Of a stretch of DNA of 64,000 nt, positions 1 to 64,000 are shown one piece after another (the stretch's first letter is position 1; every line of letters begins with the position of its first letter). The translations under genes were made by a program, and so were the position numbers. Under the pieces are notes generated by a model, which was given only the letters and a program-made list of their open reading frames with translations, made no database searches and was not told where the DNA came from. The stretch lies in the sequence record NC_023693.1; one strand, written 5' to 3'. This DNA is from Escherichia phage phi92.

Positions 1-342
1 GTTGCGTCTTCTGGTACGCGAGATGATATCATTGATATGTTCGCTCGTTTTACAGGAACAGAAAAAGAAACGATCAATACATACGTTGGATTAAATAAAA
101 CATTCGACGTATTCTTTTATAATTTGTGTCTACAATCCGATCAGGCAGTAGCACAGTTACTTAACGTTTTCCCGATCCTAAGTAGTTATCGCTTAGGTGC
201 GAAAGCGGGTGCAGCCTTTGGTTTCACTTCCTATTATGCCACAACTCCACCTCATGGTATAGGTGGTTTAGGTTCTCTTTACACAGAGGCTGAAGGAGAT
301 GATACAGGGCGAATGACTATGCTGATAGCTCAAATAGAATAA
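1..342 (+). CDS. C-terminal part of a protein whose start lies upstream of the window (probable virion/tail-module protein)
   Basis: Frame is open from position 1 to the stop at 340-342; lies directly upstream of tail-fibre genes; no motif recognised. Confidence 0.35.
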   Translation, partial: VASSGTRDDIIDMFARFTGTEKETINTYVGLNKTFDVFFYNLCLQSDQAVAQLLNVFPILSSYRLGAKAGAAFGFTSYYATTPPHGIGGLGSLYTEAEGDDTGRMTMLIAQIE

Positions 343-355
343 GGAGTTACTCTTA

Positions 356-1336
356 ATGGCAAAGCCACAATACTACCCTGACTGGGCGACACAAACAGTA
401 ACCCTCCCAGGAACGGGAAACACAAACAAGATTAGACCAAAAGAAACCATCCGTAATGTTGGTATGGACTTTGGTCAGATTATGACTTGTGAAGAAATGA
501 ACTGGATCTTAAACAATATTGGGTCTTGGATTCGCTATATGCAAGATGAATTCTTCCCAACATTGCCTACTACATATCTTCCTATAGTCGGTACTAAAAT
601 TACAATGGCAGGTGATGCTACAGGTGAAGTTACATGGAATGGTAATGCTGCTGTAACATTATCTATTCAAGTAGTAGATAACAGCCATAATCACTTATCA
701 GCTAACATTACAGACGCAACATCAAACCAAGTTGTAGGGAATGTCCTTGTTAAGCGTGATAATGGTGGTGCTATCTATGCAGGTGATATTTACACTTGTG
801 GTACAGGTGCTACAGATCCTGCAACATTATTCTTTAGAAACTACAACGGACAAACAGTAGGTAATATGTCCTCTGAACCAGGTGCAGGTGGTCAACTCTA
901 TATTTATAGAATAAACCCATCAACTGGAGGAACATCTTGTGCAGTCCGTTTATATGATGCAGGTTATGTTTTAATAGACAATCCTCGTTCTAATTCTGGT
1001 CAAGATACTGGTAATGGTAATGCTCTTGTAAGATTAGATTATCTTAACTCAAGACTAAACTCATTGCAAAGTACACTGCAAAATAATATTAACAACGTTA
1101 ATAGCAACTTGCAAGGCCAAATTAATAACATTAACAATAGAGTTTCTTCTGTTGTGTCTTCTATCCGTCTAGGTACACGTATTAAAGCTGGTGTGTCTGA
1201 GTCTCGTTTCTATGCTGGTCACGTGATCACAGGTTGGGGTTTTGGTGACAAGAAAGAACTTCGTGGTGCTTGGTATTGGTCTGCTCCGCTACAATATTAC
1301 ATTAATGGTAGGTGGATAACAGTAACCAACGTTTAG
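356..1336 (+). CDS. tail fibre protein
   Basis: RBS aaggag upstream; N/Q/S-rich heptad segment NSRLNSLQSTLQNNINNVNSNLQGQINNINNR typical of fibre coiled coils; followed by a Tfa-like chaperone gene. Confidence 0.55.
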   Translation: MAKPQYYPDWATQTVTLPGTGNTNKIRPKETIRNVGMDFGQIMTCEEMNWILNNIGSWIRYMQDEFFPTLPTTYLPIVGTKITMAGDATGEVTWNGNAAVTLSIQVVDNSHNHLSANITDATSNQVVGNVLVKRDNGGAIYAGDIYTCGTGATDPATLFFRNYNGQTVGNMSSEPGAGGQLYIYRINPSTGGTSCAVRLYDAGYVLIDNPRSNSGQDTGNGNALVRLDYLNSRLNSLQSTLQNNINNVNSNLQGQINNINNRVSSVVSSIRLGTRIKAGVSESRFYAGHVITGWGFGDKKELRGAWYWSAPLQYYINGRWITVTNV

Positions 1337-1348
1337 TAAGGAGAACAC

Positions 1349-1900
1349 ATGAAAAAAGATGTTATTTACACTGGCTTTGAACTATATCAACCAGAATTGA
1401 CAGAAGAAAATGTCATCTATCTTTCAATAGGTGCTGGTTTTCTTAAAGATAAAGATGGTAATGATTGGTACGAAATTCAGAAATATTTATCCAAAAATTA
1501 CCCTGATGCCTATTTCTTAACTCTAGATCACAACAATGTAGTTGTTGCAGCTACGAAAGATGTTTCTACATATTTTCCCGCTGGTCTTACTGTTCTTGTA
1601 ACATACAATGTTCCAGATAAAATAGAAGAAGAAAGCAACCTAGGGTCGTGGAGATATGACAATGGTAAGTTTATTTCTCATAATGGGTTTGCAATAGAAG
1701 ATGCCAACCTTAAGATGGAAAAAGAATTAACTTGGGCCACAAATCAAATATCTGCAATTCAAGATTTAGAGGAATTACAAGGTTTATCTGAAGAACAAAA
1801 AGATTGGTTAGGAAAAGTTAAACTATATCGTGCAACACTGATTCAAATTAACGTTGAAGATGCACCTAATATAACTTGGCCTACAAGACCTAAGAAATAG
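1349..1900 (+). CDS. tail fibre assembly chaperone (Tfa-like)
   Basis: C-terminus WLGKVKLYRATLIQINVEDAPNITWPTRP resembles the conserved tail-fibre-assembly C-terminal signature; RBS aaggag. Confidence 0.5.
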   Translation: MKKDVIYTGFELYQPELTEENVIYLSIGAGFLKDKDGNDWYEIQKYLSKNYPDAYFLTLDHNNVVVAATKDVSTYFPAGLTVLVTYNVPDKIEEESNLGSWRYDNGKFISHNGFAIEDANLKMEKELTWATNQISAIQDLEELQGLSEEQKDWLGKVKLYRATLIQINVEDAPNITWPTRPKK

Positions 1901-1909
1901 GGGTAATGT

Positions 1910-2251
1910 ATGGAGCTAACAGAAGTATGGGATATCGCTAAAGAGGCGATTATCCCTCTTATTGGTGTAATCTGGGTGGTCTTCAAACAGAAGATAGATG
2001 ATATAGCAAGTGATTTGGATAAAATGGAAGACAAATACCGCGAACTAGAAAAGAAGTTGGTGTTTGTTGAATCCACTTATGCTACCAAAGCAGAACTTGC
2101 TCAAATGCTTAACCAGATCAACTCTACATTAATGGCAAATAATACTGCCTTAGAACAGAAGATTGAAAAAATAATGGATTTAAAAAATGCTCCTGTTCAA
2201 TTAATGCTAGAGGAGATTACGAAGCGCACACAAAGTAAGGACAAAAATTAA
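1910..2251 (+). CDS. small membrane-anchored coiled-coil protein, function unknown
   Basis: 113 aa ORF; hydrophobic segment IIPLIGVIWVVF then charged helical region. Confidence 0.35.
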   Translation: MELTEVWDIAKEAIIPLIGVIWVVFKQKIDDIASDLDKMEDKYRELEKKLVFVESTYATKAELAQMLNQINSTLMANNTALEQKIEKIMDLKNAPVQLMLEEITKRTQSKDKN

Positions 2252-4665
2252 TGGCGAATTTTCCAACATATCCTGCTACGACACTAGAACAAGGTGTTGA
2301 TCTGGTTATATTCTCGTCTAACCAGATGCATGATGTTATTAATGGGGATGCTACAGCAACTGTAGAAACCGAAACAGGTTTAATACCTACACTGCGTAAA
2401 GCACTTGTTGATAACTTCTTCTTTAAGAGTCCTGTTGCTTGGTCAGCAGGATCAACTGAAACTGTATTTAACCAGTTACGTTATTTTGAAAACGGTATCT
2501 TGAGTGGGTACTATTATGCCCCATCTGCCACTACTGCGAACCCTGTACCTATGCAGGGCACACCTGTAGGGGACAGTAACTGGACTCTGTACGCTCTTAA
2601 AACTGAACAGTTAGCTTCAGATGTGTATCCTTGGTATTTTAAAGGTGCTACAGGATATGAAACAGAAATCAGTCCTCCTTATATCTTTGATAATGCTATT
2701 GTCACCATTAACGGTGTAATTCAGATTCAAGGTGAAGCATTTACTATCAAAGATAGTAAAATTATTCTGGCAGAACCATTAGGTTTAGATCCGTCTACTG
2801 GTCTACCTAACAAATTGTTTGCTTTTATTGGTAAAACAACAGCCTCTACTTCTTACGTAGAGAAAAACCTTTTGTCATCTACCACTGGTGCAGCAATGGT
2901 TGGTCTTCCATCTGGAGGCAACCTGTTACAAGCTCAATACTTTGTAACGCCTGAGCAGTTTGGTGCAATTGGTGATGGAGTTACCGATGATACTCAAGCA
3001 ATTTTAAAAACTATTACTTTCGCTAACACGAATAACATTCAAGTACGTGCAGATAAGAATTATAGATTCACAAGCTCAATTGCTATGTCTGGTGTTCGTT
3101 GGTATGGTGGTACATTCACTGGTAACGGTGGAACAATGATTTCTACTGTGTCCTGTTGGATGGAAAACGTTCGCTTTGAAAAATGTTATGTTAAGATGTT
3201 AGGTGGTGATTGCCGATTCTATCGTAATATCTTCTCCAACGCAACATCTACAGCAGCATTCTTAATGCAAGCAATGACAAGTGAAGGTACGTTGGACTTC
3301 AGTTACAACGAAATGTATGGTTGTAAATATGCGATCCTGCAACAAGGTACTGGAGAAGTAATGACCTATGGGCGTTACTCTAACAACTATATTCACGATA
3401 TCAAAGGTGATGCTATTGAACTTAACGTAGTTCAAAAACACTACACTGAAGGTTTGATTATCGAGAATAACCACATTGCTAACGTAGATGCTTCTGGACA
3501 AGGTGCAAACTGGGGTATTGGTATTGGTGTAGCAGGTAGTGGCCCATATGGTGTTGATGTTCCTGATTCACAATATGTACGTAACTTCAGTATCGTTGGG
3601 AATAGGGTTTACAATTGCCGTCAATGTCTACACGTTGAAATGGGTAAAAACTTCACGATACGTGATAATGAAGTTTATCCTAACACAGCAGTTTCAACAG
3701 GTACAGGTTTAACTACTTGTGGTGTTGCATTATACGGATGCCAAGATTTTGAAGTTGATGGTTTAACTGGTTATCTGCTTAATGATCCATCTGTTTCAAC
3801 ACGCATGGTCTTTATTGACTGGGGTGTTAACAATGGTAGATATGCGGGGCCACCAATTAACTTTACAATTAAGAATTTGGATATTCCAGAATCTTCAATT
3901 GAGATTGCAACATCTGGATCAGATGCCTGGGAAAACTCTACAATTGTTAGTAATATCAATTGTAATGTTTTTAAATGGCGTGGGCTACCATCTAGCTCTA
4001 CCTTTAATAATATTCGTTGCCGTAGTATTGACTTTATTGGTCAACACGGAAGCGGAGAAGGAAGTGGTGGCGGTTTCTATACTCGCAGCCAATTCACGTA
4101 TATGAAGTGGGTAGGATGTACAGCACTTAGCGGAGATGAAACAACAGTTTCTTTTGCTAAAATCTACACTGATCGTTGCGATCAGGTTGGAAATAACTTT
4201 GGTGTTCCAACTGCTGTTGATGGTACAGGTCATCGTGGGCCAGTTTTAACTACTATTTCTGAACAATATTTTACAGCTTATGATGAATTCCCAGGTGGGC
4301 GTGAATTCCCTACTGGAACAGTTATTCATTGTGCAAGCGGTAAAAAACATGTTGTTACAGTAGGTGGTGCTTTCTTTAGTGACAACGAGAAAATAAAAGC
4401 AACTGTTACAGGTCAAACCTATCTACAGTCTAATGCTTTAAACTGGGCTAGTAATGGCTACGCTAAAGCAGCAGGTACTAAGATTGTTATTCCAGGTGCA
4501 GGTGCAAATGGCGGCGATCTTGTGACAACTATAGCACGTGCTACATACGTGACAAATAGTTTGTACACAATAGATATTGCAGATCCAATTGTAACACCTA
4601 CAGCAGAGAATACACAAATTAAAGCTCTGAATCCTGTTACTTTTGTTACTGTCAATAATGCTTAA
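2251..4665 (+). CDS. tailspike / depolymerase with pectate-lyase-like beta-helix
   Basis: 804 aa; motif FGAIGDGVTDDTQAI typical of pectate-lyase-fold tailspikes; repetitive G/N/T/V-rich beta-strand segments. Confidence 0.65.
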   Translation: MANFPTYPATTLEQGVDLVIFSSNQMHDVINGDATATVETETGLIPTLRKALVDNFFFKSPVAWSAGSTETVFNQLRYFENGILSGYYYAPSATTANPVPMQGTPVGDSNWTLYALKTEQLASDVYPWYFKGATGYETEISPPYIFDNAIVTINGVIQIQGEAFTIKDSKIILAEPLGLDPSTGLPNKLFAFIGKTTASTSYVEKNLLSSTTGAAMVGLPSGGNLLQAQYFVTPEQFGAIGDGVTDDTQAILKTITFANTNNIQVRADKNYRFTSSIAMSGVRWYGGTFTGNGGTMISTVSCWMENVRFEKCYVKMLGGDCRFYRNIFSNATSTAAFLMQAMTSEGTLDFSYNEMYGCKYAILQQGTGEVMTYGRYSNNYIHDIKGDAIELNVVQKHYTEGLIIENNHIANVDASGQGANWGIGIGVAGSGPYGVDVPDSQYVRNFSIVGNRVYNCRQCLHVEMGKNFTIRDNEVYPNTAVSTGTGLTTCGVALYGCQDFEVDGLTGYLLNDPSVSTRMVFIDWGVNNGRYAGPPINFTIKNLDIPESSIEIATSGSDAWENSTIVSNINCNVFKWRGLPSSSTFNNIRCRSIDFIGQHGSGEGSGGGFYTRSQFTYMKWVGCTALSGDETTVSFAKIYTDRCDQVGNNFGVPTAVDGTGHRGPVLTTISEQYFTAYDEFPGGREFPTGTVIHCASGKKHVVTVGGAFFSDNEKIKATVTGQTYLQSNALNWASNGYAKAAGTKIVIPGAGANGGDLVTTIARATYVTNSLYTIDIADPIVTPTAENTQIKALNPVTFVTVNNA

Positions 4666-4672
4666 TTAAAAA

Positions 4673-4690
4673 GGGGCGAAAGCCCCTTTA
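4673..4690 (+). terminator. rho-independent terminator hairpin
   Basis: GGGGC-GAAA-GCCCC followed by TTTA, immediately after tailspike stop. Confidence 0.5.
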
Positions 4691-4706
4691 TAAAAGGAGT
4701 AGTAAA

Positions 4707-6668
4707 GTGATTTTAACACGTCCAAATAGTGCCATTGCAGACATGGTAGAGTCTCGCTATAGAAAGCGTAGAAGTTTTGCAAGTGGTTTTACCTTAAGAG
4801 ATGCTCGTGAAGCATTGCTCTTTGAAACTGACGGTAACTACTATCAGTGGAAAGGTTCTCTACCTAAAGTTGTACCTGCTAACTCTACTCCTACATCTAC
4901 TGGAGGGATTTCAGATACAGCTTGGAAAAATGTGGGTAATGCAGATGACATTGCTCAAATAGAATCAGAATTAGATGCTATTGAAGCTGAAATTGAAGAT
5001 CTTAGAGAATCCATCCCAGAAGCTGGTAAATCAGCTTACCAAATTGCCGTAGACAATGGTTTCCAAGGTACTGAGACACAGTGGTTGGCTTCTTTAAAAG
5101 GTGATCCAGGTGCTCCATTAAAGCTACTAGGGACGCTATCTAATACCAACCAATTACCTACAACTGGAAACAATGCAGGGGATGCATGGATTGTAGGCGA
5201 GAATATGTATGCTTGGGATGGTACTGCTTGGAGAAAAGTAAACTCACAGGGGCCAGAAGGTAAATCTGCTTATGAAGTATGGCTTGCAGCAGGAAACGAA
5301 GGTACAGAACTAGATTATCTTGCCGCAATTAAAGGTGATAAAGGGGAGCCTGGCCCAGAGGGGCCACAAGGTGTGCCAGGTAATAATGCTAATGGTTTTG
5401 ATTACCAAGGCGCAGCTAATTCCGTTTCAGATCTTCCTTCTGCATCTCCTGGAAACACATCTCAAGCATGGAGTATTGGTACATATCTATACGTGTCAAA
5501 CGGTGTAGAATGGATCAATATGGGCGCTATAGTGGGGCCAAAAGGAGATAAAGGCGACAAAGGAGATAAGGGTAACACTGGTGATTCAGCTTATCAAGTC
5601 TGGTTAAATGCTGGTAACGTTGGTACTATTGACGAATATATTGCCTCTCTGAAAGGAGAAAAAGGTGATAAGGGAGACAAGGGTGATCAAGGTGCACAGG
5701 GTATACAAGGCTTGACGGGGCCAACTGGTGCAGGGTTGACCATTATTGACATTCTGACTAGCACTTCTGAACTACCACAAACTGGAGAAGATGGTGATGG
5801 TTATCTGATCAATAATGAACTTTGGGTCTGGTTGCAAGGAGCCACAGAGTGGACAAATGTTGGTCGTTTAGCTGGTACTCCAATCACTGCAAAAGGATAC
5901 GTTGCGTCTGCAAGTGCACTTCCTCCTACAGCCAATTACGGTGATGCTTATCTGACGGAAGATACAGGTCATCTTTACATTTACACCTATGATGAACAAA
6001 CTCAAACTGCTGAATATGTAGATATGGGTAGTTTGAAAGGTGATAAGGGTGAAAAAGGTGACGCTGGTACTAACGGTACAGACGGTGCAACTTGGATTGT
6101 TAAAACAACAGATCCAATCTCTAGTGATGGTAAACAAGGTGATTATGCCTTTAATATCTCCACTGGCGAGGTGTTCTTAAAAACATCTGCAACTATCTGG
6201 ACTTCTCAAGGTACACTACCTAGTATCACAGATGCACCTAGTGATGGTAAGACTTATGCTCGTAAAGATGGAGCATGGGAAGAACTCACTAATTCTGTAG
6301 ATGGTCAAGATATAGTTCCAACAAAAGTAACAACTAATTTTATAGAGGTTACAGCATATACTAACAATTCTGTTACAGGGGACTGGACACCTCCAGGAAC
6401 ACATAACATGAATGTGTTGAATCTTACTGGTAACTCTACTATAAAAGCATGGCCTGGTGTCGAAGATAGCACAAAACCTAAACCATTCTCTGCAATAGTT
6501 TATCTTATCCAAGATGCCACTGGAGGTCGTACTGTTACTTTAGATCCATCTTACAAAGTAATTGGTTCCAGTGATATTAATACAGATCCTAACGGAGTAA
6601 CAATACTACAACTAACATATTGTGGTGTTGGCGATTACGTGGATGCTATTGTTGCTAAACGCACATAA
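4707..6668 (+). CDS. tail fibre with collagen-like G-X-Y repeats
   Basis: 653 aa; runs GDKGEPGPEGPQGVPG and GPKGDKGDKGDKGNTGD and GEKGDKGDKGDQGAQGIQGLTGPTG; RBS aaggag. Confidence 0.6.
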   Translation: MILTRPNSAIADMVESRYRKRRSFASGFTLRDAREALLFETDGNYYQWKGSLPKVVPANSTPTSTGGISDTAWKNVGNADDIAQIESELDAIEAEIEDLRESIPEAGKSAYQIAVDNGFQGTETQWLASLKGDPGAPLKLLGTLSNTNQLPTTGNNAGDAWIVGENMYAWDGTAWRKVNSQGPEGKSAYEVWLAAGNEGTELDYLAAIKGDKGEPGPEGPQGVPGNNANGFDYQGAANSVSDLPSASPGNTSQAWSIGTYLYVSNGVEWINMGAIVGPKGDKGDKGDKGNTGDSAYQVWLNAGNVGTIDEYIASLKGEKGDKGDKGDQGAQGIQGLTGPTGAGLTIIDILTSTSELPQTGEDGDGYLINNELWVWLQGATEWTNVGRLAGTPITAKGYVASASALPPTANYGDAYLTEDTGHLYIYTYDEQTQTAEYVDMGSLKGDKGEKGDAGTNGTDGATWIVKTTDPISSDGKQGDYAFNISTGEVFLKTSATIWTSQGTLPSITDAPSDGKTYARKDGAWEELTNSVDGQDIVPTKVTTNFIEVTAYTNNSVTGDWTPPGTHNMNVLNLTGNSTIKAWPGVEDSTKPKPFSAIVYLIQDATGGRTVTLDPSYKVIGSSDINTDPNGVTILQLTYCGVGDYVDAIVAKRT

Positions 6669-6672
6669 TCAA

Positions 6673-6697
6673 AGCCCCTTCGGGGGCTTATTATTTA
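6673..6697 (+). terminator. rho-independent terminator hairpin
   Basis: AAGCCCC-TTCG-GGGGCTT followed by a T-rich run after the fibre gene. Confidence 0.5.
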
Positions 6698-6707
6698 AGG
6701 AGATTAA

Positions 6708-7316
6708 ATGTATCCTATTCCTTTATTTATGTCAACAACATCAGCTTCAGTAGTAACAGCTACATCTATAACTACTTCCTCTATTGGTATTGCAATAGTT
6801 GGTGGTAAAAAACAACTGACATACACAGTTACACCGGAAGATGGTGCATTATTTGATATAGCTTTTTCATCTTCAGATAATACCAAAATGGTTATAGATA
6901 ATAGTGGTATGATGGAGTTTGTTGCCGAAGGTGGTTTTGATGCAATAATGACAGCTAAAAATAATTTAGGTGCTGTCTTAACTGATCAATCTGGTGGCTA
7001 TGCTTCAGAATTAAGTGTGTACACTGAAAGTCTATCGGCTATGGATGTAGGCACTACTCAACAGTTGGTTGCTACAATCAGTCCAGAAGGTGCTAAAGAC
7101 CTTCCAGATATGGTAATTACATACACCACAACAGATCCAGAAGTAGCTACTGTAAGCCCTACAGGGTTAATAACTGCTCTTAAAGATGGCGGTTGCCGTA
7201 TAGGTTGTACTGCAACGTATCAAGGAACAGTTGTGGCCTCTGATAGGTCTTATTTAGGTGTTAATGCTATTCCTGTTATTTCTAATGTAACAGCCGTATC
7301 TTTAATAACTCAATAG
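6708..7316 (+). CDS. Ig-like (Big_2-type) domain protein
   Basis: 202 aa; T/S/V-rich beta-sandwich-like sequence with ...VATVSPTGLITALKDGGCRIGCTATYQG resembling bacterial Ig-like group 2 domains. Confidence 0.45.
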   Translation: MYPIPLFMSTTSASVVTATSITTSSIGIAIVGGKKQLTYTVTPEDGALFDIAFSSSDNTKMVIDNSGMMEFVAEGGFDAIMTAKNNLGAVLTDQSGGYASELSVYTESLSAMDVGTTQQLVATISPEGAKDLPDMVITYTTTDPEVATVSPTGLITALKDGGCRIGCTATYQGTVVASDRSYLGVNAIPVISNVTAVSLITQ

Positions 7317-8370
7317 CTACAGATGATTCGTTCATTAAAGAAGTTATTGTCTTTGCTGGACAAGATAACGTAAATGCACACTTTACAGAACTATCTGGTG
7401 CAAATAAAGCAGCAATGAGTAGCACAACAGCCCGTAATGCATATGCTACGCAACGTGGTTTAGCAAATGCTGAAGTTCTTCCGTGTTAAATACAGCTTCT
7501 GGATCATCAGCAGCAGATAAATATGCTGACGATAAAGCTGGAACAGGTACACCAGATAACTACTGGTATGATCTGGATAACACAGCAGATGGGCCATGCT
7601 TAACTAACTTTATCACTAAAGTCACACCTTATGCAAGTAAGGTTAAAGCAATTATTTGGGGACAAGGTGAAAATGATGCTGTATCAGCATCTTCGACTGT
7701 TGCAGGTAGGTACAGTAACACTACACGTTACCATGATGCTACGATAGCTATCTTTGATAAGATGCGTACAATAGTTCCTGCTTCTCAAGCAAAAATTGTT
7801 TGGCAGATCCTAGGACGTTCTTATTTATATGGTGTAGAAGTTAATGGTGTGGATTGGCAGAAGTACAGAAATGTACAAAGAACCATCTCTACAGCACGTG
7901 ATGATGTTATCATTGGTTCTTGGGTAGATGGTGCTGAACGTTACAGTGGTTATGTTTATGAAGAAGGTATTGATGGTCGTATCCATTATATTTCTTCTGT
8001 ATACCAAACAGCAGCTACAAAACTTGCTAAATCAGCAGCAGACGGTACAGATTTAACATCAACGTCACCTGTTTGGGTTGATATGTCTGTTCCAACAGGA
8101 GGAGCCGCTGTAAGACAAGCTAACCAAGATGTAATTATCTCTTGGGAACCAGCAGGATATACTAAACATTACTTCCGAAATGTAAACGTCCTCACAGCAG
8201 CAATTCTTACAGAACAAACCCTGGATACTAACACTTACACATTTACTTATGCAGATCAGGTTGAACAATATGGATTTGCAGCAGGTACAACAGTGTTTGA
8301 TGTTGCACACTATGATGCTGATAATGACGTGTTATCACCTCTTGTCAGATTTACAGTCAATGTTACATAA
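7286..8370 (+). pseudogene. SGNH/SASA-type carbohydrate esterase, reading frame interrupted
   Basis: N-terminal block FIKEVIVFAGQDNVNAHF is in one frame (about 7286-7489, no ATG start); remainder with IIWGQGENDA continues in another frame from GTG 7483 to 8370. Confidence 0.45.
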
Positions 8371-8377
8371 ACAAAAA

Positions 8378-8402
8378 GGAGCCATTAGGCTCCTTTTCTT
8401 TT
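8378..8402. terminator. bidirectional terminator hairpin at convergent strand switch
   Basis: GGAGCC-ATTA-GGCTCC flanked by A-run and T-run; + strand genes end at 8370, - strand genes end at 8406. Confidence 0.5.
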
Positions 8403-8405
8403 ATC

Positions 8406-8837
8406 TTAATCAGTGAAAATTACGCTTACATCTTCTTTAGAGAAGAGTTTATGATCTTCACCTTTTGTCTCAAGAGTTTCATACAGATTAAGAAGTTCTG
8501 AAACGTCTTTCTCTACCAGTTTCTTCAATGTTGCAATTTTCTGTTTGCGACTCTTAATACGTTCAGCTACAACCTTACGCTGGTATCCGGCAGTACGATA
8601 ACCTGAGAAAGTTACACCAGTGAGACTTGCAGTTACAGGATCGTAGTGACGTTCAATCTGAAATTTATTAAAAGGTACAGCGTCATCACGAATAATCTTA
8701 CCGCCATTACTTACTTGACGAAGACCAGTAACTTGCTCCAGTCGTGCCATAGAAATCTTTGGAGACAGACCAGAGTCTAGGTTCATACCATTGTTAATCA
8801 GTGCTTTCAGGGTGATTTTGCTGTTCAGTGTACTCAT
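8406..8837 (-). CDS. hypothetical protein
   Basis: 143 aa ORF; strong RBS ggagga upstream of the start; start overlaps the methyltransferase 3' end by 44 nt. Confidence 0.4.
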   Translation of the reverse strand: MSTLNSKITLKALINNGMNLDSGLSPKISMARLEQVTGLRQVSNGGKIIRDDAVPFNKFQIERHYDPVTASLTGVTFSGYRTAGYQRKVVAERIKSRKQKIATLKKLVEKDVSELLNLYETLETKGEDHKLFSKEDVSVIFTD

Positions 8838-9525
8838 TTAGTCGTTCCTCCGCTTGCTTAAAAATATTTACATCGGCTTCACAGCCAAAGTATTCTCTAC
8901 CTGTTAAAAGTGCCGCAACTTGTGTTGTTGCACTTCCAGAGAAGAAGTCTAAGACTACATCTCCTTCGTTGGTGTGTATATTAATAAGGTCACAAAACAA
9001 AGTCAAGTGTTTTTGTGTTGGATGAAAACGATCTGCTCCTTGATAGATAGGATACTCAAACACACCCTTATGGTAGGAAGCATTGAAGGTTGGCTTCGAA
9101 CCTTTAACACAAACAATAGCCATCTCTTTAGCGTTACTAAGATAGTTAACACCACTGTTGATGGGTACAGGGTTTGTTTTAATCCATTCAATAGTACGGA
9201 ACATACGAAAACCAAGCGGTTCAAGGATTTCACGTAGCTCCTGGATCTTCCAGATATCATACCAAACTATGCAAGTACCACCTTTTCTAAGCACCCTGTA
9301 GGCTTCTTTGAATACTTCTTTAAAGTAAGGAATATCTACAACATCCCAATCACCAAAGTTGTAAGATACACGGAATCTATCCGTATCTTTTCCAGTCGGC
9401 TCTCCAGATTGAAAATTTGTGTCACGAGAAATAGCATATGGTGGGTCAGTAAGAATCAAATCTACACTATTGCTTTCGAGGGTTTGCAGGTAGTTTAATG
9501 CGGTGTTGTTTACAAATTCGCTCAT
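8794..9525 (-). CDS. DNA methyltransferase (N6-adenine or N4-cytosine, DPPY type)
   Basis: Motif IV LILTDPPYA precedes motif I VVLDFFSGSATT; RBS aaggag; no restriction endonuclease gene recognised nearby. Confidence 0.7.
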   Translation of the reverse strand: MSEFVNNTALNYLQTLESNSVDLILTDPPYAISRDTNFQSGEPTGKDTDRFRVSYNFGDWDVVDIPYFKEVFKEAYRVLRKGGTCIVWYDIWKIQELREILEPLGFRMFRTIEWIKTNPVPINSGVNYLSNAKEMAIVCVKGSKPTFNASYHKGVFEYPIYQGADRFHPTQKHLTLFCDLINIHTNEGDVVLDFFSGSATTQVAALLTGREYFGCEADVNIFKQAEERLNEYTEQQNHPESTD

Positions 9526-9545
9526 TATATCTCCTTCAAAGAAAA

Positions 9546-9565
9546 GGAGCCGTTAGGCTCCTTAT
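9546..9565 (-). terminator. terminator hairpin
   Basis: GGAGCC-GTTA-GGCTCC with T-rich tail on the - strand, just downstream of the SSB-like gene. Confidence 0.45.
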
Positions 9566-9585
9566 ATTCACACAATACTTAACTA

Positions 9586-10533
9586 TTAGAAACAGTGCAG
9601 GAAGTTTCGACCATACTGCAAACCAATAGGAGCAAATGGGATATCATCATCGAAATCTTGAACAACAGGTTCTGATTCTTTCGGTGCTGGCTCTTTCTTC
9701 TCTACTTTTTTAGTTTCTTTCTTAACTTCTTGTACTGAGGTAGACATTCCACGGATAGCAGCAGCTACTTTATCAGACAAAGCAAGAACTTCACGAGCAG
9801 CTTCAATAATCTCTTCTGCCGTTACAGTTTTACCTGTATGATCACGACAAGCGTTAAGAATTGCGTGTCCAACTGAAGCACCAAGATCATAGTCAGTCGC
9901 AGCAGCGCCACGATCTTTAGCAATTTCTGCTTTCAGAGTAACAGTTGCAGATTGTACCACACCAGCCAAGTCGAAAGCATCACCTTTCACACCAGCACGT
10001 AGAAGCTCCAGAGCGCCGTTTACAGCGTGTCCTGTTTCAATCCCTACGGTATCACGTTTTTTGTAGTTAGGCTTGCTACCTTCGTTATTAGATGGCTTAT
10101 TTCCACCTTTTGAAGAAGATTGTGCTTGCTGAACACCTTCTGTTGAAAGAACAGTGATTTTACCTTTAGAGGAGTTGTAGTATGTTTTGCCATTCCATTC
10201 GGAAGGTTTAACATCTATAGTTACTTCTACACCTTTTTCGATAGTAATCCACTTATCACCATCTTTAACTTGCAGGTTTTCATGTTCTGGGTGCAGTTTA
10301 ACTTCACCTAGGCTAACCCAAACACCTTTATCATCAGCACCAGCACCTTTCTCTTTAATAAGCAGAGATGCTTTGTGAGTTGATTCAATTTTCTTATCTG
10401 GCTGACCTGCAACCTTAATATAAGAGACTTTCATTTCATCAAACTTATCCAGTTTGACATATTCAACGATACCTTCAGCCCAGAATGCTTCTTTTTTAGT
10501 ACGACGGTCGATTTCAGAATTAATTACTGGCAT
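9586..10533 (-). CDS. ssDNA-binding-like protein with SSB C-terminal-tip motif
   Basis: 315 aa; RBS gaggag; contains DFDDDIPF, identical to the acidic tip of bacterial SSB, near the C-terminus; Gly/Ser-rich linker before it. Confidence 0.45.
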   Translation of the reverse strand: MPVINSEIDRRTKKEAFWAEGIVEYVKLDKFDEMKVSYIKVAGQPDKKIESTHKASLLIKEKGAGADDKGVWVSLGEVKLHPEHENLQVKDGDKWITIEKGVEVTIDVKPSEWNGKTYYNSSKGKITVLSTEGVQQAQSSSKGGNKPSNNEGSKPNYKKRDTVGIETGHAVNGALELLRAGVKGDAFDLAGVVQSATVTLKAEIAKDRGAAATDYDLGASVGHAILNACRDHTGKTVTAEEIIEAAREVLALSDKVAAAIRGMSTSVQEVKKETKKVEKKEPAPKESEPVVQDFDDDIPFAPIGLQYGRNFLHCF

Positions 10534-10549
10534 AAATTCTCCTCTATAA

Positions 10550-10948
10550 TTACATTACTTTAACACAAAACTCTCGTAAAAGAGTAGCGTCAGTTTCTTC
10601 CAACAGGTATTTACCAAGACCAATACCAAATCCTATTTCACCACTTTCGAAATGGAGGATTTGTATCTTTTCTCCACCAAGGTTAATTACTTTTGCTTTT
10701 CCAGGATTATCCAAAACATCTCGTATTGTATCCTGTAGTAGCATTAGTTCACGTTTTGTGATAGTGGTTTCAGATATCTCTTTGTTTTCTACTCTCACTG
10801 TTAAACGGTTGTATCCACCAAAGAGACATAGTATTTGAATAAAAAAGGTATTATCTTGAGGTTCAACATCTTTTTTAGTTAGCTCAAGACGATTAGTTTC
10901 TCTACTGTAGAACGTCTCGACTAAGATTTTAGAACGATTATCTGTCAT
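10550..10948 (-). CDS. hypothetical protein
   Basis: 132 aa ORF with RBS gagga. Confidence 0.4.
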   Translation of the reverse strand: MTDNRSKILVETFYSRETNRLELTKKDVEPQDNTFFIQILCLFGGYNRLTVRVENKEISETTITKRELMLLQDTIRDVLDNPGKAKVINLGGEKIQILHFESGEIGFGIGLGKYLLEETDATLLREFCVKVM

Positions 10949-10991
10949 TCAAGTCCTCATAATAACACATAATTACAATGTTTGTCAACAC

Positions 10992-11585
10992 TTAAATTTT
11001 AAATTCTTCATTGTTAAATGAATCCAGTGTACGTACTTCTGGTTCTTTGGGAATGAAAACGTCTTTTACAAAGCGGAACATAGGGAAACGTTCTGCCATT
11101 TTACGGACGTGTGCTTCTTTACCTGTGTATCGGTGATTAATAGTGCAAATATTAGTTTTCAATGCAAATTCAAAATCTGGATGATATACATAATTTTGAC
11201 CATCCCAGTAACACAAGCAAATAGCTACATCAAAGTTCCATACGATTTCACTGCGTACACCTTCTTCCATGATCATAAAGTTAAACTTAAGATCTTTATA
11301 GTATGCTTCAAATACCCATTTCAAATGTGGTAGTTCGGCATAAGTGTGTTCTGTTTGCTTAGTAAGTTGTTTAACATTACGTGCACCAACACCCAACATC
11401 AAAAATTTCTCTACTAATACGAGTGTATTGTGGTTAGGCATACGCAAGTAAATATCAATATCTTGCGCAGGTTTCTCTAATCGCCAATCACGTACAGCGC
11501 CGCCAGCTACAATTGCAAACGGATCTACCAGTTGGCACATACGTAATACTTCTAAAGCTCGTACTTTTTGATCTTCAATATTCAT
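10992..11585 (-). CDS. nucleotidyltransferase (Pol-beta superfamily, CCA-adding-enzyme-like head)
   Basis: Motif IVAGGAVRDWRL...DIDIY matches the GGxVRD...DxD nucleotidyltransferase signature; RBS aggag. Confidence 0.45.
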   Translation of the reverse strand: MNIEDQKVRALEVLRMCQLVDPFAIVAGGAVRDWRLEKPAQDIDIYLRMPNHNTLVLVEKFLMLGVGARNVKQLTKQTEHTYAELPHLKWVFEAYYKDLKFNFMIMEEGVRSEIVWNFDVAICLCYWDGQNYVYHPDFEFALKTNICTINHRYTGKEAHVRKMAERFPMFRFVKDVFIPKEPEVRTLDSFNNEEFKI

Positions 11586-11722
11586 ATTTTCTCCTATCTC
11601 TTATGGTCTTTGCGTTATTCTAGATGTTCAAACATCTAATTATGAAATGGTTTAAAAGTGCGGAACAACCTTGGCAATAACAGATTGTTCCACATAAAAA
11701 CTCCTTTAAAATCAAAGAGTTG

Positions 11723-14700
11723 TCAGTGACAAGTTGACCATGAACTACCAACATCGTAACCAGCAGTGAGAGGTACATTAAGATTGTAATACTCACCAGC
11801 TTTATTAACAGCGATAGATGCTAATTCTCCAGCACGACTGTAGGCTGTAAACCAACCACCTTTCGGAGATTCATGTACGTTAGCCCAAATCTTGCCAGTA
11901 CGTTTCTCTTCCTCTTCTTTCCAGGCATTAACTTTATCCAAACATTCTTTATCAATTTTCTTTTGTTCCTCTGGATCATCAACTTGAGTCCAACCTAAAG
12001 ATTCTTTAGAGAACCATTTAAAATGCACCAGATCACGAGTTACTTCAAGCTGTGCTTCATCGTGATATGCAATCATTTGTTGAACGAATGACTTATTTTT
12101 CCAGTCATCAACAAAAAAGTCAACAGCTAATCCTTCTTCTTCGATAAGATCGTCGTAGATAACCATTGCTCTTTTTGCACAAATAACACCACCACTCTGG
12201 AACAGAGAGTTAAGTATTGCGTGTGCAGATCGTGTAGGTACTTTCCTACCATCAATACCAAGAATGTATTTCTTACCTGTTTTAACCCAAAAATCATGCA
12301 GACGTTCTTTAAGAAGCGCAAGAGGTTTTGCAGCTTCCCAGAAAGCATCGTATACAAGCTGTCCTGTATACATATCACTACCTATAGTTTTTGCTACTTT
12401 TGCAGCTTGAGCACCATAAGTAATACCATACTTAACAGATTTAGCAGGGCTTCGTTCAAACTTACGACCAATAGTGTCAGAAATACGTCGAGCCATCATT
12501 GTATGAACATCATTAGGTTTTTCCAATAATAGAGCATTACAATATTCGTGTGGTTCCTGCTCGTACCGCCAACAATTCCCTGTAATCGTGATGCAGTCTT
12601 TCTGACGCATAACCCATGTACCGAGTTCTGTTTGTGGACACCAAACATCTTCTACACCCCATTCTTCAATAGTCAGACTTTGAACAGGGATGTGAGAGCG
12701 GTTAGCCAACGTTGCCACTTTTACTTTCTGGTCTTTCGTATTGAAGGCTACAGAAATATTACCCCCATGAACCAGGTATGAGGCAGTTAAGGCTGCTTCA
12801 AAAAGTTCTCCTGGGTTCTGCGCCCAGCGCCAAACAGGTTTTTGTTTATGTTTGTGCCAGTAACCATCCGCAATCAAAAAACCTTCCAAGAAAGCCACAC
12901 GCTCGGCATGAGACATATTAACTACACGTTCTACCCACGGAACATCCCATTTACCTTGTTGAACAGAAGTTAAACTATTTACTTGATCTTGTTCCATGTT
13001 AAATGGAGCATTACAAATAATGTTATCTCCTGTGCAAAGCTCGGCAGTTGTTCTGACTTTAGGCACATAAGTATTCCCTGTACTACGAGTATTAACATAC
13101 CAACGGTGATCTGCTGTTGCACGATAAGTATGGGATTTTCCTTTAATCTCAAACGTCTTACTATTTTTATAGAAGACCTTACCTTTTACTTTAGTCCATT
13201 CTTTAAGTCCTGTTTCTGGGTTATATCCTAAGATTTCATCCCCTTCTTGTAGATCGTGATAACCAACCCAACCTTTACGGGTTAGTGCTTGTGCATCCAT
13301 AGGTACACAGTAGTGTGATTCTATTTTTGCCTCAAGAGAATCAAAGTCATAACCAATTTGGAAGTATTTTGGAACTTCTACACCAAATAAGTTACGCATT
13401 TCATATCCGTACAGAGATGTTACACGTGGGATATTTGCTACTAACCTATGTTTCATACGAGACGTAGCTGCATCACACGTTGCAGCAGGAGTTGGTATAC
13501 GACCATCAGCCCTTACTGCTGCCAGATAACCTTTATCGTAATCCTCTTCATCTTCTTCCCAATCAGCACCACCTCCTAGAATAGAGTTCCTACGGTGTTT
13601 ATACGTAAGATACTGCACAATCTGCGTAGCATAAGGAAACTTTTCACCTAGTGCTTCCAAGTTAGGACAAATATCTTTCTCTTGCCCTTTTGTAAAGGAA
13701 GGGTTAGTAAGCACTTTAACACCACGACCTTTAGCTTTAGCAATACGATCTCTTAGTTTCCATTCCAAAGTTTCTGGTGTGCACTCCAGATGATCACATC
13801 TGTCCTGGCAGAAGTTAGATGCCAATGTTTGATCAACATAGTCACGAATAGCTTTCTCCATTTGTGCTTCATCTTTCTTAATCTTAGTGCCAGATTTAAG
13901 AGTGATATCTTTATCTTTATATTCAGATGGACTCCAACCTAAACCAACTAACCAGTTTTTAATATGTGTCGTGTCGTCTAAAGTAGCAGGTACTGTAGGA
14001 TCACAAATAGGTTCTTCTGCTGGAATAGGTAGTTTAAACTCTTTACCTAAAGCAAATAACCACCAACCATCTTCTTTTTGTACAAGTTCACCAGAATGTT
14101 TCTCTGCAAACTTTATCATGTTACTTGAAGGTTCACCATTCTTTTTAAACTGTAGTTTAGGTGGAATGAATGATTTCAAATAACCTTTAGTAGCAGGTTT
14201 AGGAGGTAGCACAGGTTCTGCCTCTAAACGACATGCTTCCATTCGAGCATCCAGATCACGAATATTATCTTCTGCTTGTTTCATATTGAAAGCAAAGCCA
14301 CGGTGCTCTTGACGTGTAATAATATCCGCTACACGTTGTTCTAAGTTAAATGGTTCAGACCACTTATTATAATCACCCCACTCTTCCATCAAATAACGGA
14401 ACACTGCGGTGTTAGCTTTGTTATCGTAAATACAGTAATACAGCATATCTGCTGCAAATGTTTTAAATCTTTCAGTTTCAGGGATATTTTTTCTAAAATC
14501 AATTTTAACATCCCCTCCAGCTTTCTTAGATAACTCTGCCAGACTATGACCACCGAAGCGATCAGGGTTTAGTGTCTTACTTAAGATCATAGTATCACAA
14601 ATTTCAATGTTACTATTACCCCAAGTATTGTACTTAATACTGTAGTTGAGTTTAAAAAATAATTTAATTGCCAGTAAGTCAAAGTTAATGATGTTATGTC

Positions 14701-15037
14701 CAACTACTTTGGTAATTTTATAGTTTGAATTACCTTTAAATTTACCTGTTCCATTTACAAAATCAGGAAAATCTTTAAGAGGGAAATGGGTATATTCTAA
14801 ATGCTCATATTCCTCCAGTCGGTATTCATACTTTCCGTCAGTCTCAACATACGGACGACCATCGAAAAGATATTTATCACCATCATGGAAAGCAATAATC
14901 TCTCCAGTATCATGACTTTCGCACACAATACAGTGCATTGCAAAACTATCTTTTAAACGATATGGACTTGCCAAGTAATCTACACTTTCGTCATTAAGCA
15001 AGTTGTTACTTTCAATGTCGAAAGTAAAAGCTCCCAT
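11723..15037 (-). CDS. family A DNA polymerase with 3'-5' exonuclease domain, interrupted by an intein
   Basis: Exo I FDIES; motif A DFDSLEAKI; motif B RSPAKSVKYGITYG; motif C YHDEAQLEV; in-frame insertion between motifs A and B. Confidence 0.8.
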   Translation of the reverse strand: MGAFTFDIESNNLLNDESVDYLASPYRLKDSFAMHCIVCESHDTGEIIAFHDGDKYLFDGRPYVETDGKYEYRLEEYEHLEYTHFPLKDFPDFVNGTGKFKGNSNYKITKVVGHNIINFDLLAIKLFFKLNYSIKYNTWGNSNIEICDTMILSKTLNPDRFGGHSLAELSKKAGGDVKIDFRKNIPETERFKTFAADMLYYCIYDNKANTAVFRYLMEEWGDYNKWSEPFNLEQRVADIITRQEHRGFAFNMKQAEDNIRDLDARMEACRLEAEPVLPPKPATKGYLKSFIPPKLQFKKNGEPSSNMIKFAEKHSGELVQKEDGWWLFALGKEFKLPIPAEEPICDPTVPATLDDTTHIKNWLVGLGWSPSEYKDKDITLKSGTKIKKDEAQMEKAIRDYVDQTLASNFCQDRCDHLECTPETLEWKLRDRIAKAKGRGVKVLTNPSFTKGQEKDICPNLEALGEKFPYATQIVQYLTYKHRRNSILGGGADWEEDEEDYDKGYLAAVRADGRIPTPAATCDAATSRMKHRLVANIPRVTSLYGYEMRNLFGVEVPKYFQIGYDFDSLEAKIESHYCVPMDAQALTRKGWVGYHDLQEGDEILGYNPETGLKEWTKVKGKVFYKNSKTFEIKGKSHTYRATADHRWYVNTRSTGNTYVPKVRTTAELCTGDNIICNAPFNMEQDQVNSLTSVQQGKWDVPWVERVVNMSHAERVAFLEGFLIADGYWHKHKQKPVWRWAQNPGELFEAALTASYLVHGGNISVAFNTKDQKVKVATLANRSHIPVQSLTIEEWGVEDVWCPQTELGTWVMRQKDCITITGNCWRYEQEPHEYCNALLLEKPNDVHTMMARRISDTIGRKFERSPAKSVKYGITYGAQAAKVAKTIGSDMYTGQLVYDAFWEAAKPLALLKERLHDFWVKTGKKYILGIDGRKVPTRSAHAILNSLFQSGGVICAKRAMVIYDDLIEEEGLAVDFFVDDWKNKSFVQQMIAYHDEAQLEVTRDLVHFKWFSKESLGWTQVDDPEEQKKIDKECLDKVNAWKEEEEKRTGKIWANVHESPKGGWFTAYSRAGELASIAVNKAGEYYNLNVPLTAGYDVGSSWSTCH
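12575..13309 (-). other. intein inside the DNA polymerase gene (boundaries approximate)
   Basis: Starts CVPMDAQALTRKGW after motif A, contains TADH block and LAGLIDADG-like FLEGFLIADGYW, ends ...ITITGN before CWRY; extein then resumes with NDVHT as in T7 polymerase GDIHT. Confidence 0.5.
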
Positions 15038-15107
15038 TCTCCCTCCTTAAAATATTTCTAAAGTCTTAATTTGTTAATACTGTACCACAAATTAATTGTT
15101 TTGTAAA

Positions 15108-15125
15108 GGGGCTTTCGCCCCTTCT
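15108..15125 (-). terminator. terminator-like hairpin
   Basis: GGGGC-TTTC-GCCCC between the polymerase start and the upstream gene end. Confidence 0.35.
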
Positions 15126-15127
15126 TG

Positions 15128-15522
15128 TTATTTATTGTCAGCACTTAGTTGTACTTTAATAAGGCAATTAGGGACACCATTGGTATTTCTCAAGCCTACA
15201 CGTTCAATTTTAACAGTGCCTGTCAAACCATTAAAAGTGGAAACAATGTTATTAATGTTTTCATCCTTACTAGTGATATCAAGAATAACTTTATCACTGA
15301 CATTTTTCAACATACGATCTACAAGCTCTCCCACAAAACCACTGGTAGTTTGAATGAGAAGGTATAGACAACCATCCTCAAACCACAAATGTTCACCATA
15401 AGCATAACCGTATGGTTCTAATTCTGATCCGTCTTGAAATTTAAACTTAGCAATAGTTTTCGTATAATCATACGCTAAAGCAGAAGGGCATACCCCATAG
15501 AGGATGTTTTCGTTGTCTTTCA
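15128..15522 (-). CDS. hypothetical protein
   Basis: Start moved to the internal ATG (MKDNENILYG) with RBS aaggag, avoiding overlap with the primase-helicase gene. Confidence 0.45.
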
Positions 15523-15533
15523 TATTTTTCTCC

Positions 15534-17306
15534 TTAATAAGAACCAGCAGAAATATTTTCTGGGTTACTTGTGTATTGATCGTAATCGTGAAGTGTAGCT
15601 GTTTTAATCTCATAGAAGAAACTACCTGCTGCACCAGTCTCTGAGAACTCACGGTTCTTTAGAATGTAGCAATATGTGCGGTTACGTTCCATAGGATCTT
15701 CAGCTTGTTTATCACGCTCCAGCGCAATTGTGATACCAGCACCTTTAGCAAGGAAGCTACTACCCATTGCATCATCTTCTACAATATGTTCATTACTATT
15801 GTTAGAAGACTTTTTAACGTGTGAAATTACAACAATGGTTATTGCATACTCTTTCATAATGCGTTTGAGCCACGTCGCAAGTTCCTCTTGTTGTGACACG
15901 TCCATACCAGAAAGCAAATCAGAATAAGGGTCGATAACAAGAATGGTTACTCCGAAATAAATAATCATTTCCAGAACCTTCTCTTTAATCACATCTACGT
16001 TAGCTCCACGATCATCACAAACATAGAAACGTGGTGTTCCATCTTCTCGTTCGTAAAAATCACGAATCTTTTCCTCATTATCTTTTAAAATCTTTTCCTT
16101 CTCTTCTTTCGTTTTACGGTGAAGAGGGATATGCAAGAATGAAGACAGTAAGTTACGAGAATACTTCTTATACGTTGCCTCCAAAGATAAAATACCAAGA
16201 GTATGTTCTGGATGTGCAAGAATAATGTGCTTCGTAATCTCGTTAACCAACAGTGTCTTACCGATACTTGTTTTTGCAAGTATAACAGTAATTTCTTCTT
16301 CTACCAAGCCTCCACCTAACATATTTGAAGCAACACGCATGAATGGAGGAAGGGTGATCATTTTAGCTTCCAGGCATTCCAAGGCTGCTTCATACAGTAC
16401 GTTAGAAGCGTAAACACCAGCAGGTGTGTACAGTTTAGCTTTGAAAAAGCGATCAATAAAATGATCAATTTTTCCTTCTACTAGCGCCTGGTTAGGATCT
16501 TTAACATCCGTTAGTTCCATCACGTAAACTTTATTACGTGGTAAGATTTTAACACATTTCTCAACTGCTGCACGTCCAGCTTCATCATTATCCATACATA
16601 GAACAATCTTTTTAAATTGATCTAAGAATTTATAACGATGTTGAAGCTGCTTATGCAGAGATGTTTCGCCACAAGTACCAGATACTACAGCAGGAACAGG
16701 ATATTTACCACCCTTGTTATAATCTTTTAGCATCTGTGTTGCAGCCAGCATATCGTGTTCACCACCAACGATTAGAATAGTACCGCTGTGGTTACGATAT
16801 TTAAACTCCCCAAAAAGATCACAATCCTTTCCTGTTTCACCGATAGGATGTGAGAAATCTTTTGGATCGATACGTTGTTTATACCCAGCAATATTGTAAT
16901 CTTTAGTTGTAGGGTACAGTGTTGAAATTACTTCGCCAGTAGCTTCATCGTACATATAACGTACACCGAAAGGCTTAGAGATATCTTCACGAATACCTCG
17001 ATAACCTTTTGGATTAGTTCCAGTGCTGGCTTTTAGTTTATCATGTACTTCTGGATTAAACTCACTACCCAAGATATCCTCCTCTTCAATTTCTTCGCCG
17101 TGTGCATTTAACCATTTTTGATCAGGGATAGTAAAGCCACAAGAAAAACAATGTGCGCCTCGATGGTCTTCATCGGCATCTAAGCCATATACCATCAAAT
17201 TGTTTTGTGATCGATCACGCCCTCCTTTCATACAACGAGGACACCCAGTATGTCCTTCTTGACTTAGATCAATGTTATACCCATATTTATTTACAACATA
17301 AGACAC
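15534..17306 (-). CDS. DNA primase-helicase (T7 gp4-like)
   Basis: N-terminal zinc ribbon CPRC...CFSCGF; C-terminal DnaB-type helicase with Walker A AKTSIGKT and Walker B VIDPYSDL. Confidence 0.8.
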   Translation of the reverse strand: MSYVVNKYGYNIDLSQEGHTGCPRCMKGGRDRSQNNLMVYGLDADEDHRGAHCFSCGFTIPDQKWLNAHGEEIEEEDILGSEFNPEVHDKLKASTGTNPKGYRGIREDISKPFGVRYMYDEATGEVISTLYPTTKDYNIAGYKQRIDPKDFSHPIGETGKDCDLFGEFKYRNHSGTILIVGGEHDMLAATQMLKDYNKGGKYPVPAVVSGTCGETSLHKQLQHRYKFLDQFKKIVLCMDNDEAGRAAVEKCVKILPRNKVYVMELTDVKDPNQALVEGKIDHFIDRFFKAKLYTPAGVYASNVLYEAALECLEAKMITLPPFMRVASNMLGGGLVEEEITVILAKTSIGKTLLVNEITKHIILAHPEHTLGILSLEATYKKYSRNLLSSFLHIPLHRKTKEEKEKILKDNEEKIRDFYEREDGTPRFYVCDDRGANVDVIKEKVLEMIIYFGVTILVIDPYSDLLSGMDVSQQEELATWLKRIMKEYAITIVVISHVKKSSNNSNEHIVEDDAMGSSFLAKGAGITIALERDKQAEDPMERNRTYCYILKNREFSETGAAGSFFYEIKTATLHDYDQYTSNPENISAGSY

Positions 17307-17318
17307 ATGATTCTCCTA

Positions 17319-17588
17319 CTAAAATGATTCGTTTGTCTCCATAATATATTGCATTTCCAAATCTTCCATATGTTTCTTAAATTGGTAAACAATTTCCGAT
17401 GGGGAAATATCTATATCAAAAAGTTCTTTTGTACCAGAATAAAATCTAATACCATCAACAATAAGACCACCATAATAATCCCAATCACTTTCTCGTGAGA
17501 AAGGATTAGGTTCTTCATAATAGTAATCTACTTCAACAATAATAGGTTCTTTATTATCTTGTTTATACTCAAAATCAAAAGTGTTCAT
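17319..17588 (-). CDS. hypothetical protein
   Basis: 89 aa ORF in operon context. Confidence 0.35.
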   Translation of the reverse strand: MNTFDFEYKQDNKEPIIVEVDYYYEEPNPFSRESDWDYYGGLIVDGIRFYSGTKELFDIDISPSEIVYQFKKHMEDLEMQYIMETNESF

Positions 17589-18532
17589 TATAAATCCTCG
17601 ATAAGCAGTCTGCGGGTTTCATTTAAATCATCAATATTGTAGTTATCTCTTACATACTTAGCAAGAGCCAATCCTTTCTCAATACAAACATCAGGAGATT
17701 CGATTAAGTATTCTACAATATCTTTCCACTCTTTAACTGAATCAGCAAAGAAGATTAGATCTTTAAATTCTTCAGTATAGTAGTTCTCTCGTGGTGAACA
17801 AACGAGTGGCAAACCTTTAGCACCAGCTTCAAGAATTTTTAAATTACTTTTGGCATTATTAAAATGATTATTTACTAATGGAGCTATGGAGATTTGATGA
17901 CCATCGTATGCTTCCATATAACACTCATAAGGACGAATACCTTCATAAACACAACCTGGTTGAATATCTTCTTTAATTTGCAACCATTGAGCACTACTTA
18001 ACTCTTCGTGATCTCTACGAAATCCACATAAAGTTAAATCTTTACCAAAATCAGGAAGAATTGCTAAATCATGTTTATGTGTTTCACTTCCCGCCCAAAC
18101 TAGTGGACTTTTAGAATAACGGTCTTTAGTAAGAACAAACTGTCCTTCATCAAAAGGTAATCCGTTAGGCACAATATGTACATTATCATTGTATTGGCTT
18201 AATTCAACCTTTAATGCCGGAGTTGTTGTGGTTACAAGATCGCTTCTTTCAAGGAACCATTTTAGGTCATCTCGGATTTGATTTTCAAATAGTCCTTCAA
18301 GCATATGCCCTTCAGGAATAATTAAAGAATCATCCAGATCCATTACCAATTTAAACCCAATTTGTTTAAGAGCCAGGAAACCTGGCTTTCCACGTGTTGG
18401 TACTCCATTGAACACAAAAATATTATGCTTAGGATTAATGGTCAGTTTGCGTTTATATGGCAAAATGATTCTATGAAAATCACATACACTATACTTTTCA
18501 TTTCCGCGTGTGTCAAGAATAATATTAGGCAT
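17588..18532 (-). CDS. glycosyltransferase-like protein (paralog 1)
   Basis: 314 aa; clear paralog of the next gene (shared HRIILPY/HRIVMPF, VWAGSETH/IWAGGASH, ILEAGAKGLP); E-x7-E-like C-terminal motif of GT-B enzymes. Confidence 0.5.
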   Translation of the reverse strand: MPNIILDTRGNEKYSVCDFHRIILPYKRKLTINPKHNIFVFNGVPTRGKPGFLALKQIGFKLVMDLDDSLIIPEGHMLEGLFENQIRDDLKWFLERSDLVTTTTPALKVELSQYNDNVHIVPNGLPFDEGQFVLTKDRYSKSPLVWAGSETHKHDLAILPDFGKDLTLCGFRRDHEELSSAQWLQIKEDIQPGCVYEGIRPYECYMEAYDGHQISIAPLVNNHFNNAKSNLKILEAGAKGLPLVCSPRENYYTEEFKDLIFFADSVKEWKDIVEYLIESPDVCIEKGLALAKYVRDNYNIDDLNETRRLLIEDL

Positions 18533-18543
18533 ATAACTCCTTG

Positions 18544-19557
18544 TTAAAGACTTTCAATAACTTGACGACGCAGTTCATTGGCATCTGCAAGATTATAATT
18601 AAGACGAACGTGTTCTGCAAGCATCATACCACGATCTTCTGTGTATCTAGGATTCCTAATTAGCTTGACAACTTCATAGTGCCAAGATGCTTTAGAGTCT
18701 GCATAGATAACAGCCTTTGCATCTACCGGATTGAAGTACGGCAGCACAGGAGAACAGATAATAGGAAGACCCTTTGCACCTGCTTCCAAAATCTTCAAAT
18801 TGCTTTTACAGTTGTTGAAGTCATTATCTACCAGAGGAGCAATTGCAATACTATGACCGTCATACACAGACATATACTCACCTAAATTTTTAATAGCTGG
18901 TTTATACTGTGCATTTGGAATTTTACGTTTTATTTTAACCCACTCCGCAGTAGTTAGATACTGACTATTATTTCCAACAGGTGCAGAAGGATACACTTCA
19001 TACCCTGCAATTGTCAATAGTGTATCATCAAATGTATTAGCTACAAGAGATAAATCAGGCTCATGGCTTGCTCCTCCAGCCCAGATAATAGGTGTGTCAG
19101 AACTACGGTCTTTTGTCAAAGTAAATTGACCTTCGTCGTAAGGTAGTGCGTTTCTAATTACGACAACATTACGATTTAAATGACGAATTTTGTAAGCTAG
19201 GTATTCTGTTGTTACAGTAACAACATCTGCTAACTTAACCATCTCTACAATAGTCTTTGAATGATTAGTAAATACGCCAGCCATATAATGTTCAGGATTA
19301 AGTGAATAAAAGTCATCTAAATCAACAATAATCTTAACACCTTGTGCCTTCAGGCGTTTAACCTCGTCTGCTCCACGAGAATACACTCTATTAAAAACTA
19401 AAACGTCTTTCTTAGGTTTAAATGTATTTCCAGCAAATGGCATTACAATACGATGGTAATCACAACCACTGCCTAACTTATTATCACACTTAAGTACAGG
19501 AGTATTAGGATTTACCATATTTTTGAGCCTCCTCATAAGAGATAAAAGTTTTACCAT
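18544..19557 (-). CDS. glycosyltransferase-like protein (paralog 2)
   Basis: 337 aa; paralog of 17588-18532. Confidence 0.5.
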   Translation of the reverse strand: MVKLLSLMRRLKNMVNPNTPVLKCDNKLGSGCDYHRIVMPFAGNTFKPKKDVLVFNRVYSRGADEVKRLKAQGVKIIVDLDDFYSLNPEHYMAGVFTNHSKTIVEMVKLADVVTVTTEYLAYKIRHLNRNVVVIRNALPYDEGQFTLTKDRSSDTPIIWAGGASHEPDLSLVANTFDDTLLTIAGYEVYPSAPVGNNSQYLTTAEWVKIKRKIPNAQYKPAIKNLGEYMSVYDGHSIAIAPLVDNDFNNCKSNLKILEAGAKGLPIICSPVLPYFNPVDAKAVIYADSKASWHYEVVKLIRNPRYTEDRGMMLAEHVRLNYNLADANELRRQVIESL

Positions 19558-20191
19558 TGCGAAGATCCTCCAGAGATTGTTTATATTGTTCCCAGTTTAC
19601 ACCAATCCCCTGTTCTTTCTCTTCTTTTGACAGATTCGCAAAAGGTAAAGGATTGTCTCCAAACACATCATCAGGATGGATAAACGCCATAATTCGAATA
19701 GGACATGGCACGCCTTGAATACCTCGGTTCAAACCTGCCAGTGGAACGCGATGAATCCACTCTGCATCTTCATATCCATAACCGTGGGTGTATGAGCGGA
19801 AATAGCCAGCTTTCTCAATAACTGCACGGGAATACATACCAAACTGGCACATACCTAGTTCCCAAATAACCACTTCCCCTTCAATACCTTTTACTTTATC
19901 TTTAAAGTATTCAGGCATACCAAAGAAATCCCAACCATTTTCCTTCGCCTGTTTTACAAAATATGTTTCCCAACCTGGAACAACAGGATAACAATCATCA
20001 TCAAAAATAAACCAGTAGTCATACCCTTCATCATAAAACTTTTTCATCAGTTCATTACGGGCATATGCAACACCTTTTCGTTCACGATCATACTGTACAA
20101 CAAAAGTAGCATTAGGATCAGTTACAAGATAATCTTTAAGAGGACGCTTACCTACAGTAATAACACCAACACCAATTTTTGTATTTTCCAA
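19505..20191 (-). CDS. GT-A-like glycosyltransferase
   Basis: 228 aa; DxD-type acidic motif YWFIFDDDCYP after a Rossmann-like N-terminus. Confidence 0.45.
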   Translation of the reverse strand: MENTKIGVGVITVGKRPLKDYLVTDPNATFVVQYDRERKGVAYARNELMKKFYDEGYDYWFIFDDDCYPVVPGWETYFVKQAKENGWDFFGMPEYFKDKVKGIEGEVVIWELGMCQFGMYSRAVIEKAGYFRSYTHGYGYEDAEWIHRVPLAGLNRGIQGVPCPIRIMAFIHPDDVFGDNPLPFANLSKEEKEQGIGVNWEQYKQSLEDLRNGKTFISYEEAQKYGKS

Positions 20192-20200
20192 AATAACTCC

Positions 20201-20764
20201 TTAAATAATTTTATTCATGTCTTGACAATGTAAAAGGTGTGAAACAGCTTTTCTAGGATCATCATTACCTAAACGGTATGTGTGAAATAAATATAACCCA
20301 CGTAGTAAACCTAGCCTTTTATTGTTAGCGTGCAATGCTTTAGAGAAAATTATATCAAACTGTATTGATCTTTCCTCAAAAGGAATTTCATTCCACAGAC
20401 TCTTACGAAAGAGAAGAAAGAATCCTGCTAAGATAGCATCTGTAGGTACTTCCTCTATTGAGTTTCCCCATTCTAGATGTGCTCTTTTTGCAATCTCAAT
20501 GTGGTGTAATATATTCGGATCTTCACTTCTTTCATTATTAAATAATTGATATGTTGATCCCAATCTGTTACAAGATGCACCAAGAACATCAAAATCAGGA
20601 TTTGAACGGACAATTGATTCCAGCCAAGCAGGTTGTTCTGGAAGAAGAAACATTGTATCAATGTCTCTTAGGCAAATCCAACTATCTTCTGGTAAGACAC
20701 TTATTGTGTCATTGATACCTTTTCCAATATCTCCAGAAAGATAGGGAGTTATGTGAAATATCAT
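20201..20764 (-). CDS. hypothetical protein (possible fourth glycosyltransferase-like gene)
   Basis: 187 aa ORF contiguous with the glycosyltransferase operon; acidic motif ICLRDIDTMF. Confidence 0.35.
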   Translation of the reverse strand: MIFHITPYLSGDIGKGINDTISVLPEDSWICLRDIDTMFLLPEQPAWLESIVRSNPDFDVLGASCNRLGSTYQLFNNERSEDPNILHHIEIAKRAHLEWGNSIEEVPTDAILAGFFLLFRKSLWNEIPFEERSIQFDIIFSKALHANNKRLGLLRGLYLFHTYRLGNDDPRKAVSHLLHCQDMNKII

Positions 20765-20821
20765 ACTCCCTCCGTATTATTACTTTAGCATTTTTAGACT
20801 AAAAAGTCCAAATGGTTTTAC

Positions 20822-21016
20822 CTATTGATTACGTTTTGCGAGTTCCATTTGGATAGCTAAACTGTGATCTCGTGCTTCCATATATTCTTTATATGTTTCA
20901 TTAAGATGATCACGACAAACATCACGCAGTTTAATCAGTTTATCTGTAGGGATACCACTAAGATCATCCCAAGATTTTACAACTTCACCAGTATCATTGA
21001 TCCCAATGGTTTTCAT
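20822..21016 (-). CDS. hypothetical protein
   Basis: 64 aa ORF. Confidence 0.3.
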   Translation of the reverse strand: MKTIGINDTGEVVKSWDDLSGIPTDKLIKLRDVCRDHLNETYKEYMEARDHSLAIQMELAKRNQ

Positions 21017-21272
21017 CTACAACCTCCTTAATTGCTACAGCACAGTTTTTGCAGATACACTGCCCTTTACCTTTAGAAATCTGGATGTAAGGTTCATTTT
21101 CATTTTCGCCCTTACGTGAGTCATATATTACAGAATTGAAGCACACAACGCAAATATTTTTTAAGATTGTATACTTATCAACTTTCTTTTTTGTTTTAAA
21201 GTTAACTTCAATAACATCAGCCATCAGTGTAACACTCCCAGTATGTTGCTTTGTGACATAACCATAGAACAT
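20994..21272 (-). CDS. zinc-ribbon protein
   Basis: 92 aa; paired CVVC...CICKNC cysteine motifs. Confidence 0.4.
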   Translation of the reverse strand: MFYGYVTKQHTGSVTLMADVIEVNFKTKKKVDKYTILKNICVVCFNSVIYDSRKGENENEPYIQISKGKGQCICKNCAVAIKEVVDENHWDQ

Positions 21273-21502
21273 TCAACATTATCGTGACTACGTGAAAAAC
21301 GTTCCCAAACATCTTCATCGACTCGTAAAGCTATACAAGGATAGACGTTATCATTGATCATTTCAATTGAATAAACATCCACATTGTCTTCGTCTTCGAT
21401 GAACATCATTGCAAACTGTTCTAAATGTTTCCTAATGTAATGTACATCCTCTTCTGTAAGACCAATAACAAGATAACTTGCAACGATAACGCCATCTTTC
21501 AT
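21224..21502 (-). CDS. hypothetical protein
   Basis: 92 aa ORF. Confidence 0.35.
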   Translation of the reverse strand: MKDGVIVASYLVIGLTEEDVHYIRKHLEQFAMMFIEDEDNVDVYSIEMINDNVYPCIALRVDEDVWERFSRSHDNVECSMVMSQSNILGVLH

Positions 21503-21512
21503 CTATATCTCC

Positions 21513-22022
21513 TTAGCGATAGAATTGATGTTCTTTGTAGCGGTACACTAGAACCATATCTTTTTCCCAGTGTGCTCTTATTGTAGATTTTTTAAAGTAT
21601 AATGCTCCTTTTGTAATATCTAATGCAATTCGTAATTCTGGAAAATGCGTATCGAGATAAAGTAGACGTTCTGCTATAGCCTTAGCTTCCTTCCACTTAT
21701 CACGTTCCATAACGTTGAATGTCTTTGTGTAAGAGAATTGTCCTTTTTGAAACAAAACTTCTTTTATAGTATCAGGGAAATATGAATCTCTAGCCCTATT
21801 CAATACTACATTACCAACAGCAGACATACCGCGCTTTCCTTGATTACGACTTTCTGCATAGATTGCACAAGCTAATAGATTTTCTTTACTATCACGCTTT
21901 GTACACTTGTGAACTACTTTAGCAGTTTTTACGTTTGCAGCTTCGGCTTGCGCCACAACAGGTGTAAATGTAAAAGCAGTTAAGGATAGTAACGCAATTG
22001 CGACAAAGGTTTTTATTGACAA
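21513..22022 (-). CDS. secreted cell-wall hydrolase (SleB/CwlJ-like)
   Basis: N-terminal signal peptide MSIKTFVAIALLSLTAFTFTPVVAQA; core AIYAESRNQG...VGNVVLNRA resembles the SleB-type hydrolase domain. Confidence 0.5.
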   Translation of the reverse strand: MSIKTFVAIALLSLTAFTFTPVVAQAEAANVKTAKVVHKCTKRDSKENLLACAIYAESRNQGKRGMSAVGNVVLNRARDSYFPDTIKEVLFQKGQFSYTKTFNVMERDKWKEAKAIAERLLYLDTHFPELRIALDITKGALYFKKSTIRAHWEKDMVLVYRYKEHQFYR

Positions 22023-22114
22023 ACTTGCCTCCTATTTTGTTAAACGAACTTTTATTGTAACACAGAAGAGGCTGTTTTGCAAGTGGAGGGGGATTATCCC
22101 CCTCTTACACTCTG

Positions 22115-22717
22115 TTAGATATTGTAAACCTTTGTATGAGTTACTACACCATCTTCTACAAAATCAATACGTTCTTGATCCGTAACTAGTGCAGACAACA
22201 CTTTAAATTTAATTTTTACACGTTCAAAAGCTGGTTGACCATCTTTAAGATAATTATGTTCAGTTGTCACTGTCTTGTTTACAAAATCAATTTTTGCTTT
22301 ACCGTTTTCGCGTAGGTGGAATGTTTTTCCTGCTTTGTACACAATTTCAACATTACCTTCGAGAATAATTCCTTCAAAAAGTTCACCATCTTCTTCATTT
22401 TCTTCACTTTTGAACAGACGACGAAACTCTTCCATATCAAGATAAACAACATCTTCAGGATGACTATCAGTAAGGTATGTCCTACCATCCATTAACCCGA
22501 AATATTGCCAGACTGCAGAATAAACATCACAATTTGATCCTGCGGTTTCCTTTAGTTTAGTTCCACGGATTACTTCATAAACTTCAAAATTAAAACCAGA
22601 CTGCAAAGCATTAAACAGTACATCACTAACTTCTAAAGCATAATCTTCATTGTTGTCAATATCCACAAGAAAATTACCGCTACGAATAAGTTTTTGACCT
22701 ACTAAAGTAATACCCAT
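22115..22717 (-). CDS. hypothetical protein
   Basis: 200 aa ORF. Confidence 0.4.
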   Translation of the reverse strand: MGITLVGQKLIRSGNFLVDIDNNEDYALEVSDVLFNALQSGFNFEVYEVIRGTKLKETAGSNCDVYSAVWQYFGLMDGRTYLTDSHPEDVVYLDMEEFRRLFKSEENEEDGELFEGIILEGNVEIVYKAGKTFHLRENGKAKIDFVNKTVTTEHNYLKDGQPAFERVKIKFKVLSALVTDQERIDFVEDGVVTHTKVYNI

Positions 22718-22742
22718 TGTTTTCTCCTCTTCTATTTAAAAT

Positions 22743-22758
22743 ATGCGCCCCGAAGGGC
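22743..22758 (-). terminator. terminator-like hairpin
   Basis: GCGCCC-CGAA-GGGCGC immediately downstream of the TerD-like gene. Confidence 0.35.
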
Positions 22759-22769
22759 GCTATGATTTA

Positions 22770-23366
22770 TTACTCGAACCAATCGTCGCCAGCGCCAAAC
22801 GCTTTAACTACATCGTAAATATCAAGCCCAGCTTTACCCACACCATACGCTTTCAGTTTCCATTCGCTATCTTCTCGCACCAGGGAGGCAACGTGGCAAA
22901 TGGTGTTACCTGCAAGTTCTGGAGCCAAGAAGTCAAAGTCCAGCAGTTCAACATTACGTTCATCATCGAAGATTTTAAGGAAACCTTCGGTAGCGTGACC
23001 AAGGCGTTTCTTACCCGTTTCGTCATCAATAGTAATTACGAATGCAATTTCCTGTGCTTCAGCAGAGATATTATCCAGTGTAACATCAATCTGCTCCATT
23101 TGTCCTACACCGTCACGAACATCTTCACCTGCAAAAGTAGAACGTTCAGGATCAAATTTCTGTGCGTAGCATACCAGGTGGCGAGGAGACAACAGTTCCG
23201 GCAGACCAGATGCATTGTGTCGGCAAATCAGAGCACTAACATCCAGATCCAGTTTTTCGTTAGATTTCCAAGAGAATTCCAGACGAATGCGTTTCAGTGC
23301 TGGTGCGATCTTTTTCAGGGAAACTTTTTCGCTAGAACCTTTTTTCAGGGAAATTTTCTGAGTCAT
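22770..23366 (-). CDS. TerD-domain stress-response protein
   Basis: 198 aa; N-terminus ISLKKGSSEKVSLKK and overall pattern typical of the TerD family. Confidence 0.65.
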   Translation of the reverse strand: MTQKISLKKGSSEKVSLKKIAPALKRIRLEFSWKSNEKLDLDVSALICRHNASGLPELLSPRHLVCYAQKFDPERSTFAGEDVRDGVGQMEQIDVTLDNISAEAQEIAFVITIDDETGKKRLGHATEGFLKIFDDERNVELLDFDFLAPELAGNTICHVASLVREDSEWKLKAYGVGKAGLDIYDVVKAFGAGDDWFE

Positions 23367-23438
23367 AATTTATTATCTCCTTTGTTGTTAATTTACGTTG
23401 TCTATTTTACTAATCTTTTCTACAAAGTCAAGCGTTTT

Positions 23439-24233
23439 TTACGCTTTTGCTCCGAATTTTTTAACCCACTCACCAAACTCTTCGGATAACAGTTTATCGT
23501 AAAGTTCTTCGTCAGACAAGGACAAATCTGCAATACCGATAAAATCAACATTATCGTATTCTTTTGCCAAGTCTTTCAGGAATTTAAAGTTTGCATTACC
23601 TACACCAACCATAAACCAGTAAACAGGAGTGTTGCGGTGTTTGTTCAGCAAACTACGTACTGCTGAAGTATCCATGTTCTCCCCGTCAGTTTGGAAGAAA
23701 ATCATTGCAGGAGTACGATCAACTTGTGCATCAGTATCTACAACCTGTTCTACAACAGTACGTGTAACTTCTACACGTTCTTTTTTACCAGTTAGTTTAG
23801 CAAGGAAACCCTTAGCCGGAACTTCTTCATACTCAACGACTTCGCGTGTAATATTTTTCATAGGTACACTACCGAAGTATGTATCATAGATCTCTTGCAT
23901 TACTGGGGCATAAGCTGTACCACCATTGATGCAAACATTAGACATACAAGAGCCGACATAATCATCATATACATCAGCCGTTGCGGGAGGCAGTTCAAAA
24001 GAAGAACTATTGAAAGCCCACATGTCAATCTGTGCATTATCATCAAATTTCATACCAAACGGCAGCAGCTTACCTACAAAATCACTAACAGTGCCATCAC
24101 GATACAGCTCACACATACTACCCGAAATATCTAAGGCGCTACCGACACGAAGAACAACATCGTTAATCTTTTTCTTACGCAGAGATACGGTAAGAGTTTC
24201 TTGACGTTTTTTAAGACTGATTTTATTGGACAT
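23439..24233 (-). CDS. vWA-domain protein with TerD-like N-terminus
   Basis: ISLKKRQETLTVSLRKK N-terminus; MIDAS-like DISGSM, GGTAY and FFQTDGENMD blocks of a von Willebrand A domain. Confidence 0.55.
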   Translation of the reverse strand: MSNKISLKKRQETLTVSLRKKKINDVVLRVGSALDISGSMCELYRDGTVSDFVGKLLPFGMKFDDNAQIDMWAFNSSSFELPPATADVYDDYVGSCMSNVCINGGTAYAPVMQEIYDTYFGSVPMKNITREVVEYEEVPAKGFLAKLTGKKERVEVTRTVVEQVVDTDAQVDRTPAMIFFQTDGENMDTSAVRSLLNKHRNTPVYWFMVGVGNANFKFLKDLAKEYDNVDFIGIADLSLSDEELYDKLLSEEFGEWVKKFGAKA

Positions 24234-24234
24234 A

Positions 24235-24504
24235 TTATTTCTCCTTTCTGAGTGTAATGTTAGTAACTTCTAAATCCACTTCTACCATTTCTGTATCATA
24301 TGAAATACAGCTAAGTTGACCTCTTTGTGAACCGTTCAGACACATTGCTTGGTTTGTATTAACCTTAATAAACACTAAGTTTCTGAACGTATCTAAACCA
24401 GCATCTTGATAGGCAACATAATATACAAATGTATCACCTGCGTCAAGTTCTCCAAAACATTTAGGTTCATCTGATTCGTCGTCTTTGATATTAAATTTAA
24501 GCAC
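24235..24504 (-). CDS. hypothetical protein
   Basis: 89 aa ORF. Confidence 0.35.
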   Translation of the reverse strand: MLKFNIKDDESDEPKCFGELDAGDTFVYYVAYQDAGLDTFRNLVFIKVNTNQAMCLNGSQRGQLSCISYDTEMVEVDLEVTNITLRKEK

Positions 24505-25060
24505 TATCTTCTCCTTTACCTACTTTCAAGCCTAAATAGAAAGCCTCTCTAGTGATTTTTTGCAACTCGTTTAAAGAGATAGTTACAACTAAATCATCTT
24601 CAATTTCTAGTTTTGAGTCTTCTTCTGTCTCAATGCAAGTATTATGCACTTTGTGGTAAGGATTGTCAACACGTTTAAATTTATTATTTTCAGTGCTGAA
24701 GAAGCAATCTGGATCTTCTTCCCCATCACCCCAACCCTGGTTAGGATCTTCTTCAGATCTTTCTGTTGGGATCTCACCTGTAAAGTGTTCTTCTAATACC
24801 AGAGCAATCCCATCTCCAAGATCGGAAGAGAACATCAAATTACAAACTTCTTCCCAAGGCATAGACCACTTAAATCTTTTACGATTGCCATGTTTATCTT
24901 CTTCGTTAGAGAAAACACTACCATAGCTATCATAATTCCCATACATCTCTTCGACAACCTTACCACCTTTCAAAAGAAATAGGTAGCAAGGAGAGCCATC
25001 GAAAGAGGTAGAGAGAGCAGCATTACCAGACTCTTTGCACAAGAAACTAAAACACCCCAT
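24497..25060 (-). CDS. hypothetical protein
   Basis: 187 aa ORF. Confidence 0.4.
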   Translation of the reverse strand: MGCFSFLCKESGNAALSTSFDGSPCYLFLLKGGKVVEEMYGNYDSYGSVFSNEEDKHGNRKRFKWSMPWEEVCNLMFSSDLGDGIALVLEEHFTGEIPTERSEEDPNQGWGDGEEDPDCFFSTENNKFKRVDNPYHKVHNTCIETEEDSKLEIEDDLVVTISLNELQKITREAFYLGLKVGKGEDSA

Positions 25061-25260
25061 TATACACCAGCCTTAAGATCAATTAAAGCCAAAGTTGTTT
25101 CAGAGTGTGTTTGCTCGTCTACAGGCGCAGTCATATGATAATACAAAAAATCTTCGGCATCATACCAATCTGATTCTTGACCTTGTTTCCAACCATCAAT
25201 GAAAGCATCTTCCATAATGGTTTGCAATTCTTCACGAGTTAAGTGAATATCTTTACTCAT
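25060..25260 (-). CDS. hypothetical protein
   Basis: 66 aa acidic ORF. Confidence 0.35.
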   Translation of the reverse strand: MSKDIHLTREELQTIMEDAFIDGWKQGQESDWYDAEDFLYYHMTAPVDEQTHSETTLALIDLKAGV

Positions 25261-25493
25261 TACACATTCTCCTCTTTTACCAATTCCATCGTTGAATTGT
25301 CAAAACCATCTTTAGAAGAATAGGTATAGACAGAACGTAGTTCTCGCAGGACAGTGAATACATTAGGATCATCTAACCAAGCATCCTGGAGGAGAACATA
25401 ACGATCTTCATTGTCATACTGAACAGCAATCATAGAACCAGACAGTTTGTAAATTTTAATATTCATAATATATTTCTCCTTAAAGTAGACCAC
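25260..25493 (-). CDS. hypothetical protein
   Basis: 77 aa ORF. Confidence 0.35.
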   Translation of the reverse strand: MVYFKEKYIMNIKIYKLSGSMIAVQYDNEDRYVLLQDAWLDDPNVFTVLRELRSVYTYSSKDGFDNSTMELVKEENV

Positions 25494-26583
25494 GTTTAAC
25501 AGTTTGAATCATACCATCTTCAAGAGATTGCACTTCTTGAATGTAATCAATACGGGCAGCACGGGCTTCAGTGTTGATTCGGTTAGTTTCTTCCAACATT
25601 TTAACTAAGTTTTCTTGATCACGACGTAATGTTTCAATATCCAATACTTGACGATTAGCAAGTTGTGTAGCTTCAATTTGGTTTTGTGCAGCCAGATCAC
25701 TACCCATTGCAATAGCAGCATTAAATTCATTCAGTACATTGTTCTGTGTATCGGCTGCTTTCTTCTGGCGTAGACTTTCAATATACATAGAAAAGTTTGC
25801 AGAGTAAGCAGGGATAACATTATTCACAATATTACGGGCTGATCGCATCAAACTTGCAGATACTTTCTGCATACTTTGTACACGTGGCCCCATCTGAACA
25901 CACAGTAAGCGTAAGGCTTTCAGGTCTGCAATACGAATTTCAAGCAGATCCATAGTATCACGAGTACGCTGACGCTCTTCTACGTCATTTTCAGGCAGTG
26001 TATTAAGGCGAATTTCTTCTTTTTCATAAGTAGCTGTTAGAAGCTCTATATCTCTGTTTAAGCTAAGAGCATATTTTGCAATAGCCTCTTCTAAACGTTG
26101 CAGATATCGTAAAGAATCTTCTTCTTTTTTCAAGTCTGTTTGGAGTGTCTTTACCAAACCTTCAATACGGTTATTAATGGTGTCAAATTCTCCAAACAAA
26201 TCTTCTTTCATACCTAAAACTTTTTTAACTAGTTTACCTAAACCTTTAGATTGTTTAATAGAGTTAGGATCAAGTTGCTTTGCTTGCTTAATAAGTGCAG
26301 TTAAACGTTCACTCATTTCATCTCCCTGAGATGAACGCTGGTGTTTAAGCACTTCAGCATTAAGGTTACGAAGAGTAAGTCCTGCATCAGCACCAACCTG
26401 TTCAATCTCTTCACGCGACATTGGAGGCAGCATTTGTACAGGTCGTGCAACAGCAGGGGCATATACAGGGCTTGCATCCATAGCACTTGGAGCAAACAAA
26501 GACTTACTTTTTTCTGTTGTTGCCGTGAATACACTCATTTCAGACGGTTTGCTTTTTACGGCACTGATAAAAGGACTGGACAT
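25480..26583 (-). CDS. TelA-like (toxic anion resistance family) protein
   Basis: 367 aa, long helical coiled-coil-like sequence resembling the TelA/KlaA family. Confidence 0.55.
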   Translation of the reverse strand: MSSPFISAVKSKPSEMSVFTATTEKSKSLFAPSAMDASPVYAPAVARPVQMLPPMSREEIEQVGADAGLTLRNLNAEVLKHQRSSQGDEMSERLTALIKQAKQLDPNSIKQSKGLGKLVKKVLGMKEDLFGEFDTINNRIEGLVKTLQTDLKKEEDSLRYLQRLEEAIAKYALSLNRDIELLTATYEKEEIRLNTLPENDVEERQRTRDTMDLLEIRIADLKALRLLCVQMGPRVQSMQKVSASLMRSARNIVNNVIPAYSANFSMYIESLRQKKAADTQNNVLNEFNAAIAMGSDLAAQNQIEATQLANRQVLDIETLRRDQENLVKMLEETNRINTEARAARIDYIQEVQSLEDGMIQTVKRGLL

Positions 26584-26651
26584 TCAATTTCCTCCATATT
26601 CTTTAGTAAATGGTGATACCTCTGTACCACCATCATAACACAAATTAAGTA

Positions 26652-27521
26652 TTAAACAAACATATCTAAATAATTTGTAGTAATAAATGCTCCATCTGCT
26701 TCCAGATTAACATAACCAGTAGCATTAGTGGTTAAGAAATCCAGATCGAAGGACTCTTTAACACCCCGTACCTCAACACGAGAGATATCGAATACAGGTA
26801 GTGTAACAGCCTCTTCGTGCAATACCGTACCTTTGTAGGTTGCCTTAATGATAAACTTGATATTACCTGTTCCAGCATCATATAAAACACTTTCAAACCC
26901 TTTGAGAGTATATTTATCACCAGAGGTGAAGTGCAAAGTTGCTTTGTTTACAGTACGGTTCTTACGAGGAGTTCCTTTCACACGTTTATGATCACTACGT
27001 CTTTTGCATTTAGGAATGAATACAAACGATACACTCTCAAGAAAGGTATCAACATCAAGGATTTTAATATCCTCTGTTGCAGCAAATTTTGAAGTAGTTG
27101 CATCAAAATGCTTTTCCCTGCGATCATACATAAAGATATCAAACCGATCTTCTAAATCAAACCGATCTTCTAAATCAAACAAATTATGCAGTTTAATTTC
27201 AGAATGCTTGCACATTGCAGCAACCTTAAACTCTTCAAAACGTGGGTGTTCTACAAGTTCTTCAAGTTTTACACCAAAGACAGTATATTGTTTCGAAGTT
27301 TTTTCTGGTGTTGGCATTACAGAAGCATAATCACCGATTGCGCTCTTAAAGCAAAATTGTTCTTGACCTGTATTTTTACCAACGAATTTACAGTATTCGT
27401 CATCGTGCATACTTTCCTGGGTAGTACCAACAAACTCAAAACCATCTTTATTCTTCTCAAGGATTTCTTGATTAAAGATCCAACCTTCCAGGCGATATAC
27501 TTTACCAACTTCTAGTTTCAT
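26652..27521 (-). CDS. hypothetical protein
   Basis: 289 aa ORF; contains an exact 18-bp in-frame tandem duplication (EDRFDL twice). Confidence 0.4.
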   Translation of the reverse strand: MKLEVGKVYRLEGWIFNQEILEKNKDGFEFVGTTQESMHDDEYCKFVGKNTGQEQFCFKSAIGDYASVMPTPEKTSKQYTVFGVKLEELVEHPRFEEFKVAAMCKHSEIKLHNLFDLEDRFDLEDRFDIFMYDRREKHFDATTSKFAATEDIKILDVDTFLESVSFVFIPKCKRRSDHKRVKGTPRKNRTVNKATLHFTSGDKYTLKGFESVLYDAGTGNIKFIIKATYKGTVLHEEAVTLPVFDISRVEVRGVKESFDLDFLTTNATGYVNLEADGAFITTNYLDMFV

Positions 27522-27556
27522 CTGTTTCTCCTTCTTATTTAATCTGTATTAAATTA

Positions 27557-28162
27557 TTAACGACGACGTGAGCTACTAAAACTACGTTTCGACGAAGAAT
27601 AACTTTTCGAAGACTTACTATAAGAGCTAATAGGGCTTGAGTAAGACTTACGAGCAGAGTAATCACTATTCACTTTCGTTGTTGATGGGCGTGAATACGT
27701 TTGTACACTTTGCTGCTTAATTGTGTTTTGTTTAGTGGTTGTATATGTATTTCCTTGTTTATCATAAAAACTATGCTTTTGTGTTGTATATGCTTTACTG
27801 TTAGTTGTAGGAGCAGCGTTGTTATTAATAATTGTTGTGTTGCTACCACCATCTCTATAACCGCCACCGCCACTATTACCACTCAACATATGACCAAGAA
27901 GCATACCTGTAGCAAACTCACCTACACCAGAAGAACCACTGCCGCCTCCTTGCACAACAACTGTTGAAGGTTGTGCAGGTGCTGCTTGAACAACTTGAGG
28001 TGCAGGCTGATTTACATATTGTTCATCTACCATCTGATTTGGTGTTTGTTGGTAACGTTGATTTTGTACATTTTCAGAATCATCACAACCTACCAGCAAT
28101 GCACTACCTAAAACAACTGCAACAATAAAAGATTTAATGTTTTTCATTTGTAACCCTCTCAT
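27557..28162 (-). CDS. lipoprotein with low-complexity Q/S/T/Y-rich region
   Basis: Signal peptide with lipobox LLVGC; G-rich and S/Y/K-rich low-complexity C-terminus. Confidence 0.45.
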   Translation of the reverse strand: MRGLQMKNIKSFIVAVVLGSALLVGCDDSENVQNQRYQQTPNQMVDEQYVNQPAPQVVQAAPAQPSTVVVQGGGSGSSGVGEFATGMLLGHMLSGNSGGGGYRDGGSNTTIINNNAAPTTNSKAYTTQKHSFYDKQGNTYTTTKQNTIKQQSVQTYSRPSTTKVNSDYSARKSYSSPISSYSKSSKSYSSSKRSFSSSRRR

Positions 28163-28340
28163 TTAAAGTCTCAACACAATTTTTAAAATCCCTAGAGAAA
28201 CAATACATCTGTTCTCCGTTCCTGTTGATAGTAATTGTATGGTTATCAATATATGTTGTCAAGATAAAAATCAAACAAAACAACCCTAGAGCAAAACAAA
28301 TATTTTCAAACAGAATCCAAAGAACACGTAAAACCACCAT
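28134..28340 (-). CDS. small membrane protein
   Basis: 68 aa, hydrophobic segment; overlaps start of downstream gene. Confidence 0.3.
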   Translation of the reverse strand: MVVLRVLWILFENICFALGLFCLIFILTTYIDNHTITINRNGEQMYCFSRDFKNCVETLNERVTNEKH

Positions 28341-28379
28341 CAGATCACCTCAACAAAGCCCCCGAAGGGGCTTAATGAA

Positions 28380-29357
28380 TTAAGCAACAGTCTGGTCTTC
28401 TTTTTCAGGGAAGATTAAACTTGCAACAACACCCAACCCAAGAGTACCTAACACAATATACATACTGATCGTCGGATCAATGTGTGCTGGCAGGAAACTG
28501 GCTTTTGCGTGCAGAGTTTCTGCAAACGGGTGATACATCAGTTTTACACCCACAAACACCAGGACTACGATAACTGCTTTCTCCAGATGAACCAAATATT
28601 TCAGTGCAACACTAAGGACAAAGAACAGAGCACGTAGACCTAAGATTGCACAGAGCATCGAAGAGAACACTAGCAGAGGTTCTTGTGTCACTGCAATCAC
28701 TGCTGGAACAGAGTCTACTGCAAAGATTACGTCAACCATTTCCATTACAAACACACAAACCAGAGCCGGAGTTGCTACACGAACACCATTTTTGATTGTG
28801 AAGAACTTCTCACCATCCATCTGATCAGATACAGGGAACAGCTTACGAACAATGCGAGTAGCCCAGTGTTTAGAGTAATCAACTTCTGCATCATTATCTC
28901 CAGCGAATACCATTTTAGCCGCACAGAAAAGGATGACAGCACCGAAGAAGATATTAACATACCAGCCCAAACTCAACAAGTAAGTACCTACTGCTACAAA
29001 CACACCTCGGAAGACAATCGCACCTGCAATACCCCAAAGTAGAATCTTGTGCTGCAAGTGTGTGCTTTTAATACCAAAACTTGCGAATACTGCTACAAAT
29101 ACTACTAAGTTATCTACAGAAAGAGATTTCTCCAACACATACCCACTCAAGAACAAGCTCGCAAAATCAGCACCGTGTTGGAAGTATACAAAACCATAGT
29201 AGGCTAATGATACCCCAATCCAGAAAATTGACCAGCCAATTGCAGATTTAAATGAAATTTCTTTGTTTTCTCTGTGTCCAAAGAAATCAATACAAATCGA
29301 CAAGACTAAAATACCCACTAAAACAACCACATCAATAATTGGGAAACCCAGTTGCAT
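28380..29357 (-). CDS. TerC-family integral membrane protein
   Basis: 325 aa with multiple hydrophobic helices and conserved acidic residues in helices, as in TerC. Confidence 0.6.
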   Translation of the reverse strand: MQLGFPIIDVVVLVGILVLSICIDFFGHRENKEISFKSAIGWSIFWIGVSLAYYGFVYFQHGADFASLFLSGYVLEKSLSVDNLVVFVAVFASFGIKSTHLQHKILLWGIAGAIVFRGVFVAVGTYLLSLGWYVNIFFGAVILFCAAKMVFAGDNDAEVDYSKHWATRIVRKLFPVSDQMDGEKFFTIKNGVRVATPALVCVFVMEMVDVIFAVDSVPAVIAVTQEPLLVFSSMLCAILGLRALFFVLSVALKYLVHLEKAVIVVLVFVGVKLMYHPFAETLHAKASFLPAHIDPTISMYIVLGTLGLGVVASLIFPEKEDQTVA

Positions 29358-29375
29358 TCTTTTCTCCTCTTTAAT

Positions 29376-29396
29376 GCGGAGGACAATCCTCCGCTC
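29376..29396 (-). promoter_or_regulatory. hairpin in leader of TerC-like gene
   Basis: GCGGAGG-ACAAT-CCTCCGC located between the - strand RBS and the upstream gene. Confidence 0.3.
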
Positions 29397-29434
29397 TATG
29401 TCGTATACTATAAACTGTTTTTAAAGAAAGTCAA

Positions 29435-29683
29435 CTAGTTCAGTTCTGTAATTTTAAGTTTATCTTCTTTGTTAATGATAGGGAAAGCTACAGCATCACC
29501 TACATCATCAATAAAGCAAATAGCAAGACCACCTTCCACTTTGCTAACCTGACCATTAAAGGCGTGATACGGGGCAGGAACAATATCTCCATCTTCAAGG
29601 AGAATAGCCTCATAAACCTTACCAATAGTACAATCACGAGTGTTTTTAAATTTTTCAAGCACTTCAACATTTACTTTACGCAT
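29435..29683 (-). CDS. hypothetical protein
   Basis: 82 aa ORF. Confidence 0.35.
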   Translation of the reverse strand: MRKVNVEVLEKFKNTRDCTIGKVYEAILLEDGDIVPAPYHAFNGQVSKVEGGLAICFIDDVGDAVAFPIINKEDKLKITELN

Positions 29684-29697
29684 ATAAAGATCCTCTC

Positions 29698-29904
29698 TTA
29701 TTTGTTAGATTGAAAGATACCACGAAGTACCGCAAGAATGAACGTCACACAGACTACACTCCAAAACGTTACAGGAACATGATGCCAGTCTAAACCGATA
29801 ATGTCAATCATATAGTTGTATGCTAAAAGCAGTAGCCAACTAGGGATTAACACAATCAAGAACACAACAATAAAACAACCTAATACTGCTAAAACACCTG
29901 CCAT
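29698..29904 (-). CDS. small membrane protein
   Basis: 68 aa with two hydrophobic helices. Confidence 0.35.
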   Translation of the reverse strand: MAGVLAVLGCFIVVFLIVLIPSWLLLLAYNYMIDIIGLDWHHVPVTFWSVVCVTFILAVLRGIFQSNK

Positions 29905-29913
29905 ACTTTCTCC

Positions 29914-30630
29914 TTATTTCAGTTTGTAAACAATTACATTTAAACCTTTGTTCACTAGAGTTTCTTCGATCATAAGTTTTACAATATTCCAAGAACCTCC
30001 AGCCAAACCACAACCAAGCATTGGTAAACCTACAATTTTACCGCCTGAAGATACAACATCGTCTCCCATACTATCTAACGCATTGTAGATAGCTTCATAA
30101 TTCAGGTCACGCTTACCTTCCTCACGACGACTATAACCATATTGTCCATATAAATTATAAATTGTCAAATTGTTTTCTGTATACTTAGTAAACGTACCTA
30201 ATTTTTTATAATCACCACGTTTAGTGGCACAATCTGCTTTAAACGCACCAGGCCACTTGCTTTTAATTTTTGGTGCAATACCACTACCCATAGTGCAAAA
30301 ACAGTTACAGCAGTGTGCTATAGCGTCTATATCGCCTCTCTCGGCTGCTGCTAAAAGATCACCGTATACCTCAATGATACCTGCTGGATAACTTGTTACA
30401 ATTTCATCTTCCCAGTACATTTGCTCTACACCACCGATCAGTGCAAAGTTTTGTGTAATGCGATCATCAATATAATTAAGACCTGAAACATACACAGCAT
30501 ATTCATCCTGTGCTGTAATACCTTGTACACGAATTCTTAAGACACCATCTTTATCTGTTGCTACACGCCCAAAATCTTTTTCTGTAATATTGGTGATAGG
30601 ATCTCCGAAAGTCGTCACTTTATTAGACAT
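29914..30630 (-). CDS. macro-domain (ADP-ribose binding/hydrolase) protein
   Basis: GDIDAIAHCCNCFCTMGSGIAPKI and GLPMLGCGLAGGSW match macro-domain signature blocks; start set to ATG (MSNKV) with RBS aaagggga, 2 nt after the upstream stop. Confidence 0.5.
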   Translation of the reverse strand: MSNKVTTFGDPITNITEKDFGRVATDKDGVLRIRVQGITAQDEYAVYVSGLNYIDDRITQNFALIGGVEQMYWEDEIVTSYPAGIIEVYGDLLAAAERGDIDAIAHCCNCFCTMGSGIAPKIKSKWPGAFKADCATKRGDYKKLGTFTKYTENNLTIYNLYGQYGYSRREEGKRDLNYEAIYNALDSMGDDVVSSGGKIVGLPMLGCGLAGGSWNIVKLMIEETLVNKGLNVIVYKLK

Positions 30631-31480
30631 AATAATCCCCTTTAACATTAGATTTGTTGATAATGTTGCTTTCAAAAAATTGACGCAGGAAATCAAAGTT
30701 CTCTTTGTATTTTTCAATATTATTGTAACCTTCTGCAAGGCAACCAAAGAACAGTTGTTCTACATAATACAAAGGAAGTTGTGAAAGTGCAATTTTAAAA
30801 TCAACTTCGCTTTGACTCATTAGATACTTAATAGGACGAACCAAACATTTAGCATCAGTTTCTTGCTTAATCATTTTAATAAAAGCTGCCAGGTTATTGA
30901 TATAGTTGAAGTTAAGTGCAGCTTCGGTGTTGGCTTCTGTACCTTCATACTTTGCAAAGTACAGGAAAAACGTATCGTTTTCAACACCTTCTTTGTCTAA
31001 AATTTCAATAAGTTTTTCTTCGTGTGTACCTGTAATATTAACATCATCAATGAAAATCAGATTTTTATCGCCCCAAAAATCACGATTGATAGAGAAAGTA
31101 TCACCATCGATCAAAGCCTTACGATCTTCTTTGCTAAGAAATCCATAATCATTGATATAGCTCACTTTACGATGAACGATATCCCACTCTACTGCTTTAC
31201 CTCCTTTGATAGAGATTAGGTAGTTGAGGTGATCTACAAAATGTTCAGATAACACTGTAGCTGCATTTTTAACATAGTTATATGGAGATGGAATAACAAC
31301 AAAACTTTCATTTACCAGTCGTTCTTCATATTTAGAAAAGAAACTTTCAGCCAGAATGCGTCCCATTCTTTTTGCTGCCTGGTTGCTGCCAAACTTTAGT
31401 TTGGAATAATCTGCAATGTTAAATTTTGCTTCCTTCAGGTTAGTAAAAGTATTAGCAAAATGTTGAATTTGATTACGCAT
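30623..31480 (-). CDS. phosphoribosyltransferase-fold protein
   Basis: PRPP-binding-type motif NLIFIDDVNITGTHEE. Confidence 0.5.
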   Translation of the reverse strand: MRNQIQHFANTFTNLKEAKFNIADYSKLKFGSNQAAKRMGRILAESFFSKYEERLVNESFVVIPSPYNYVKNAATVLSEHFVDHLNYLISIKGGKAVEWDIVHRKVSYINDYGFLSKEDRKALIDGDTFSINRDFWGDKNLIFIDDVNITGTHEEKLIEILDKEGVENDTFFLYFAKYEGTEANTEAALNFNYINNLAAFIKMIKQETDAKCLVRPIKYLMSQSEVDFKIALSQLPLYYVEQLFFGCLAEGYNNIEKYKENFDFLRQFFESNIINKSNVKGDYYV

Positions 31481-32129
31481 TAATAAGTTCCTCTTTTTTA
31501 AGTTTAGCCAACAAGTCTTCTGGATTAATAATATGACAGAACTTCATCCCTATGTCAACAGCTTTTCCATCATAAATCAAACTATCTCCAACGTGTAAAA
31601 TCTCCTCTGGTGCGAGATCAAACGTTACCATTTCATCAAAAGAGAGTTTAAAAAACCTAGGATCTGGTTTACACAAGCAAAACTCATCAGAAAAATGCAT
31701 AAAGTCAAATGGTAATTTTGTCAAGCCAGAATATACAGCTAAGAAACTACCAGGTACAAAATTAGTATTGCTCTTAATACTCAAAGAGTAGGTTGAACTT
31801 AGCTCTTCCAACTTCTTGCAAAGTTCAGGATTCAAGGTTGGAGGATGTTTTATAAACATTGCTAAACAGTCTCTTTTTAACCCATCCACTTTATCAAGAT
31901 CAATGTTCAAACGAGTAGAAAGTGTTACCCAAGCATCCTTAGACGTTCCACAAATGCCTTTTTCTGCTTTTAAATCCAAGAGAGTTTTTACCTCTTTATA
32001 TACGGTAGCTGCTTCTACCTCAGAACAAGAGGCATACTCGGCAATAACCTTGTTGCGCTCTTCTGCATACAAAGGGTTAGCAGTAATAAGAGTATTCCAT
32101 ACATCAAAAGAAATATGCTTAACAGTCAT
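31473..32129 (-). CDS. HAD-superfamily hydrolase-like protein
   Basis: Motif I-like FDVWNTL (second Asp replaced), motif II SIKSNT, motif IV GDSLIYDGK; start set to ATG (MTVKHISF) after RBS ggagga. Confidence 0.5.
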   Translation of the reverse strand: MTVKHISFDVWNTLITANPLYAEERNKVIAEYASCSEVEAATVYKEVKTLLDLKAEKGICGTSKDAWVTLSTRLNIDLDKVDGLKRDCLAMFIKHPPTLNPELCKKLEELSSTYSLSIKSNTNFVPGSFLAVYSGLTKLPFDFMHFSDEFCLCKPDPRFFKLSFDEMVTFDLAPEEILHVGDSLIYDGKAVDIGMKFCHIINPEDLLAKLKKEELINA

Positions 32130-32131
32130 TT

Positions 32132-32287
32132 TTAATCCTCCGTCCAAAAGAATATCATCTGCTTAATTTTATTGATTTCTTGATGTAGTAACTTTCCAGC
32201 ATGTGATTGATCTTTAATATTGACAGCAAGAATTTCAAGTTCCGTTAGTTTTTCTTGGATAGCTTTATATTCATCATCTGTAAGCAT
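32132..32287 (-). CDS. small hypothetical protein (51 aa)
   Basis: ATG with RBS aagggga; in-frame stop overlaps RBS of the HAD gene; below track size cut-off. Confidence 0.35.
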   Translation of the reverse strand: MLTDDEYKAIQEKLTELEILAVNIKDQSHAGKLLHQEINKIKQMIFFWTED

Positions 32288-32298
32288 TTTCTTCCCCT

Positions 32299-32502
32299 TT
32301 AGAATGGTAATCTTTGTATGTCACTTATCCCCACACCAAGAAGTCTAGCAATATCCTTATCTAAAAGCAACTCTTTTTGTTCTAAAATGTTAATCAGATC
32401 TCCTAATACTTCTTTAATGTCACGATCATTTTTAGCAACGTGACCACCTGCCGTATCAACTTTATCTTTAAAAACAAAGTAATGATCCATAATACCCTCC
32501 AT
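32299..32502 (-). CDS. hypothetical protein
   Basis: 67 aa ORF. Confidence 0.35.
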   Translation of the reverse strand: MEGIMDHYFVFKDKVDTAGGHVAKNDRDIKEVLGDLINILEQKELLLDKDIARLLGVGISDIQRLPF

Positions 32503-32509
32503 ATAAATA

Positions 32510-32528
32510 AAGGAGGCTTTCGCCTCCT
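32510..32528 (-). terminator. terminator hairpin
   Basis: GGAGGC-TTTC-GCCTCC with flanking A/T runs, downstream of the ATPase gene. Confidence 0.45.
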
Positions 32529-32536
32529 TTTATCAC

Positions 32537-33697
32537 TTAGTAAGAACGAGCACCAAACACATACTCTGTGTAGTTTTTACGTTCTTTGTTTTTAATAACA
32601 ACTTCAATGTTGTTGCCTTTATCATCGGTGAACACAAAGTGATAACCGTCACCACCCATTGTACGGATGTGTTTTTCATCATACGTCAGCAAGATACGGT
32701 CTACACCCCAGTAGTAGTCACCTTCTTCATCTTTGTCTTCTACTGTAACGACCCCTTCCATTTCAGGAAGATGTTCTTCTCCTAGCTTATGGTCTACAGC
32801 TACAACATAACGATTACCGCTAAACAAACCCTGTGCTGTCATACCGTCAATATCGGTATCTGCCGAAACATCTCCTGTACGATCTACACCGTTGACTTTC
32901 AGAAGTTTAACTTCTTTTGCAGCATAGCGGTGTTCAGTAATACTGATACCCATTAATGCAAGTGCATCAGAGAATTTGTCATTAGGGTAACGGTTAAGTT
33001 CTTCTACTAATGACTGAACAATATCAAAGTTCAAGTCCACGGAAAGATTATAAAGCGTTTCAAAATCTGGTAAAAAGGCTTTGTTCTCCAGATTTTTAGC
33101 CAGATAGTCATCCATAGTAGCTTTAGGTAGTTTCTTATAGCTAAAGCTGTAGAAAATACGGCTAGGACGATTACGCAAAAATTCTGATACATAACCATCG
33201 TTTTTAGTCAATACAAACAGCTTGTCGTAGCCACCTACACCATCCAGCAGGGTAAGCAAGCCATCCTGTGCATCTTTTTCAGCATACAGTTTATCAAATT
33301 CATCGATCATAATCATCACAGGTTGTGTGATTTTAGACATAAAATTGATAAAGCCTTCGCCATTAAAAGCACTACCGATAGGAATAGTAGGAATACCCAT
33401 TTCACGAAGAGCAGAAGACAGCATTTTAGCTTGCAAAGTTTTACCGCTACCCTTCGTACCCTCAAGGAGAACACCTGTGTTTTTACCTTTGCGGCTAAGG
33501 AACGTCTTGATAATACGTTCTGATTTATCATCAGTATCACCGTATGTTACTGAAGGGACTTCCATATCGTTTTTAGGATACAGGAAGAACTCACCACTTT
33601 GAGTAACACCTACACCAAAAGTTCCTGCTGGAATTTCTTCAATATCTGTACCAGACTTCTGACGCAGGAAGATTTGATTGCCGAATACTGTAAACAT
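32537..33697 (-). CDS. P-loop ATPase (paralog of 48994-50121)
   Basis: Walker A GTKGSGKT, Walker B IMIDEFDKL; long collinear similarity to the + strand ATPase. Confidence 0.5.
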   Translation of the reverse strand: MFTVFGNQIFLRQKSGTDIEEIPAGTFGVGVTQSGEFFLYPKNDMEVPSVTYGDTDDKSERIIKTFLSRKGKNTGVLLEGTKGSGKTLQAKMLSSALREMGIPTIPIGSAFNGEGFINFMSKITQPVMIMIDEFDKLYAEKDAQDGLLTLLDGVGGYDKLFVLTKNDGYVSEFLRNRPSRIFYSFSYKKLPKATMDDYLAKNLENKAFLPDFETLYNLSVDLNFDIVQSLVEELNRYPNDKFSDALALMGISITEHRYAAKEVKLLKVNGVDRTGDVSADTDIDGMTAQGLFSGNRYVVAVDHKLGEEHLPEMEGVVTVEDKDEEGDYYWGVDRILLTYDEKHIRTMGGDGYHFVFTDDKGNNIEVVIKNKERKNYTEYVFGARSY

Positions 33698-33717
33698 AGT
33701 TTTCTCCTCTATTTAAT

Positions 33718-34188
33718 TTAGTCAGATTCCCAAATGTTGTCTTTCTTAATCCACATTCGTTGATTATCTGAACCTCTATAACGTTTCGTTGTTGGTTGAT
33801 TCATATCATACTTACCATCTATCACTATGTCAACCAGTTTTTTAATTTTTTCTGGAATTTCCTCAAAAAGATATCCTGTATATAAGACAATATCTTTTTT
33901 GTTTCCAAAACAATCTCTTACCTTCTCAAGAACATACTCTACAGTGTCAATGTTCTCTTTGTCAAGAGGTTCACCACCTAAAACTGTTAATCCTTTAATG
34001 AAAGGTCGAGATAAATCTTTCAAGATAAGATCTAATGTTTCAGTAGTGAACTCTTGTCCGTAGTTATACGACCAGGCTTTCTGGTTAAAGCAGCCACGGC
34101 AACCGTGGCTACAACCGCTCACCCACAAAGAGCATCTTACACCGTCACCGTTGAGCATGTCAACAGGTTCATATCCGGCGTAATTCAA
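33718..34188 (-). CDS. nrdG: anaerobic ribonucleotide reductase activating protein (radical SAM)
   Basis: CSHGCRGC radical-SAM cysteine cluster near N-terminus; 156 aa; adjacent to nrdD. Confidence 0.75.
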   Translation of the reverse strand: MNYAGYEPVDMLNGDGVRCSLWVSGCSHGCRGCFNQKAWSYNYGQEFTTETLDLILKDLSRPFIKGLTVLGGEPLDKENIDTVEYVLEKVRDCFGNKKDIVLYTGYLFEEIPEKIKKLVDIVIDGKYDMNQPTTKRYRGSDNQRMWIKKDNIWESD

Positions 34189-35164
34189 AAATGTTTCTCC
34201 CTTTCTAGTACCTCTTGCATTTTACCTTTATTATAAGGGCGAGAGTTAGGGGCAGAAAGGTATCCTGACACTCTTCTGATCACAGATATGGATTCTTCTT
34301 CATGATTACCGCAACTTGGACACTCGAAGCCTTTAGCCGTTGCTTTAAATTCACCATGAAAACCACATTTGAAACACTGATCTACAGGTTGGTTCACGCC
34401 AAAATAAGGAATTTTATTGTAGGCATAATCTACAAGAGTTTCCAGTGCTTGCAAGTTATTTTTAAGGTTTGGTGTTTCTACATAACCTATGTTCCCACCA
34501 TTACTAATTTGTGCAAAACCTTCCTCATAATCCCACTTTTGGAACGGGGTAGTGTGCATCCATACAGGTTGATGGAAAGAGTTTGTCAAGTAGTCACGAT
34601 CAATAGAACCAGGATAGCGATCATTTAACGCTTTGGCAAATTTATAGCACAAGGATTCTGCTGGTGTTCCATACAAACTAAAAGCTAAACCAGAACGTTC
34701 TTTAAATGTGCCACAGATATCCTTCATATATTGAAGGATGTTTTTACCCATTGCTTTTGGATTGGTGTTACCTGGGTATAAAATCTCCATAGCTTCTGCT
34801 AAACCTACATAACCGATACTAATAGAGGCATAACCACCTTCGAATAGTTTACCAATCTCTTCATTAGCTTCTAATCGAGCTAAAGCCCCTTCCATAAACA
34901 ATGTAGGGTTTTGAGATGCTTTGGTATGTCTAATACGGTTAACACGTAGCATATGTGCCTTATACGCCATCTCCATATGTTGTTCCAACAGTTCAGTAAA
35001 TAAGATGCCCTTTTCACGGGACTCTGCTGCAATGATAGGTAAGTTTAAAGAAACTACGCCTAAGTTGAAACGACCATCATATTTTTCACCTTGCTCTGTT
35101 GCATAGTATGACAAGAAACTTCTACACATTATGTTCAAAGTGGCTCGCAAGGCCACTCCCGCAC
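34185..35164 (-). CDS. nrdD: anaerobic ribonucleoside-triphosphate reductase, exon 2
   Basis: Glycyl-radical region RRVSGYL and C-terminal CFKCG...CPSCG zinc site; frame open upstream of the track start into the intron. Confidence 0.7.
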
Positions 35165-35398
35165 CATTACGTGCTGCTGCATGTCACCATGCAGATCAGA
35201 CTATATCTTCATGCTTAAAGCATGTCTACCATTTGGGGTGTCATAGGCTTACACCCTACGCTGCTACATTCATCACAGCTAGTCGTTAGGCATTTCGTAA
35301 CAGTACCCCCTTCTTCTGTGTTGGGAGTTCTGTTACGTTTAGCACGGGATTGTCTCGTTGAGAGTTCCCCCGTTTAGGCAGATTTTACATGAGCAGTT
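35165..35398 (-). ncRNA. group I intron (T4 td/nrdD-like), ORF-less; splice sites approximate
   Basis: About 235 nt interrupt nrdD; - strand reads ...TCTGCCTAAACGGGGGAACTCTCAACGAGACAATCCCGTGCTAAAC... closely resembling the conserved core of the T4 td intron as recalled from memory. Confidence 0.6.
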
Positions 35399-36263
35399 AT
35401 AGTTTACCCATGCTTGTGACGCGACCATCTGAAGATCCTGTAACTTCTTTGTTTAAAGGTACAGAGATAAAATCAGGATAAATGCGTTCAGCACAACACT
35501 CCATTGCCAGTTGCTTCAAATCATAGTTTGGATCGCCAGCTTTCATGTTAACACCATCTTCCAAGAAGAAGATAACTTTAGGAAACACAGGAGTTACCCT
35601 ATCTTTTCCTAATCCTTGTTTGTGCACCATTAGGTAGTTTTTAGTGATCATTCTACCAAAAGCAGAGGTATCCAAACCTAAACTAATTGTTATAAAAGGT
35701 GACTGACCATTTACACTCATTAGAGTGTTCACCTGGTAGATTAAAGTTTGCATTGCATCATAGACCTGTTTATCTACCATACGCATAGCAATATCATAAT
35801 CGCCAACATCGGCATATATTTTATTAAAACTTGCTTTAACGTATTGACTAAGCCCAGTATCAACATGTGCACAAGTTTGTCCACCATATTGGCTAGAAGC
35901 TACTGCTTGAATAATTTGAGTTAGGACAGTAGTCGCTACACCGATAGATTTTGGTTTTTCAATATGTGCATTACCAATACGGAAACCGTTCTCAAGCATA
36001 TCTTGGTAATTTACCAGGCAACAATTAGTTAAAGGTGAGAGTAAATAATCTAAATCGTGAATGTGACCATACCCACTTTTATGCCATTCTGCCAGATCTT
36101 CCGGTAAAATATGGGTCATTGCCATGTGCTTGCTTAGGATACCTGCTAGTAAATCTCGGTGAGTATTAACAATCATTGCAGGTTTGTTTGCATTTTCACG
36201 AGTAAATTCTTCGGATGTTTGTTCGAGGAATCCGATTACATCCTCATATAGTTTTTGGGTCAT
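35399..36263 (-). CDS. nrdD: anaerobic ribonucleoside-triphosphate reductase, exon 1
   Basis: 288 aa N-terminal portion ending a few codons into the intron; contiguous in function with exon 2. Confidence 0.7.
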
Positions 36264-36284
36264 TAATCCTCCGTGGAAAATAAA

Positions 36285-36301
36285 AGCCAGCTTAATGCTG
36301 G
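36285..36301 (-). terminator. terminator hairpin
   Basis: GCCAGC-TTAAT-GCTGGC with T-run on the - strand. Confidence 0.4.
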
Positions 36302-36352
36302 CTTTAGGGTGGATCTTTATTTTAAATCTTTTTCGTAAGATTGTCCTTGATC

Positions 36353-37303
36353 TTAGTCAAGGTTTTTGGTAATACGTGTACAACCGTCAGAAGTCAAACC
36401 GTCAAATTGAGTTTCCCAAGTGCCATGAATATTTCGGAACAATGTTGTTACACCTTTTGGTTCATTAATAATGATTGCCATAACAAGTTTAGGATCGATA
36501 ACAGACATAATCTTTTCCTCAATACCCTCTGTAATAACATTATTGCGCACAATATTAATTGCATCTTCTTGTACAGTAAGAACACTTACGTTCTTAAGAG
36601 TATATACCTGCTGTGTAGTGTAAATGATACGAACATAACTTACAGAACGAGTAGGCACAGGTTTACGCGGTCGGCGAAAACGTGGTTTTGGTGAAGATTC
36701 AGTCTTACTTTCATTTTTTGAATAATACTCCTCAAACAGTTTAGTAAATGTTTTTACATCAACTACAAACCGATCTTTCCGATATGGAGAATTCTTATGT
36801 GCACCATTAATACCACTGTTTTCATCGAAGAAAGTAATGTTTTCTTCAGTTGAATACATTAGATAATGATCTGCATTTTTCCAATGTGGTTGTGGACAAC
36901 GAGGATTACAAACGGAAAGCAGATAACTAATATCTTCTTCCGTGGCATCAGTATCCAGGAAACACGTATTATGCACAGTCAGTTGTACTTTTTCAGCCAT
37001 ATCTTTTTCTTTATCCTCTTTAGCAAGATATTCAGTACGAATAATCTCCAGAAAATTTTCAGGTGTTACTTCCATAAATGTATATTCAGGATGAAGTTCC
37101 ATATATTCAAATCCACAACCATCTAATTGCTGTAGAAAGTTAGGGTAGAAGAACAAATCATTAACACTGTGAATCAGATCATTGATTTCTGCTTCAGTTG
37201 TGTAACCAAAACTCTTGTGAATTGCTTCGTTAAGAATATGCAGGATACCCATCTCTTCTGCTGCTTTTTTAACTTCCAGTTTATTAGCGTAAAATGCAAT
37301 CAT
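36353..37303 (-). CDS. hypothetical protein
   Basis: 316 aa ORF. Confidence 0.4.
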   Translation of the reverse strand: MIAFYANKLEVKKAAEEMGILHILNEAIHKSFGYTTEAEINDLIHSVNDLFFYPNFLQQLDGCGFEYMELHPEYTFMEVTPENFLEIIRTEYLAKEDKEKDMAEKVQLTVHNTCFLDTDATEEDISYLLSVCNPRCPQPHWKNADHYLMYSTEENITFFDENSGINGAHKNSPYRKDRFVVDVKTFTKLFEEYYSKNESKTESSPKPRFRRPRKPVPTRSVSYVRIIYTTQQVYTLKNVSVLTVQEDAINIVRNNVITEGIEEKIMSVIDPKLVMAIIINEPKGVTTLFRNIHGTWETQFDGLTSDGCTRITKNLD

Positions 37304-37320
37304 TATGTTCTCCTTCTAAA

Positions 37321-37755
37321 TTAGTTTAAAATTTCTTTTGCAATGGTAGAAGCAAGTTTTCCATCATATTGGTTCGGATACTCTGCTTTAAGGTGTTTCA
37401 TCATATCTGGCATTTTCTTGCCTGTCAAGGCAAATTCTTCGGCAATAGCTCGAAGATCATCTTCAGATAGCATTTCTGGTAAATATTTTTCCAGGGTGGT
37501 GATATCACGCATAGCTCGCTCACATTTGCTAATGGAGGCATTAACTTTCTTAAGCGAGTCTAGTTCCTCTTTAGCGTGTGCAATACCAATCTTAACAATG
37601 TTAATCATAATATCATCTTCTGATTTATTCAGATTTGCCTTTTGAGTACGAGCAAGGTCAAACTCACCAATAATATTAGTTAACAAAGCAAAAGCACCCT
37701 TATCGGTTGTACGTGCTAAGATACGATCTGCTTTCATTTGTGTCACAATAGACAT
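37321..37755 (-). CDS. GatB/YqeY-domain protein
   Basis: C-terminal ...LKAEYPNQYDGKLASTIAKEIL typical of the GatB/YqeY helical domain. Confidence 0.45.
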   Translation of the reverse strand: MSIVTQMKADRILARTTDKGAFALLTNIIGEFDLARTQKANLNKSEDDIMINIVKIGIAHAKEELDSLKKVNASISKCERAMRDITTLEKYLPEMLSEDDLRAIAEEFALTGKKMPDMMKHLKAEYPNQYDGKLASTIAKEILN

Positions 37756-37767
37756 TCTATTCTCCTC

Positions 37768-38340
37768 TTATTTGCTAATGATTTGAATCTTATTTACAAC
37801 ACGGTTTATTGCCAGTGAAGCCCTAGGCTCCGCAATACCTGTTGCATAGATATAAGGATGACCTTTTGGAGACTCCCTCATACCGAATGAACCTAATTCT
37901 AAACCATATTCATCCTCTACGTCAACCCCAATATTAGTGGGTACTAAATATGTTTTAACTCCATAATAAGTAGAGAAGAAACAGCGCATAGAGTTAGCAT
38001 ACTCTTCAATTGTAGCATCAGGGTAGAACTCAATCAACTCCAATTTCAAGAAAATATTAAAATGGGTATCATCTAAATTTTCTTCTGTGCGGTAACATGG
38101 TGTTAGTGCCATATACGGATTACCTGCTGCAAATTCAAAACCATCCTTCTCCATTTGCAGGAAAGATTGTTCTGCACTAGCTACATAGTATTTACCGTTA
38201 GGATGCCCTAATGGGCGATCCTCTTTATTTTCTGGTAGTGTATACGCCAGTATATCAGCATCCACGAGATATGGAACTTCTAACATTTGTGCAAATCGAC
38301 CATAGTAATCAATAGCTTGAGCTATTACTGCAACATTCAT
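37768..38340 (-). CDS. hypothetical protein
   Basis: 190 aa ORF. Confidence 0.4.
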   Translation of the reverse strand: MNVAVIAQAIDYYGRFAQMLEVPYLVDADILAYTLPENKEDRPLGHPNGKYYVASAEQSFLQMEKDGFEFAAGNPYMALTPCYRTEENLDDTHFNIFLKLELIEFYPDATIEEYANSMRCFFSTYYGVKTYLVPTNIGVDVEDEYGLELGSFGMRESPKGHPYIYATGIAEPRASLAINRVVNKIQIISK

Positions 38341-38588
38341 GATCGACCTCCATTGCGGAATGCACGTTTAGTAATGTTTGACATAGTGATCAAATCTTGA
38401 AGCGTCATACCAGGAAAATGCTGTTCAAGAACACCTTCAACAGCGCCTACAATATCTGATAACTCAATAAGTTGCATCAGCTTGCAATCTTGATCAATAG
38501 CATCTTGAAGTTCATAAAGCTCTTCTTGAATCTTAGCAATAGAACCGTATTTCTCTTTGCTAATCTCCTTCAAATGATACCCTGCCAC
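38337..38588 (-). CDS. MazG-like nucleotide pyrophosphohydrolase (all-alpha NTP-PPase) candidate
   Basis: 83 aa; acidic helical motifs IQEELYELQDA and ELSDIVGAVEGVLE. Confidence 0.35.
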   Translation of the reverse strand: MAGYHLKEISKEKYGSIAKIQEELYELQDAIDQDCKLMQLIELSDIVGAVEGVLEQHFPGMTLQDLITMSNITKRAFRNGGRS

Positions 38589-38598
38589 TTTAACCCCC

Positions 38599-41373
38599 TT
38601 AGTTTACCAGTTTATTTATATCGGGTAAAAGATTTATTTCACCTAAAAAATCACCTTCACCTTCCTCTAACCAACTCTCATATGCTTGTGCATGATTATA
38701 GTTACCATCAAAAGAATCTGCAACAAATTTTTCTACAGTTTTTCGAGATGTGCCAGCGCCAAATACACCAAGTTTAATACCATTGATCGGTAAAGTGGTG
38801 CTTGTTGGTACTTTCTCTGTTGCAACACGGTTGATATCTATAATCTCCTGTACGGTTGTGTTCCATTGTAAGCATTTAACACAACGGGTATGCGCTACAT
38901 ACAGTAGGTTTCGCTCTGCCTCTTCCAGTCCTACCCATTCACCAGTCTTTTTATCATAGTTGGAAGGAAAATCATTAGCAACAATAACCTGATCCCACTC
39001 CAAACCTTTAGACTTGTGTGCTGTAGTCAGTGTGACTTTTGCTGTAGGAGAATTTCTATGCGTTCTAAGTGTATGTGCTATAGTGTTCGCCTTACCAGAA
39101 ACTACGATGTTTAACAAGCGTTTAGCATCTGGATCAGCCTCTGCACACTCAACAAATTCATTCCAATCTGCGTAAGGTAATACAGTTTCATGTTTTACTT
39201 TCTCAATATCTCCTCTCCGAAGAGCATTAACACTATCTACCATAGAGATAAAATCCCTGGTATCTACGTTAATAATAATTTCTTCCCCATTTGCAATACG
39301 ATCCATTGCCTCCATAAGCAAGGTTAAATTCTTGCGAAAGATGATAGTGTAAGGTTTTGTATAGTCTACAACATCTGATTTGTAGCTACCTACTACAGTA
39401 TCAAAGCCTTTACCAACCAAAGGATGACGCAAAGGTTCTTTATCGCTTAAAATCATATTGGCAATGTTTGCCACTTTGGGGCCAAAACGGAAGCAAGCAG
39501 TTAATGGAAGCTCTGCCCCATACTTAGCTGTTTCAATCATCATATTAGAGCTACCTCTAAATTGATAAATGCAGTTGTGGCTAAGAATTTCATTGCCAAA
39601 GAAGTTAGCAGTATCCTCTACTTCAATATCATAATAGATACCCTCACTATCTACAATGTCCACAATCTCTTCTGCCGTTACAGTATCACCATCTTTTACC
39701 AACACAGACATGCCTTTAAACAAACCCGCTGCCGGAATTAAGTTATATTTGGCAGTGTCTACAGAGGACATGCATTCTTTTAAAGATGCAAACGGAACTA
39801 TTTCAAGGATCTTTTGTGCAAAACTCAATGCTTCACGATAAGAATTGAAATACTTACGTACACGGTAACGACCTTCCAATTTAGCAACACTTACGCTTAC
39901 ACCTGCTTTAATGAGTGAAGCATAGATCGGCATTTCACTTTCTGTCCACTCAAAACTGACTTGTGTTCCTTTACAACCTTGTGCTCGCAAAGTCACTGTT
40001 AACATTTTTCTTTCATCTACTGCACAATTGATGCTGTGCCAATGTGGATAAGCAAAATGATAGTCTTTATCCTCTAAAAGTTTAAAACCATTCTGTCCGA
40101 ATTGTTCAAAGATGTTATTGATCCTTTCTTGATTAATGCCGCGTGAACTTGCTTCAAATACACAAGTAGGAATGCCATATTGTAAACTGTATGCCATTTC
40201 TTTTTCCATAGCAGCTTCGCGATTTTCAACAATGTCCAACACCCATAATTTCTGTGCTTTTTCAGAACGTGTACGTTGCCCCAGTTTAGAAAAACCTTCT
40301 TTATCATCGAATTTGTTAGTGATCCCTACTCGGAAACCTAAATCTTTCCTCCACATTAGGTATACCACCATCTGGTCATCTTTCAGAACATAGGATGAAG
40401 CCCAAATACGATGGTTATGTGTCATATCTAAAGTTTTACCTGTAGCAGTAATAATATTCCTACCTTTTGTACGTGTAGATAAAGTTTTATTTGTTACTTT
40501 TCTAAATGTAACTTTACCATTAGAATAAGACTCTACCTTATCACCGATTTGCAGGTCTTTCATTGTAACCTGACCATTCTCGGTGTTAAGTACCGTGTTT
40601 TCCGACACACATTGGAATTCATCGCCCACTACCACAATTTGTTTTGCAGATTTAGCATTTCGCAGAATAGACAAGAATGCAGGGTTAACATCCTGGAATT
40701 CATCACCAAAAATAATATCATAACCAAGATCAGCACCAGACAATTCAAACAATTTTACATAGGTGTCATGCGTCATCAAAGTATCTGTATTAGGATCAAT
40801 GCGCTCTCGCCACAATTGTTTTGCATACTTAACTACTTCTGTAATTAGTTTGTGTTCGTTAATACCTTTTCTTTTAATATCTGCAAGATGTACACTAGGA
40901 AAATGTTTACGGCTGATAAAAGGATCATCCGAAAATTCAAACTTACCTACGGTTTGCTTGATCATTAAACCGATCATAGCACGAGTTAAAAGTGTTTTCC
41001 CTCGTTTATCAATAAGATTATTAATCTTAAATTTCTTTGCTATCTCGCTACCTGTACCTGCAACGTTAACATACTGTCCTTCTGGTCGTGACAGTTTTGC
41101 ACGTAAACGATGATCCAGGAATTGATAGCAAATAGAATGCAATGTACGGCATTCTACATTTAGTGGCATCTTACGTCGTGCTTCTTCTGCCATGCTTTTA
41201 TTGAAAGCTAAGTAAAGAATGCGATCTTCTGTACTGTTAGCCAGCAAATAAAGTGTTGACGTTTTGCCTGATCCAGATTTAGCTTGGATAGTTAAAAAGC
41301 GATGGTCTGGAAAAGCCTCCTTAATAGCTGTTTGCTCTTCTGTTGGAGTGAAGCTCAAATCTTTCTTAGCCAT
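38599..41373 (-). CDS. UvrD/Rep-like SF1 DNA helicase interrupted by an intein
   Basis: Walker A AKSGSGKT, motif II GDEFQDVN, motif III split as VVGDEFQ / CIYQFRGSS; start set to ATG (MAKKDL) with RBS agagagg. Confidence 0.75.
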   Translation of the reverse strand: MAKKDLSFTPTEEQTAIKEAFPDHRFLTIQAKSGSGKTSTLYLLANSTEDRILYLAFNKSMAEEARRKMPLNVECRTLHSICYQFLDHRLRAKLSRPEGQYVNVAGTGSEIAKKFKINNLIDKRGKTLLTRAMIGLMIKQTVGKFEFSDDPFISRKHFPSVHLADIKRKGINEHKLITEVVKYAKQLWRERIDPNTDTLMTHDTYVKLFELSGADLGYDIIFGDEFQDVNPAFLSILRNAKSAKQIVVVGDEFQCVSENTVLNTENGQVTMKDLQIGDKVESYSNGKVTFRKVTNKTLSTRTKGRNIITATGKTLDMTHNHRIWASSYVLKDDQMVVYLMWRKDLGFRVGITNKFDDKEGFSKLGQRTRSEKAQKLWVLDIVENREAAMEKEMAYSLQYGIPTCVFEASSRGINQERINNIFEQFGQNGFKLLEDKDYHFAYPHWHSINCAVDERKMLTVTLRAQGCKGTQVSFEWTESEMPIYASLIKAGVSVSVAKLEGRYRVRKYFNSYREALSFAQKILEIVPFASLKECMSSVDTAKYNLIPAAGLFKGMSVLVKDGDTVTAEEIVDIVDSEGIYYDIEVEDTANFFGNEILSHNCIYQFRGSSNMMIETAKYGAELPLTACFRFGPKVANIANMILSDKEPLRHPLVGKGFDTVVGSYKSDVVDYTKPYTIIFRKNLTLLMEAMDRIANGEEIIINVDTRDFISMVDSVNALRRGDIEKVKHETVLPYADWNEFVECAEADPDAKRLLNIVVSGKANTIAHTLRTHRNSPTAKVTLTTAHKSKGLEWDQVIVANDFPSNYDKKTGEWVGLEEAERNLLYVAHTRCVKCLQWNTTVQEIIDINRVATEKVPTSTTLPINGIKLGVFGAGTSRKTVEKFVADSFDGNYNHAQAYESWLEEGEGDFLGEINLLPDINKLVN
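39574..40611 (-). other. intein (about 346 aa) inside helicase motif III
   Basis: Begins CVSENTVLNTENGQVT right after GDEFQ, ends ...NEILSHN directly before CIYQFRG. Confidence 0.6.
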
Positions 41374-41374
41374 T

Positions 41375-41851
41375 TCAACCTCTCTTAATTTGTTTAACAA
41401 GCATAGGAACAAAATCTCGTTTTAAAATTTGTTCAATAATATGATCAGGTAGCTGTTGGAAATTATAATTAAAAGCTACTGTCTCACCTTTAGGTGTTTC
41501 TACCCGCACATATAACATGTTACGAAGTTTATCCACTTGTGCTGTATATTCTAAACCATGTAATTGATGTATTGCAAACATCAAATCGTCAGTTTCAGTT
41601 TGGAATCTATCACTTCCTTGCATCAAGGACAAGGTAAAAGGTAGATTTTCCCTAAGAGCCACCTTCTTAGGCACTAGTGAAGGGAAATACTCCCCAATAA
41701 CTTCCTGTGTAAGCTGAATACACTCTTTTTCAAGCTGGTTTTGTTCCTTGAGTTCACAAACACTTTTTTGTAAAGTGTTAACCTCTTTTTGCAAAGCTGC
41801 TAGTTGAGCACTTAACTTTCTTTTTTGATTACGACCAAAACGTTTAGACAT
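41375..41851 (-). CDS. hypothetical protein
   Basis: 158 aa ORF, N-terminal coiled coil. Confidence 0.4.
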   Translation of the reverse strand: MSKRFGRNQKRKLSAQLAALQKEVNTLQKSVCELKEQNQLEKECIQLTQEVIGEYFPSLVPKKVALRENLPFTLSLMQGSDRFQTETDDLMFAIHQLHGLEYTAQVDKLRNMLYVRVETPKGETVAFNYNFQQLPDHIIEQILKRDFVPMLVKQIKRG

Positions 41852-41859
41852 ATTTCCCC

Positions 41860-42375
41860 CTAGTAAAACCCCTTAACAATTTGTATTAACTCGGCACAAC
41901 GGTTGACCAACTTTTCCTCATACAATACACGTTGTGGCATATGTTGTATAATATACTCCATTTGCTCATGCCATGTCCACTTTTCTTTTTTGTCTGGGAT
42001 AACATCACTAGCACGAGAATTATCTTTTAATGTTTGTATAATCCAATTGCTTGGAAAGTGCTCTCCACCTTTCTTAAATGGTTTATAGTGGCCTAGAGTA
42101 AATTGAGAATCCCCTGTTAGAGCACCCAATTTATTTAGATGGATAATCAAACTACGAAACACGTAGTATTCATAGATGTTATCCACCGTATAGCAAGCAT
42201 AATATTTCAAGATGCCCTTATCTCGCGGATACTTACCAACATCCAGATTGCACCAGTTGACATTTTCTGGATCATAGTGGTGTTCCTTAAGCCATATTTC
42301 TCTTTCATCAAAGTCTGGATATATTACCGCCCTGCTTACAGAGTCAACAAGTGGAGATTGAGCATCAAAAAACAT
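41860..42375 (-). CDS. hypothetical protein
   Basis: 171 aa ORF. Confidence 0.4.
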   Translation of the reverse strand: MFFDAQSPLVDSVSRAVIYPDFDEREIWLKEHHYDPENVNWCNLDVGKYPRDKGILKYYACYTVDNIYEYYVFRSLIIHLNKLGALTGDSQFTLGHYKPFKKGGEHFPSNWIIQTLKDNSRASDVIPDKKEKWTWHEQMEYIIQHMPQRVLYEEKLVNRCAELIQIVKGFY

Positions 42376-42397
42376 TATATTTTTCCTTATTGGTTTA

Positions 42398-42763
42398 TTA
42401 AACGTTTTCTAAATCTTTTAAGGCATTACCCAACGTTAGAACAATAACATCGTTTGCTGCCTCTTCCCCATTGATATTGGTGAAATTTGGTGTGACAAAA
42501 GTAACCATATAAAACTCGTCCACCTGGAAGACAGCAATAACACCATCCATCTTAACATCTTGACGAAAGGAAAAACCAATCATCTTCTCTTGCAAAGGCA
42601 TATCCCCTTCCTTCATTACTGCCAGGGAGTCTTCAGGAATGTTATATTTATCTGCTCCGATGTAGATGTATGTAATGTTATCTTTATCGTGATGATACAG
42701 GGTTGCTTTTTCCATATCTAAACCTGACAGATCAAATACGTTAATTTCTTGTATAGTCTTCAT
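42398..42763 (-). CDS. hypothetical protein
   Basis: Start set to internal ATG (MKTIQEINVF) preceded by RBS gggagga. Confidence 0.4.
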   Translation of the reverse strand: MKTIQEINVFDLSGLDMEKATLYHHDKDNITYIYIGADKYNIPEDSLAVMKEGDMPLQEKMIGFSFRQDVKMDGVIAVFQVDEFYMVTFVTPNFTNINGEEAANDVIVLTLGNALKDLENV

Positions 42764-43127
42764 AAATATCCTCCCAAATCCAATAATCATCTGTGTAAGT
42801 AGGATGCCTTTTATCCCACTCTGTTCTAGCCCAAGCAACCGCTGCTACCAACACATCACCATGACAAGGTTGAGGTGCGCAGAAGCAAACTAAGTCTTTC
42901 CCTTCTAATTCTAACAAATCCTCAAGAGTGATTTTACCACAACGAATTTGCTCCCACAACCACTCTTTATATCTTTGTATAGTTGATCCTCGTGGTTCAT
43001 CATCCTTTAACTTAAAAGGATTTGCAAACTTTGAGGCTTTTAACCCCATATGAGGCATAGCTCTGCCAATGTACACTGCACCTTCAGGTATTACTTTACC
43101 TAAGTGGTAAAAATTTAATACTTTCAT
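42741..43127 (-). CDS. DUF4326-like protein
   Basis: Start set to MKVLNFYHL; conserved KDLVCFCAPQPCHGDVL block. Confidence 0.4.
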   Translation of the reverse strand: MKVLNFYHLGKVIPEGAVYIGRAMPHMGLKASKFANPFKLKDDEPRGSTIQRYKEWLWEQIRCGKITLEDLLELEGKDLVCFCAPQPCHGDVLVAAVAWARTEWDKRHPTYTDDYWIWEDIYEDYTRN

Positions 43128-43128
43128 A

Positions 43129-43479
43129 TTAACCCAAACACATCTGTGCAATCAAGCCTTGTATAAATTTATTAGCTTCTTTACTGTCGTAGTCAGTCTC
43201 TTCTGGATATCCATCTTCATCGTACACAACTGTACCTTCAATATACCCTGCCTCAATTAAGGCGCGGATCATATCAAATTGCCAGCATGAATTACCAAAT
43301 GGACGTTTACCATTAAAACACTCTTCTTCTCTCCATAACGTAGAGAGTAGTTGTCGGAAATATTCCCGTACAGTGACAGTACCAAGATCTGAATCCTCAA
43401 ACATAACATCCAAGGCATCAGGATTGCTTTTCTCTACATAAGGAATATATTTAACACCATTAATAGTTACATCAAGCAT
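43129..43479 (-). CDS. hypothetical protein
   Basis: 116 aa ORF. Confidence 0.4.
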   Translation of the reverse strand: MLDVTINGVKYIPYVEKSNPDALDVMFEDSDLGTVTVREYFRQLLSTLWREEECFNGKRPFGNSCWQFDMIRALIEAGYIEGTVVYDEDGYPEETDYDSKEANKFIQGLIAQMCLG

Positions 43480-43842
43480 TTATTTCTCCTTATCATCATA
43501 TTCTAGGAACATATCTGCACGATATGCTTTACGCTCTTCAAACTTAGCAGGATCTACAACAATAAGCAATACAAGGTTAACATCTAAATACTTCTTAACA
43601 AATAGAAATAAATCTTTTCCACAGTTAAAACCTACACCAGTATAGGCATCCCCATATTGATCTACTGATTTAATCTTCTTACTAACCGTACATTCTATGC
43701 TATTCTTTTCTTCTTGGTATAAGGCTTTTCCACCCCAATATGTAAAGAATTTAGTACCGTCAGCACCAAGTTTAAAACCTTCTGTTGCATGTCCAGCAAA
43801 TGAAAGTAAACATAACCAAGTGATCATCAGGTACTTTAGCAT
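43480..43842 (-). CDS. secreted protein
   Basis: Start set to MLKYLMITWLCLLSFAGHA (signal peptide) with RBS gggtgg. Confidence 0.4.
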   Translation of the reverse strand: MLKYLMITWLCLLSFAGHATEGFKLGADGTKFFTYWGGKALYQEEKNSIECTVSKKIKSVDQYGDAYTGVGFNCGKDLFLFVKKYLDVNLVLLIVVDPAKFEERKAYRADMFLEYDDKEK

Positions 43843-43843
43843 T

Positions 43844-44326
43844 TTAACCACCCAATTGCAAATGTTTAGAAAGAACAATATCCCACTGATCACCACAACC
43901 GTTATCTATGCGGAACATAATGTACGTATCATCTTCTTCTACGACATACCGTACCTCATAGGAATTACAACAGCCTTCCCAATTTTTAACGGCTTCTGGT
44001 GTATGATGTGTAAGAATTTCATTACCATCATATGACCAAAACAAAGGGGTAAGGTTTTCGAACGTCAGTGAAGTAGGGTTTACTTCATCTTTAACTGCTT
44101 CCTCATATTCTTTGTGTGTTTGTACTGCTTTAGTTAGTGTACTCATGTTTATCTCCTTTTCTCCTTCTTGACTACGGAGGATAGCGAACTCTCTAAACTC
44201 CACCTCACGCCATGTTTTTAGGTAGTGCTTTATAATTTGATCAACATCTGCCTGTTCAACATTACTTTTCAAGCAATAGTAATCATGGTCTTCGCCCATT
44301 CTACCCCATATGCTATACATTGTCAT
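43844..44326 (-). CDS. hypothetical protein
   Basis: 160 aa ORF. Confidence 0.4.
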   Translation of the reverse strand: MTMYSIWGRMGEDHDYYCLKSNVEQADVDQIIKHYLKTWREVEFREFAILRSQEGEKEINMSTLTKAVQTHKEYEEAVKDEVNPTSLTFENLTPLFWSYDGNEILTHHTPEAVKNWEGCCNSYEVRYVVEEDDTYIMFRIDNGCGDQWDIVLSKHLQLGG

Positions 44327-44594
44327 CTGATTGATCCTTTACATTGTTCTTGGCATACACAGGAATAACATCATTGTGATCTTTATTACTTTCATCTGTT
44401 AAAGCCCAAAACAATTTACCTGCTGGATGTTTAAAGATGTAAGCAATAGGTTCCTCTTCCTGTGCTTCTTTACTACGGATGCCATCCCGCCAGGCAAGCC
44501 AAGTGTAGATCATCATCTCTTGACGTTCTTCTTCATTAGGCCACAGATGTGGTAGAAAGTTTTTATCAAACCATTGCTTAAACTCTTCAGTCAT
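44313..44594 (-). CDS. hypothetical protein
   Basis: 93 aa ORF. Confidence 0.35.
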   Translation of the reverse strand: MTEEFKQWFDKNFLPHLWPNEEERQEMMIYTWLAWRDGIRSKEAQEEEPIAYIFKHPAGKLFWALTDESNKDHNDVIPVYAKNNVKDQSDDNV

Positions 44595-44604
44595 AATCTA
44601 CTCC

Positions 44605-44769
44605 TTAGCGTACAAAATTAACTTCTGCTTCTTTCAGCTTTGACACTTCTACATAACCACCATGATCATCTTTAATCCATTCTTTTCCTTTACGGATGAT
44701 AACAGGGTAGGTAGAGTGAGTAAGTTTAGGTACAGATCTTTTTGTTTTAGTGATAGAAATATTTTGCAT
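44605..44769 (-). CDS. small hypothetical protein (54 aa)
   Basis: ATG preceded by RBS aaggag; basic peptide MQNISITKTKRSVPK...; below track size cut-off. Confidence 0.4.
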   Translation of the reverse strand: MQNISITKTKRSVPKLTHSTYPVIIRKGKEWIKDDHGGYVEVSKLKEAEVNFVR

Positions 44770-44888
44770 AGTAATCTCCTTAGTAAATTTTACATAGAGT
44801 CTAGATTATTTAGTAGATAGAGTCAATAACTAATTACTGTTAGATCTGTATTTTGTCTTCCATACACGATGGTAAACTTCAACAGGTT

Positions 44889-45095
44889 CTAACTTCCAAT
44901 GTTCAGGACTAGTTCAGGACAATATCTACAAAAGAGAAATAGATAGATAACTAAGACAGGTATTAAATAGTAAAATGGTATACGCTCATAACCATACTTA
45001 CGAGATAACATGTAGACATATAGATAGGGTATAACAATTAATCCTATAACTATAAGTAAGAAGAGAAGTATAAACTTTAGTGTAGTAATATCCAT
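44889..45095 (-). CDS. small membrane protein
   Basis: 68 aa with two hydrophobic helices. Confidence 0.35.
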   Translation of the reverse strand: MDITTLKFILLFLLIVIGLIVIPYLYVYMLSRKYGYERIPFYYLIPVLVIYLFLFCRYCPELVLNIGS

Positions 45096-45259
45096 AGCAT
45101 TCTCCTATACAGTAATATACTCTGTTCCTGCCCCTCCATGAGTGACAGGAACAATATCTATAGAGAATACTAACTCGCTTCGCTCGTCACCTTTCAGGTT
45201 TAGGGTAGCATGTTTTTCTGAAAAAGTCAATACTCTCCACAAAACTTTACAAAATACTT

Positions 45260-45532
45260 TTACATAGGTACAACAGAGTCTGTTTTGAAGTCGTACATAT
45301 GATTTACACCTGTGATTTTTGACATAGAGATTGCACGTTTAGCACCTGCAATTACCTGGTCTGTCTTCTTAATCTCTTCACGGAACTTACGTACAGTTAA
45401 AGAGAAGAAACGATGATCCATCCATTGACGATTCACACGATCACGCTTGAAGTGACGGAAATCTTCAATCTGTTTATTGCGCAATCGGCGCAGTACATGT
45501 AATAGTTGATAGTAAGGGTGTTTATTTTTCAT
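45260..45532 (-). CDS. hypothetical protein
   Basis: 90 aa basic ORF. Confidence 0.35.
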   Translation of the reverse strand: MKNKHPYYQLLHVLRRLRNKQIEDFRHFKRDRVNRQWMDHRFFSLTVRKFREEIKKTDQVIAGAKRAISMSKITGVNHMYDFKTDSVVPM

Positions 45533-45535
45533 AAT

Positions 45536-45964
45536 TTATTCTCCAAATCGAAAATCGTCAATATCATCAAACCATACACAATGGCGAGTCCTTTCTTTTT
45601 CTGTTGCAGACATTGTTTCAACAGCTTTAGGACTAAGCACAACAGGAATGTAACGAACAGGTCGTTCATAATAGTAGCCATACTTTTCTGTATTAGCTGC
45701 CTCAAAGACTTTACGGCGTTCTTCAAGATCTTCTATGGTGAATCCTACCATATAACCATCATATTTGCTACCCCATCCTTCCTCACTTTCAACAATTGGA
45801 GTATAAAAGCCGTTACGCGTCTCTGGCGCTGGTTTTTCTTGAGTCTGAAGGCAAGCCTCCCATCCTGCTTTAAAGACGTTATAGAGCGATTTACGCACGT
45901 TATGAGTGCCGCTTTCACTTGCTGGATAGAGTTCATTAAATTTGTCTTGAATTTGTTGTGTCAT
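45536..45964 (-). CDS. hypothetical protein
   Basis: 142 aa ORF. Confidence 0.4.
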   Translation of the reverse strand: MTQQIQDKFNELYPASESGTHNVRKSLYNVFKAGWEACLQTQEKPAPETRNGFYTPIVESEEGWGSKYDGYMVGFTIEDLEERRKVFEAANTEKYGYYYERPVRYIPVVLSPKAVETMSATEKERTRHCVWFDDIDDFRFGE

Positions 45965-46107
45965 ACTCGCCCCTTAGTGATTATTTGACCAGCTAAACAA
46001 ATAGCTTGTAGTACAGTAAAGAAGTAGCCTAATTTTACACTACCTAGTACCCAGAATGCAATGTTTGCAAACAAACAAAAAGTAATATTAAGTTTAAAGA
46101 ATAACAT

Positions 46108-46308
46108 TTAATCCCCTTCATATTTAGGTAAAGGCATATATGCCACAATAGGAGGGTAATCAAAGTGAAAATGATGGTTCACCACAATAATCTTACCAGA
46201 CATACTTTTATGCACTTCACAATACCCTTTTTCACCATCTTCCATTACCACCACATACTCACCTAGTGGAATATCGTATGGATCTTCTACTTTTACCCAT
46301 CCTGTCAT
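46108..46308 (-). CDS. hypothetical protein
   Basis: 66 aa ORF. Confidence 0.35.
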   Translation of the reverse strand: MTGWVKVEDPYDIPLGEYVVVMEDGEKGYCEVHKSMSGKIIVVNHHFHFDYPPIVAYMPLPKYEGD

Positions 46309-46472
46309 TTTGTAAACTCCTCATAGTAAGGTAAAGCCTTGATCAGTTGTTCTGAAGTGCCATTTTGCACCCACGTAACACCATTGTCAACAGAAACATA
46401 CCCTTTTTTGTCAATAAATTTACGCAGACAGCCAGTGAACTTATTTTTGTAGATAACCATGTTTACTCCTTG

Positions 46473-46829
46473 TTACATCCACAGATTATGGAAATACTTA
46501 GCAAACAAAATGCGACCTTCTAAACGATCTTGCCGCTGTTTTTCATTAACTTCTTCTGGTGGAGTTGAATCCTTAAAAGAGGACTCCATTTTTTCAAGAA
46601 TTTCTAGCCAGTGTTCTGCTGCTCGTTCTTCCATATAAGGTAGATAGTCACCTTTAGCGTGTGGGTACATCCGACGAAGTAACCCACTAGGAATTTTAAC
46701 ATTGTTTGTGGCTATCACTTTTGCACGATATGCAGAAAGTGCATTGTAAATCAGTTTACTTAGTGTCACATCTAGATCAAGAAGATCACTCTCTTCAAAT
46801 TGAATTTCATCGTGTACAATTTTCATCAT
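46473..46829 (-). CDS. hypothetical protein
   Basis: 118 aa ORF. Confidence 0.4.
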   Translation of the reverse strand: MMKIVHDEIQFEESDLLDLDVTLSKLIYNALSAYRAKVIATNNVKIPSGLLRRMYPHAKGDYLPYMEERAAEHWLEILEKMESSFKDSTPPEEVNEKQRQDRLEGRILFAKYFHNLWM

Positions 46830-47110
46830 GCCTTCTCCCGATCTGCGTCTAATTTCAACAAGAAAGCTGTATACTCTTCCGAGCCTTGGTGTAAAAACAT
46901 GCGATAAGAGCTTACCAGTTTCTTCGTTGTTGTATAACGTTCCATTTCCCCAACAACACCCCCACCCAGTGTGTAGAGCACAACACCCTCAAACCCAACA
47001 TGAGTTACTACTTCAACCAAATCTGTGTTATCTCAATGGTAGTTAGGTGACACAATAAGATCGCCAACTGCCAGTTTAATGTTTGCTGCTTCGTCTTGTG
47101 AATAGTACAT
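46826..47110 (-). CDS. hypothetical protein interrupted by an in-frame TGA (readthrough, recoding or pseudogene)
   Basis: ATG at 47110 with strong RBS gaggag; 25 codons, TGA at 47033-47035, then 94 further in-frame codons with no RBS of their own. Confidence 0.4.
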
Positions 47111-47122
47111 TTTGTTCTCCTC

Positions 47123-47413
47123 TCACATTAAGACACGTTTTGTATCAATGGGGGCATTGTCGAACATGTTTATCACTTTGTCAAGTTTGTGTATTAACTC
47201 GTTCGTAATGTTCCACTCTTTGTATGATCTCCATTGTTTCTTATTCTCACCTACCTGGTGTAAAACTTTGATTGGTGCATTCAAACGTACATTGCGTTCT
47301 TTGTCCTCTTCAAAAGAGGCTAACCATTTTTCGTTATGCCCATGAACAGCAATAATAATGCCAAAACCATCAAAAGTTTCTGTAATATTCTTAGTTGCTA
47401 GTGTGATGTTCAT
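47123..47413 (-). CDS. hypothetical protein
   Basis: 96 aa ORF with RBS agagg; first gene of the - strand block. Confidence 0.4.
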   Translation of the reverse strand: MNITLATKNITETFDGFGIIIAVHGHNEKWLASFEEDKERNVRLNAPIKVLHQVGENKKQWRSYKEWNITNELIHKLDKVINMFDNAPIDTKRVLM

Positions 47414-47473
47414 ATCTAACCTCTTTTGTTACGATGCACACAGAGTACCAGAAATTAATTTCAGATCAAGTAT

Positions 47474-47502
47474 TGACATACTGTTTTATTGTGCTAATCT
47501 TA
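47474..47502 (+). promoter_or_regulatory. sigma70-like promoter in divergent intergenic region
   Basis: TTGACA at 47474-47479 followed by AT-rich -10 candidates; region 47414-47522 separates divergent gene blocks. Confidence 0.35.
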
Positions 47503-47522
47503 ATGCATACACAAATGAGAGG

Positions 47523-48084
47523 AGATAAACGAATGCAAAACATCGATCTTACTTGGATAGAAGCCAAAGAAGCAATGTTAAAAGGCAAACGCGTTAAACA
47601 TAAATACTTTTGCGAAGGAGAATGGTTTGAAATGCGTAACCGATCCCTTGTAGATGAAAAAGGGAATGACATGGGACAATGGTTCAAAAATGAAATTTGG
47701 CAGGGGACAGGTTGGTCTATAGTTGAAGAGCAGCCTAGCCCAAGCGCACTGTTTAGCCCTATTATGTATCGCGTTATCGGTGCTTTAGTTGTTGATCACG
47801 GGATTGCAGTGGAAAAAGAATGCTGGGAAGAGGTATCTTTTTTCAACCTGGCTTCTTATGCAAAAAGCCATATGCACTTGTTTGAAGAAGGGGATGAATT
47901 TGTTCTTCGTATGCGATATGGCAAAGAATTCAGATTACCACTTGATAACGATGTAGACACTGTTGTAAAATGGTTAGCAGAGCATTACGCTTACGATGCA
48001 ATTTGTGGTCGCAGCTTCGGCAACGAACGCTGGGACATGATTTGTGAAAAATATGATTTTGAGCCGGAGTACGGAGTTTTATAA
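47523..48084 (+). CDS. hypothetical protein (DUF2829-like N-terminus)
   Basis: Start set to ATG (MQNIDLTWIEAKEAMLKGKRV) with RBS gaggag. Confidence 0.4.
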
Positions 48085-48335
48085 TGTTAAGTATCAAACC
48101 TAAAATGATAACAGAAGACGAAGCAGACTTTATTTTCAAATGTGGACGTGTATGGAGAGAATTCACAAAAGGAAATGAAGTGGTTGTTGTTGTCGAACAC
48201 AAGATATCTATCCAGGATCTGTTTGGACAATATGTTGATGTTATTAAATTAGGTATTGACAAGGGTTTAGTTGAGGTGTTAACATTAGATCAAGTTGAAG
48301 CAGAGCACCTCGATAAAGTAGTGGTTGAATTTTAA
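48084..48335 (+). CDS. hypothetical protein
   Basis: 83 aa ORF; start overlaps previous stop (taATG). Confidence 0.4.
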   Translation: MLSIKPKMITEDEADFIFKCGRVWREFTKGNEVVVVVEHKISIQDLFGQYVDVIKLGIDKGLVEVLTLDQVEAEHLDKVVVEF

Positions 48336-48355
48336 AATACAGACGGGAGAAAGGT

Positions 48356-48529
48356 ATGAGTTTCTTTGTTACAGTATTTATGGCTATCTGGATTGTAGTC
48401 TCACTCGTTCTTTTCCTGGTGGGTTGTCTGGAAGAGATTAAGAAAGCGGTTATTTGCGGTTTCTTTGGCTTTATTATCTCTCCTGCCTGGATGTGGTTCT
48501 TCATTATGATTGGTTTCCTTAAAAGGTAA
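48356..48529 (+). CDS. small membrane protein (57 aa)
   Basis: RBS gggaga; two hydrophobic helices MSFFVTVFMAIWIVVSLVLFLVG...; below track size cut-off. Confidence 0.4.
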   Translation: MSFFVTVFMAIWIVVSLVLFLVGCLEEIKKAVICGFFGFIISPAWMWFFIMIGFLKR

Positions 48530-48543
48530 GTGAGGAATAAAGA

Positions 48544-48981
48544 ATGAGTAAAACAAACGCAATCGCAGATAAAGCAACTGATGTACTTCTGAACATGGTT
48601 AACGTCACTATTCAAACAATGAGTGATGTTGTAGAGTTTGGAAAACAACAAATTCCAGAAGTAATCCATCAATTATTAGTGTGGAAAGCAGTATCCGCAG
48701 GTTTATGGCAACTTTTTAGTATTTGCTTTATGTTTATTACTTTTATTGCTGTGCGGAACATCGTAAAAGCAATTAAAGATAAAGAATGCCTGTGGTCACG
48801 AGATCGCTATGGTGAAGTATCTGCTTTACCTATTGTTGGTCTTGTTGTCTGTGCTTTCTTTTTCTTTTTAGGATTTGTTATTTTCTTTTCGAATTTTGAT
48901 TGGCTAAAAATCATTATTGCACCAAAAGTGTATCTGATTGAATTTGCTGCTGATTTAATTCGTTCATCTCAACAAAGATAA
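48544..48981 (+). CDS. membrane protein
   Basis: 145 aa with three hydrophobic segments; RBS gaggaa. Confidence 0.4.
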   Translation: MSKTNAIADKATDVLLNMVNVTIQTMSDVVEFGKQQIPEVIHQLLVWKAVSAGLWQLFSICFMFITFIAVRNIVKAIKDKECLWSRDRYGEVSALPIVGLVVCAFFFFLGFVIFFSNFDWLKIIIAPKVYLIEFAADLIRSSQQR

Positions 48982-48993
48982 AAAGGGGTTAAA

Positions 48994-50121
48994 ATGAAAT
49001 ACACGATTTATGGTGATATTGTAAGTGTAAATAAAGATATGGGCGTGGAATCTAACTATCTTCCACCTGGATTCTATACTGTTAGTCGTGATCCCCTTGG
49101 CAATTATTTTTTAAGCCGTGGTAATCTAACAGGTGTACCGGATGTTCTGTATGGTGAAACAGAAAAACGAGCAAATCACGTTATTCGTACATTCCATCGC
49201 CGGAGTGCACAAGGTAAAAATACAGGCTTGCTTCTGACAGGAACTAAGGGCAGTGGTAAAACTATGTTAGCCAAGCTCATTAGTCGTGACCTTGTAGAAG
49301 AAGGTATTCCAACTATTATGGTTACTCAAGCCTACAGTGATGCTAATTTCATTGAACTTATTAGCAAGATCACCGACAAAGCAGTAATTATTTTTGACGA
49401 ATTTGATAAAGTATACGAGAAGAAACAAGATCAAGAAGCACTTCTCACTTTGTTAGACGGTACTGGTAGTGGTAATAAACTGTTTATTTTGACTAAAAAC
49501 AGTGGTTTTATCTCGGAATTCTTTTTAAATCGTCCTAGTCGTGTGTTTTATAATTTTAATTATGATAAAATCTCACTAGAAACCATGATTGACTATTTAG
49601 ATAAAAACCTGGATAACAAAGCACACTTTGATAATTTCCAAAGACTTTGGGATGTAAGTTTAGAGTTGTCCTTTGATGTGATCCAAGGTATAGTAGAAGA
49701 ACTTAATTTCTACCCTGATTTATCCTTTAAAGAATGCATCTCTATGATGGGTGTTTCTTTAGGTGGTGGTAATAAATGGGATATCAGCAGCGTTGTTATT
49801 AATGGAAAACTTCAGAAAGTTAGCTGGGTATCTAGTTGGCATAACTTTACACCTGCAATCTTTTTAGGTGGCTCGTGCACACTAGACGTGTACTTGTCAT
49901 CTCCAAGTGATGCAGATTCTAAAGAAGCCCTTGCTAATAGCTCTTACGTGGTTTTTGATGATGAAGGCGATGCTCGAATTCCATTGAACGCAACAAAAAT
50001 GAAAGCAGATCTTATTACAGGCGGTAAAATCGTTGTGTTTAGTGATGATCCAGAAGATTCTTTCCGTATTGTTCTGGAACCAACTATCACCAATGGTGCA
50101 ACTTTGGCAAGCGTGTTTTAA
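48994..50121 (+). CDS. P-loop ATPase (paralog of 32537-33697)
   Basis: Walker A GTKGSGKT, Walker B IIFDEFDKV; collinear similarity to the - strand ATPase over most of its length. Confidence 0.5.
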   Translation: MKYTIYGDIVSVNKDMGVESNYLPPGFYTVSRDPLGNYFLSRGNLTGVPDVLYGETEKRANHVIRTFHRRSAQGKNTGLLLTGTKGSGKTMLAKLISRDLVEEGIPTIMVTQAYSDANFIELISKITDKAVIIFDEFDKVYEKKQDQEALLTLLDGTGSGNKLFILTKNSGFISEFFLNRPSRVFYNFNYDKISLETMIDYLDKNLDNKAHFDNFQRLWDVSLELSFDVIQGIVEELNFYPDLSFKECISMMGVSLGGGNKWDISSVVINGKLQKVSWVSSWHNFTPAIFLGGSCTLDVYLSSPSDADSKEALANSSYVVFDDEGDARIPLNATKMKADLITGGKIVVFSDDPEDSFRIVLEPTITNGATLASVF

Positions 50122-50135
50122 GTAAGCCAGCAAAT

Positions 50136-50160
50136 AAAAACCCGCTTCGGCGGGTTTTCT
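50136..50160 (+). terminator. rho-independent terminator
   Basis: AAAAACCCGC-TTCG-GCGGGTTTTCT. Confidence 0.55.
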
Positions 50161-50195
50161 TGCATTAATGCCAGATTTAATAAGAGGAGTAGTAG

Positions 50196-51386
50196 ATGGC
50201 AGCACCAAAATCATGGGAACAATATAAAGAAGAGTGTCAACCAATAGCAGAGAGTAAGCAAATCCAAATCTTAGGATGGACGGGAGAATGGAAAGGGAAC
50301 AAGACTAAACTTAAGCTATCTTGCTCTGATCATGGAGAGTGGAACACCACGAACATTAATGATTTTAAGAATGGACGTGGTTGTCCGGCATGTACAAGTA
50401 ATAAGTCGTTAACATGGGAAACAGAATTGCCGATCTTAGAAGAGATAGCACAGAAGAAGGGGTATCAAGTGTTAGGGTACGTTGGAGAATGGAAAGGGGT
50501 TAATACAAAACTTGATTTGTTGTGTCATTGTGGGAATAGATGGCAAAGTACAATTATTAAGACATTTAAACGTGTAAATGGTTGTCCACAGTGTAGAATA
50601 GAGAAGGTAAAGCAAGCCAGTACGAAGTCAGATGATGAAAGGATCGCCTCTTTCCTTGCTAAGCGGGATTATCCAGAAGGAACTATCTTTAAACGATCTG
50701 ATCGGACTACCTTGCAAGGTCGTGCAGTTTATTGGTTTGTGTATTGCCCTATCTGTGCACAAGATGAAATAACGAAAGCTGGGTTATGTAGTGGATGGTT
50801 TGAAAGTACAGCAGGGGATTTGCAAAAAGGGACTGCCGCTTGTCGTTGTAGTAAGTCCCCTAAATACACAGACGATCAGAATACATTCCGTGCAATGAAG
50901 GTATGCGAGGATAACGGTTATCAGTTTGTTGGTTGGGTTGATAAGGTAGGAACACAGTCTAAGTTTAAATATCTGTGTCCAGAACACGGGGTACAAATTA
51001 TAACATTGGGTAGTATGGTTAGGGGTCATGGATGCCCTGAATGTGCTGGTAATAGTCAACAGCAATTATATATTAACATTGTTAAAGATAATGATATTAC
51101 CGTTGCTCTTAAGTTTGGCATAGCTAAAGATAGCGACAGGCGATTAAACAGTCAAAATAGCCGTAATCTGTTTTTTATGGAGCGTATTTGTTTATATGAT
51201 TTTAGTACAGTGAAACAATGTAAGGCTACTGAAAGAGCTATAAAGAAAAAATTAAAAACTGGTATTTTAACGGCAAGAGAGTTGAAAGACGGTTATACAG
51301 AAACAGTAAGTGTTTCTGATTTGGAAAATCTTCAAAAAATTATTACACAATATGGTGGCAAATTGGTATATAGTAAGGAGGTGTAA
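50196..51386 (+). CDS. zinc-ribbon repeat protein with C-terminal T5orf172 (GIY-YIG-like) domain
   Basis: Repeated units GW.GEWKG..TKL.L.C..HG.W...GCP.C; C-terminal LYINIVK...ALKFGIAKDSDRRLNSQN. Confidence 0.5.
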   Translation: MAAPKSWEQYKEECQPIAESKQIQILGWTGEWKGNKTKLKLSCSDHGEWNTTNINDFKNGRGCPACTSNKSLTWETELPILEEIAQKKGYQVLGYVGEWKGVNTKLDLLCHCGNRWQSTIIKTFKRVNGCPQCRIEKVKQASTKSDDERIASFLAKRDYPEGTIFKRSDRTTLQGRAVYWFVYCPICAQDEITKAGLCSGWFESTAGDLQKGTAACRCSKSPKYTDDQNTFRAMKVCEDNGYQFVGWVDKVGTQSKFKYLCPEHGVQIITLGSMVRGHGCPECAGNSQQQLYINIVKDNDITVALKFGIAKDSDRRLNSQNSRNLFFMERICLYDFSTVKQCKATERAIKKKLKTGILTARELKDGYTETVSVSDLENLQKIITQYGGKLVYSKEV

Positions 51387-51938
51387 ATGCGGATTACTGA
51401 TAAGTATGTGTTCTTCTTCTCGGCAAAAGATGAATTTAGCAACTGGTATCTATCATCTTTTATTGAACCTTTAGCACCCAAGTATAATAACTCTATTACA
51501 AGTTCTGTTGAATTTACTTGTGTGGAACAATATATGATGTGGAGAAAAGCATGTTTGTTTTATGATTACAATATTGCATCTTCTATTTTAATCGGAGATC
51601 TCAGATATACAGGAGAAAAAGAACAAGCATATTATAAGCGACTAGGTAGATTAGTTAAAGATTATGATGAAGACACCTGGACTTCTTTACGGGAGAAGAT
51701 TGTCAAACGTGGTTTGTATCTTAAATACACACAAAATGAAGATCTCAAAAATAAACTTATCGCTTACGCAGATAAGGAGTTCGTAGAGGCAAGCCCCTAT
51801 GATTCTATTTATGGTATCAAAATGGGGATGTGGGATCGGGACGTGGAAAATAAGGATTGTTGGAAAGGACAAAATCTTTTAGGAAAATGGCATACAGACC
51901 TTGCTGTTTATCTAAAAACACAATCTGATATTTCCTGA
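51387..51938 (+). CDS. NADAR (YbiA-like) domain protein
   Basis: FFFSAKDEFSNWYLSSF, EQYMMWRKA and EASPYDSIYGIKMG blocks match NADAR signature positions; RBS aaggagg. Confidence 0.5.
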   Translation: MRITDKYVFFFSAKDEFSNWYLSSFIEPLAPKYNNSITSSVEFTCVEQYMMWRKACLFYDYNIASSILIGDLRYTGEKEQAYYKRLGRLVKDYDEDTWTSLREKIVKRGLYLKYTQNEDLKNKLIAYADKEFVEASPYDSIYGIKMGMWDRDVENKDCWKGQNLLGKWHTDLAVYLKTQSDIS

Positions 51939-52154
51939 TATTTTGAAAATTTTTATTTTTATAAAAAGGGGTGTGGGTTTCATGTACGGAAATTCACCCT
52001 CTGCACAGTATACCCAGAGTAAGTATTATTCTATACTCTGTTAATAAAGTATTTAATTTGTTTGTTGGACTATGGTATCTGGTTTTTAAAAGACACATTA
52101 TCTCTTAACTACTATTTATAACAGAACAGTAAAATCATTTTTATAAAAAGGACA

Positions 52155-52355
52155 AAATTATTTAAAGTTTTTACTAGATTTTTGGCTACAAATTTTGAAA
52201 ATGAAAAGTTCAAGTTTGGTCAAAATTATTTAAAGTTTTTGTACGTATTTCTATCCAGATTTTGAAAATGAAAACTTCAATTTTTTAAAAATTCCCCAGT
52301 TTATTTAAAGTTTTTTTGCCTTTTTCCGTAGAAAAATCAAAAATGAAAAGTTCAA
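52155..52355. repeat. three tandem imperfect direct repeats (iterons, about 70-75 bp)
   Basis: Each unit contains TTATTTAAAGTTTTT ... TTTGAAAATGAAAA(G/C)TTCAA. Confidence 0.6.
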
Positions 52356-52378
52356 TTTCGTGTTTTTATGGGTGTGCG

Positions 52379-52500
52379 GATGATAATCATTCTCATTTGT
52401 AAATGAGAATCATTATCATTTAATTATGTAAGTGATAATCATTCTCACTAAGAGAATGAGAATCATTAGCAAATGAGAATTTTTCTCATTTAGAGAATAA
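52379..52500. promoter_or_regulatory. cluster of palindromic operator-like sites (Fur-box-like)
   Basis: GATAATCATTCTCATTTGTAAATGAGAATCATTATC near-perfect 36-bp palindrome, plus GATAATCATTCTCA...GAATGAGAATCATTAGC and AAATGAGAATTTTTCTCATTT. Confidence 0.45.
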
Positions 52501-52753
52501 CGCGCAGGGGTGGTGTTTGTCTCGCGCTCCCGTGTCCCCTCGCCATACAATAAGAATAGCATAACCAACAACAAAAGCAAGCGATTATTTTTATCTTTAC
52601 ATTTCTTTACAAATTTATTTTAGACGAGCTACCGGCGATCAACCTTCCAACCAGTAGTGCCCTGGTATGTTAGCCCCGCCTTTACGCCGTGGGGGTGGCG
52701 CTTCCTCTTCTGTATGTAAAACAGTATAAGCCCGATCCCTGGGCTTGTCAAGA

Positions 52754-53020
52754 TTATTTTTTGTTTTCTTGCCAGGATAGGACACCTAACCAAAAATACA
52801 TGTCGCCCCGCGCCCCTGGTGGGATCTTGCTTTCCCCGCCGCCACTGCAAGCCCATAGATAACCATTTGCGAACGTATCAAAATGATCTATCTCTTCCAC
52901 CTTATGATCGCCCAGGTTGAGAACGGTTTCAACCTTTAAGCCCGTTGCGCTTGCTACCTGGTGCACCGTGCCGCCTTGCCAGCCCAATGAGTGCATGAGG
53001 TGTGAAGTAGTATTTGTCAT
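52754..53020 (-). CDS. hypothetical ORF in GC-rich island (uncertain)
   Basis: 88 aa ORF with weak RBS; local GC content visibly higher than the surrounding phage DNA. Confidence 0.25.
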   Translation of the reverse strand: MTNTTSHLMHSLGWQGGTVHQVASATGLKVETVLNLGDHKVEEIDHFDTFANGYLWACSGGGESKIPPGARGDMYFWLGVLSWQENKK

Positions 53021-53131
53021 GGTATCGCCCTTTCTTTGATGTGCGCCCTGGTTGGCGCGGTAGAAAGATAATAGCCCTTTCCTTTATAGATAGCAAGCAA
53101 AAAAGAAATGAAAAAAGATTAAAAAAAGGGG

Positions 53132-53160
53132 TTGACGTTCCTCACCTGGTAGCGTATTAT
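53132..53160 (+). promoter_or_regulatory. sigma70-like promoter
   Basis: TTGACG, 17-bp spacer, TATTAT. Confidence 0.4.
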
Positions 53161-53287
53161 TCATCTTGTCGAGGGGGGCGAGGCACAACGACAATAAACA
53201 AAAGGAGGGCGCAATGCAGGACGGGCAAAGGTGAGGATCTCCACAATCCACCGTCACAATAACATTACTTATAAAAGGTTGATAACG

Positions 53288-53392
53288 ATGATCAAGAAAG
53301 AAAACAGCTTGACGGTTGGAACGATTAACGCTATTTTGTTAGCCGTTCCAGTGTGGATCACTGTAGCAATTGTTGTTTCAATCATTCTATAA
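53288..53392 (+). CDS. small membrane peptide (34 aa)
   Basis: MIKKENSLTVGTINAILLAVPVWITVAIVVSIIL; below track size cut-off. Confidence 0.35.
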   Translation: MIKKENSLTVGTINAILLAVPVWITVAIVVSIIL

Positions 53393-53402
53393 GGCGTACA
53401 CT

Positions 53403-53684
53403 ATGAGCAAGGTAATTAATCATAAAGAGTTAAGCCCTACCCTTTCAATGAGTGAATGTACCGATGGTTTTTGGCTGTATGATGATACGCGCGGCATGAA
53501 TTTAGCCATGCGTGAAAAAACAGAAGAGGCGGCGTATATTAAAGCCCTGGAATACTACCAACGACGACTACAGGAAGTAGAAAGTAATTATAAAAGCCTG
53601 AAATCAAAGGTTGATCATTTTGTCGGTCAAGTAGTGGAAGAGGAAGAAGATCACTATTGCGAACGGTGCGGATCATATAGCTGA
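53403..53684 (+). CDS. hypothetical early protein
   Basis: Start set to ATG (MSKVINHK); track ORF starts upstream in the same frame. Confidence 0.4.
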   Translation: MSKVINHKELSPTLSMSECTDGFWLYDDTRGMNLAMREKTEEAAYIKALEYYQRRLQEVESNYKSLKSKVDHFVGQVVEEEEDHYCERCGSYS

Positions 53685-53693
53685 AAAAGATTG

Positions 53694-53750
53694 TTGACAA
53701 CGTTTGAAAAAGTAGTAATATGTATCACATAGGGCGGCAATAGTGCCGCT
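53694..53750 (+). promoter_or_regulatory. early promoter + conserved leader hairpin (cassette 1)
   Basis: TTGACA, 16 bp, TAATAT, then GGCGGCA-ATAG-TGCCGCT hairpin. Confidence 0.55.
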
Positions 53751-53773
53751 CATAACAGAAGAGAGAAATAATC

Positions 53774-54046
53774 ATGGCATCATATAGCGCATCAATGATC
53801 GTAATGGGTATCACTGGTAAACCTATGTGCGGTGGCGGATCTTTCGCTAATATTAATATTGATGGGCGTTTATCCCTGGATGCAGCGATCACCGTGGCAC
53901 GGGAAACATTTAAAAAAGAATGTAATTTCAATAAGCAAGATTATTTAGGTTTCGCTATTGAAAAAACCGCGCGCTTTGTGGATTATAAAAGCCCGAAAAT
54001 GATCGACACTACACTAAAAGCGCAAGATGTAGCGTTTTTGCTTTAA
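53774..54046 (+). CDS. hypothetical early protein
   Basis: 90 aa ORF downstream of cassette 1. Confidence 0.45.
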   Translation: MASYSASMIVMGITGKPMCGGGSFANINIDGRLSLDAAITVARETFKKECNFNKQDYLGFAIEKTARFVDYKSPKMIDTTLKAQDVAFLL

Positions 54047-54049
54047 GGT

Positions 54050-54109
54050 TTGACACTGAAAAATAATTGGGTAATATATACCACATAAGGCGGGAAATGG
54101 TTTCCCGCC
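54050..54109 (+). promoter_or_regulatory. early promoter + leader hairpin (cassette 2)
   Basis: TTGACA, 16 bp, TAATAT, then GGCGGGAAA-TGG-TTTCCCGCC. Confidence 0.55.
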
Positions 54110-54134
54110 AGGCCATCAAAGAAAGGGTAACACA

Positions 54135-54497
54135 ATGAGCAAGCAAATCAATACTATCATGTTAAACCTGGTATCTTTCCGCGACGACGTGAAAAATCTT
54201 TCGCGTGAAGCAGTGGATGCACGGATCGAAAGCTATCGCACGCAGATCGCAACATTGCCGCTAAAATGTGATCAACATGCCGCTAATATGATGCTTAATG
54301 CTATGCTTAAAAAGATGATTCAGTGTGATCTTACCCTGGCTTATGAATATGCTGGCGATCTCTTTGTAACGTATAATAAGCCCGTTCCAGGTATGAGCAC
54401 CACGGAAGAATTGCATGCCTTAAATCTGCGACAAGATGCATGGGATAACATGCGCCGTGTTATGGTATGGGTAGAAAGCGGTAAAATTTACGAATAA
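54135..54497 (+). CDS. hypothetical early protein
   Basis: 120 aa ORF, RBS aagaaaggg. Confidence 0.45.
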   Translation: MSKQINTIMLNLVSFRDDVKNLSREAVDARIESYRTQIATLPLKCDQHAANMMLNAMLKKMIQCDLTLAYEYAGDLFVTYNKPVPGMSTTEELHALNLRQDAWDNMRRVMVWVESGKIYE

Positions 54498-54503
54498 AAA
54501 CGG

Positions 54504-54557
54504 TTGACATTGCACTAAAACCTGATAAGCTATCTTAAAGCGGGAATTGTTCCCGCT
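54504..54557 (+). promoter_or_regulatory. early promoter + leader hairpin (cassette 3)
   Basis: TTGACA, 16 bp, TAAGCT, then AGCGGGAA-TTG-TTCCCGCT. Confidence 0.5.
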
Positions 54558-54575
54558 TACATAGGATAAAACTTT

Positions 54576-54722
54576 ATGAAACAATATGTAATGAGTATTC
54601 ACACCAAAAACGGCGCTACTGTTACGACTCCGGCACGGTTTGCACTTGTAAACCGTTGCAAGAGACTAAAACGAGAGTTAAAAAATAACCGTGCAACGGG
54701 CTTTAAACGCTGGGGAGGATAA
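54576..54722 (+). CDS. small basic protein (48 aa)
   Basis: MKQYVMSIHTKNGATVTTPARFALVNRCKRLKRELKNNRATGFKRWGG; its end provides RBS ggagga for the next gene. Confidence 0.4.
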   Translation: MKQYVMSIHTKNGATVTTPARFALVNRCKRLKRELKNNRATGFKRWGG

Positions 54723-54724
54723 TC

Positions 54725-54985
54725 TTGTTTTTTCTAAAAGTTTTTGATAATGTGATCGCTTTTGAACATGCTACAACGTTCAACCTGGCGAGATACGCTA
54801 TCAGGTTTAAAGATAATGTTTATCCCCGTGCTGGCGGCGGTTACACTATTTTTAATCATCGTAATGCGCAACTAACAGATATAACGAATCCAGATCCTGG
54901 AGTGTATCGCATAGGCTGGCTACCGTCAAAAGACGCTGCAAGCATGTTTAAGGTGTGTAAACTACTAACAGAAGAGGCGAACTAG
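54725..54985 (+). CDS. hypothetical early protein (TTG start)
   Basis: 86 aa; TTG start 5 nt after RBS GGAGGA; translationally coupled to the preceding small ORF. Confidence 0.4.
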   Translation: MFFLKVFDNVIAFEHATTFNLARYAIRFKDNVYPRAGGGYTIFNHRNAQLTDITNPDPGVYRIGWLPSKDAASMFKVCKLLTEEAN

Positions 54986-54986
54986 C

Positions 54987-55541
54987 ATGGGGCGTGAATA
55001 TGTGATCCAGTCCTGGGTAAAGCATGATGCTAATGATCCGCGCATAATACCAGACGACATGATCGATCACATGGTAGGGTATAGCGGGGAGCAGATAGGA
55101 AATCGAGCGGCAAAGAGCAACGGCAACACCAGGACGCGATCCGTTCGCCCTGGATGGCTGGCGAATGGTAACGCTGACATTGCAAGCGCCGCAGATCCAA
55201 GCGATGATGCTAAAAATAATCCCTTATACAGCATTGATCCGGCTTTTAAGGTGTTAGAAGAGTATCCCGCTAAATTAGCCGCACTAGATAAGGCATACGA
55301 AGAAAAGCGCATGGCATGGACTGTATACAACACCGCTAAAATGGTGCTAGATGCAAAATTGATTAAAGCCCAGGAGAAGATCAATAAACTTGTTACCATA
55401 GCGCAAGAGGAAGACCAGGACGACCAGGAGGAAGAGGAAGAAATCATGCCTAACCTGGAAGAGGAAGAGATCCAGCCATACATGCCGACGGAAGAGGAAA
55501 AAAGACAAGCCTTAAAAAATTACGAAAATTGTATTGTGTAA
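54987..55541 (+). CDS. hypothetical protein with strongly acidic C-terminus
   Basis: 184 aa ending QEEDQDDQEEEEEIMPNLEEEEIQPYMPTEEE. Confidence 0.45.
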   Translation: MGREYVIQSWVKHDANDPRIIPDDMIDHMVGYSGEQIGNRAAKSNGNTRTRSVRPGWLANGNADIASAADPSDDAKNNPLYSIDPAFKVLEEYPAKLAALDKAYEEKRMAWTVYNTAKMVLDAKLIKAQEKINKLVTIAQEEDQDDQEEEEEIMPNLEEEEIQPYMPTEEEKRQALKNYENCIV

Positions 55542-55544
55542 GGC

Positions 55545-55600
55545 TTGACATATGCAAACAAGCCCCGTAATATATACCACATAGAGCGGGGCAACGCCTC
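55545..55600 (+). promoter_or_regulatory. early promoter + weaker leader hairpin (cassette 4)
   Basis: TTGACA, 17 bp, TAATAT, then GGGGC-AAC-GCCTC. Confidence 0.45.
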
Positions 55601-55621
55601 AAAGGTGAAATAAAAAATCAC

Positions 55622-55649
55622 TTGACACCTGAAATCAGTAAGCTATAAT
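55622..55649 (+). promoter_or_regulatory. consensus sigma70 promoter (no hairpin)
   Basis: TTGACA, 16-bp spacer, TATAAT (perfect consensus), tandem to cassette 4. Confidence 0.55.
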
Positions 55650-55686
55650 GCTTATATAAATTAAAGCGTTACTAAGGAATAAAATC

Positions 55687-56052
55687 ATGGCTAAAAATAT
55701 CAATGTTTCTGCTTATGCTACCCTGGCTAACACTGCTAAAATTGAACTATCCAGCATTGAAGCGGTACATATTAGCGCCCGTCGCTGGTTTCAAAAGTCT
55801 TATGGTAATACTTATTTCTCTTTGATGGTTGACGTTGAGATCGGCGGTAAACTGATTGAAGTCGTTAACGTTCCGTTTCAATATGGTTATGGTGATCATT
55901 TTGATACCGTCGCCCTGGAAGAGTTTAGCAAGGTTATCAACCTGGAAGGTAAAGACTTTTCAAATTATGCTTACCTTTCCCGTTTTTGCCGTGACAATGG
56001 GATCGCTGTATACAGTCATGCAAGCGATGTTAAACGTAAAAAAGATTTATAA
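55687..56052 (+). CDS. hypothetical early protein
   Basis: 121 aa ORF, RBS aaggaa. Confidence 0.45.
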   Translation: MAKNINVSAYATLANTAKIELSSIEAVHISARRWFQKSYGNTYFSLMVDVEIGGKLIEVVNVPFQYGYGDHFDTVALEEFSKVINLEGKDFSNYAYLSRFCRDNGIAVYSHASDVKRKKDL

Positions 56053-56058
56053 AAAGCA

Positions 56059-56116
56059 TTGACAGCACGAATAAAAAGCATATAATACTTATATCGAGAG
56101 CGGGAATAGTTCCCGC
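56059..56116 (+). promoter_or_regulatory. early promoter + leader hairpin (cassette 5)
   Basis: TTGACA, 16 bp, TATAAT, then GCGGGAA-TAG-TTCCCGC. Confidence 0.55.
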
Positions 56117-56140
56117 CTCACTGAAAAAGAGATTAACATC

Positions 56141-56380
56141 ATGGCTAAATCTAAAATGTACAACGGTCACAAAAATAAAACTCATTGGAATGTAAGCCTT
56201 TGGATCAACAACGATGAAGGTTTTTATAATCTTGCGCGTGAATTTATCGCAGCTAACACCAATAAGAATGACGCAGCGCGGGATATGATGTTATTTCTTG
56301 AAAGTATGGATCAAGATAAAACGCCAGACGGTTACAAGTTCAGTAAAACTGCAATCCGTGCCGCTATGGTAGGAATGTAA
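56141..56380 (+). CDS. hypothetical early protein
   Basis: 79 aa ORF. Confidence 0.45.
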   Translation: MAKSKMYNGHKNKTHWNVSLWINNDEGFYNLAREFIAANTNKNDAARDMMLFLESMDQDKTPDGYKFSKTAIRAAMVGM

Positions 56381-56389
56381 TAAAATAGC

Positions 56390-56449
56390 TTGACACTGTT
56401 TTTTATTCTGGTATAGTTTATCACATAGGGCGGGAAATGGTTTCCCGCC
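56390..56449 (+). promoter_or_regulatory. early promoter + leader hairpin (cassette 6)
   Basis: TTGACA, 16 bp, TATAGT, then GGCGGGAAA-TGG-TTTCCCGCC. Confidence 0.55.
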
Positions 56450-56471
56450 AAATCAAAGAAAGGTTATAATT

Positions 56472-56699
56472 ATGGCTATCGTTATTGTTCGCGTATCCGG
56501 TACGGTTGGAAGCTCCCAGGTAGTAGCAGTTATCACAGAGAAGAAAGGGGATGATCTTCACTCTTCCTTGAATAGCTGGGCGGTCGCTAATTTTGGTCAG
56601 TGGTCGAGCGTCGAGTATATCGAATCCTACCAGGTGCCGACGATTAGCCTAACCGATCTAAATGTTGATCGCTTGTTGTGCCTGGATGCATTAAACTAA
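56472..56699 (+). CDS. hypothetical early protein
   Basis: 75 aa ORF. Confidence 0.45.
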   Translation: MAIVIVRVSGTVGSSQVVAVITEKKGDDLHSSLNSWAVANFGQWSSVEYIESYQVPTISLTDLNVDRLLCLDALN

Positions 56700-56707
56700 A
56701 AATAATC

Positions 56708-56764
56708 TTGACAAGATAACTAAAATTAGTAAAATGTAATTCATAGGGCGGCAATAGTGCCGCT
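56708..56764 (+). promoter_or_regulatory. early promoter + leader hairpin (cassette 7)
   Basis: TTGACA, 16 bp, TAAAAT, then GGCGGCA-ATAG-TGCCGCT. Confidence 0.55.
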
Positions 56765-56785
56765 CATAGTGAGAGAGATTATCAA

Positions 56786-57001
56786 ATGGCTAATATCCGC
56801 ACACTGTTAAAAAATGCAAAGCAGGTTTTATTTTCTGATCACGATCATTTCAATAAAGACATTACAGGCGTGAAAAATCTTAAAGATGTAAAGGATGTAA
56901 TAGGTATTCGCGGATCTTTACGTAAAGGTGACATATACGGTAACAAGGTGCAATATAAACTGTCAAAAGATTATGATTTTACTTTGACATTTATTTCATA
57001 A
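56786..57001 (+). CDS. hypothetical early protein
   Basis: 71 aa ORF. Confidence 0.45.
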   Translation: MANIRTLLKNAKQVLFSDHDHFNKDITGVKNLKDVKDVIGIRGSLRKGDIYGNKVQYKLSKDYDFTLTFIS

Positions 57002-57007
57002 AACCGC

Positions 57008-57068
57008 TTGCAATACTGCAAAAATAAAGTAAACTGTATTCATCAAGGCGGTGGAATAGCCCACCGCC
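57008..57068 (+). promoter_or_regulatory. early promoter + leader hairpin (cassette 8)
   Basis: TTGCAA, 16 bp, TAAACT, then GGCGGTGG-AATAGC-CCACCGCC. Confidence 0.5.
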
Positions 57069-57092
57069 TAACAAAGAGAAGAGGAAAACATC

Positions 57093-57263
57093 ATGATCAC
57101 TTTCGCTACCCGTGAAGCCGCTCGCAACGTTGCACGTAAAGTTAATGCCGCCAACCTGGGCGCTACGCTTAAAGCCCCGGTAAAAGATGAATCAGGTAAA
57201 TGGATCTTTCCTGGTCTGCGTCACGCTGATAAGCTGGGAACATTAACGTTAAAAAACAAATAA
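57093..57263 (+). CDS. small hypothetical protein (56 aa)
   Basis: MITFATREAARNVARKVNAANLGATLKAPVKDESGKWIFPGLRHADKLGTLTLKNK; RBS gaggaa; below track size cut-off. Confidence 0.4.
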   Translation: MITFATREAARNVARKVNAANLGATLKAPVKDESGKWIFPGLRHADKLGTLTLKNK

Positions 57264-57270
57264 TATCCGT

Positions 57271-57329
57271 TTGACAGTAGCATCATTTAGAAGTAAAGTA
57301 ACAACAACGGCGGGGAATGGTTTCCCGCC
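57271..57329 (+). promoter_or_regulatory. early promoter + leader hairpin (cassette 9)
   Basis: TTGACA, 17 bp, TAAAGT, then GGCGGGGAA-TGG-TTTCCCGCC (one G-T position). Confidence 0.55.
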
Positions 57330-57349
57330 AACAATAAAGAGATAAGATT

Positions 57350-57709
57350 ATGAAATCAGTAAAAGCAATTAAAACTTACATTGTGTCGGCTATTTCTTTT
57401 GAAGGTACTACAACAGAAAAAGAAAAGATCACCGAACTGATGCGCCGTTTTAAGTCTGAATACTGGTATCAATCTAATCGTGATCGTTATAATAACAACA
57501 TGGTACAAGCTGTTAAAAGCTGGTTACAAGGTTTACCGTCAGAAATAAATATTGCTTTTAATTATAACGAGATCGATCACTTATTAATCGAATGGAAGTG
57601 TATAAAAGAAACAAGCAAAGAAACAACCGTTACCCGTGAGCGGGAAAATTATTGGTTATATATTGCAAGCATGATCGTAACTTTGGCAAAATATCATAAA
57701 GTAGCGTAA
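57350..57709 (+). CDS. hypothetical early protein
   Basis: 119 aa ORF. Confidence 0.45.
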   Translation: MKSVKAIKTYIVSAISFEGTTTEKEKITELMRRFKSEYWYQSNRDRYNNNMVQAVKSWLQGLPSEINIAFNYNEIDHLLIEWKCIKETSKETTVTRERENYWLYIASMIVTLAKYHKVA

Positions 57710-57723
57710 TCGAGAGGAAAAAC

Positions 57724-57861
57724 ATGAACGCATCACAGCAGATCGAAAAATTCAACCGCAGCAAGGCGCGTAAAGATTGGAACGAAGAGATCACCAAAAA
57801 AGGCGACAAGCGGAACAAAACAAAAAGAGATCGCAGCACAAAAAGATACTGGAACGAATAA
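57724..57861 (+). CDS. small basic protein (45 aa)
   Basis: RBS gagagga; MNASQQIEKFNRSKARKDWNEEITKKGDKRNKTKRDRSTKRYWNE. Confidence 0.35.
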   Translation: MNASQQIEKFNRSKARKDWNEEITKKGDKRNKTKRDRSTKRYWNE

Positions 57862-57867
57862 CAAAAA

Positions 57868-57890
57868 GGGCGCAATAAGCGCCCTTTTAG
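57868..57890 (+). terminator. rho-independent terminator
   Basis: GGGCGC-AATAA-GCGCCC followed by TTTT. Confidence 0.55.
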
Positions 57891-57978
57891 CTTATATAGG
57901 GGCTTGTTACCCATAGGCAATGGTAACGCCAGGGCAAGCCTATAAATCAACGTTAGACGGCTTTACAGGAGCTTTAAA

Positions 57979-58161
57979 ATGAGATTAGAAGAAATAAGCA
58001 AGGCACTAGCCCAGGGGCAAAGGTTATGCGCCAGATATCGTGATCAATATGGCTTCATAACTAGCGGCGTGATCCTGGGGATTGAAGGCAATAAGATTTT
58101 TATTGACACGTTGAAAAACGTTGTATATAGTGACAATATAATCTCAATAAAACATATATGA
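57979..58161 (+). CDS. hypothetical protein
   Basis: 60 aa ORF, RBS aggag. Confidence 0.4.
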   Translation: MRLEEISKALAQGQRLCARYRDQYGFITSGVILGIEGNKIFIDTLKNVVYSDNIISIKHI

Positions 58162-58169
58162 GGCAAGAA

Positions 58170-58571
58170 ATGAAAAAATTATTGATCGCTGGTTTAATCT
58201 CTTTTGGTATGGTTGGAACATCTAGCGCGGCGATATCCTCCACAGTAGCAGAATTAAGCGCCGTTGATGCAATGGAAAACGTCATGCTTATTAATAATGC
58301 GATCCCCGATGAAATCATGGAGGATTCACACATGATCGCTTATGGTGCTGTTACACAACTAACGGCAAAAATAGATAAATCTATTGTTAATGGCTTAAAT
58401 GAAGATGTACCATGTGAAATTATTACCAGTGTGCTGACTACTCAAAATTTTACACCGTGGTTAAAAAGTATTCAAAAAGTACACAGTACAGCCGCAGATC
58501 GTAGCAATGAAAAACTAGTGTCAGCACTTGCAACGTATACCCTAGCAAAATGCACTGAAATAAAAGATTGA
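58170..58571 (+). CDS. secreted/periplasmic protein
   Basis: Start set to MKKLLIAGLISFGMVGTSSAA (signal peptide) with RBS gagg. Confidence 0.45.
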   Translation: MKKLLIAGLISFGMVGTSSAAISSTVAELSAVDAMENVMLINNAIPDEIMEDSHMIAYGAVTQLTAKIDKSIVNGLNEDVPCEIITSVLTTQNFTPWLKSIQKVHSTAADRSNEKLVSALATYTLAKCTEIKD

Positions 58572-58596
58572 CAGCATAGAAAGCACGTTATAAGAT
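58568..58596 (+). promoter_or_regulatory. sigma70-like promoter (no hairpin)
   Basis: TTGACA, 17 bp, TAAGAT. Confidence 0.4.
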
Positions 58597-58618
58597 ACAC
58601 ACAACAAAGGAGAACTAC

Positions 58619-58921
58619 ATGAACGGCATAGCTAAAACGTTTTTTCTTTTTTCTGGTGTAAATGATCCATCAATAAAAGTCGATAGTGTAAAAGAAAACA
58701 ATACTATCACCGCTAAATTGTTTCAAGATGAAACAAATAACGTGCTAATCATTAATCTTAAAGAAATAACGAAAGGTTATTATACTATTGCTTACCATGC
58801 AATCTATCATGCTGGTACTAGTGAGGAAGTGCAAACAAGCAACAACGAAAGCGCGGCGCTACCTGGTGATCTGGTGCTGGGCGTTATCAGTTTAATTGTC
58901 AATGATTTTTTTAAGGAGTAA
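58619..58921 (+). CDS. hypothetical protein
   Basis: 100 aa ORF, RBS aaggag. Confidence 0.45.
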   Translation: MNGIAKTFFLFSGVNDPSIKVDSVKENNTITAKLFQDETNNVLIINLKEITKGYYTIAYHAIYHAGTSEEVQTSNNESAALPGDLVLGVISLIVNDFFKE

Positions 58922-58925
58922 AACC

Positions 58926-59021
58926 ATGCCCTATTTACATTTATTTTTCGGGATCTTATTGTCAGGATCTTTTTTCTTCTGTATACTTGTTTCTATTGTA
59001 AACCACGTTTTAAGACATTAA
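58926..59021 (+). CDS. small membrane peptide (31 aa)
   Basis: MPYLHLFFGILLSGSFFFCILVSIVNHVLRH; RBS aaggag. Confidence 0.35.
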   Translation: MPYLHLFFGILLSGSFFFCILVSIVNHVLRH

Positions 59022-59030
59022 GGAAACAGC

Positions 59031-59150
59031 ATGAAAATTATTCCCGTACAATATAGCGTAATAAATCCAGCATACGAGGAAGGAAGGAAAACAAGCATGG
59101 TTTTATGTTATATTGCTACTATAACCATGTTGTTATATATTGTGTTTTAA
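59031..59150 (+). CDS. small membrane peptide (39 aa)
   Basis: MKIIPVQYSVINPAYEEGRKTSMVLCYIATITMLLYIVF; RBS taaggaa. Confidence 0.35.
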   Translation: MKIIPVQYSVINPAYEEGRKTSMVLCYIATITMLLYIVF

Positions 59151-59179
59151 TAGGTTTTATAGTTGTACGCTTTAAAGGC

Positions 59180-59207
59180 TTGACAATTTTTTGTTATGCT
59201 TTAAAAT
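59180..59207 (+). promoter_or_regulatory. sigma70-like promoter (no hairpin)
   Basis: TTGACA, 16 bp, TAAAAT. Confidence 0.45.
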
Positions 59208-59250
59208 ATATCTTGAAAACGGCAAAGGCCGCAAACAAAAGGGTAAAATT

Positions 59251-59574
59251 ATGAAATCTGTGATCGGTGTTTATTTGGATAACTCTGATTTTTTCTATCA
59301 TCGCGCGCGTTTACTTGATGCTATTGAAATGATAGAATCAGGCTTTAAAGAGTATCGCCTTGCACATGATGACCTGGAAGCATTACAGGGCAATAGTGTT
59401 TTTACATTGCAAGCGAAAGCACTATGCAAAAGCCGGATCGACATTGCGAGCAAAAAGATAGAACGCGGCATGTCCTGGTTGCGCACCGCAGAAATCAACA
59501 TGGGGCAATGGTACGGCGAAAACTTAGAAAATAAACATGCTTTTGTCAATGTAGAAAATATTGAAGATTATTGA
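59251..59574 (+). CDS. hypothetical early protein
   Basis: Start set to ATG (MKSVIGVY) with RBS aaaaggg. Confidence 0.45.
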   Translation: MKSVIGVYLDNSDFFYHRARLLDAIEMIESGFKEYRLAHDDLEALQGNSVFTLQAKALCKSRIDIASKKIERGMSWLRTAEINMGQWYGENLENKHAFVNVENIEDY

Positions 59575-59636
59575 TTGACAGCACACTGAACTGGTAGTAT
59601 ATTGTATCTCATAGAGCGGGGAAATGGTTTCCCCGC
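59575..59636 (+). promoter_or_regulatory. early promoter + leader hairpin (cassette 10)
   Basis: TTGACA, 17 bp, TATATT, then GCGGGGAAA-TGG-TTTCCCCGC. Confidence 0.55.
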
Positions 59637-59656
59637 CTTAAAAGAAGAGATAAGCT

Positions 59657-59941
59657 ATGAAGATCACAAAAGCACTTTCCAACTATGCAGCACGTCGCGG
59701 CTTATGTTTAACCGTTGAAAACCTGGGGAAAGAAGATTTTTTGTGCTTTTGGGAGCTTGAGAATGATAATGAGTGGATCTTCTCTTATTCTATCTGCGAA
59801 GATCAAAACGGTTGTTTATTAACCTGGCGCGGTAATATCTATCTACCGGAAGAAATCAAAGAAGAATTGCCAGGCACGATCATGACTGAGAAACAGCTTA
59901 AGGAAGTGATTAATTTTGTAGGGCAAAACATTAAAAAATAA
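59657..59941 (+). CDS. hypothetical early protein
   Basis: 94 aa ORF. Confidence 0.45.
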   Translation: MKITKALSNYAARRGLCLTVENLGKEDFLCFWELENDNEWIFSYSICEDQNGCLLTWRGNIYLPEEIKEELPGTIMTEKQLKEVINFVGQNIKK

Positions 59942-59942
59942 T

Positions 59943-60000
59943 TTGACACTAGGCAAACAACGTAGTAAAGTTTATCACATAGGGCGGCAATAGTGCCGCT
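59943..60000 (+). promoter_or_regulatory. early promoter + leader hairpin (cassette 11)
   Basis: TTGACA, 17 bp, TAAAGT, then GGCGGCA-ATAG-TGCCGCT. Confidence 0.55.
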
Positions 60001-60022
60001 CACAACTAAAAGAGAAATCAGC

Positions 60023-60217
60023 ATGGCGCTTAAAAAACTAACAAGCAATACTCGTTGGGATGAAATCGACGGGGAAGTATACATTTTCGCCCGTAAACCA
60101 GGTGATCAAAAATGGTCAAAGGCTTTTACTTGCCACCCTGCAACAATAGACCTGATAAAAAGGGAAGGTCTACGTGAAGCAGTAGCGAGAAGTTTACTGA
60201 TCCCTTATAAAAAATAG
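60023..60217 (+). CDS. hypothetical early protein
   Basis: Start set to ATG (MALKKLTSN). Confidence 0.45.
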   Translation: MALKKLTSNTRWDEIDGEVYIFARKPGDQKWSKAFTCHPATIDLIKREGLREAVARSLLIPYKK

Positions 60218-60218
60218 T

Positions 60219-60279
60219 TTGACAATATGCTGTTATCTGGTAAAGTGTACGACATAGGGCGGGGCAATAAGGCAACGCC
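60219..60279 (+). promoter_or_regulatory. early promoter + degenerate leader hairpin (cassette 12)
   Basis: TTGACA, 16 bp, TAAAGT, then GGCGGGGCAATAAGGCAACGCC with only a short GGCG/CGCC stem. Confidence 0.4.
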
Positions 60280-60301
60280 ACACATCAGAAAGGGAAAGAT
60301 T

Positions 60302-60538
60302 ATGACTATAGCAACAGTATTAACCGCCGTTAAAACCGCAGAATCATCCGGCTTGCATGTTGAGATTATAGATCAACCAGGTGGCGATCTCCTTGTCCAG
60401 GTTTACCCGCCGAAAGTAGGGGATGATTATTATTGGTGCTATTCTGATACGTTCGAACAAGTAGACACGAAAGCGATCACGGCTTTTATTTTAAAAGCTA
60501 TTGAAGAAAATAACTTTCATTATAACATCAATCAATAA
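60302..60538 (+). CDS. hypothetical early protein
   Basis: Start set to ATG (MTIATVLTAV) with RBS aagggaaag. Confidence 0.45.
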   Translation: MTIATVLTAVKTAESSGLHVEIIDQPGGDLLVQVYPPKVGDDYYWCYSDTFEQVDTKAITAFILKAIEENNFHYNINQ

Positions 60539-60558
60539 ACCATAAGCGGGGTAGCATC

Positions 60559-60663
60559 ATGTTAGAGAAAATTTTCACGGTTGTAATAGTGGGCCTGGCG
60601 TTATCGGTTGGATTGGTTGCAACTATGGCTAACATGATCCTATCTTCCCACGGTATCGGCTAA
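60559..60663 (+). CDS. small membrane peptide (34 aa)
   Basis: MLEKIFTVVIVGLALSVGLVATMANMILSSHGIG. Confidence 0.3.
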   Translation: MLEKIFTVVIVGLALSVGLVATMANMILSSHGIG

Positions 60664-60677
60664 AAGAGAAACACAAC

Positions 60678-61064
60678 ATGAAAACAGAAATCATTATTGA
60701 AATCATCAACGGTTATAAAGAAGCCTTTATTTTTGCCGAACCAGCGACGGATCACAATGGGGAATATATTGAGAATCTAGACGATTATGATTTTTCTCCT
60801 AGCGCCCTGAAACGTATTACCAGCGATGTGACCGCCTTTTGTAGTGCCAATGTTGCCGCTATCTCTGAGGCAATGAGCGACGGCGCTACAGCAAACCAGA
60901 TCGGGAATGATTTACATTTCACCCGTAACGGTCACGGCGTAGGCTTTTGGGATCGCCCTGAAATATACACTACTAACACCGCCAACCGCCTAACAAATGC
61001 AGCTAAATTAATGCCATCGGTGCATGCTTACATTGGTGAAGATAATTTGATTTATATTGAATAA
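60678..61064 (+). CDS. hypothetical early protein
   Basis: 128 aa ORF. Confidence 0.45.
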   Translation: MKTEIIIEIINGYKEAFIFAEPATDHNGEYIENLDDYDFSPSALKRITSDVTAFCSANVAAISEAMSDGATANQIGNDLHFTRNGHGVGFWDRPEIYTTNTANRLTNAAKLMPSVHAYIGEDNLIYIE

Positions 61065-61070
61065 AAAGTA

Positions 61071-61129
61071 TTGACACCGATCCCCAATATGGTACTATTT
61101 ACCACGTAGGCGGGAAGTGGTTTCCCGCT
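61071..61129 (+). promoter_or_regulatory. early promoter + leader hairpin (cassette 13)
   Basis: TTGACA, 16 bp, TACTAT, then GGCGGGAAG-TGG-TTTCCCGCT (two G-T positions). Confidence 0.55.
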
Positions 61130-61186
61130 AAATGAGAGATTATCATTATGTTCGATATCAGCCTGGACAAATAAGAGATTCCCATA

Positions 61187-61732
61187 ATGAACGCCTTGAT
61201 CGACAAAAAAACCTTTCTTAATAACGCCTACGTTAATGAACTACTTTCATCCGGTCGCTGGGTTAGCCACGGATCTGACCTTCAAACATGGCTAGATGAG
61301 TGCGACGAGGTTCCCGCCGCCTTTTCAGGTAAAAATTTGCAGCAGGTTATAAATGATACTGAATTTTTAAACTTCTTCCGTGAGTGGTTAAGCTGCCGCT
61401 TTGATTTTGCTATGAAATATCTGATCCAAGACATTAACCAACACACGGTTATTCGGCGGGCGGTATACCTAACCCCGGCACAAAAGGCCGAAATATTGCC
61501 CGGTTCTTTTGTTAATGTTGGTAAATATTGGACAGTATCCAGGACTGTGGAGCCATACGGGGCCACCTACACAAAGGATCGGGAGATAGTAACAATCACC
61601 ACAGAGTTAGACCTTAATTCAATCGACCTTATTCAGACGATGATCTCTCGCATGGACTATATTAATGGAGATTATGAAATGGAGATACAAACAAAGGAAA
61701 ACTTACCTGTAAAAATTCTCGCTATAGAATAG
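61187..61732 (+). CDS. hypothetical early protein
   Basis: 181 aa ORF. Confidence 0.45.
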   Translation: MNALIDKKTFLNNAYVNELLSSGRWVSHGSDLQTWLDECDEVPAAFSGKNLQQVINDTEFLNFFREWLSCRFDFAMKYLIQDINQHTVIRRAVYLTPAQKAEILPGSFVNVGKYWTVSRTVEPYGATYTKDREIVTITTELDLNSIDLIQTMISRMDYINGDYEMEIQTKENLPVKILAIE

Positions 61733-61755
61733 CCCGCTGCCCGGCGGGTTTTCTT
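61732..61755 (+). terminator. rho-independent terminator
   Basis: GCCCGC...GCGGG stem followed by TTTTCTT. Confidence 0.5.
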
Positions 61756-61788
61756 ACAGTTTTTTACAATTCTACCTATTGACACCGG

Positions 61789-61839
61789 ATCGCCCTTATA
61801 CTAAGATGTATCACGTAAGGCGGGAAGTGGTTTCCCGCC
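61789..61839 (+). promoter_or_regulatory. early promoter + leader hairpin (cassette 14)
   Basis: TTGACA, 17 bp, TAAGAT, then GGCGGGAAG-TGG-TTTCCCGCC. Confidence 0.55.
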
Positions 61840-61857
61840 AGATATAGGAGTCATATC

Positions 61858-62088
61858 ATGATCGAACAAATTAAACGCGCTGAGGCTATTAACGGTAATG
61901 TGATCTATTTTGTCAACAATAACGAAAAAGGCGTACCATATGCGGCGGTAATAGTACAGCCTGACGGCGATTATTGGTTTACTGTATACGGATCTTATTC
62001 TTTTGGGCGTCCAGTACATGATAAAATTTTGGAAGTAGCTAATCCCACTGGGAAGAATATCACAGTAGAAAAATTCTATGAAAAATAA
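61858..62088 (+). CDS. hypothetical early protein
   Basis: 76 aa ORF, RBS aggag. Confidence 0.45.
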   Translation: MIEQIKRAEAINGNVIYFVNNNEKGVPYAAVIVQPDGDYWFTVYGSYSFGRPVHDKILEVANPTGKNITVEKFYEK

Positions 62089-62163
62089 CTTGCTTTATAG
62101 CCTCTGTTAATTTATAGTTATCGTGTAGGGCAAACAATTTTAAACGGTAAACGAGGAATCTCC

Positions 62164-62547
62164 ATGAGCAATATCATCAACCTGGCGGCGACTGTAAACG
62201 GTAAAGATTTTAACGGCGCTGTAGATCGTGATCCTATGTGGTGCTTATCAGTGTTTAAAGGCGATCTGGTTGAAGTTAGAACAACCGAAGGGTATAGCGA
62301 TGATTATAAATGTGAGATTCATTTGCACAACTGGTACACGGGTAAAACTTATGCGCTGAATCATGCGTTTATCGGGAAAATTGAATATCGCGAGATGATC
62401 GACGAGGAAACCGGGCAAGATTTTAGCGACTATGTTTATATTCGTTCAGAAACATTAGCCGAACGTTTGATCGAGAAAATGAAAGCAAAAAATAAAATTA
62501 ATTTAACTCATTGGATTGATATAACAAACGATCCAGCTTATCAGTAA
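62164..62547 (+). CDS. hypothetical early protein
   Basis: 127 aa ORF, RBS gagga. Confidence 0.45.
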   Translation: MSNIINLAATVNGKDFNGAVDRDPMWCLSVFKGDLVEVRTTEGYSDDYKCEIHLHNWYTGKTYALNHAFIGKIEYREMIDEETGQDFSDYVYIRSETLAERLIEKMKAKNKINLTHWIDITNDPAYQ

Positions 62548-62563
62548 ATAACATTTCATACCA

Positions 62564-62589
62564 GGGCGCTTATTGCGCCCTTTCTTTTT
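62564..62589 (+). terminator. rho-independent terminator closing the early array
   Basis: GGGCGC-TTATT-GCGCCC followed by TTTCTTTTT. Confidence 0.6.
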
Positions 62590-62803
62590 ACCTAAATAAA
62601 GATGATAGCTTTTACCTATCAAAAACGTTCACCGAAAAAAGTGAATAGATCGCGGTATCGAGCTAATCAAGGAGCAGATGAACAACCATACCATGAAGAT
62701 CATAAGGCGCTTACAACGTGTTTTAGACCGCTTATTTTTAATTTCTCAATGTAACTATCGGGCAAAAACAGCCTTTTTCTTGTCTTTCCTCTTAAATGAT
62801 AAT

Positions 62804-63948
62804 CATTCTTATTTATAGCTGATTATTTATGCAATAAACTGCATAATGCAATAATGATAATCATTCTTAACTTAAGACCATCTAACCTATAAAATAATAA
62901 GCTATCTAACTAAATTAAACCTAATTATCTCACTTTTATTTATAACTTACTGTTATTATCTCATTGATAACATTGTATTAAACAACAATAACTAATATAA
63001 ATCATTACTAAGCTAACTATAATCTATCTAACCCTTAAAACTACAATTATAATCTATCAAATTGTTGCACAAAGTAACTATTAAATTGTTAGTAACATTA
63101 CTAAATAATTTACATCCTACTTATTTATGATCTAATCTTTACCTCCCTATCTATTACCTAAATAACCATTTCATGTAGTAATCATTTCATACAATAACTA
63201 TAACAAGAAATATAATTCGCAAGCGTATCATTAGCAGCCTATGCCGGACACATAGGCGGCTAATAATAACGCAACTACACACCCCACATAATAACCATCA
63301 CCGATAGTTATTATTTGTGCTTATGTAGCTTGCAACAATTGCAAGCGCAACAATATACGAGAGTATATTGTATTCCCTTACATTGTTGCGGTGCGTTATT
63401 ATTAGCTAATGTTTAGAACATTGGCTATAATATAAGCTAAATAATAAGCTATGCAATAATAAACATGGTGAATAATGACATTGATGATCATAATGCGCCA
63501 CCCTCCAGGGGGCGCTATGTGTACACAAAGAAATCTTTCTTGTCAAGAAAAATATCATCACTATTGCGCAAAATTATTTACATCTGAATAGATGATTTTT
63601 CATACTATTGCCCCCATAATTATCTTTATTTGTTACCCCTAAATATCCTATTTGTTGAGCCTACTTTCTTAAAAGCGCAATAAATCAGAATTATCTTGAT
63701 TTTTAGTCGGTTTTATAGTATAGAAAATATGTAAATGATAATCATTATCAGCTATCTTCCACGGGTGGCACTATTTCACGCCAGATCATTTCATTTGACA
63801 AGGTGTATATAGATGTTTAGACTTGCCAAGCCATTGATTTACTTAGAATTTATCTGTTTTGTTGTGAGTAGTACCTTTCTTGCTCAGAAAATAATCAAAA
63901 GTCTTATAAGTCATTGAATGATAATGCAAATGATAATTATTCTCATTG
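62804..63948. promoter_or_regulatory. non-coding AT-rich region with four Fur-box-like sites and short repeats
   Basis: AAATGATAATCATTCTTA at 62804 and 62852, AAATGATAATCATTATC at 63733, AATGATAATGCAAATGATAATTATTCTCATTG at 63916; recurring (A)TCTATCTAAC motifs; no ORF of 60 aa or more. Confidence 0.4.
63259..63406. repeat. nested inverted-repeat structure
   Basis: Exact 14-bp inverted repeat GCTAATAATAACGC / GCGTTATTATTAGC enclosing palindrome GCTTGCAA-CAA-TTGCAAGC and inverted repeat CGCAACAAT...ATTGTTGCG. Confidence 0.5.
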
Positions 63949-64000
63949 ATATTTGAGGGGGACGGTCGGCAGAAATCGGGGGGCGCTGAAAATCGCGTTA

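What the first reader, a model, noticed from the sequence alone, without database searches (positions are those of the whole stretch)
46826..47110. Gene with strong RBS is interrupted by an in-frame TGA after 25 codons
ATG at 47110 has a near-ideal gaggag RBS. The frame reads MYYSQDEAANIKLAVGDLIVSPNYH, then TGA (47033-47035), then continues in frame for 94 more codons (DNTDLVEVVTHVGFEGVV...) to 46826. The downstream part has only a weak TTG start and no RBS. This is either programmed UGA readthrough or recoding giving two products, a recent nonsense mutation, or a sequencing error.
Basis: seen in the sequence. Interest (0 to 1): 0.55.

Follow-up and report, generated by a model that had tools for sequence, protein, structure and literature searches.

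The report
Strain-specific stop in phi92 accessory gene
The in-frame TGA is a single-base change (Trp codon TGG to stop TGA) found only in phage phi92's copy of a small, dispensable "phage Tudor domain" gene, so it is an ordinary nonsense mutation or base-call error and not programmed recoding.

Summary
On the minus strand, AGGAG sits 6 nt before ATG 47110, 25 codons follow, then TGA at 47035-47033, and the frame stays open to TGA 46828-46826. There are 68 sense codons after the stop, not 94.

The window is Escherichia phage phi92. Its public annotation already treats the TGA as a stop and calls a 51-aa fragment, gp215.

All 18 independent orthologous loci I read have TGG (Trp) at codon 26. 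None of 56 deposited phages matches a 61-nt probe carrying the TGA. Three phages encode a protein identical to the Trp-restored translation.

The restored 94-aa protein is one Pfam PF24144 "Phage_tudor" domain (residues 9-93). The stop falls in the loop between strands 1 and 2, after the family's invariant Gly-Asp. Both halves are under purifying selection in relatives (dN/dS 0.28 and 0.22).

TGA ends 12 of 77 window genes normally, and no other mapped gene has an in-frame stop. No RNA structure or Rfam match follows the TGA. A 98-99% identical relative has no suppressor tRNA. The gene is cleanly absent from many relatives, so losing it is tolerated.

Verdict: a private TGG-to-TGA nonsense change, either a real mutation or a base-call error. 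Basal readthrough by host tRNA-Trp could at most restore a few percent of the ancestral protein. Interest is low.

The parts
46826..47110 (-). Interrupted 285-nt ORF. It is the phi92 orthologue of a 94-aa Phage_tudor (PF24144, phrog_3215) accessory gene and is intact in all relatives that carry it.
47117..47124 (-). Shine-Dalgarno GAGAGGAG, with AGGAG 6 nt upstream of the ATG. It overlaps the TGA stop of the upstream gene gp216 (47125-47123).
   Evidence: sequence; conserved in all five relatives aligned
47108..47110 (-). ATG start codon of the gene (GTG in phage alia).
47033..47035 (-). Premature TGA at codon 26. The A at 47033 (T on the + strand) replaces the G found in every relative (TGG, Trp). 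The next base is G, giving the context UGAG.
47036..47110 (-). The 25-codon N-terminal piece. It holds predicted strand beta1 (residues 18-21) and the family-invariant G16 and D17. dN/dS in relatives is 0.28.
46826..46981 (-). The 51-aa fragment annotated in the public phi92 record as gp215 (GTG start at codon 44, preceded by GAGGG). It lacks beta1, beta2 and the first two residues of beta3 of the predicted barrel.
46826..46829 (-). ATGA overlap. The natural TGA stop of the Tudor gene (46828-46826) overlaps the ATG (46829-46827) of the next gene, a 118-aa phrog_16602 protein, which also has its own GGGAG (46839-46835).

Best explanation
The sequenced stock of phage phi92 carries a real, recent, private nonsense mutation in a dispensable early accessory gene. 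A G-to-A transition on the coding strand (window 47033) turned Trp26 (TGG) into an opal stop (TGA).

Ribosomes start at the strong RBS and terminate after 25 residues, in the loop between beta1 and beta2 of a roughly 94-aa Tudor/SH3-like barrel. The main product is therefore a non-folding 25-aa peptide, and the gene is effectively a young pseudogene.

Nothing here is programmed. At most, basal near-cognate decoding of UGA by host Trp-tRNA(Trp) would regenerate the exact ancestral protein at a few percent of normal yield. Some reinitiation could also occur at TTG31 or GTG44, giving fragments that lack the conserved Gly-Asp strand.

Shown: the ancestral codon is TGG, the stop is private to phi92, it lies inside one domain, the gene is dispensable, and recoding signals are absent. 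Inferred: that the change is in the phage and not only in the record, and the levels of readthrough and reinitiation.
For: - Identity: the window is phi92. Its ORFs are exact matches to Phi92_gp208, gp209, gp216 and gp221, and gp215 is the 51-aa downstream fragment.
- Ancestral codon: codon 26 is TGG in 18 of 18 independent loci from phage records, ENA, Logan and JGI contigs.
- Private stop: 0 of 56 phage records are identical to a 61-nt probe centred on the TGA, and the best differ by exactly one base. No gene call for the 64-aa downstream ORF exists in the contig index.
- The restored protein is 100% identical to proteins of ESCO9, DIJ07P2 and vB_Ec-G1, and 88 records carry the gene in one tblastn piece.
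- One domain: PF24144 spans residues 9-93. The AlphaFold model (pLDDT 75.7) puts residue 26 in the beta1-beta2 loop. The invariant G16 and D17 lie upstream of the stop.
- Purifying selection on both sides of the stop in relatives: dN/dS 0.28 and 0.22.
- Sequence quality looks good. Of 77 fully mapped genes only this one has an in-frame stop, against 886 substitutions over 37.8 kb relative to ESCO9. The one apparent frameshift (gp208) is a natural allele shared with ESCO32 and three Logan contigs.
- The change is GGG to GAG, a substitution and not a homopolymer-length error.
- Dispensable: the 285-nt cassette is cleanly absent from arall. Thirteen listed records match over only 816-820 nt instead of 1101.
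- Basal UGA readthrough by Trp-tRNA(Trp) is about 2% at 37 C and about 4% at 25 C in E. coli K-12 reporters (PMC10570021).
Against: No reads and no independent re-sequencing of phi92 could be found. No record is more than 97.6% identical over 15 kb, and the contigs carrying exact gp216 are only 97.7-98.8% identical. A base-call error therefore cannot be excluded. The readthrough figure comes from a reporter in K-12 in a different sequence context. From my own knowledge, K-12 RF2 is unusually weak, so phi92's natural encapsulated hosts may read through less.
Confidence: 0.62

Rival explanations
1. Base-call or assembly error in the deposited phi92 genome. The phage really has TGG and an intact 94-aa gene, and the stop exists only in the record.
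For: The TGA is unique to this one record among all sequences examined. It differs from the nearest relatives by a single base, and the restored protein is identical to theirs. No independent phi92 sequence was available to confirm it.
Against: The rest of the window looks clean: 76 other fully mapped genes are intact, and the only frameshift-like difference is a genuine natural allele. The change is a substitution inside GGG, not the homopolymer-length error typical of older pyrosequencing (that last point is from my own knowledge).
Confidence: 0.3
2. Programmed UGA readthrough or recoding that deliberately yields a 25-aa peptide plus a full-length protein, working like the Qbeta coat/A1 site.
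For: The strong RBS and the fully open downstream frame. UGA is the leakiest stop in E. coli and is read as Trp (PMC10570021).
Against: - The stop is absent from all 18 orthologous loci and from all 56 probe-matching phages.
- It interrupts a single domain in a loop instead of separating two modules.
- The 75 nt starting just before the UGA fold worse than shuffled controls (z = +1.96), and there is no Rfam hit.
- The same UGAG context ends two other window genes normally.
Confidence: 0.03
3. Two independent genes: a 25-codon micro-ORF and a separate downstream gene with its own start (TTG31 or GTG44, as in the gp215 annotation).
For: GTG44 has a GAGGG 4 nt upstream, and the public annotation calls it as gp215.
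Against: Relatives have one continuous gene, with purifying selection across the junction. The Pfam domain spans residues 9-93. A GTG44 product lacks beta1, beta2 and the first two residues of beta3, as well as the invariant G16 and D17. No other genome has such a gene call.
Confidence: 0.02
4. Altered decoding of TGA: genome-wide reassignment to Trp, a phage-encoded opal suppressor tRNA, or selenocysteine insertion.
For: Some phages do recode stop codons (my own knowledge). rV5-like phages carry tRNA clusters.
Against: - TGA terminates 12 of 77 window genes, and only one gene has an in-frame TGA.
- The 15 tRNAs of the 98-99% identical phage ESCO9 include no UCA or CCA anticodon, and the window has no tRNA.
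- There is no SECIS-like hairpin or Rfam match.
- Orthologues have Trp at this position, not Cys or Sec.
Confidence: 0.01

Closest known systems
Ordinary opal (TGG to TGA) nonsense alleles and young pseudogenes in dispensable phage accessory genes
   Same: A single transition turns a Trp codon into a stop. All orthologues are intact. The gene is dispensable, being absent from many relatives. The RBS and downstream frame are still intact because the lesion is recent.
   Different: Nothing substantive. The only uncertainty is whether the lesion is in the phage or only in the record.
Qbeta coat / A1 readthrough (programmed UGA readthrough by tRNA-Trp in E. coli; from my own knowledge)
   Same: A UGA in an E. 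coli phage mRNA with an open frame beyond it. Any readthrough would insert Trp via host tRNA-Trp at a level of a few percent.
   Different: In Qbeta the stop is conserved and essential, ends a complete functional protein and appends an extension. Here the stop is private to one genome, cuts a single domain after 25 residues, and every relative encodes Trp.
Pfam PF24144 'Phage tudor domain' / PHROG 3215 (function unknown)
   Same: The Trp-restored translation matches the family over nearly its full length: 90.3 bits, profile positions 2-88 of 90. The predicted fold is a five-strand small barrel plus a C-terminal helix.
   Different: The phi92 copy is interrupted. No experimental function or solved structure exists for the family, and structural matches to SH3/Tudor/PWWP-like barrels are weak.
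Stop-codon-reassigned phages and code-4 (TGA = Trp) genomes
   Same: An in-frame TGA at a position where relatives have Trp.
   Different: There is one in-frame TGA among 77 genes, TGA is used as a terminator in 16% of genes, and the lineage has no suppressor tRNA.

Membership tests
Nonsense allele / young pseudogene of an accessory gene | Orthologues carry a sense codon at the position and an uninterrupted ORF | tested here: met
   TGG in 18 of 18 loci, with ORFs of 94-95 aa. 88 phage records give single-piece full-length tblastn matches.
Nonsense allele / young pseudogene of an accessory gene | A single nucleotide change accounts for the interruption, and the rest of the gene is near-identical | tested here: met
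   2 differences in 285 nt against ESCO9, L008 and L015. One is TGG to TGA and the other is synonymous, GGA to GGG.
Nonsense allele / young pseudogene of an accessory gene | Loss of the gene is tolerated | tested here: met
   The cassette is precisely absent in arall. 13 listed relatives match over 816-820 nt instead of 1101. 125 records match the region but only 88 carry the gene.
Nonsense allele / young pseudogene of an accessory gene | The lesion is present in the biological entity (reads or independent re-sequencing) | not testable with these tools
   No reads are available and no second phi92 assembly was found.
Programmed stop-codon readthrough | The stop codon is conserved among orthologues | tested here: not met
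   The TGA is private to this window.
Programmed stop-codon readthrough | A stimulatory 3' context or RNA structure | tested here: not met
   The 75 nt starting just before the UGA fold at -11.4 kcal/mol against a shuffle mean of -16.6 (z = +1.96). No Rfam hit. The UGAG context also ends two normal genes.
Programmed stop-codon readthrough | The stop separates a functional short product from an extension | tested here: not met
   The stop lies inside one Pfam domain (residues 9-93), in the beta1-beta2 loop of the model.
Programmed stop-codon readthrough | Measured readthrough above the basal level | not testable with these tools
   This needs a dual-reporter assay or mass spectrometry.
TGA reassignment / suppressor-tRNA decoding | In-frame TGAs are widespread and TGA is avoided as a terminator | tested here: not met
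   1 of 77 genes has an in-frame TGA, and 12 of 77 end in TGA.
TGA reassignment / suppressor-tRNA decoding | A tRNA with anticodon UCA is encoded by the phage | tested here: inconclusive
   None in the window and none among the 15 tRNAs of the whole genome of ESCO9. The part of phi92 outside the window was not available.
Selenoprotein (UGA = Sec) | A SECIS hairpin just downstream, and Cys or Sec in orthologues | tested here: not met
   No stable hairpin and no Rfam match. Orthologues have Trp.
Pfam PF24144 Phage_tudor | Score above the curated gathering threshold over most of the profile | tested here: met
   90.3 bits against a cut-off of 27, profile positions 2-88 of 90, for the Trp-restored translation. 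phrog_3215 at E = 3.7e-22.
Pfam PF24144 Phage_tudor | A Tudor/SH3-like five-strand barrel fold | tested here: inconclusive
   The AlphaFold model has five strands plus a helix at pLDDT 75.7. Foldseek against the PDB gives only weak matches (best E = 0.019), to a ribosomal protein chain I take to be eL21 and to a PWWP domain. No sequence match in the PDB.

The most novel reading that the evidence does not exclude
The TGA is real and is retained in phi92 because it is useful. Basal Trp-tRNA(Trp) readthrough would regenerate the exact ancestral Tudor-domain protein at only a few percent of normal dose. That would make a natural 'leaky hypomorph' that tunes down a protein harmful at full dose in phi92's encapsulated K1/K92 hosts, possibly with condition-dependent yield, since UGA readthrough in E. 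coli varies with temperature and cAMP (PMC10570021).
Probability: 0.04. Interest if true: 0.35.

Novelty: already known. Interest (0 to 1): 0.07.

Why it matters
It matters little biologically. This is a single private stop in a dispensable gene of unknown function. The practical value is curatorial. The public phi92 protein gp215 (51 aa) is an annotation artefact of this stop and should be labelled as a fragment or pseudogene of a 94-aa PF24144 Phage_tudor gene. The case also shows that a strong RBS followed by an open frame beyond a stop is not evidence of recoding until orthologues have been checked.

Tried and rejected
- An IMG/VR pattern scan for the codon-26 neighbourhood found nothing. 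A genome-contig scan also found nothing. The metagenome scan gave three contigs, all TGG.
- Exact-protein look-ups for phi92 gp215 and for the 64-aa TTG-start ORF found no contigs, so there is no second assembly of this allele.
- The original phi92 genome paper is not in the held library, whether requested by DOI or by my remembered PMC id. The sequencing method therefore could not be checked. The 2026 phi92 cryo-EM paper does not mention gp215.
- There is no literature on 'phage tudor' or PF24144, and no PDB sequence relative.
- Foldseek against the PDB gave only weak small-barrel matches. I do not rest any functional claim on them.
- My first script for reading codon 26 in the metagenome contigs used a fuzzy anchor that landed out of frame. 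It was replaced by a direct pattern read.
- The promoter/terminator scan of 44700-47700 found nothing beyond chance (8 promoter-like sites against 10.2 expected).
- I considered that the 1-nt deletion in gp208 might indicate poor sequence quality. I rejected this because the identical 68-aa allele occurs in ESCO32 and in three unrelated Logan assemblies.
- Selenocysteine, code reassignment and a suppressor tRNA were each tested and rejected.

Full report
OBSERVATION. On the minus strand the sequence reads as follows: the TGA stop of the upstream gene (47125-47123), GAGAGGAG (47124-47117, with AGGAG 6 nt before the start), ATG at 47110, then 25 sense codons (MYYSQDEAANIKLAVGDLIVSPNYH). TGA follows at 47035-47033, then 68 further sense codons (DNTDLVEVVTHVGFEGVV…DADREKA), and a final TGA at 46828-46826. 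The whole ORF is 285 nt. In-frame restart candidates after the stop are TTG31 (no SD), GTG44 (GAGGG 4 nt upstream) and ATG56.

WHAT GENOME THIS IS. The region is 99.2% identical to Escherichia phage vB_EcoM_ESCO9 and 96-98% identical to other Justusliebigvirus (rV5-like, Stephanstirmvirinae) phages. Window ORFs are exact matches to Phi92_gp208, gp209, gp216 and gp221. A 51-aa protein called Phi92_gp215 (CBY99644.1) is exactly the GTG44-to-stop fragment of this ORF and exists in only one genome. The window is therefore phage phi92, and its public annotation already treats the TGA as a real stop. The phi92 record itself is not in the searchable phage collection: the best match over 15 kb is 97.6%.

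WHAT THE RELATIVES SHOW. In ESCO9, PaulScherrer, Eryne, alia and EC.P2 the orthologous position is annotated as a single 94-95-aa CDS. The DNA alignment shows TGG where phi92 has TGA, so the difference is one G-to-A transition within GGG. I then read codon 26 in every locus fetched: five phage records, ten ENA/Logan contigs that encode the exact phi92 gp216 next door, and three metagenome contigs. All 18 independent loci have TGG and an open 94-95-aa frame. A 61-nt probe centred on the TGA matched 56 phage records, none at 100% and the best at exactly one mismatch. tblastn with the Trp-restored protein found 88 records carrying the gene in one piece, three of them 100% identical. No contig in the gene-position index has a call for the 64-aa downstream ORF. 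The TGA is therefore private to the phi92 record, and the ancestral state is Trp.

ONE GENE, ONE DOMAIN. The restored protein matches Pfam PF24144 'Phage tudor domain' at 90.3 bits (cut-off 27) over residues 9-93, and phrog_3215 over residues 10-93. A search of 1.8 billion representatives found ten distant homologues of 74-93 aa. In the alignment with them the invariant positions include G16 and D17, which lie upstream of the stop. Trp26 sits in a two-residue loop insertion specific to the rV5-like clade. An AlphaFold model (pLDDT 75.7) has beta1 at 18-21, beta2 at 31-38, beta3 at 42-48, beta4 at 57-61, beta5 at 71-73 and a C-terminal helix at 78-93, so the stop falls in the beta1-beta2 loop. 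Structural matches are weak (best E = 0.019, to a ribosomal protein chain I take to be eL21 and to a PWWP domain), and there is no PDB sequence relative. The fold assignment therefore rests mainly on the Pfam match. Among 12 distinct orthologous DNA sequences, dN/dS is 0.28 for codons 2-25 and 0.22 for codons 27-94, so both parts are coding in the same frame in relatives. Neither the 25-aa peptide nor a product starting at residue 31 or 44 can form the barrel. That last point is an inference from the model.

TESTS FOR RECODING.
(a) Conservation of the stop: absent, as shown above.
(b) RNA signal: the 75 nt starting just before the UGA fold at -11.4 kcal/mol against -16.6 ± 2.6 for shuffles (z = +1.96). 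All 200 shuffles fold at least as well. There is no Rfam hit at E ≤ 1 in 46400-47500.
(c) Genetic code: mapping ESCO9's annotated CDSs onto the window placed 83 of 88, and 77 aligned full-length without gaps. Their stops are TAA 58, TGA 12 and TAG 7, including two with the same UGAG context. This is the only one with an in-frame stop.
(d) Suppressor tRNA: there is none in the window. The complete genome of ESCO9 has 15 tRNAs, none with a UCA or CCA anticodon. The rest of phi92 could not be inspected.
Programmed readthrough, selenocysteine insertion and code reassignment are therefore each contradicted.

DISPENSABILITY. In phage arall the 285-nt cassette, including its RBS, is missing cleanly between the gp216 and gp214 homologues. 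Thirteen listed relatives match the 1101-nt query over only 816-820 nt. 125 records match the region but only 88 carry the gene. ESCO32 also lacks it. Loss of function is evidently tolerated, which is the setting in which a nonsense allele can persist.

REAL MUTATION OR ERROR? This cannot be settled without reads. In favour of a real mutation, the record looks clean. There are 886 substitutions but no other premature stop over 37.8 kb of coding alignment. The single frameshift-like difference (gp208, 68 aa against 88 aa) is a natural allele found in ESCO32 and in three Logan assemblies. The change is also a substitution and not a homopolymer-length error. In favour of an error, the allele is seen nowhere else. 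I put this at roughly 2:1 for a real mutation.

HOW IT WORKS (inference). Translation starts efficiently and terminates at codon 26. In E. coli K-12 reporters, UGA is read through at about 2% at 37 °C and about 4% at 25 °C by competition between Trp-tRNA(Trp) and RF2 (PMC10570021). Because the ancestral residue is Trp, any such readthrough would regenerate the exact wild-type protein, so the allele is at most a leaky hypomorph. The natural stop overlaps the ATG of the next gene (ATGA at 46829-46826). That gene has its own GGGAG five nucleotides upstream, so polarity on it should be mild.

COMPARISON AND VERDICT. The closest known thing is an ordinary opal nonsense allele, or young pseudogene, in a phage accessory gene. 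It resembles the Qbeta A1 readthrough site only in that a UGA in an E. coli phage message would be read as Trp. It fails the defining features of that class: a conserved stop, a complete upstream product, and a context effect. Novelty: already known in kind. Interest is low. The practical outcome is that phi92 gp215 should be annotated as a fragment of an interrupted Phage_tudor gene.

Noticed in passing
window 35177-35451 (- strand), within nrdD at 34185-36263: A group I catalytic intron (Rfam RF00028, 70.6 bits against gathering 50, E = 7.7e-18, full model 1-253) interrupts the anaerobic ribonucleotide reductase gene nrdD. It splits the gene into ORFs of 288 aa (36263-35397) and 323 aa (35156-34185). 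ESCO9 has an uninterrupted 1800-nt nrdD, and the inserted segment is about 285 nt (35121-35405). This resembles the T4 nrdD (sunY) intron, which I recall from my own knowledge.
   Followed up: partly
window 39573-40616 (- strand), within ORF 38599-41412: A 1044-nt in-frame insertion in the UvrD-type helicase relative to ESCO9. The ORF reads through as 937 aa. Relatives PaulScherrer and JohannJBalmer annotate an 'intein-containing UvrD/Rep family helicase precursor' here, so this is very probably an intein.
   Followed up: partly
window 44830-45095 (- strand), deletion at about 44908/44909: A 1-nt deletion (TT to T) relative to ESCO9 and three metagenome contigs shortens a small membrane-like protein from 88 aa to 68 aa (Phi92_gp208). 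The identical 68-aa allele is also in phage ESCO32 and three unrelated Logan assemblies, so it is a natural polymorphism and not an error.
   Followed up: yes
window 46826-47122 compared with L006 (arall) 878-890: The whole Tudor gene with its RBS behaves as a presence/absence cassette among rV5-like phages. It is cleanly missing in arall, and 13 listed records match over 816-820 nt instead of 1101. The junction lies within the shared CAAAACGTGT…TTA motif at the end of the gp216 homologue.
   Followed up: partly
window 47123-47413 (- strand), Phi92_gp216: The 96-aa upstream neighbour is DUF7325 (PF24011, 74.4 bits). It also gives a sub-threshold match to LAGLIDADG_1 (PF00961, 19 bits against a cut-off of 23.1, residues 37-94). 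This may be chance, or a remnant of a homing-endonuclease fold.
   Followed up: no
L024 (ESCO32, OM386658.1) 1203-1858: In ESCO32 the gp216-gp214 gene pair lies on the opposite strand relative to the downstream small-gene block, and has no Tudor gene between the two. This suggests an inversion or rearrangement of the module around the divergent promoter region.
   Followed up: no
window 50122-51023: ESCO9_00105 (990 nt) matches the window only patchily (117 nt at 93%, 207 nt at 73%, 363 nt at 92%). The central part of this gene, next to the AAA ATPase gp221, is a divergent or replaced segment in phi92. Five small ESCO9 genes are also absent from the window.
   Followed up: no
L002 (PaulScherrer) 1544-1729, equivalent to just downstream of window 46473: PaulScherrer and VEcB carry about 203 nt more than phi92 here. 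In PaulScherrer this is an additional 61-aa ORF after the gp214 homologue, another small-gene indel in this early region.
   Followed up: no

What the first reader, a model, noticed from the sequence alone, without database searches (positions are those of the whole stretch)
50196..51386. Unusual architecture: tandem zinc-ribbon repeats fused to a T5orf172 (GIY-YIG-like) domain
The N-terminal 300 residues contain four repeats of the type GW.GEWKG..TKL.L.C..HG.W...F..G.GCP.C. The C-terminus (LYINIVKDNDITVALKFGIAKDSDRRLNSQN) matches the T5orf172 signature. This combines nucleic-acid-binding zinc modules with a putative nuclease or DNA-binding domain, as in a homing or regulatory endonuclease. 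It sits immediately before the NADAR gene.
Basis: partly seen in the sequence, partly recalled or inferred. Interest (0 to 1): 0.5.

Follow-up and report, generated by a model that had tools for sequence, protein, structure and literature searches.

The report
Phage nuclease with shuffled zinc-finger array
This gene of a phi92-like coliphage encodes four zinc-finger DNA-binding modules fused to a GIY-YIG-type nuclease, a published and common phage "homing-endonuclease-like" design; the only unusual feature is that related phages all keep the gene at one site and reshuffle its DNA-binding part.

Summary

The architecture is not unusual. It matches PHROG 681 "endonuclease" and resembles ICP1 Gp165. 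It is the [quoted passage not shown] design described by Netter 2021 and Barth 2023. About 8,400 cluster representatives match it in public protein data.

First, the gene is fixed between the ATPase and NADAR genes in all 54 Justusliebigvirus genomes that carry both flanks, so there is no empty site and classical homing polymorphism is not seen. Second, the flanks and the nuclease-coding part are 90-100% identical across the genus, but the zinc-finger array (about 50254-51033) is only 45-60% identical. That array is a mosaic of shuffled modules present in 3 to 5 copies in genus alleles (6 in more distant homologs).

Best reading: a resident site-specific DNA endonuclease whose target specificity is rapidly re-assorted. 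Verdict: new member of a known kind, modest interest.

The parts
50136..50161 (+). Terminator-like hairpin (AAAACCCGC-TTCG-GCGGGTTTT, then CTT) 15 nt after the ATPase stop codon
   Evidence: Read directly from the sequence. The equivalent site is annotated as a terminator in phage PATM. The consensus scan did not list it.
50182..50189 (+). Shine-Dalgarno AAGAGGAG, 6 nt before the ATG
   Evidence: Sequence.
50196..51386 (+). CDS of 396 aa: CapR-array T5orf172 endonuclease, ortholog of Phi92_gp222
50211..50396 (+). Zinc module R1 (about res 6-67), A-type; ligands C43, H46, C63, C66
   Evidence: Pfam CapR 52.2 bits alone. Ligand conservation. Local HMM boundaries.
50412..50597 (+). Zinc module R2 (about res 73-134), A-type; ligands C110, C112, C130, C133
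   Evidence: Pfam CapR 49.5 bits alone.
50652..50852 (+). Zinc module R3 (about res 153-219), B-type, the canonical CapR motif C184xxC187-x28-C216xC218
   Evidence: Pfam CapR 45.3 bits alone, model positions 4-67. All four Cys are invariant in 52 homologs. Motif as in PMC8096241.
50865..51047 (+). Zinc module R4 (about res 224-284), A-type; ligands C261, H264, C280, C283
   Evidence: Pfam CapR 47.4 bits alone, plus a weak DUF723 hit.
50254..51033 (+). Hypervariable, mosaic cassette. It corresponds to most of the zinc-finger array and is about 45-60% nt identical to other Justusliebigvirus, whereas the flanks are 90-100% identical.
   Evidence: Sliding-window identity against 9 related loci. 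Allele statistics. Module shuffling.
51060..51374 (+). T5orf172 / GIY-YIG-fold nuclease domain (res 289-393). Invariant residues: Y292, N294, K306, G308, R316, E346, D365, G366, E369, T370.
51387..51938 (+). Downstream NADAR gene. Its ATG abuts the endonuclease stop (TAAATG), and its Shine-Dalgarno (AAGGAGG) lies inside the end of the endonuclease ORF.

Best explanation
The gene encodes a sequence-directed DNA endonuclease of the phage 'T5orf172 homing-endonuclease-like' family.

Proposed mechanism:
- Four CapR-type zinc modules are strung like beads and bind a DNA site. Three are A-type (CxxH or CxC ... CPxC) and one, in the penultimate position, is B-type (CxxC ... CxC).
- The C-terminal GIY-YIG-fold T5orf172 domain cuts DNA near that site. 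The candidate catalytic residues are Y292, R316, E346 and E369.

Evolutionary setting in this phage genus:
- The gene is a fixed resident between the AAA ATPase gene and the NADAR gene. It is not a sporadically inserted element.
- The nuclease-coding part evolves like the rest of the genome.
- The zinc-finger array is a cassette that is re-assorted module by module between co-circulating phages, with 3 to 5 modules in genus alleles (6 in more distant homologs). The enzyme's target specificity therefore changes fast.
- I infer that its targets are foreign or competing DNA, most likely genomes of related phages carrying other alleles in mixed infections. This would give allele-biased inheritance or exclusion, as with T4 seg/mob genes.

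Shown: domain identity, fold, residue conservation, fixation of the gene, cassette hypervariability and shuffling.
Inferred: DNA binding, cleavage, and the nature of the target.
For: - Domains: CapR x4; T5orf172; PHROG 681 'endonuclease' E=2.4e-87.
- Constraint: the zinc ligands and Y292, R316, E346 and E369 are invariant in 52 full-length homologs down to 28% identity and in 32 diverse C-terminal domains.
- Experimental precedents: CapR binds DNA through its 4 Cys (PMC8096241). The T5orf172 nuclease Odn cleaves DNA, and its E180A mutant is dead (PMC8263062).
- Fixation: 54 of 54 genomes carrying both flanks have the gene between them. The gene sits in the same position after the ATPase in Phapecoctavirus.
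- Hypervariable cassette: nt identity falls from 90-100% to about 45-60% only within 50254-51033. Across 23 alleles the median aa identity is 50.7% for the array and 92.5% for the nuclease domain.
- Shuffling: 28 A-type and 12 B-type module clusters occur in many combinations and copy numbers.
Against: - The T5orf172 sequence match is marginal (20-23 bits against a cutoff of 20; model positions 11-69 of 101).
- A profile search of PDB sequences found nothing.
- No member of this CapR-array subfamily has been shown to cleave DNA, and Barth 2023 states that homing of the ICP1 homologs is unverified.
- No target site is known or predictable.
- Which invariant Glu is catalytic rests on topology only.
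- Cassette diversity could partly reflect tolerance to change rather than selection for new targets.
- The contrast of 6 nonsynonymous and 0 synonymous differences in R1 against phage PATM is too small a sample to show positive selection.
Confidence: 0.6

Rival explanations
1. It is a classical free-standing homing endonuclease gene. The enzyme cuts the empty ATPase-NADAR junction of genomes that lack it, and the gene is copied in by repair.
For: - The family is annotated and discussed as HEGs (PMC10448857).
- The gene is intergenic, lies between conserved genes, and has its own Shine-Dalgarno after a terminator-like hairpin.
- A more distant Klebsiella phage (KP2025) has the ATPase but neither this gene nor a NADAR homolog detectable by tblastn at that site.
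Against: - There is no empty site in any of the 54 genomes with both flanks.
- The position is the same across two genera.
- The flanks show no co-conversion-type divergence, and the divergence is confined to the array inside the gene.
- The nuclease domain evolves at the genomic rate. This is unlike the invade-decay-loss cycle expected of HEGs, because all 23 alleles are intact.
Confidence: 0.15
2. It is an anti-satellite or anti-mobile-element nuclease like ICP1 Odn. The array mimics or tracks a DNA-binding protein of a parasite of the phage, and the nuclease destroys that parasite.
For: - In the same phage genus (Inny, Muut) another T5orf172 protein carries swapped RepA_N domains that match E. 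coli satellites (PMC10448857).
- CapR itself is a satellite protein (PMC8096241).
- Rapid change of the DNA-binding part with a constant nuclease is the pattern expected in an arms race.
Against: - The array-coding DNA has no blastn match in 5,426 complete E. coli genomes.
- Only 4 loci encoding relatives were found in 185,579 species-representative bacterial genomes, and none was from an enterobacterial genome.
- There is no PADLOC hit.
- No satellite partner is known.
Confidence: 0.12
3. It is a domesticated DNA-binding regulator, either a CapR-like repressor or an I-TevI-like autorepressor. Its main role would be to control neighbouring genes such as NADAR, with little or no cleavage.
For: - CapR is a pure repressor derived from this family (PMC8096241).
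- I-TevI doubles as a repressor (discussed in PMC10448857).
- The gene is fixed and abuts NADAR with TAAATG.
Against: - The nuclease motif residues are invariant over deep divergence. This is not expected for a dead domain.
- A regulator of a conserved neighbour should keep its DNA specificity, whereas this array is the most variable segment of the locus.
Confidence: 0.08

Closest known systems
ICP1 T5orf172 putative homing endonucleases (Gp165, Gp174 and relatives; Netter 2021, Barth 2023)
   Same: The order of parts is the same: N-terminal CapR-type zinc-finger module(s), often repeated, followed by a C-terminal T5orf172 domain. tblastn gives 29-30% identity over res 1-325 to ICP1 Gp165. Repeat-number changes and module recombination are described for this family (PMC10448857).
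   Different: ICP1 copies show presence/absence polymorphism, frameshifts and deletions between isolates. This gene is intact and fixed at one locus in all 54 genomes examined, and its variation is confined to the array. It has four modules in a fixed grammar: A-type x n, then B, then A.
PLE CapR (satellite-encoded capsid-operon repressor)
   Same: It is homologous to the zinc-dependent DNA-binding domain here. Module R3 carries the same CxxC...CxC motif whose cysteines are required for DNA binding (PMC8096241).
   Different: In Netter 2021 CapR's similarity is to the N-terminal domains of the ICP1 T5orf172 proteins, and it acts as a repressor. This protein has four modules and a conserved nuclease domain.
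ICP1 Odn (Gp88), origin-directed nuclease
   Same: It has a T5orf172 nuclease fused to a swappable DNA-binding domain, and its nuclease activity has been demonstrated experimentally (PMC8263062).
   Different: Odn's DNA-binding domain is RepA_N copied from its satellite target. This protein uses a CapR array, and no target element was found.
I-TevI and the T4 seg-type GIY-YIG homing endonucleases
   Different: The domain order is reversed (catalytic domain N-terminal in I-TevI). There is no significant sequence similarity. In I-TevI the zinc finger acts as a linker or ruler and DNA is bound by the C-terminal HTH-containing domain (PMC10448857).
SLX1 / HIGLE structure-specific GIY-YIG nucleases
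   Different: They are eukaryotic, structure-specific rather than sequence-specific, and only 13-16% identical. The resemblance is at the level of fold, not family membership.

Membership tests
Pfam CapR homology domain (PF21817) | Profile score above the gathering threshold (24.2 bits) | tested here: met
   Four segments scanned separately score 52.2, 49.5, 45.3 and 47.4 bits. The whole protein scores 161 bits in 4 stretches.
Pfam CapR homology domain (PF21817) | Two conserved pairs of zinc ligands (CxxC ... CxC in CapR) that are required for DNA binding | tested here: met
   R3 has C184xxC187-x28-C216xC218, all invariant. R1, R2 and R4 have CxxH or CxC ... CPxC, with ligands invariant or at least 90% conserved in 52 homologs. 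Zinc binding and DNA binding themselves were not testable.
T5orf172 (PF10544) / MUG113, GIY-YIG clan | Profile score above the gathering threshold (20 bits) | tested here: met
   20.2 bits on the whole protein and 23.0 bits on the isolated domain, covering only model positions 11-69 of 101. 12 of 32 diverse homolog domains hit T5orf172 and 7 of 32 hit MUG113 at E<=0.01. This passes, but marginally.
GIY-YIG nuclease superfamily | The GIY-YIG alpha/beta fold | tested here: met
GIY-YIG nuclease superfamily | Conserved Tyr in strand 1, catalytic Arg in helix 1, and metal-binding Glu | tested here: inconclusive
   Y292, R316, E346 and E369 are invariant and lie in the expected secondary-structure elements. 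Which Glu is catalytic is not resolved.
GIY-YIG nuclease superfamily | Mg-dependent DNA cleavage | not testable with these tools
   This needs a biochemical assay. The precedent within T5orf172 is Odn (PMC8263062).
Free-standing homing endonuclease gene | Sporadic presence or absence among close relatives (occupied and empty sites) | tested here: not met
   A query joining the ATPase 3' end to the NADAR 5' end found both halves in 54 records at 97-98.5% identity and never adjacent. The gene is also present at the same position in Phapecoctavirus. It is absent only in the more distant phage KP2025.
Free-standing homing endonuclease gene | Cleavage of the cognate empty site and biased inheritance in crosses | not testable with these tools
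   This needs cleavage assays and phage crosses.
   In the AF2 model the first knuckle follows a beta-strand, but the CPxC knuckle opens a helix (H64-67, H131-142, H281-285). The weak co-hits are to DUF4379 'probable treble clef'. I had no access to the model coordinates and found no solved structural match for the modules.
Odn-like anti-satellite nuclease | The DNA-binding domain is homologous to a protein or site of a host-borne satellite | tested here: not met
   There is no blastn match of 50196-51060 in 5,426 E. coli genomes. Four loci were found in GTDB representative genomes, none from an enterobacterial genome. A protein-level search of E. coli genomes was not available.

The most novel reading that the evidence does not exclude
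The locus could be a natural 'programmable nuclease' system.
- A conserved GIY-YIG-type cutter is fixed in every phage of the subfamily.
- Its target is set by a combinatorial array of exchangeable zinc-finger modules, each reading a few base pairs. This would resemble PRDM9 or engineered zinc-finger nucleases.
- Frequency-dependent selection would keep dozens of alleles circulating, because each allele cuts the genomes or alleles of rival phages in mixed infections.
- The system would then act as an incompatibility or exclusion system rather than a homing element.
Probability: 0.25. Interest if true: 0.65.

Novelty: new member of a known kind. Interest (0 to 1): 0.33.

Why it matters
As an architecture it does not matter much, because it is already described and common in phages.

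The locus is nevertheless a clean natural experiment. Dozens of alleles share an almost identical nuclease domain and identical flanks, and differ only in the number and identity of their zinc modules. That makes it a convenient system for three things:
- deriving a recognition code for CapR-type modules;
- testing whether T5orf172 'HEGs' really cut DNA;
- asking whether such nucleases mediate competition between closely related phages, for example in phage cocktails of phi92-like viruses.

Tried and rejected
- Foldseek of the whole five-domain model against the PDB gave no significant hit. The best results were dsRBD proteins at probability below 0.4 and SLX1 at E=1.3. I therefore modelled the C-terminal domain alone.
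- A profile search of PDB sequences with the C-terminal alignment gave only a chance TUP1 hit at E=0.13.
I use it as a lead only.
- NCBIfam gave nothing meaningful, and PADLOC gave nothing.
- There is no paralog of the gene elsewhere in the window (tblastn).
- There are no nucleotide-level internal repeats in the gene. The four modules are therefore old copies rather than a recent duplication.
- The sigma-70 promoter scan found no more sites than shuffled sequence gives, and the terminator scan missed the visible hairpin. I make no promoter claim.
- I searched for a bacterial or satellite source of the array. There was no DNA match in E. coli genomes and only 4 distant loci in representative bacterial genomes.
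- Nei-Gojobori counts against the nearest relative (PATM) gave 6 nonsynonymous and 0 synonymous differences in R1, against 0 and 23 in the ATPase. This is suggestive, but the sample is too small and it may be a single conversion patch. I do not claim positive selection.
- The supplement of Barth 2023 lists phage Muut as a genome, but my accession and name searches did not find this gene there.

Full report
**What is there.** The window comes from a phi92-like coliphage (Stephanstirmvirinae, Justusliebigvirus). The stretch 49000-52500 is 97.5% identical to Escherichia phage vB_Eco_PATM and about 95% identical to some 50 other genomes. The ORF at 50196-51386 (+) encodes 396 aa. It follows the AAA-ATPase gene (48994-50121), a terminator-like hairpin (50136-50161) and a strong Shine-Dalgarno sequence. 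Its TAA stop abuts the ATG of a NADAR gene at 51387. In PATM the ortholog is labelled Phi92_gp222, and RefSeq calls the orthologs in alia and VEcB 'endonuclease'.

- Pfam reports the CapR homology domain (PF21817) at E=6.8e-48 in four stretches.
- Each of the four segments, scanned alone, exceeds the gathering score by about 20 bits or more.
- R1, R2 and R4 form one subtype, which I call A-type. It has a helix, a beta-hairpin, a CxxH or CxC knuckle, and then GCPxC.
- R3 is a B-type module with C184xxC187-x28-C216xC218. This is the motif shown by Netter et al. to be required for DNA binding by CapR (PMC8096241).
- R1 and R2 are 44% identical. R4 is 25-28% identical to them. R3 is related to the others only at profile level.
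It is not a literal pattern.
- In the AlphaFold model (pLDDT 90.5) the second knuckle leads into a helix, and the weak co-hits are to a 'treble clef' family. 'Zinc ribbon' is therefore only approximately right.

**The C-terminal domain.**
- By sequence the T5orf172 match is marginal. It scores 20.2 to 23.0 bits against a cutoff of 20 and covers only model positions 11-69 of 101.
- The match is reproducible across the family. 12 of 32 diverse homolog domains hit T5orf172 and 7 of 32 hit the sister family MUG113.
- Modelled alone from a 32-sequence alignment, the domain has pLDDT 97.3.
- The I-TevI catalytic domain and a UPF0213 GIY-YIG protein appear further down the list.
- The full-length model gives the same ranking and adds AtGRXS16-N and a GIY-YIG restriction enzyme.
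- Y292, N294, K306, G308, R316, E346, D365, G366, E369 and T370 are invariant in 52 full-length homologs down to 28% identity. Y292, K306, G308, R316, E346, D365, G366, E369 and T370 are also invariant in 32 diverse C-terminal domains, where N294 is at least 90% conserved.
- This conservation argues for an active enzyme.
- T5orf172 nuclease activity has been shown for ICP1 Odn, where a Glu-to-Ala change abolishes cleavage (PMC8263062).

**The architecture is not unusual.**
- PHROG 681 'endonuclease' matches residues 6-393 at E=2.4e-87.
- tblastn finds relatives in 521 phage records, including ICP1 Gp165, which is annotated 'putative homing endonuclease'.
- An exhaustive HMMER search finds 8,441 50%-identity cluster representatives at E<=1e-3 and 257 at E<=1e-30.
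- Netter et al. 2021 described CapR-like N-terminal domains fused to T5orf172 in ICP1.
- Barth et al. 2023 reported that 200 of 229 T5orf172 HEGs carry CapR, DUF723 or DUF4379-type zinc fingers. These are typically repeated, and recombination between repeats changes copy number (PMC10448857).

**What the locus comparison adds: the gene is fixed.**
- I built a query that joins the last 400 nt of the ATPase gene to the first 400 nt of NADAR.
- Both halves occur at 97-98.5% identity in 54 phage records.
- The two halves are never adjacent in any of them.
- Phapecoctavirus ukendt also has the gene directly after the ATPase.
- Only the more distant Klebsiella phage KP2025 lacks it.
- The presence/absence polymorphism that defines a mobile homing endonuclease gene was therefore tested and not found.

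**What the locus comparison adds: divergence is confined to the array.**
- Against nine related loci, nucleotide identity is 90-100% through the ATPase gene, the first 60 nt or so of this gene, the whole nuclease-coding part and NADAR.
- Identity falls to about 45-60% between roughly 50254 and 51033.
- Within that stretch there are patches of high identity that differ from genome to genome.
- Among 23 allele representatives whose nuclease domain is at least 85% identical to this one, median pairwise identity is 50.7% for the array (minimum 28.8%). For the nuclease domain it is 92.5%.
- Gene lengths cluster at about 330, 396 and 465 aa among these alleles, and about 560 aa in more distant homologs. 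These correspond to 3, 4, 5 and 6 modules with the grammar A x n, then B, then A, then T5orf172.
- Clustering the modules at 80% identity gives 28 A-type and 12 B-type clusters, used in many combinations. Examples are A00-A01-B02-A03 in this window, A00-A01-B07-A08, A04-B06-A03 and A32-A33-A01-B09-A08.
- The conserved 5' leader (MxxPKSWEQYKEE...) and the conserved junction (GHSQQQLYIN...) provide homology arms for exchange of the cassette.
- The modules of this allele share no nucleotide repeats. They are therefore old copies, not a recent duplication.

**How it most likely works.**
- By analogy with I-TevI and Odn, the zinc modules bind a specific DNA site and the tethered GIY-YIG-type domain cuts nearby.
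- The catalytic part is constant and the recognition part is re-assorted among co-circulating phages.
- The simplest reading is a nuclease whose specificity is under pressure to change, directed at non-self DNA.
- I favour rival phage genomes in mixed infection (exclusion, or allele-biased inheritance) over classical homing, since there is no empty site.
- I also favour it over an Odn-like anti-satellite role. The array DNA has no match in 5,426 E. coli genomes, only four distant loci were found in representative bacterial genomes, and there is no PADLOC hit.
- A pure regulator is unlikely for two reasons. The nuclease residues are invariant, and a regulator of a conserved neighbour should not change its specificity.
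- These target assignments are inferences. No binding or cleavage site can be predicted with the tools available.

**Verdict.** The functional interpretation is supported, but the claim that the architecture is unusual is not. The gene is a new allele (96-97% identical to its nearest relatives) of a known, widespread and published family. The fixed position and the shuffled recognition cassette make it a good model locus but not a new kind of system.

Noticed in passing
window 39571-40617 (-), inside the UvrD-type helicase ORF 38599-41412: There is a 349-aa in-frame insertion relative to phage alia. It begins with Cys and ends ...SHN followed by Cys, and it hits the Pfam Intein_splicing, Hint and Hint_2 models. 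This is an intein that is present here and absent in a 98%-identical relative.
   Followed up: partly
window 12575-13306 (-), inside the DNA polymerase ORF 11723-15037: There is a 244-aa in-frame insertion relative to alia, CVPMDAQ...ITITGN followed by Cys. It contains a TADH block and a LEGFLIADGY (LAGLIDADG-like) motif. It has no Pfam hit at E<=0.01. It is probably a second intein with an endonuclease remnant.
   Followed up: partly
window 35120-35406, 53356-53684 and about 60017-62115: These are further presence/absence or replaced segments relative to phage alia in an otherwise 95-98% identical alignment. One example is the 104-aa ORF at 53370-53684, which alia lacks.
   Followed up: no
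window 51939-53370: This is a long, largely non-coding stretch after NADAR. It holds two tandem repeats (52153-52284, period 67, 2 copies; 52386-52447, period 29, 2.1 copies). The same region is annotated 'repeat_region' in alia and muut. No tRNA genes were found anywhere in the window.
   Followed up: partly
window 51374-51389: The endonuclease stop and the NADAR start abut (TAAATG), and an AAGGAGG sequence lies inside the end of the endonuclease ORF. This suggests translational coupling of the two genes. In Phapecoctavirus ukendt two small ORFs separate them.
   Followed up: partly
related records MG065639, MG065645, MG065656, MG065689, MG065650: Five GenBank records named 'Campylobacter phage' with host C. 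jejuni match this region. Four (MG065639, MG065645, MG065656, MG065689) are 97.5% identical over the NADAR-side flank; the fifth, B15 (MG065650), matches only part of the ATPase gene at 73%. The host labels look doubtful.
   Followed up: no
L003 (Klebsiella phage KP2025) 2661-3622: In KP2025 the endonuclease and NADAR genes are replaced by a 115-aa ORF and a 205-aa ORF. The 205-aa ORF was not detected as similar to the window's NADAR by tblastn.
   Followed up: partly

What the first reader, a model, noticed from the sequence alone, without database searches (positions are those of the whole stretch)
51387..51938. NADAR-domain protein: candidate reverser of nucleic-acid ADP-ribosylation (anti-defence)
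This ORF has the FSNF-like, E..M.W.KA and E.SP.D..YG.K.G blocks of NADAR (YbiA-like) proteins. NADAR enzymes are N-glycosidases, and family members have been linked to removal of ADP-ribose from guanine bases. Together with the separately encoded macro-domain protein (29914-30630), the phage may carry two complementary erasers of ADP-ribosylation, as expected for counter-defence against DarT-like toxin systems.
Basis: partly seen in the sequence, partly recalled or inferred. Interest (0 to 1): 0.7.

Follow-up and report, generated by a model that had tools for sequence, protein, structure and literature searches.

The report
Known phage anti-DarT1 NADAR enzyme
This gene encodes a small enzyme that strips a toxic ADP-ribose tag off guanine in DNA, letting the phage escape the bacterial DarTG1 defence; a 99% identical protein from a sister phage was already shown to do this in 2025, so the call is right but not new.

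Summary
The ORF at 51387-51938 (+, 183 aa) is real and is a NADAR-domain protein: Pfam PF08719 scores 125 bits against a 35-bit cutoff, the AlphaFold model has pLDDT 97, and its best structural match is the Phytophthora NADAR bound to ADP-ribose (TM 0.76). All published catalytic and ADP-ribose-binding positions are present (E47, K54, K84, R88, E134, D139), and they are invariant or nearly so in 49 homologues. The window comes from a phi92-like E. coli myovirus (Justusliebigvirus). The protein is 181/183 identical to the NADAR of BASEL phage Bas60. Johannesman et al. (Nat Commun 2025) named that protein AdfN^Bas60. They showed that it neutralises DarT1 toxicity, restores plaquing of three DarTG1-sensitive phages, and does not counter the thymidine-specific DarTG2. 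The second-eraser idea is plausible but untested. The macro protein at 29914-30630 is a real macrodomain of the SCO6735/TARG1/DarG class. It is 30% identical (E 1e-17) to T4 Tk.4 (AdfM), which a 2025 preprint reports as an anti-DarTG2 factor. No knockout of either gene in a Justusliebigvirus was found. Side observation: a conserved cluster of Fur-box-like sites lies just downstream of the NADAR gene.

The parts
51387..51938 (+). NADAR-domain gene (183 aa), orthologue of AdfN^Bas60, the phage anti-DarT1 factor
   Evidence: ORF. Pfam NADAR 125 bits. 99% identical to Bas60 bas60_0111 / QXV83846.1. AlphaFold pLDDT 97.2. Foldseek best hit 8BAU, TM 0.76.
51375..51381 (+). Ribosome-binding site AAGGAGG, 5 nt before the ATG; the upstream gene's TAA stop (51384-51386) abuts the ATG
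   Evidence: Read directly from the sequence.
51525..51527 (+). Codon for E47, which aligns with PnNADAR E43 and T4 AdfN E36 (coordinates the distal ribose)
   Evidence: Alignment to 8BAU. Invariant in 49 homologues. Residue roles taken from PMC11543638 and PMC11257639.
51546..51548 (+). Codon for K54, which aligns with PnNADAR K50, E. coli C7 NADAR K95 and T4 AdfN K43 (phosphate coordination, essential for activity)
51786..51788 (+). Codon for E134, which aligns with PnNADAR E125. This position is Glu in YbiA/NADAR-type enzymes, Asp in DarT1-associated NADARs and His in T4-type phage NADARs
   Evidence: Alignment to 8BAU. Invariant in 49 homologues. The hhalign run places it opposite the T4 gp30.3 His. 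Classification rule from PMC11543638.
29914..30630 (-). Macro-domain gene (238 aa: an N-terminal extension of about 85 aa plus a SCO6735/TARG1/DarG-class macrodomain). Candidate AdfM-like second eraser (inferred, not shown)
   Evidence: Pfam Macro 31.3 bits. PDB SCO6735 5e3b E 3.4e-15 and TARG1 E 4e-10. T4 Tk.4 30% identity, E 1e-17. PADLOC DarG E 1e-13. NCBIfam antitoxin_DarG 48.9 bits, macro half only.

Best explanation
The gene encodes an orphan NADAR-type DNA ADP-ribosylglycohydrolase, carried without any partner toxin. It is the Justusliebigvirus orthologue of AdfN^Bas60. When a host that carries DarTG1 is infected, the DarT1 toxin attaches ADP-ribose to the N2 amino group of guanine in phage DNA and blocks replication. 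The phage enzyme binds the ADP-ribose: K54, K84 and R88 contact the phosphates, and E47 and E134 contact the distal ribose. It then cleaves the bond between ribose and guanine, which restores normal G and lets replication proceed. It acts on the lesion rather than on the toxin, so it should work against any enzyme that makes the same mark. It does not remove the thymidine mark made by DarT2. Shown here: domain, fold, active-site residues, and near-identity to the tested protein. Shown in the literature for the 99% identical protein: neutralisation of DarT1, rescue of three phages on DarTG1 hosts, and no effect on DarTG2. Inferred: the residue-level mechanism (by analogy with PnNADAR and E. coli C7 NADAR), and that the gene is what makes this particular phage resistant to DarTG1.
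For: NADAR profile, fold and residues. Identity of 181/183 to Bas60 bas60_0111; the two differences (N62S, I69T) fall outside the invariant and near-invariant columns. Experiments on AdfN^Bas60: PMC11825919 section 11 and the preprint PMC11257639. Roles of the catalytic residues: PMC11543638, and the E36A and K43A mutants of T4 AdfN in PMC11257639. Orphan status: the neighbours are an AAA ATPase, a CapR/T5orf172 endonuclease-like gene and non-coding DNA, with no adjacent ADP-ribosyltransferase. The gene is conserved in 54 phage records at 95% identity or more, each with a single copy.
Against: In the sections I read, I found no deletion of the gene in a Justusliebigvirus and no in vitro assay of AdfN^Bas60; its activity was shown by expression from a plasmid. 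I could not confirm the accession the authors used because the supplement is not held. The link therefore rests on this being the only NADAR gene found in Bas60. NADARs from several clades hydrolyse G-ADPr in vitro without protecting cells (PMC11125620), so in vitro capability alone would not prove a defence role; here the in vivo rescue data fill that gap. The protein also passes the curated cutoff of TIGR02464, which is named for a riboflavin-intermediate N-glycosidase.
Confidence: 0.87

Rival explanations
1. The enzyme's main natural substrates are broader than, or different from, DarT1-modified DNA. It would be a general eraser of base ADP-ribosylation (guanine in RNA, cytidine in DNA or RNA, marks from pierisin/ScARP-like or YarT-like toxins), and anti-DarT1 activity would be only one facet.
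For: It belongs to the Glu-type 'NADAR proper' clade: closest to PnNADAR, carrying E134, and unrelated at BLAST level to T4 gp30.3. Members of that clade (SCO5665, the sponge NADAR) and YbiA-type enzymes also remove cytidine-ADPr, and all NADAR families remove RNA G-ADPr (PMC12945103). Unlike T4 AdfN, AdfN^Bas60 works without phage-specific factors.
Against: Within the same clade the E. coli sigma70-linked NADAR did not remove C-ADPr, so clade membership does not predict that activity. No such toxin is known to act as a phage defence in E. coli. The only phenotype demonstrated is anti-DarTG1.
Confidence: 0.2
2. It is a metabolic N-glycosidase like E. coli YbiA, destroying reactive riboflavin-pathway intermediates or similar nucleotide-like metabolites during infection.
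For: TIGR02464 ('riboflavin biosynthesis intermediates N-glycosidase') scores 109.4 bits against a 73.7-bit cutoff. Public records call it 'YbiA-like N-glycosidase'. The YbiA structure is the second-best fold match.
Against: Sequence similarity to YbiA itself is marginal (E 0.032). Neither flank of the gene encodes a riboflavin-pathway domain such as RibA or RibD; the neighbours are an endonuclease-like gene and non-coding DNA. YbiA does not protect cells from DarT1 (PMC11125620), whereas the 99% identical phage protein does. TIGR02464 is a domain-level model.
Confidence: 0.04
3. It regulates ADP-ribosylation carried out by the phage itself, erasing marks written by a phage-encoded transferase, rather than countering a host defence.
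For: Phages such as T4 encode ADP-ribosyltransferases (Alt is visible), and the window phage carries both a NADAR and a macrodomain.
Against: No ADP-ribosyltransferase turned up among the 17 window proteins I scanned against Pfam, though I did not scan all ORFs. The demonstrated phenotype is neutralisation of a host toxin.
Confidence: 0.03

Closest known systems
AdfN^Bas60 (NADAR of BASEL phages Bas60/61/62; Johannesman et al., Nat Commun 2025, PMC11825919)
   Same: 181 of 183 residues are identical. The genomic position is the same: downstream of the AAA ATPase and the CapR/T5orf172 gene, and upstream of the same AT-rich repeat region. The phage genus is the same, Justusliebigvirus.
   Different: There are two substitutions (N62S, I69T), both outside conserved columns. 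The upstream endonuclease-like gene differs in length: 1191 nt here, 1404 nt in Bas60 and 1173 nt in Bas62.
AdfN^T4 (gp30.3), prototype phage anti-DarT factor NADAR
   Same: Same superfamily and same job (guanine-ADPr removal, anti-DarTG1). The catalytic Glu and Lys pair, spaced seven residues apart, is conserved: E47/K54 here and E36/K43 in T4.
   Different: There is no BLASTP-detectable similarity (E 2.2). T4-type enzymes have His where this protein has E134. [quoted passage not shown] The authors consider the two to be independent acquisitions.
Phytophthora nicotianae NADAR (PDB 8BAU) and other stand-alone 'NADAR proper' enzymes
   Same: Best sequence match (E 3e-13) and best structural match (TM 0.76) among solved structures. 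All ADP-ribose-contacting residues are conserved, including the Glu at position 125 (E134 here).
   Different: Only 28% identical. 8BAU is a eukaryotic protein of unknown physiological role. This protein has Tyr (Y142) where PnNADAR has W133.
DarG1 (DarT1-associated NADAR antitoxin; E. coli C7, G. lovleyi 8BAT)
   Same: It reverses the same lesion and can substitute functionally as a DarT1 antidote.
   Different: There is no adjacent DarT1 gene. The catalytic position carries Glu instead of Asp. The DarG1 N-terminal extension is absent. There is no phmmer hit to 8BAT at E up to 1.
T4 Tk.4 / AdfM and DarG2 macrodomains (comparison for the macro ORF at 29914-30630)
   Same: 30% identity to T4 Tk.4 at E 1e-17. 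It matches the macro half of the DarG models. Its closest solved relative, SCO6735, is listed as an eraser of thymidine-ADPr on DNA.
   Different: It has an extra N-terminal region of about 85 aa of unknown function and lacks the DarT-binding C-terminal domain of DarG2. It lies in a TelA/TerC/PRTase/HAD cluster. Its activity is untested.

Membership tests
NADAR superfamily (Pfam PF08719 / DUF1768) | Profile match above the curated gathering score | tested here: met
   125.4 bits against a 35.1-bit cutoff, E 3.3e-36, covering profile positions 9-154 of 163.
NADAR superfamily (Pfam PF08719 / DUF1768) | Helical NADAR/YbiA fold | tested here: met
   AlphaFold model with pLDDT 97.2 and pTM 0.91. 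Foldseek finds only 8BAU (TM 0.76) and YbiA 2B3W (TM 0.69) as significant hits.
NADAR superfamily (Pfam PF08719 / DUF1768) | Conserved ADP-ribose-binding and catalytic residues (PnNADAR E43, K50, K75, R79, E125, D130) | tested here: met
   They align to E47, K54, K84, R88, E134 and D139. All are invariant in 49 homologues except R88, which is at least 90% conserved. Residue roles are from PMC11543638.
AdfN (phage anti-DarT factor NADAR) | Phage-encoded orphan NADAR with no adjacent DarT toxin | tested here: met
   The window is a Justusliebigvirus genome. The neighbours are an AAA ATPase, a CapR/T5orf172 gene and non-coding DNA.
AdfN (phage anti-DarT factor NADAR) | Sequence identity to an experimentally validated member | tested here: met
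   99% (181/183) to the Bas60 NADAR and 98% to the Bas62 NADAR. The accession the authors used could not be checked because the supplement is not held.
AdfN (phage anti-DarT factor NADAR) | Neutralises DarT1 toxicity and restores phage growth on DarTG1 hosts, but not on DarTG2 hosts | not testable with these tools
   Reported for AdfN^Bas60 in PMC11825919 Fig. 5. Not tested for this exact variant.
AdfN (phage anti-DarT factor NADAR) | Necessary for DarTG1 resistance of its own phage (deletion phenotype) | not testable with these tools
   Shown for T4 adfN. No such experiment was found for Bas60-type phages.
T4-type phage NADAR clade (gp30.3-like) | Detectable sequence similarity to gp30.3, and His at the PnNADAR E125 position | tested here: not met
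   BLASTP E 2.2. hhalign probability 7.5%, with E134 placed opposite the T4 His. The rule for this position is from PMC11543638.
DarG1 antitoxin (DarT1-associated NADAR) | Encoded next to DarT1; Asp at the catalytic position; N-terminal extension | tested here: not met
   No adjacent toxin gene. The position carries Glu134. The NADAR domain starts at about residue 8-13, so there is no extension. No hit to 8BAT at E up to 1.
YbiA-type riboflavin-intermediate N-glycosidase (TIGR02464) | Match above the curated NCBIfam cutoff | tested here: met
   109.4 bits against a 73.7-bit cutoff. This is a domain-level model of the whole NADAR fold.
YbiA-type riboflavin-intermediate N-glycosidase (TIGR02464) | Fusion to or linkage with riboflavin genes (RibA/RibD), or close similarity to E. 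coli YbiA | tested here: not met
   It is a stand-alone 183-aa protein with unrelated neighbours. phmmer to YbiA 2B3W gives only E 0.032.
DS-32 NADAR anti-phage protein (NF053876) | Match above the curated cutoff | tested here: not met
   26.3 bits against a 240-bit cutoff.
AdfM / DarG-type macrodomain (for the macro ORF 29914-30630) | Macrodomain homologous to T4 Tk.4 and to the DarG macro half | tested here: met
   Pfam Macro 31.3 bits against a 22-bit cutoff. T4 Tk.4 30% identity, E 1e-17. PADLOC DarG E 1e-13 over model positions 6-144 of 329.
AdfM / DarG-type macrodomain (for the macro ORF 29914-30630) | Full DarG2 antitoxin architecture (macro plus DarT-binding domain) | tested here: not met
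   NCBIfam antitoxin_DarG scores 48.9 bits against a 250-bit cutoff and matches only model positions 4-147 of 338.
AdfM / DarG-type macrodomain (for the macro ORF 29914-30630) | Removes thymidine-linked ADP-ribose and protects against DarTG2 | not testable with these tools
   Reported for T4 tk.4 in preprint 10.1101/2025.11.20.689424. Untested for this protein.

The most novel reading that the evidence does not exclude
Justusliebigviruses would carry a two-enzyme eraser kit. The Glu-type NADAR would be a generalist that removes guanine-ADPr and possibly cytidine- or RNA-linked ADP-ribose written by toxins other than DarT1. The DarG-like macro protein, with its unique N-terminal domain, would cover thymidine-ADPr from DarT2. 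Together they would make these broad-host-range phages resistant to base ADP-ribosylation in general.
Probability: 0.25. Interest if true: 0.45.

Novelty: already known. Interest (0 to 1): 0.2.

Why it matters
The result confirms that a sequence-only reader can correctly pick out an anti-defence gene, and it ties this window to an experimentally characterised counter-defence protein. In practical terms, phi92-like phages are candidates for phage therapy, so it is useful for host-range prediction to know that they carry an anti-DarTG1 enzyme and probably an anti-DarTG2 one. It does not open a new question. Three points remain open: whether the gene is necessary in its own phage, the enzyme's full substrate range, and the role of the macro protein.

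Tried and rejected
1. YbiA-like riboflavin N-glycosidase. The domain-level model TIGR02464 passes its cutoff, but similarity to YbiA itself is marginal, there is no riboflavin-gene context, and YbiA does not protect against DarT1 whereas the near-identical phage protein does.

2. Membership in the T4 gp30.3 clade. Rejected: BLASTP E 2.2, and Glu rather than His at the diagnostic position.

3. DarG1 antitoxin. Rejected: no adjacent toxin, no N-terminal extension, Glu rather than Asp.

4. DS-32 NADAR defence protein. Rejected: 26 bits against a 240-bit cutoff.

5. Confirming the AdfN^Bas60 accession from the paper's supplement. The supplement is not held.

6. Looking for published tests of the NADAR or macro genes in the native phage group. 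None was found. One candidate preprint had no usable text.

7. The GC-rich island downstream of the gene (52500-53250). It has no match in E. coli genomes, no Rfam family and no RNA-folding signal (z = +1.36). Its 88-aa minus-strand ORF has no NCBIfam hit.

8. A literature search for Fur boxes in rV5/phi92-like phages returned only an unrelated lambda sit-operon case.

9. A transcription terminator immediately after the NADAR gene. The pattern scan found no convincing one.

Full report
**Observation.** The ORF at 51387-51938 (+) encodes 183 aa. It has a canonical AAGGAGG ribosome-binding site five bases upstream, and its ATG abuts the TAA stop of the preceding gene. Pfam NADAR (PF08719) matches at E 3.3e-36, 125.4 bits against a gathering score of 35.1, over almost the whole profile. 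NCBIfam TIGR02464 also passes its cutoff (109.4 against 73.7 bits). The protein falls in PHROG 1017, listed as 'unknown function'.

**Where the window comes from.** Megablast of 50000-53500 finds 138 phage records, the best at 97% identity (Escherichia phage vB_Eco_PATM). Other close hits include the BASEL phages Bas60 (PaulScherrer) and Bas62 (JohannJBalmer), which their GenBank records place in Stephanstirmvirinae, genus Justusliebigvirus, that is, phi92-like E. coli myoviruses of about 147 kb. Several of these records already label the gene 'NADAR family protein' or 'putative YbiA-like N-glycosidase'.

**Identity with a characterised protein.** The window protein is 181/183 identical to the Bas60 protein (bas60_0111, QXV83846.1) and 98% identical to the Bas62 and PATM proteins. 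Johannesman et al. (Nat Commun 2025, PMC11825919; preprint PMC11257639) report that Bas60, Bas61 and Bas62 encode a NADAR which they call AdfN^Bas60. Expressed from a plasmid, it had three effects:
- it restored plaquing of RB69, T5 and Bas25 on a DarTG1 host to full titre;
- it had no effect on T5 blocked by the thymidine-specific DarTG2.

tblastn finds essentially one NADAR locus per phage record (726 places in 723 records), so the Bas60 gene I aligned is almost certainly the one tested. I could not check the accession table because the supplement is not held. In the text available to me I found no deletion of the gene in a Justusliebigvirus and no in vitro assay of this particular protein.

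**Anatomy and mechanism.** The best solved relative by sequence is the Phytophthora nicotianae NADAR crystallised with ADP-ribose (8BAU, E 3e-13). E. coli YbiA is marginal (E 0.032), and the DarG1 structure 8BAT is not hit. Schuller et al. (PMC11543638) describe the following residues in PnNADAR: E43 and E125 on the distal ribose, K50 (corresponding to E. coli C7 NADAR K95, which mutagenesis showed to be essential and linked to phosphate coordination), K75 and R79 on the pyrophosphate, plus D130 and W133. The chain in the PDB file is offset by two residues from this numbering. Allowing for that, the alignment maps them to E47, E134, K54, K84, R88, D139 and Y142 of the window protein. In an alignment of 49 homologues at 36-62% identity, E47, K54, K84, E134 and D139 are invariant and R88 is at least 90% conserved. 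An AlphaFold2 model built from that alignment is very confident (pLDDT 97.2, pTM 0.91). Foldseek against the PDB returns only two significant hits, 8BAU (TM 0.76) and YbiA 2B3W (TM 0.69). The most likely mechanism is therefore the published NADAR one: the enzyme binds the ADP-ribose attached to guanine N2 and hydrolyses the ribose-base bond, which restores guanine and releases ADP-ribose. This undoes DarT1's block on phage DNA replication. The residue-level roles are inferred by analogy; the cellular phenotype is shown for the 99% identical protein.

**Placement within the superfamily.** The diagnostic position equivalent to PnNADAR E125 is Glu here (E134). According to Schuller et al. it is Glu in YbiA-type enzymes, Asp in DarT1-associated NADARs and His in the T4-type phage NADARs. 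Direct BLASTP against T4 gp30.3 (AdfN^T4) is not significant (E 2.2). A profile comparison is weak (probability 7.5%), but it places E47 and K54 opposite T4 E36 and K43, and E134 opposite a T4 His. This agrees with the authors' statement that AdfN^Bas60 clusters with non-DarT, non-YbiA bacterial NADARs and was acquired independently of the T4 gene. The clade is widespread in large myoviruses. There are 723 phage records with a homologue: 54 at 95% identity or more, phAPEC8-like phages at about 58%, and Staphylococcus K-like, Listeria, Bacillus and Enterococcus phages and Lak megaphages at 30-45%. Several of those records annotate the homologous locus as 'GTP cyclohydrolase II'; I suspect, without having checked, that the label was transferred from RibA-NADAR fusion proteins.

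**The 'second eraser'.** The ORF at 29914-30630 (-) has a genuine macrodomain (Pfam 31.3 bits against 22, residues 106-217).
- Its closest solved relatives are Streptomyces SCO6735 (5e3b, E 3.4e-15), BT1257 and human TARG1 (E 4e-10). DarG macrodomains follow at about E 1e-3.
- SCO6735, TARG1 and DarG2 are listed as erasers of thymidine-N3-ADP-ribose on DNA in PMC12945103.
- tblastn hits the tk.4 genes of T-even phages, and BLASTP against T4 Tk.4 gives 30% identity at E 1e-17.
- A 2025 preprint (10.1101/2025.11.20.689424) reports that T4 tk.4, renamed adfM, is required for growth on DarTG2 hosts.
- The window protein matches the macro half of the PADLOC DarG model (E 1e-13) more strongly than T4 Tk.4 does (E 1.3e-9). 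It also matches NCBIfam antitoxin_DarG, far below that model's full-length cutoff, because the DarT-binding domain is absent.

So the idea of a NADAR plus macro pair has a direct precedent in T4 and is plausible here. It remains untested, for two reasons. The protein has an N-terminal region of about 85 aa of unknown function, which only about 53 records share at 95% identity or more. It also lies within a run of genes for TelA, TerC, a ComF-like PRTase, a HAD hydrolase, an AAA ATPase and NrdG/NrdD, which leaves room for a metabolic role.

**Rivals.**
- A riboflavin-intermediate N-glycosidase role like that of YbiA is suggested only by the name of a domain-level model. It is contradicted by the weak similarity to YbiA, the lack of riboflavin-gene context, and the fact that YbiA fails to protect against DarT1 in cells (PMC11125620) while the near-identical phage protein succeeds.
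- A broader substrate range (cytidine-ADPr, RNA G-ADPr) is not excluded. Some enzymes of the same clade have these activities (PMC12945103), but the E. coli member of that clade does not remove C-ADPr, so this cannot be predicted from sequence.

**Verdict.** It is the orthologue of a published, experimentally characterised anti-DarTG1 factor, and some public records already annotate it as a NADAR protein. What is still open is whether the gene is necessary in its own phage, what its full substrate range is, and whether the macro protein is a working anti-DarTG2 partner.

**Seen in passing.**
- Directly downstream of the NADAR gene is an AT-rich stretch (22-26% GC) containing three direct repeats of about 65 nt (52155-52359). 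It is followed by four sites at 52381-52471 that match the Fur-box core TGATAATnATTATCA (consensus recalled from my own knowledge) with one or two mismatches. Across the window there are 9 such matches against 0.95 expected, and none of 100 shuffles reached 9. Three of these sites are exactly conserved in Bas60, Bas62, PATM and alia.
- A second cluster of these sites, including a perfect consensus at 63736, lies in the long non-coding region at 62755-64000. That region corresponds to the gap between the phi92 gp248 and gp002 homologues.
- A GC-rich island (about 50% GC) at 52500-53250 carries an 88-aa minus-strand ORF with no family match. The island has no counterpart in E. coli genomes.
- The nrdD gene is split by a group I intron at 35177-35451 (-) (Rfam 70.6 bits against 50).

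Noticed in passing
window 52381-52471 (also 62797-62869, 63736-63750, 63931-63945): There are clusters of sites that look like Fur boxes (TGATAATnATTATCA with two mismatches or fewer): 9 in the window against 0.95 expected, and none of 100 shuffles reached 9. Four sit in a 90-bp stretch just downstream of the NADAR gene, and three of those are exactly conserved in Bas60, Bas62, PATM and alia. A perfect consensus lies at 63736. This suggests iron/Fur-responsive control, or Fur titration, in a lytic phage; I found no literature on it.
   Followed up: partly
window 52155-52359: Three direct repeats of about 63-67 nt (65-71% identical to the reference copy) lie in a stretch of 22-26% GC between the NADAR gene and the Fur-box-like cluster. 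The alia record annotates the equivalent as 'repeat_region'. They could be iterons of a replication origin or a regulatory array.
   Followed up: partly
window 52500-53250: This is a GC-rich island (about 50% GC against about 38% in the flanking DNA). It holds an 88-aa minus-strand ORF (52754-53020) with no NCBIfam hit, and a near-consensus promoter-like site on the minus strand (TTGACA-17-TATACT, 52751..52723). There is no match in E. coli genomes, no Rfam family and no RNA-folding signal.
   Followed up: partly
window 35177-35451 (-): A group I intron (Rfam RF00028, 70.6 bits against a 50-bit gathering score) splits the anaerobic ribonucleotide reductase gene nrdD into two ORFs (35397-36263 and 34185-35156). 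T4 nrdD (sunY) also carries a group I intron (from my own knowledge).
   Followed up: partly
window 50196-51386 (+): The gene immediately upstream of the NADAR gene, probably co-transcribed with it, encodes four CapR-homology zinc-ribbon repeats plus a T5orf172 domain and falls in PHROG 681 ('endonuclease'). Its length varies among close relatives (1173-1404 nt), which accounts for most of the roughly 83% coverage in the megablast hits. It may be a homing-endonuclease-like mobile gene.
   Followed up: partly
window 25480-33697 (-): The macro gene sits in a run of genes encoding TelA, two unknown proteins, TerC, a small unknown protein, the macro protein, a ComF-like PRTase (PRTase_3), a HAD hydrolase and an AAA ATPase. 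From my own recollection of Anantharaman et al. 2012 (not checked here), this resembles the Ter-associated 'nucleoside-like metabolite' gene neighbourhoods described in bacteria. It raises an alternative, metabolic reading of the macro protein.
   Followed up: partly
window 30376-30630 (-), the first ~85 aa of the macro protein: The N-terminal region of about 85 aa in the macro protein has no domain hit. Other phage macro homologues, including other Stephanstirmvirinae at 45-49% identity, align only from about residue 70-104 onwards. Only about 53 records match at 95% identity or more, and 70 records cover at least 80% of the protein.
   Followed up: no
phage records hit (e.g. H73, H77, H83, H103-H105, H109): Several GenBank phage records annotate 'GTP cyclohydrolase II' or 'GTP cyclohydrolase' under the match to this NADAR. 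The label looks like it was carried over from RibA-NADAR fusion proteins and is probably a mis-annotation; I did not check the individual records.
   Followed up: no
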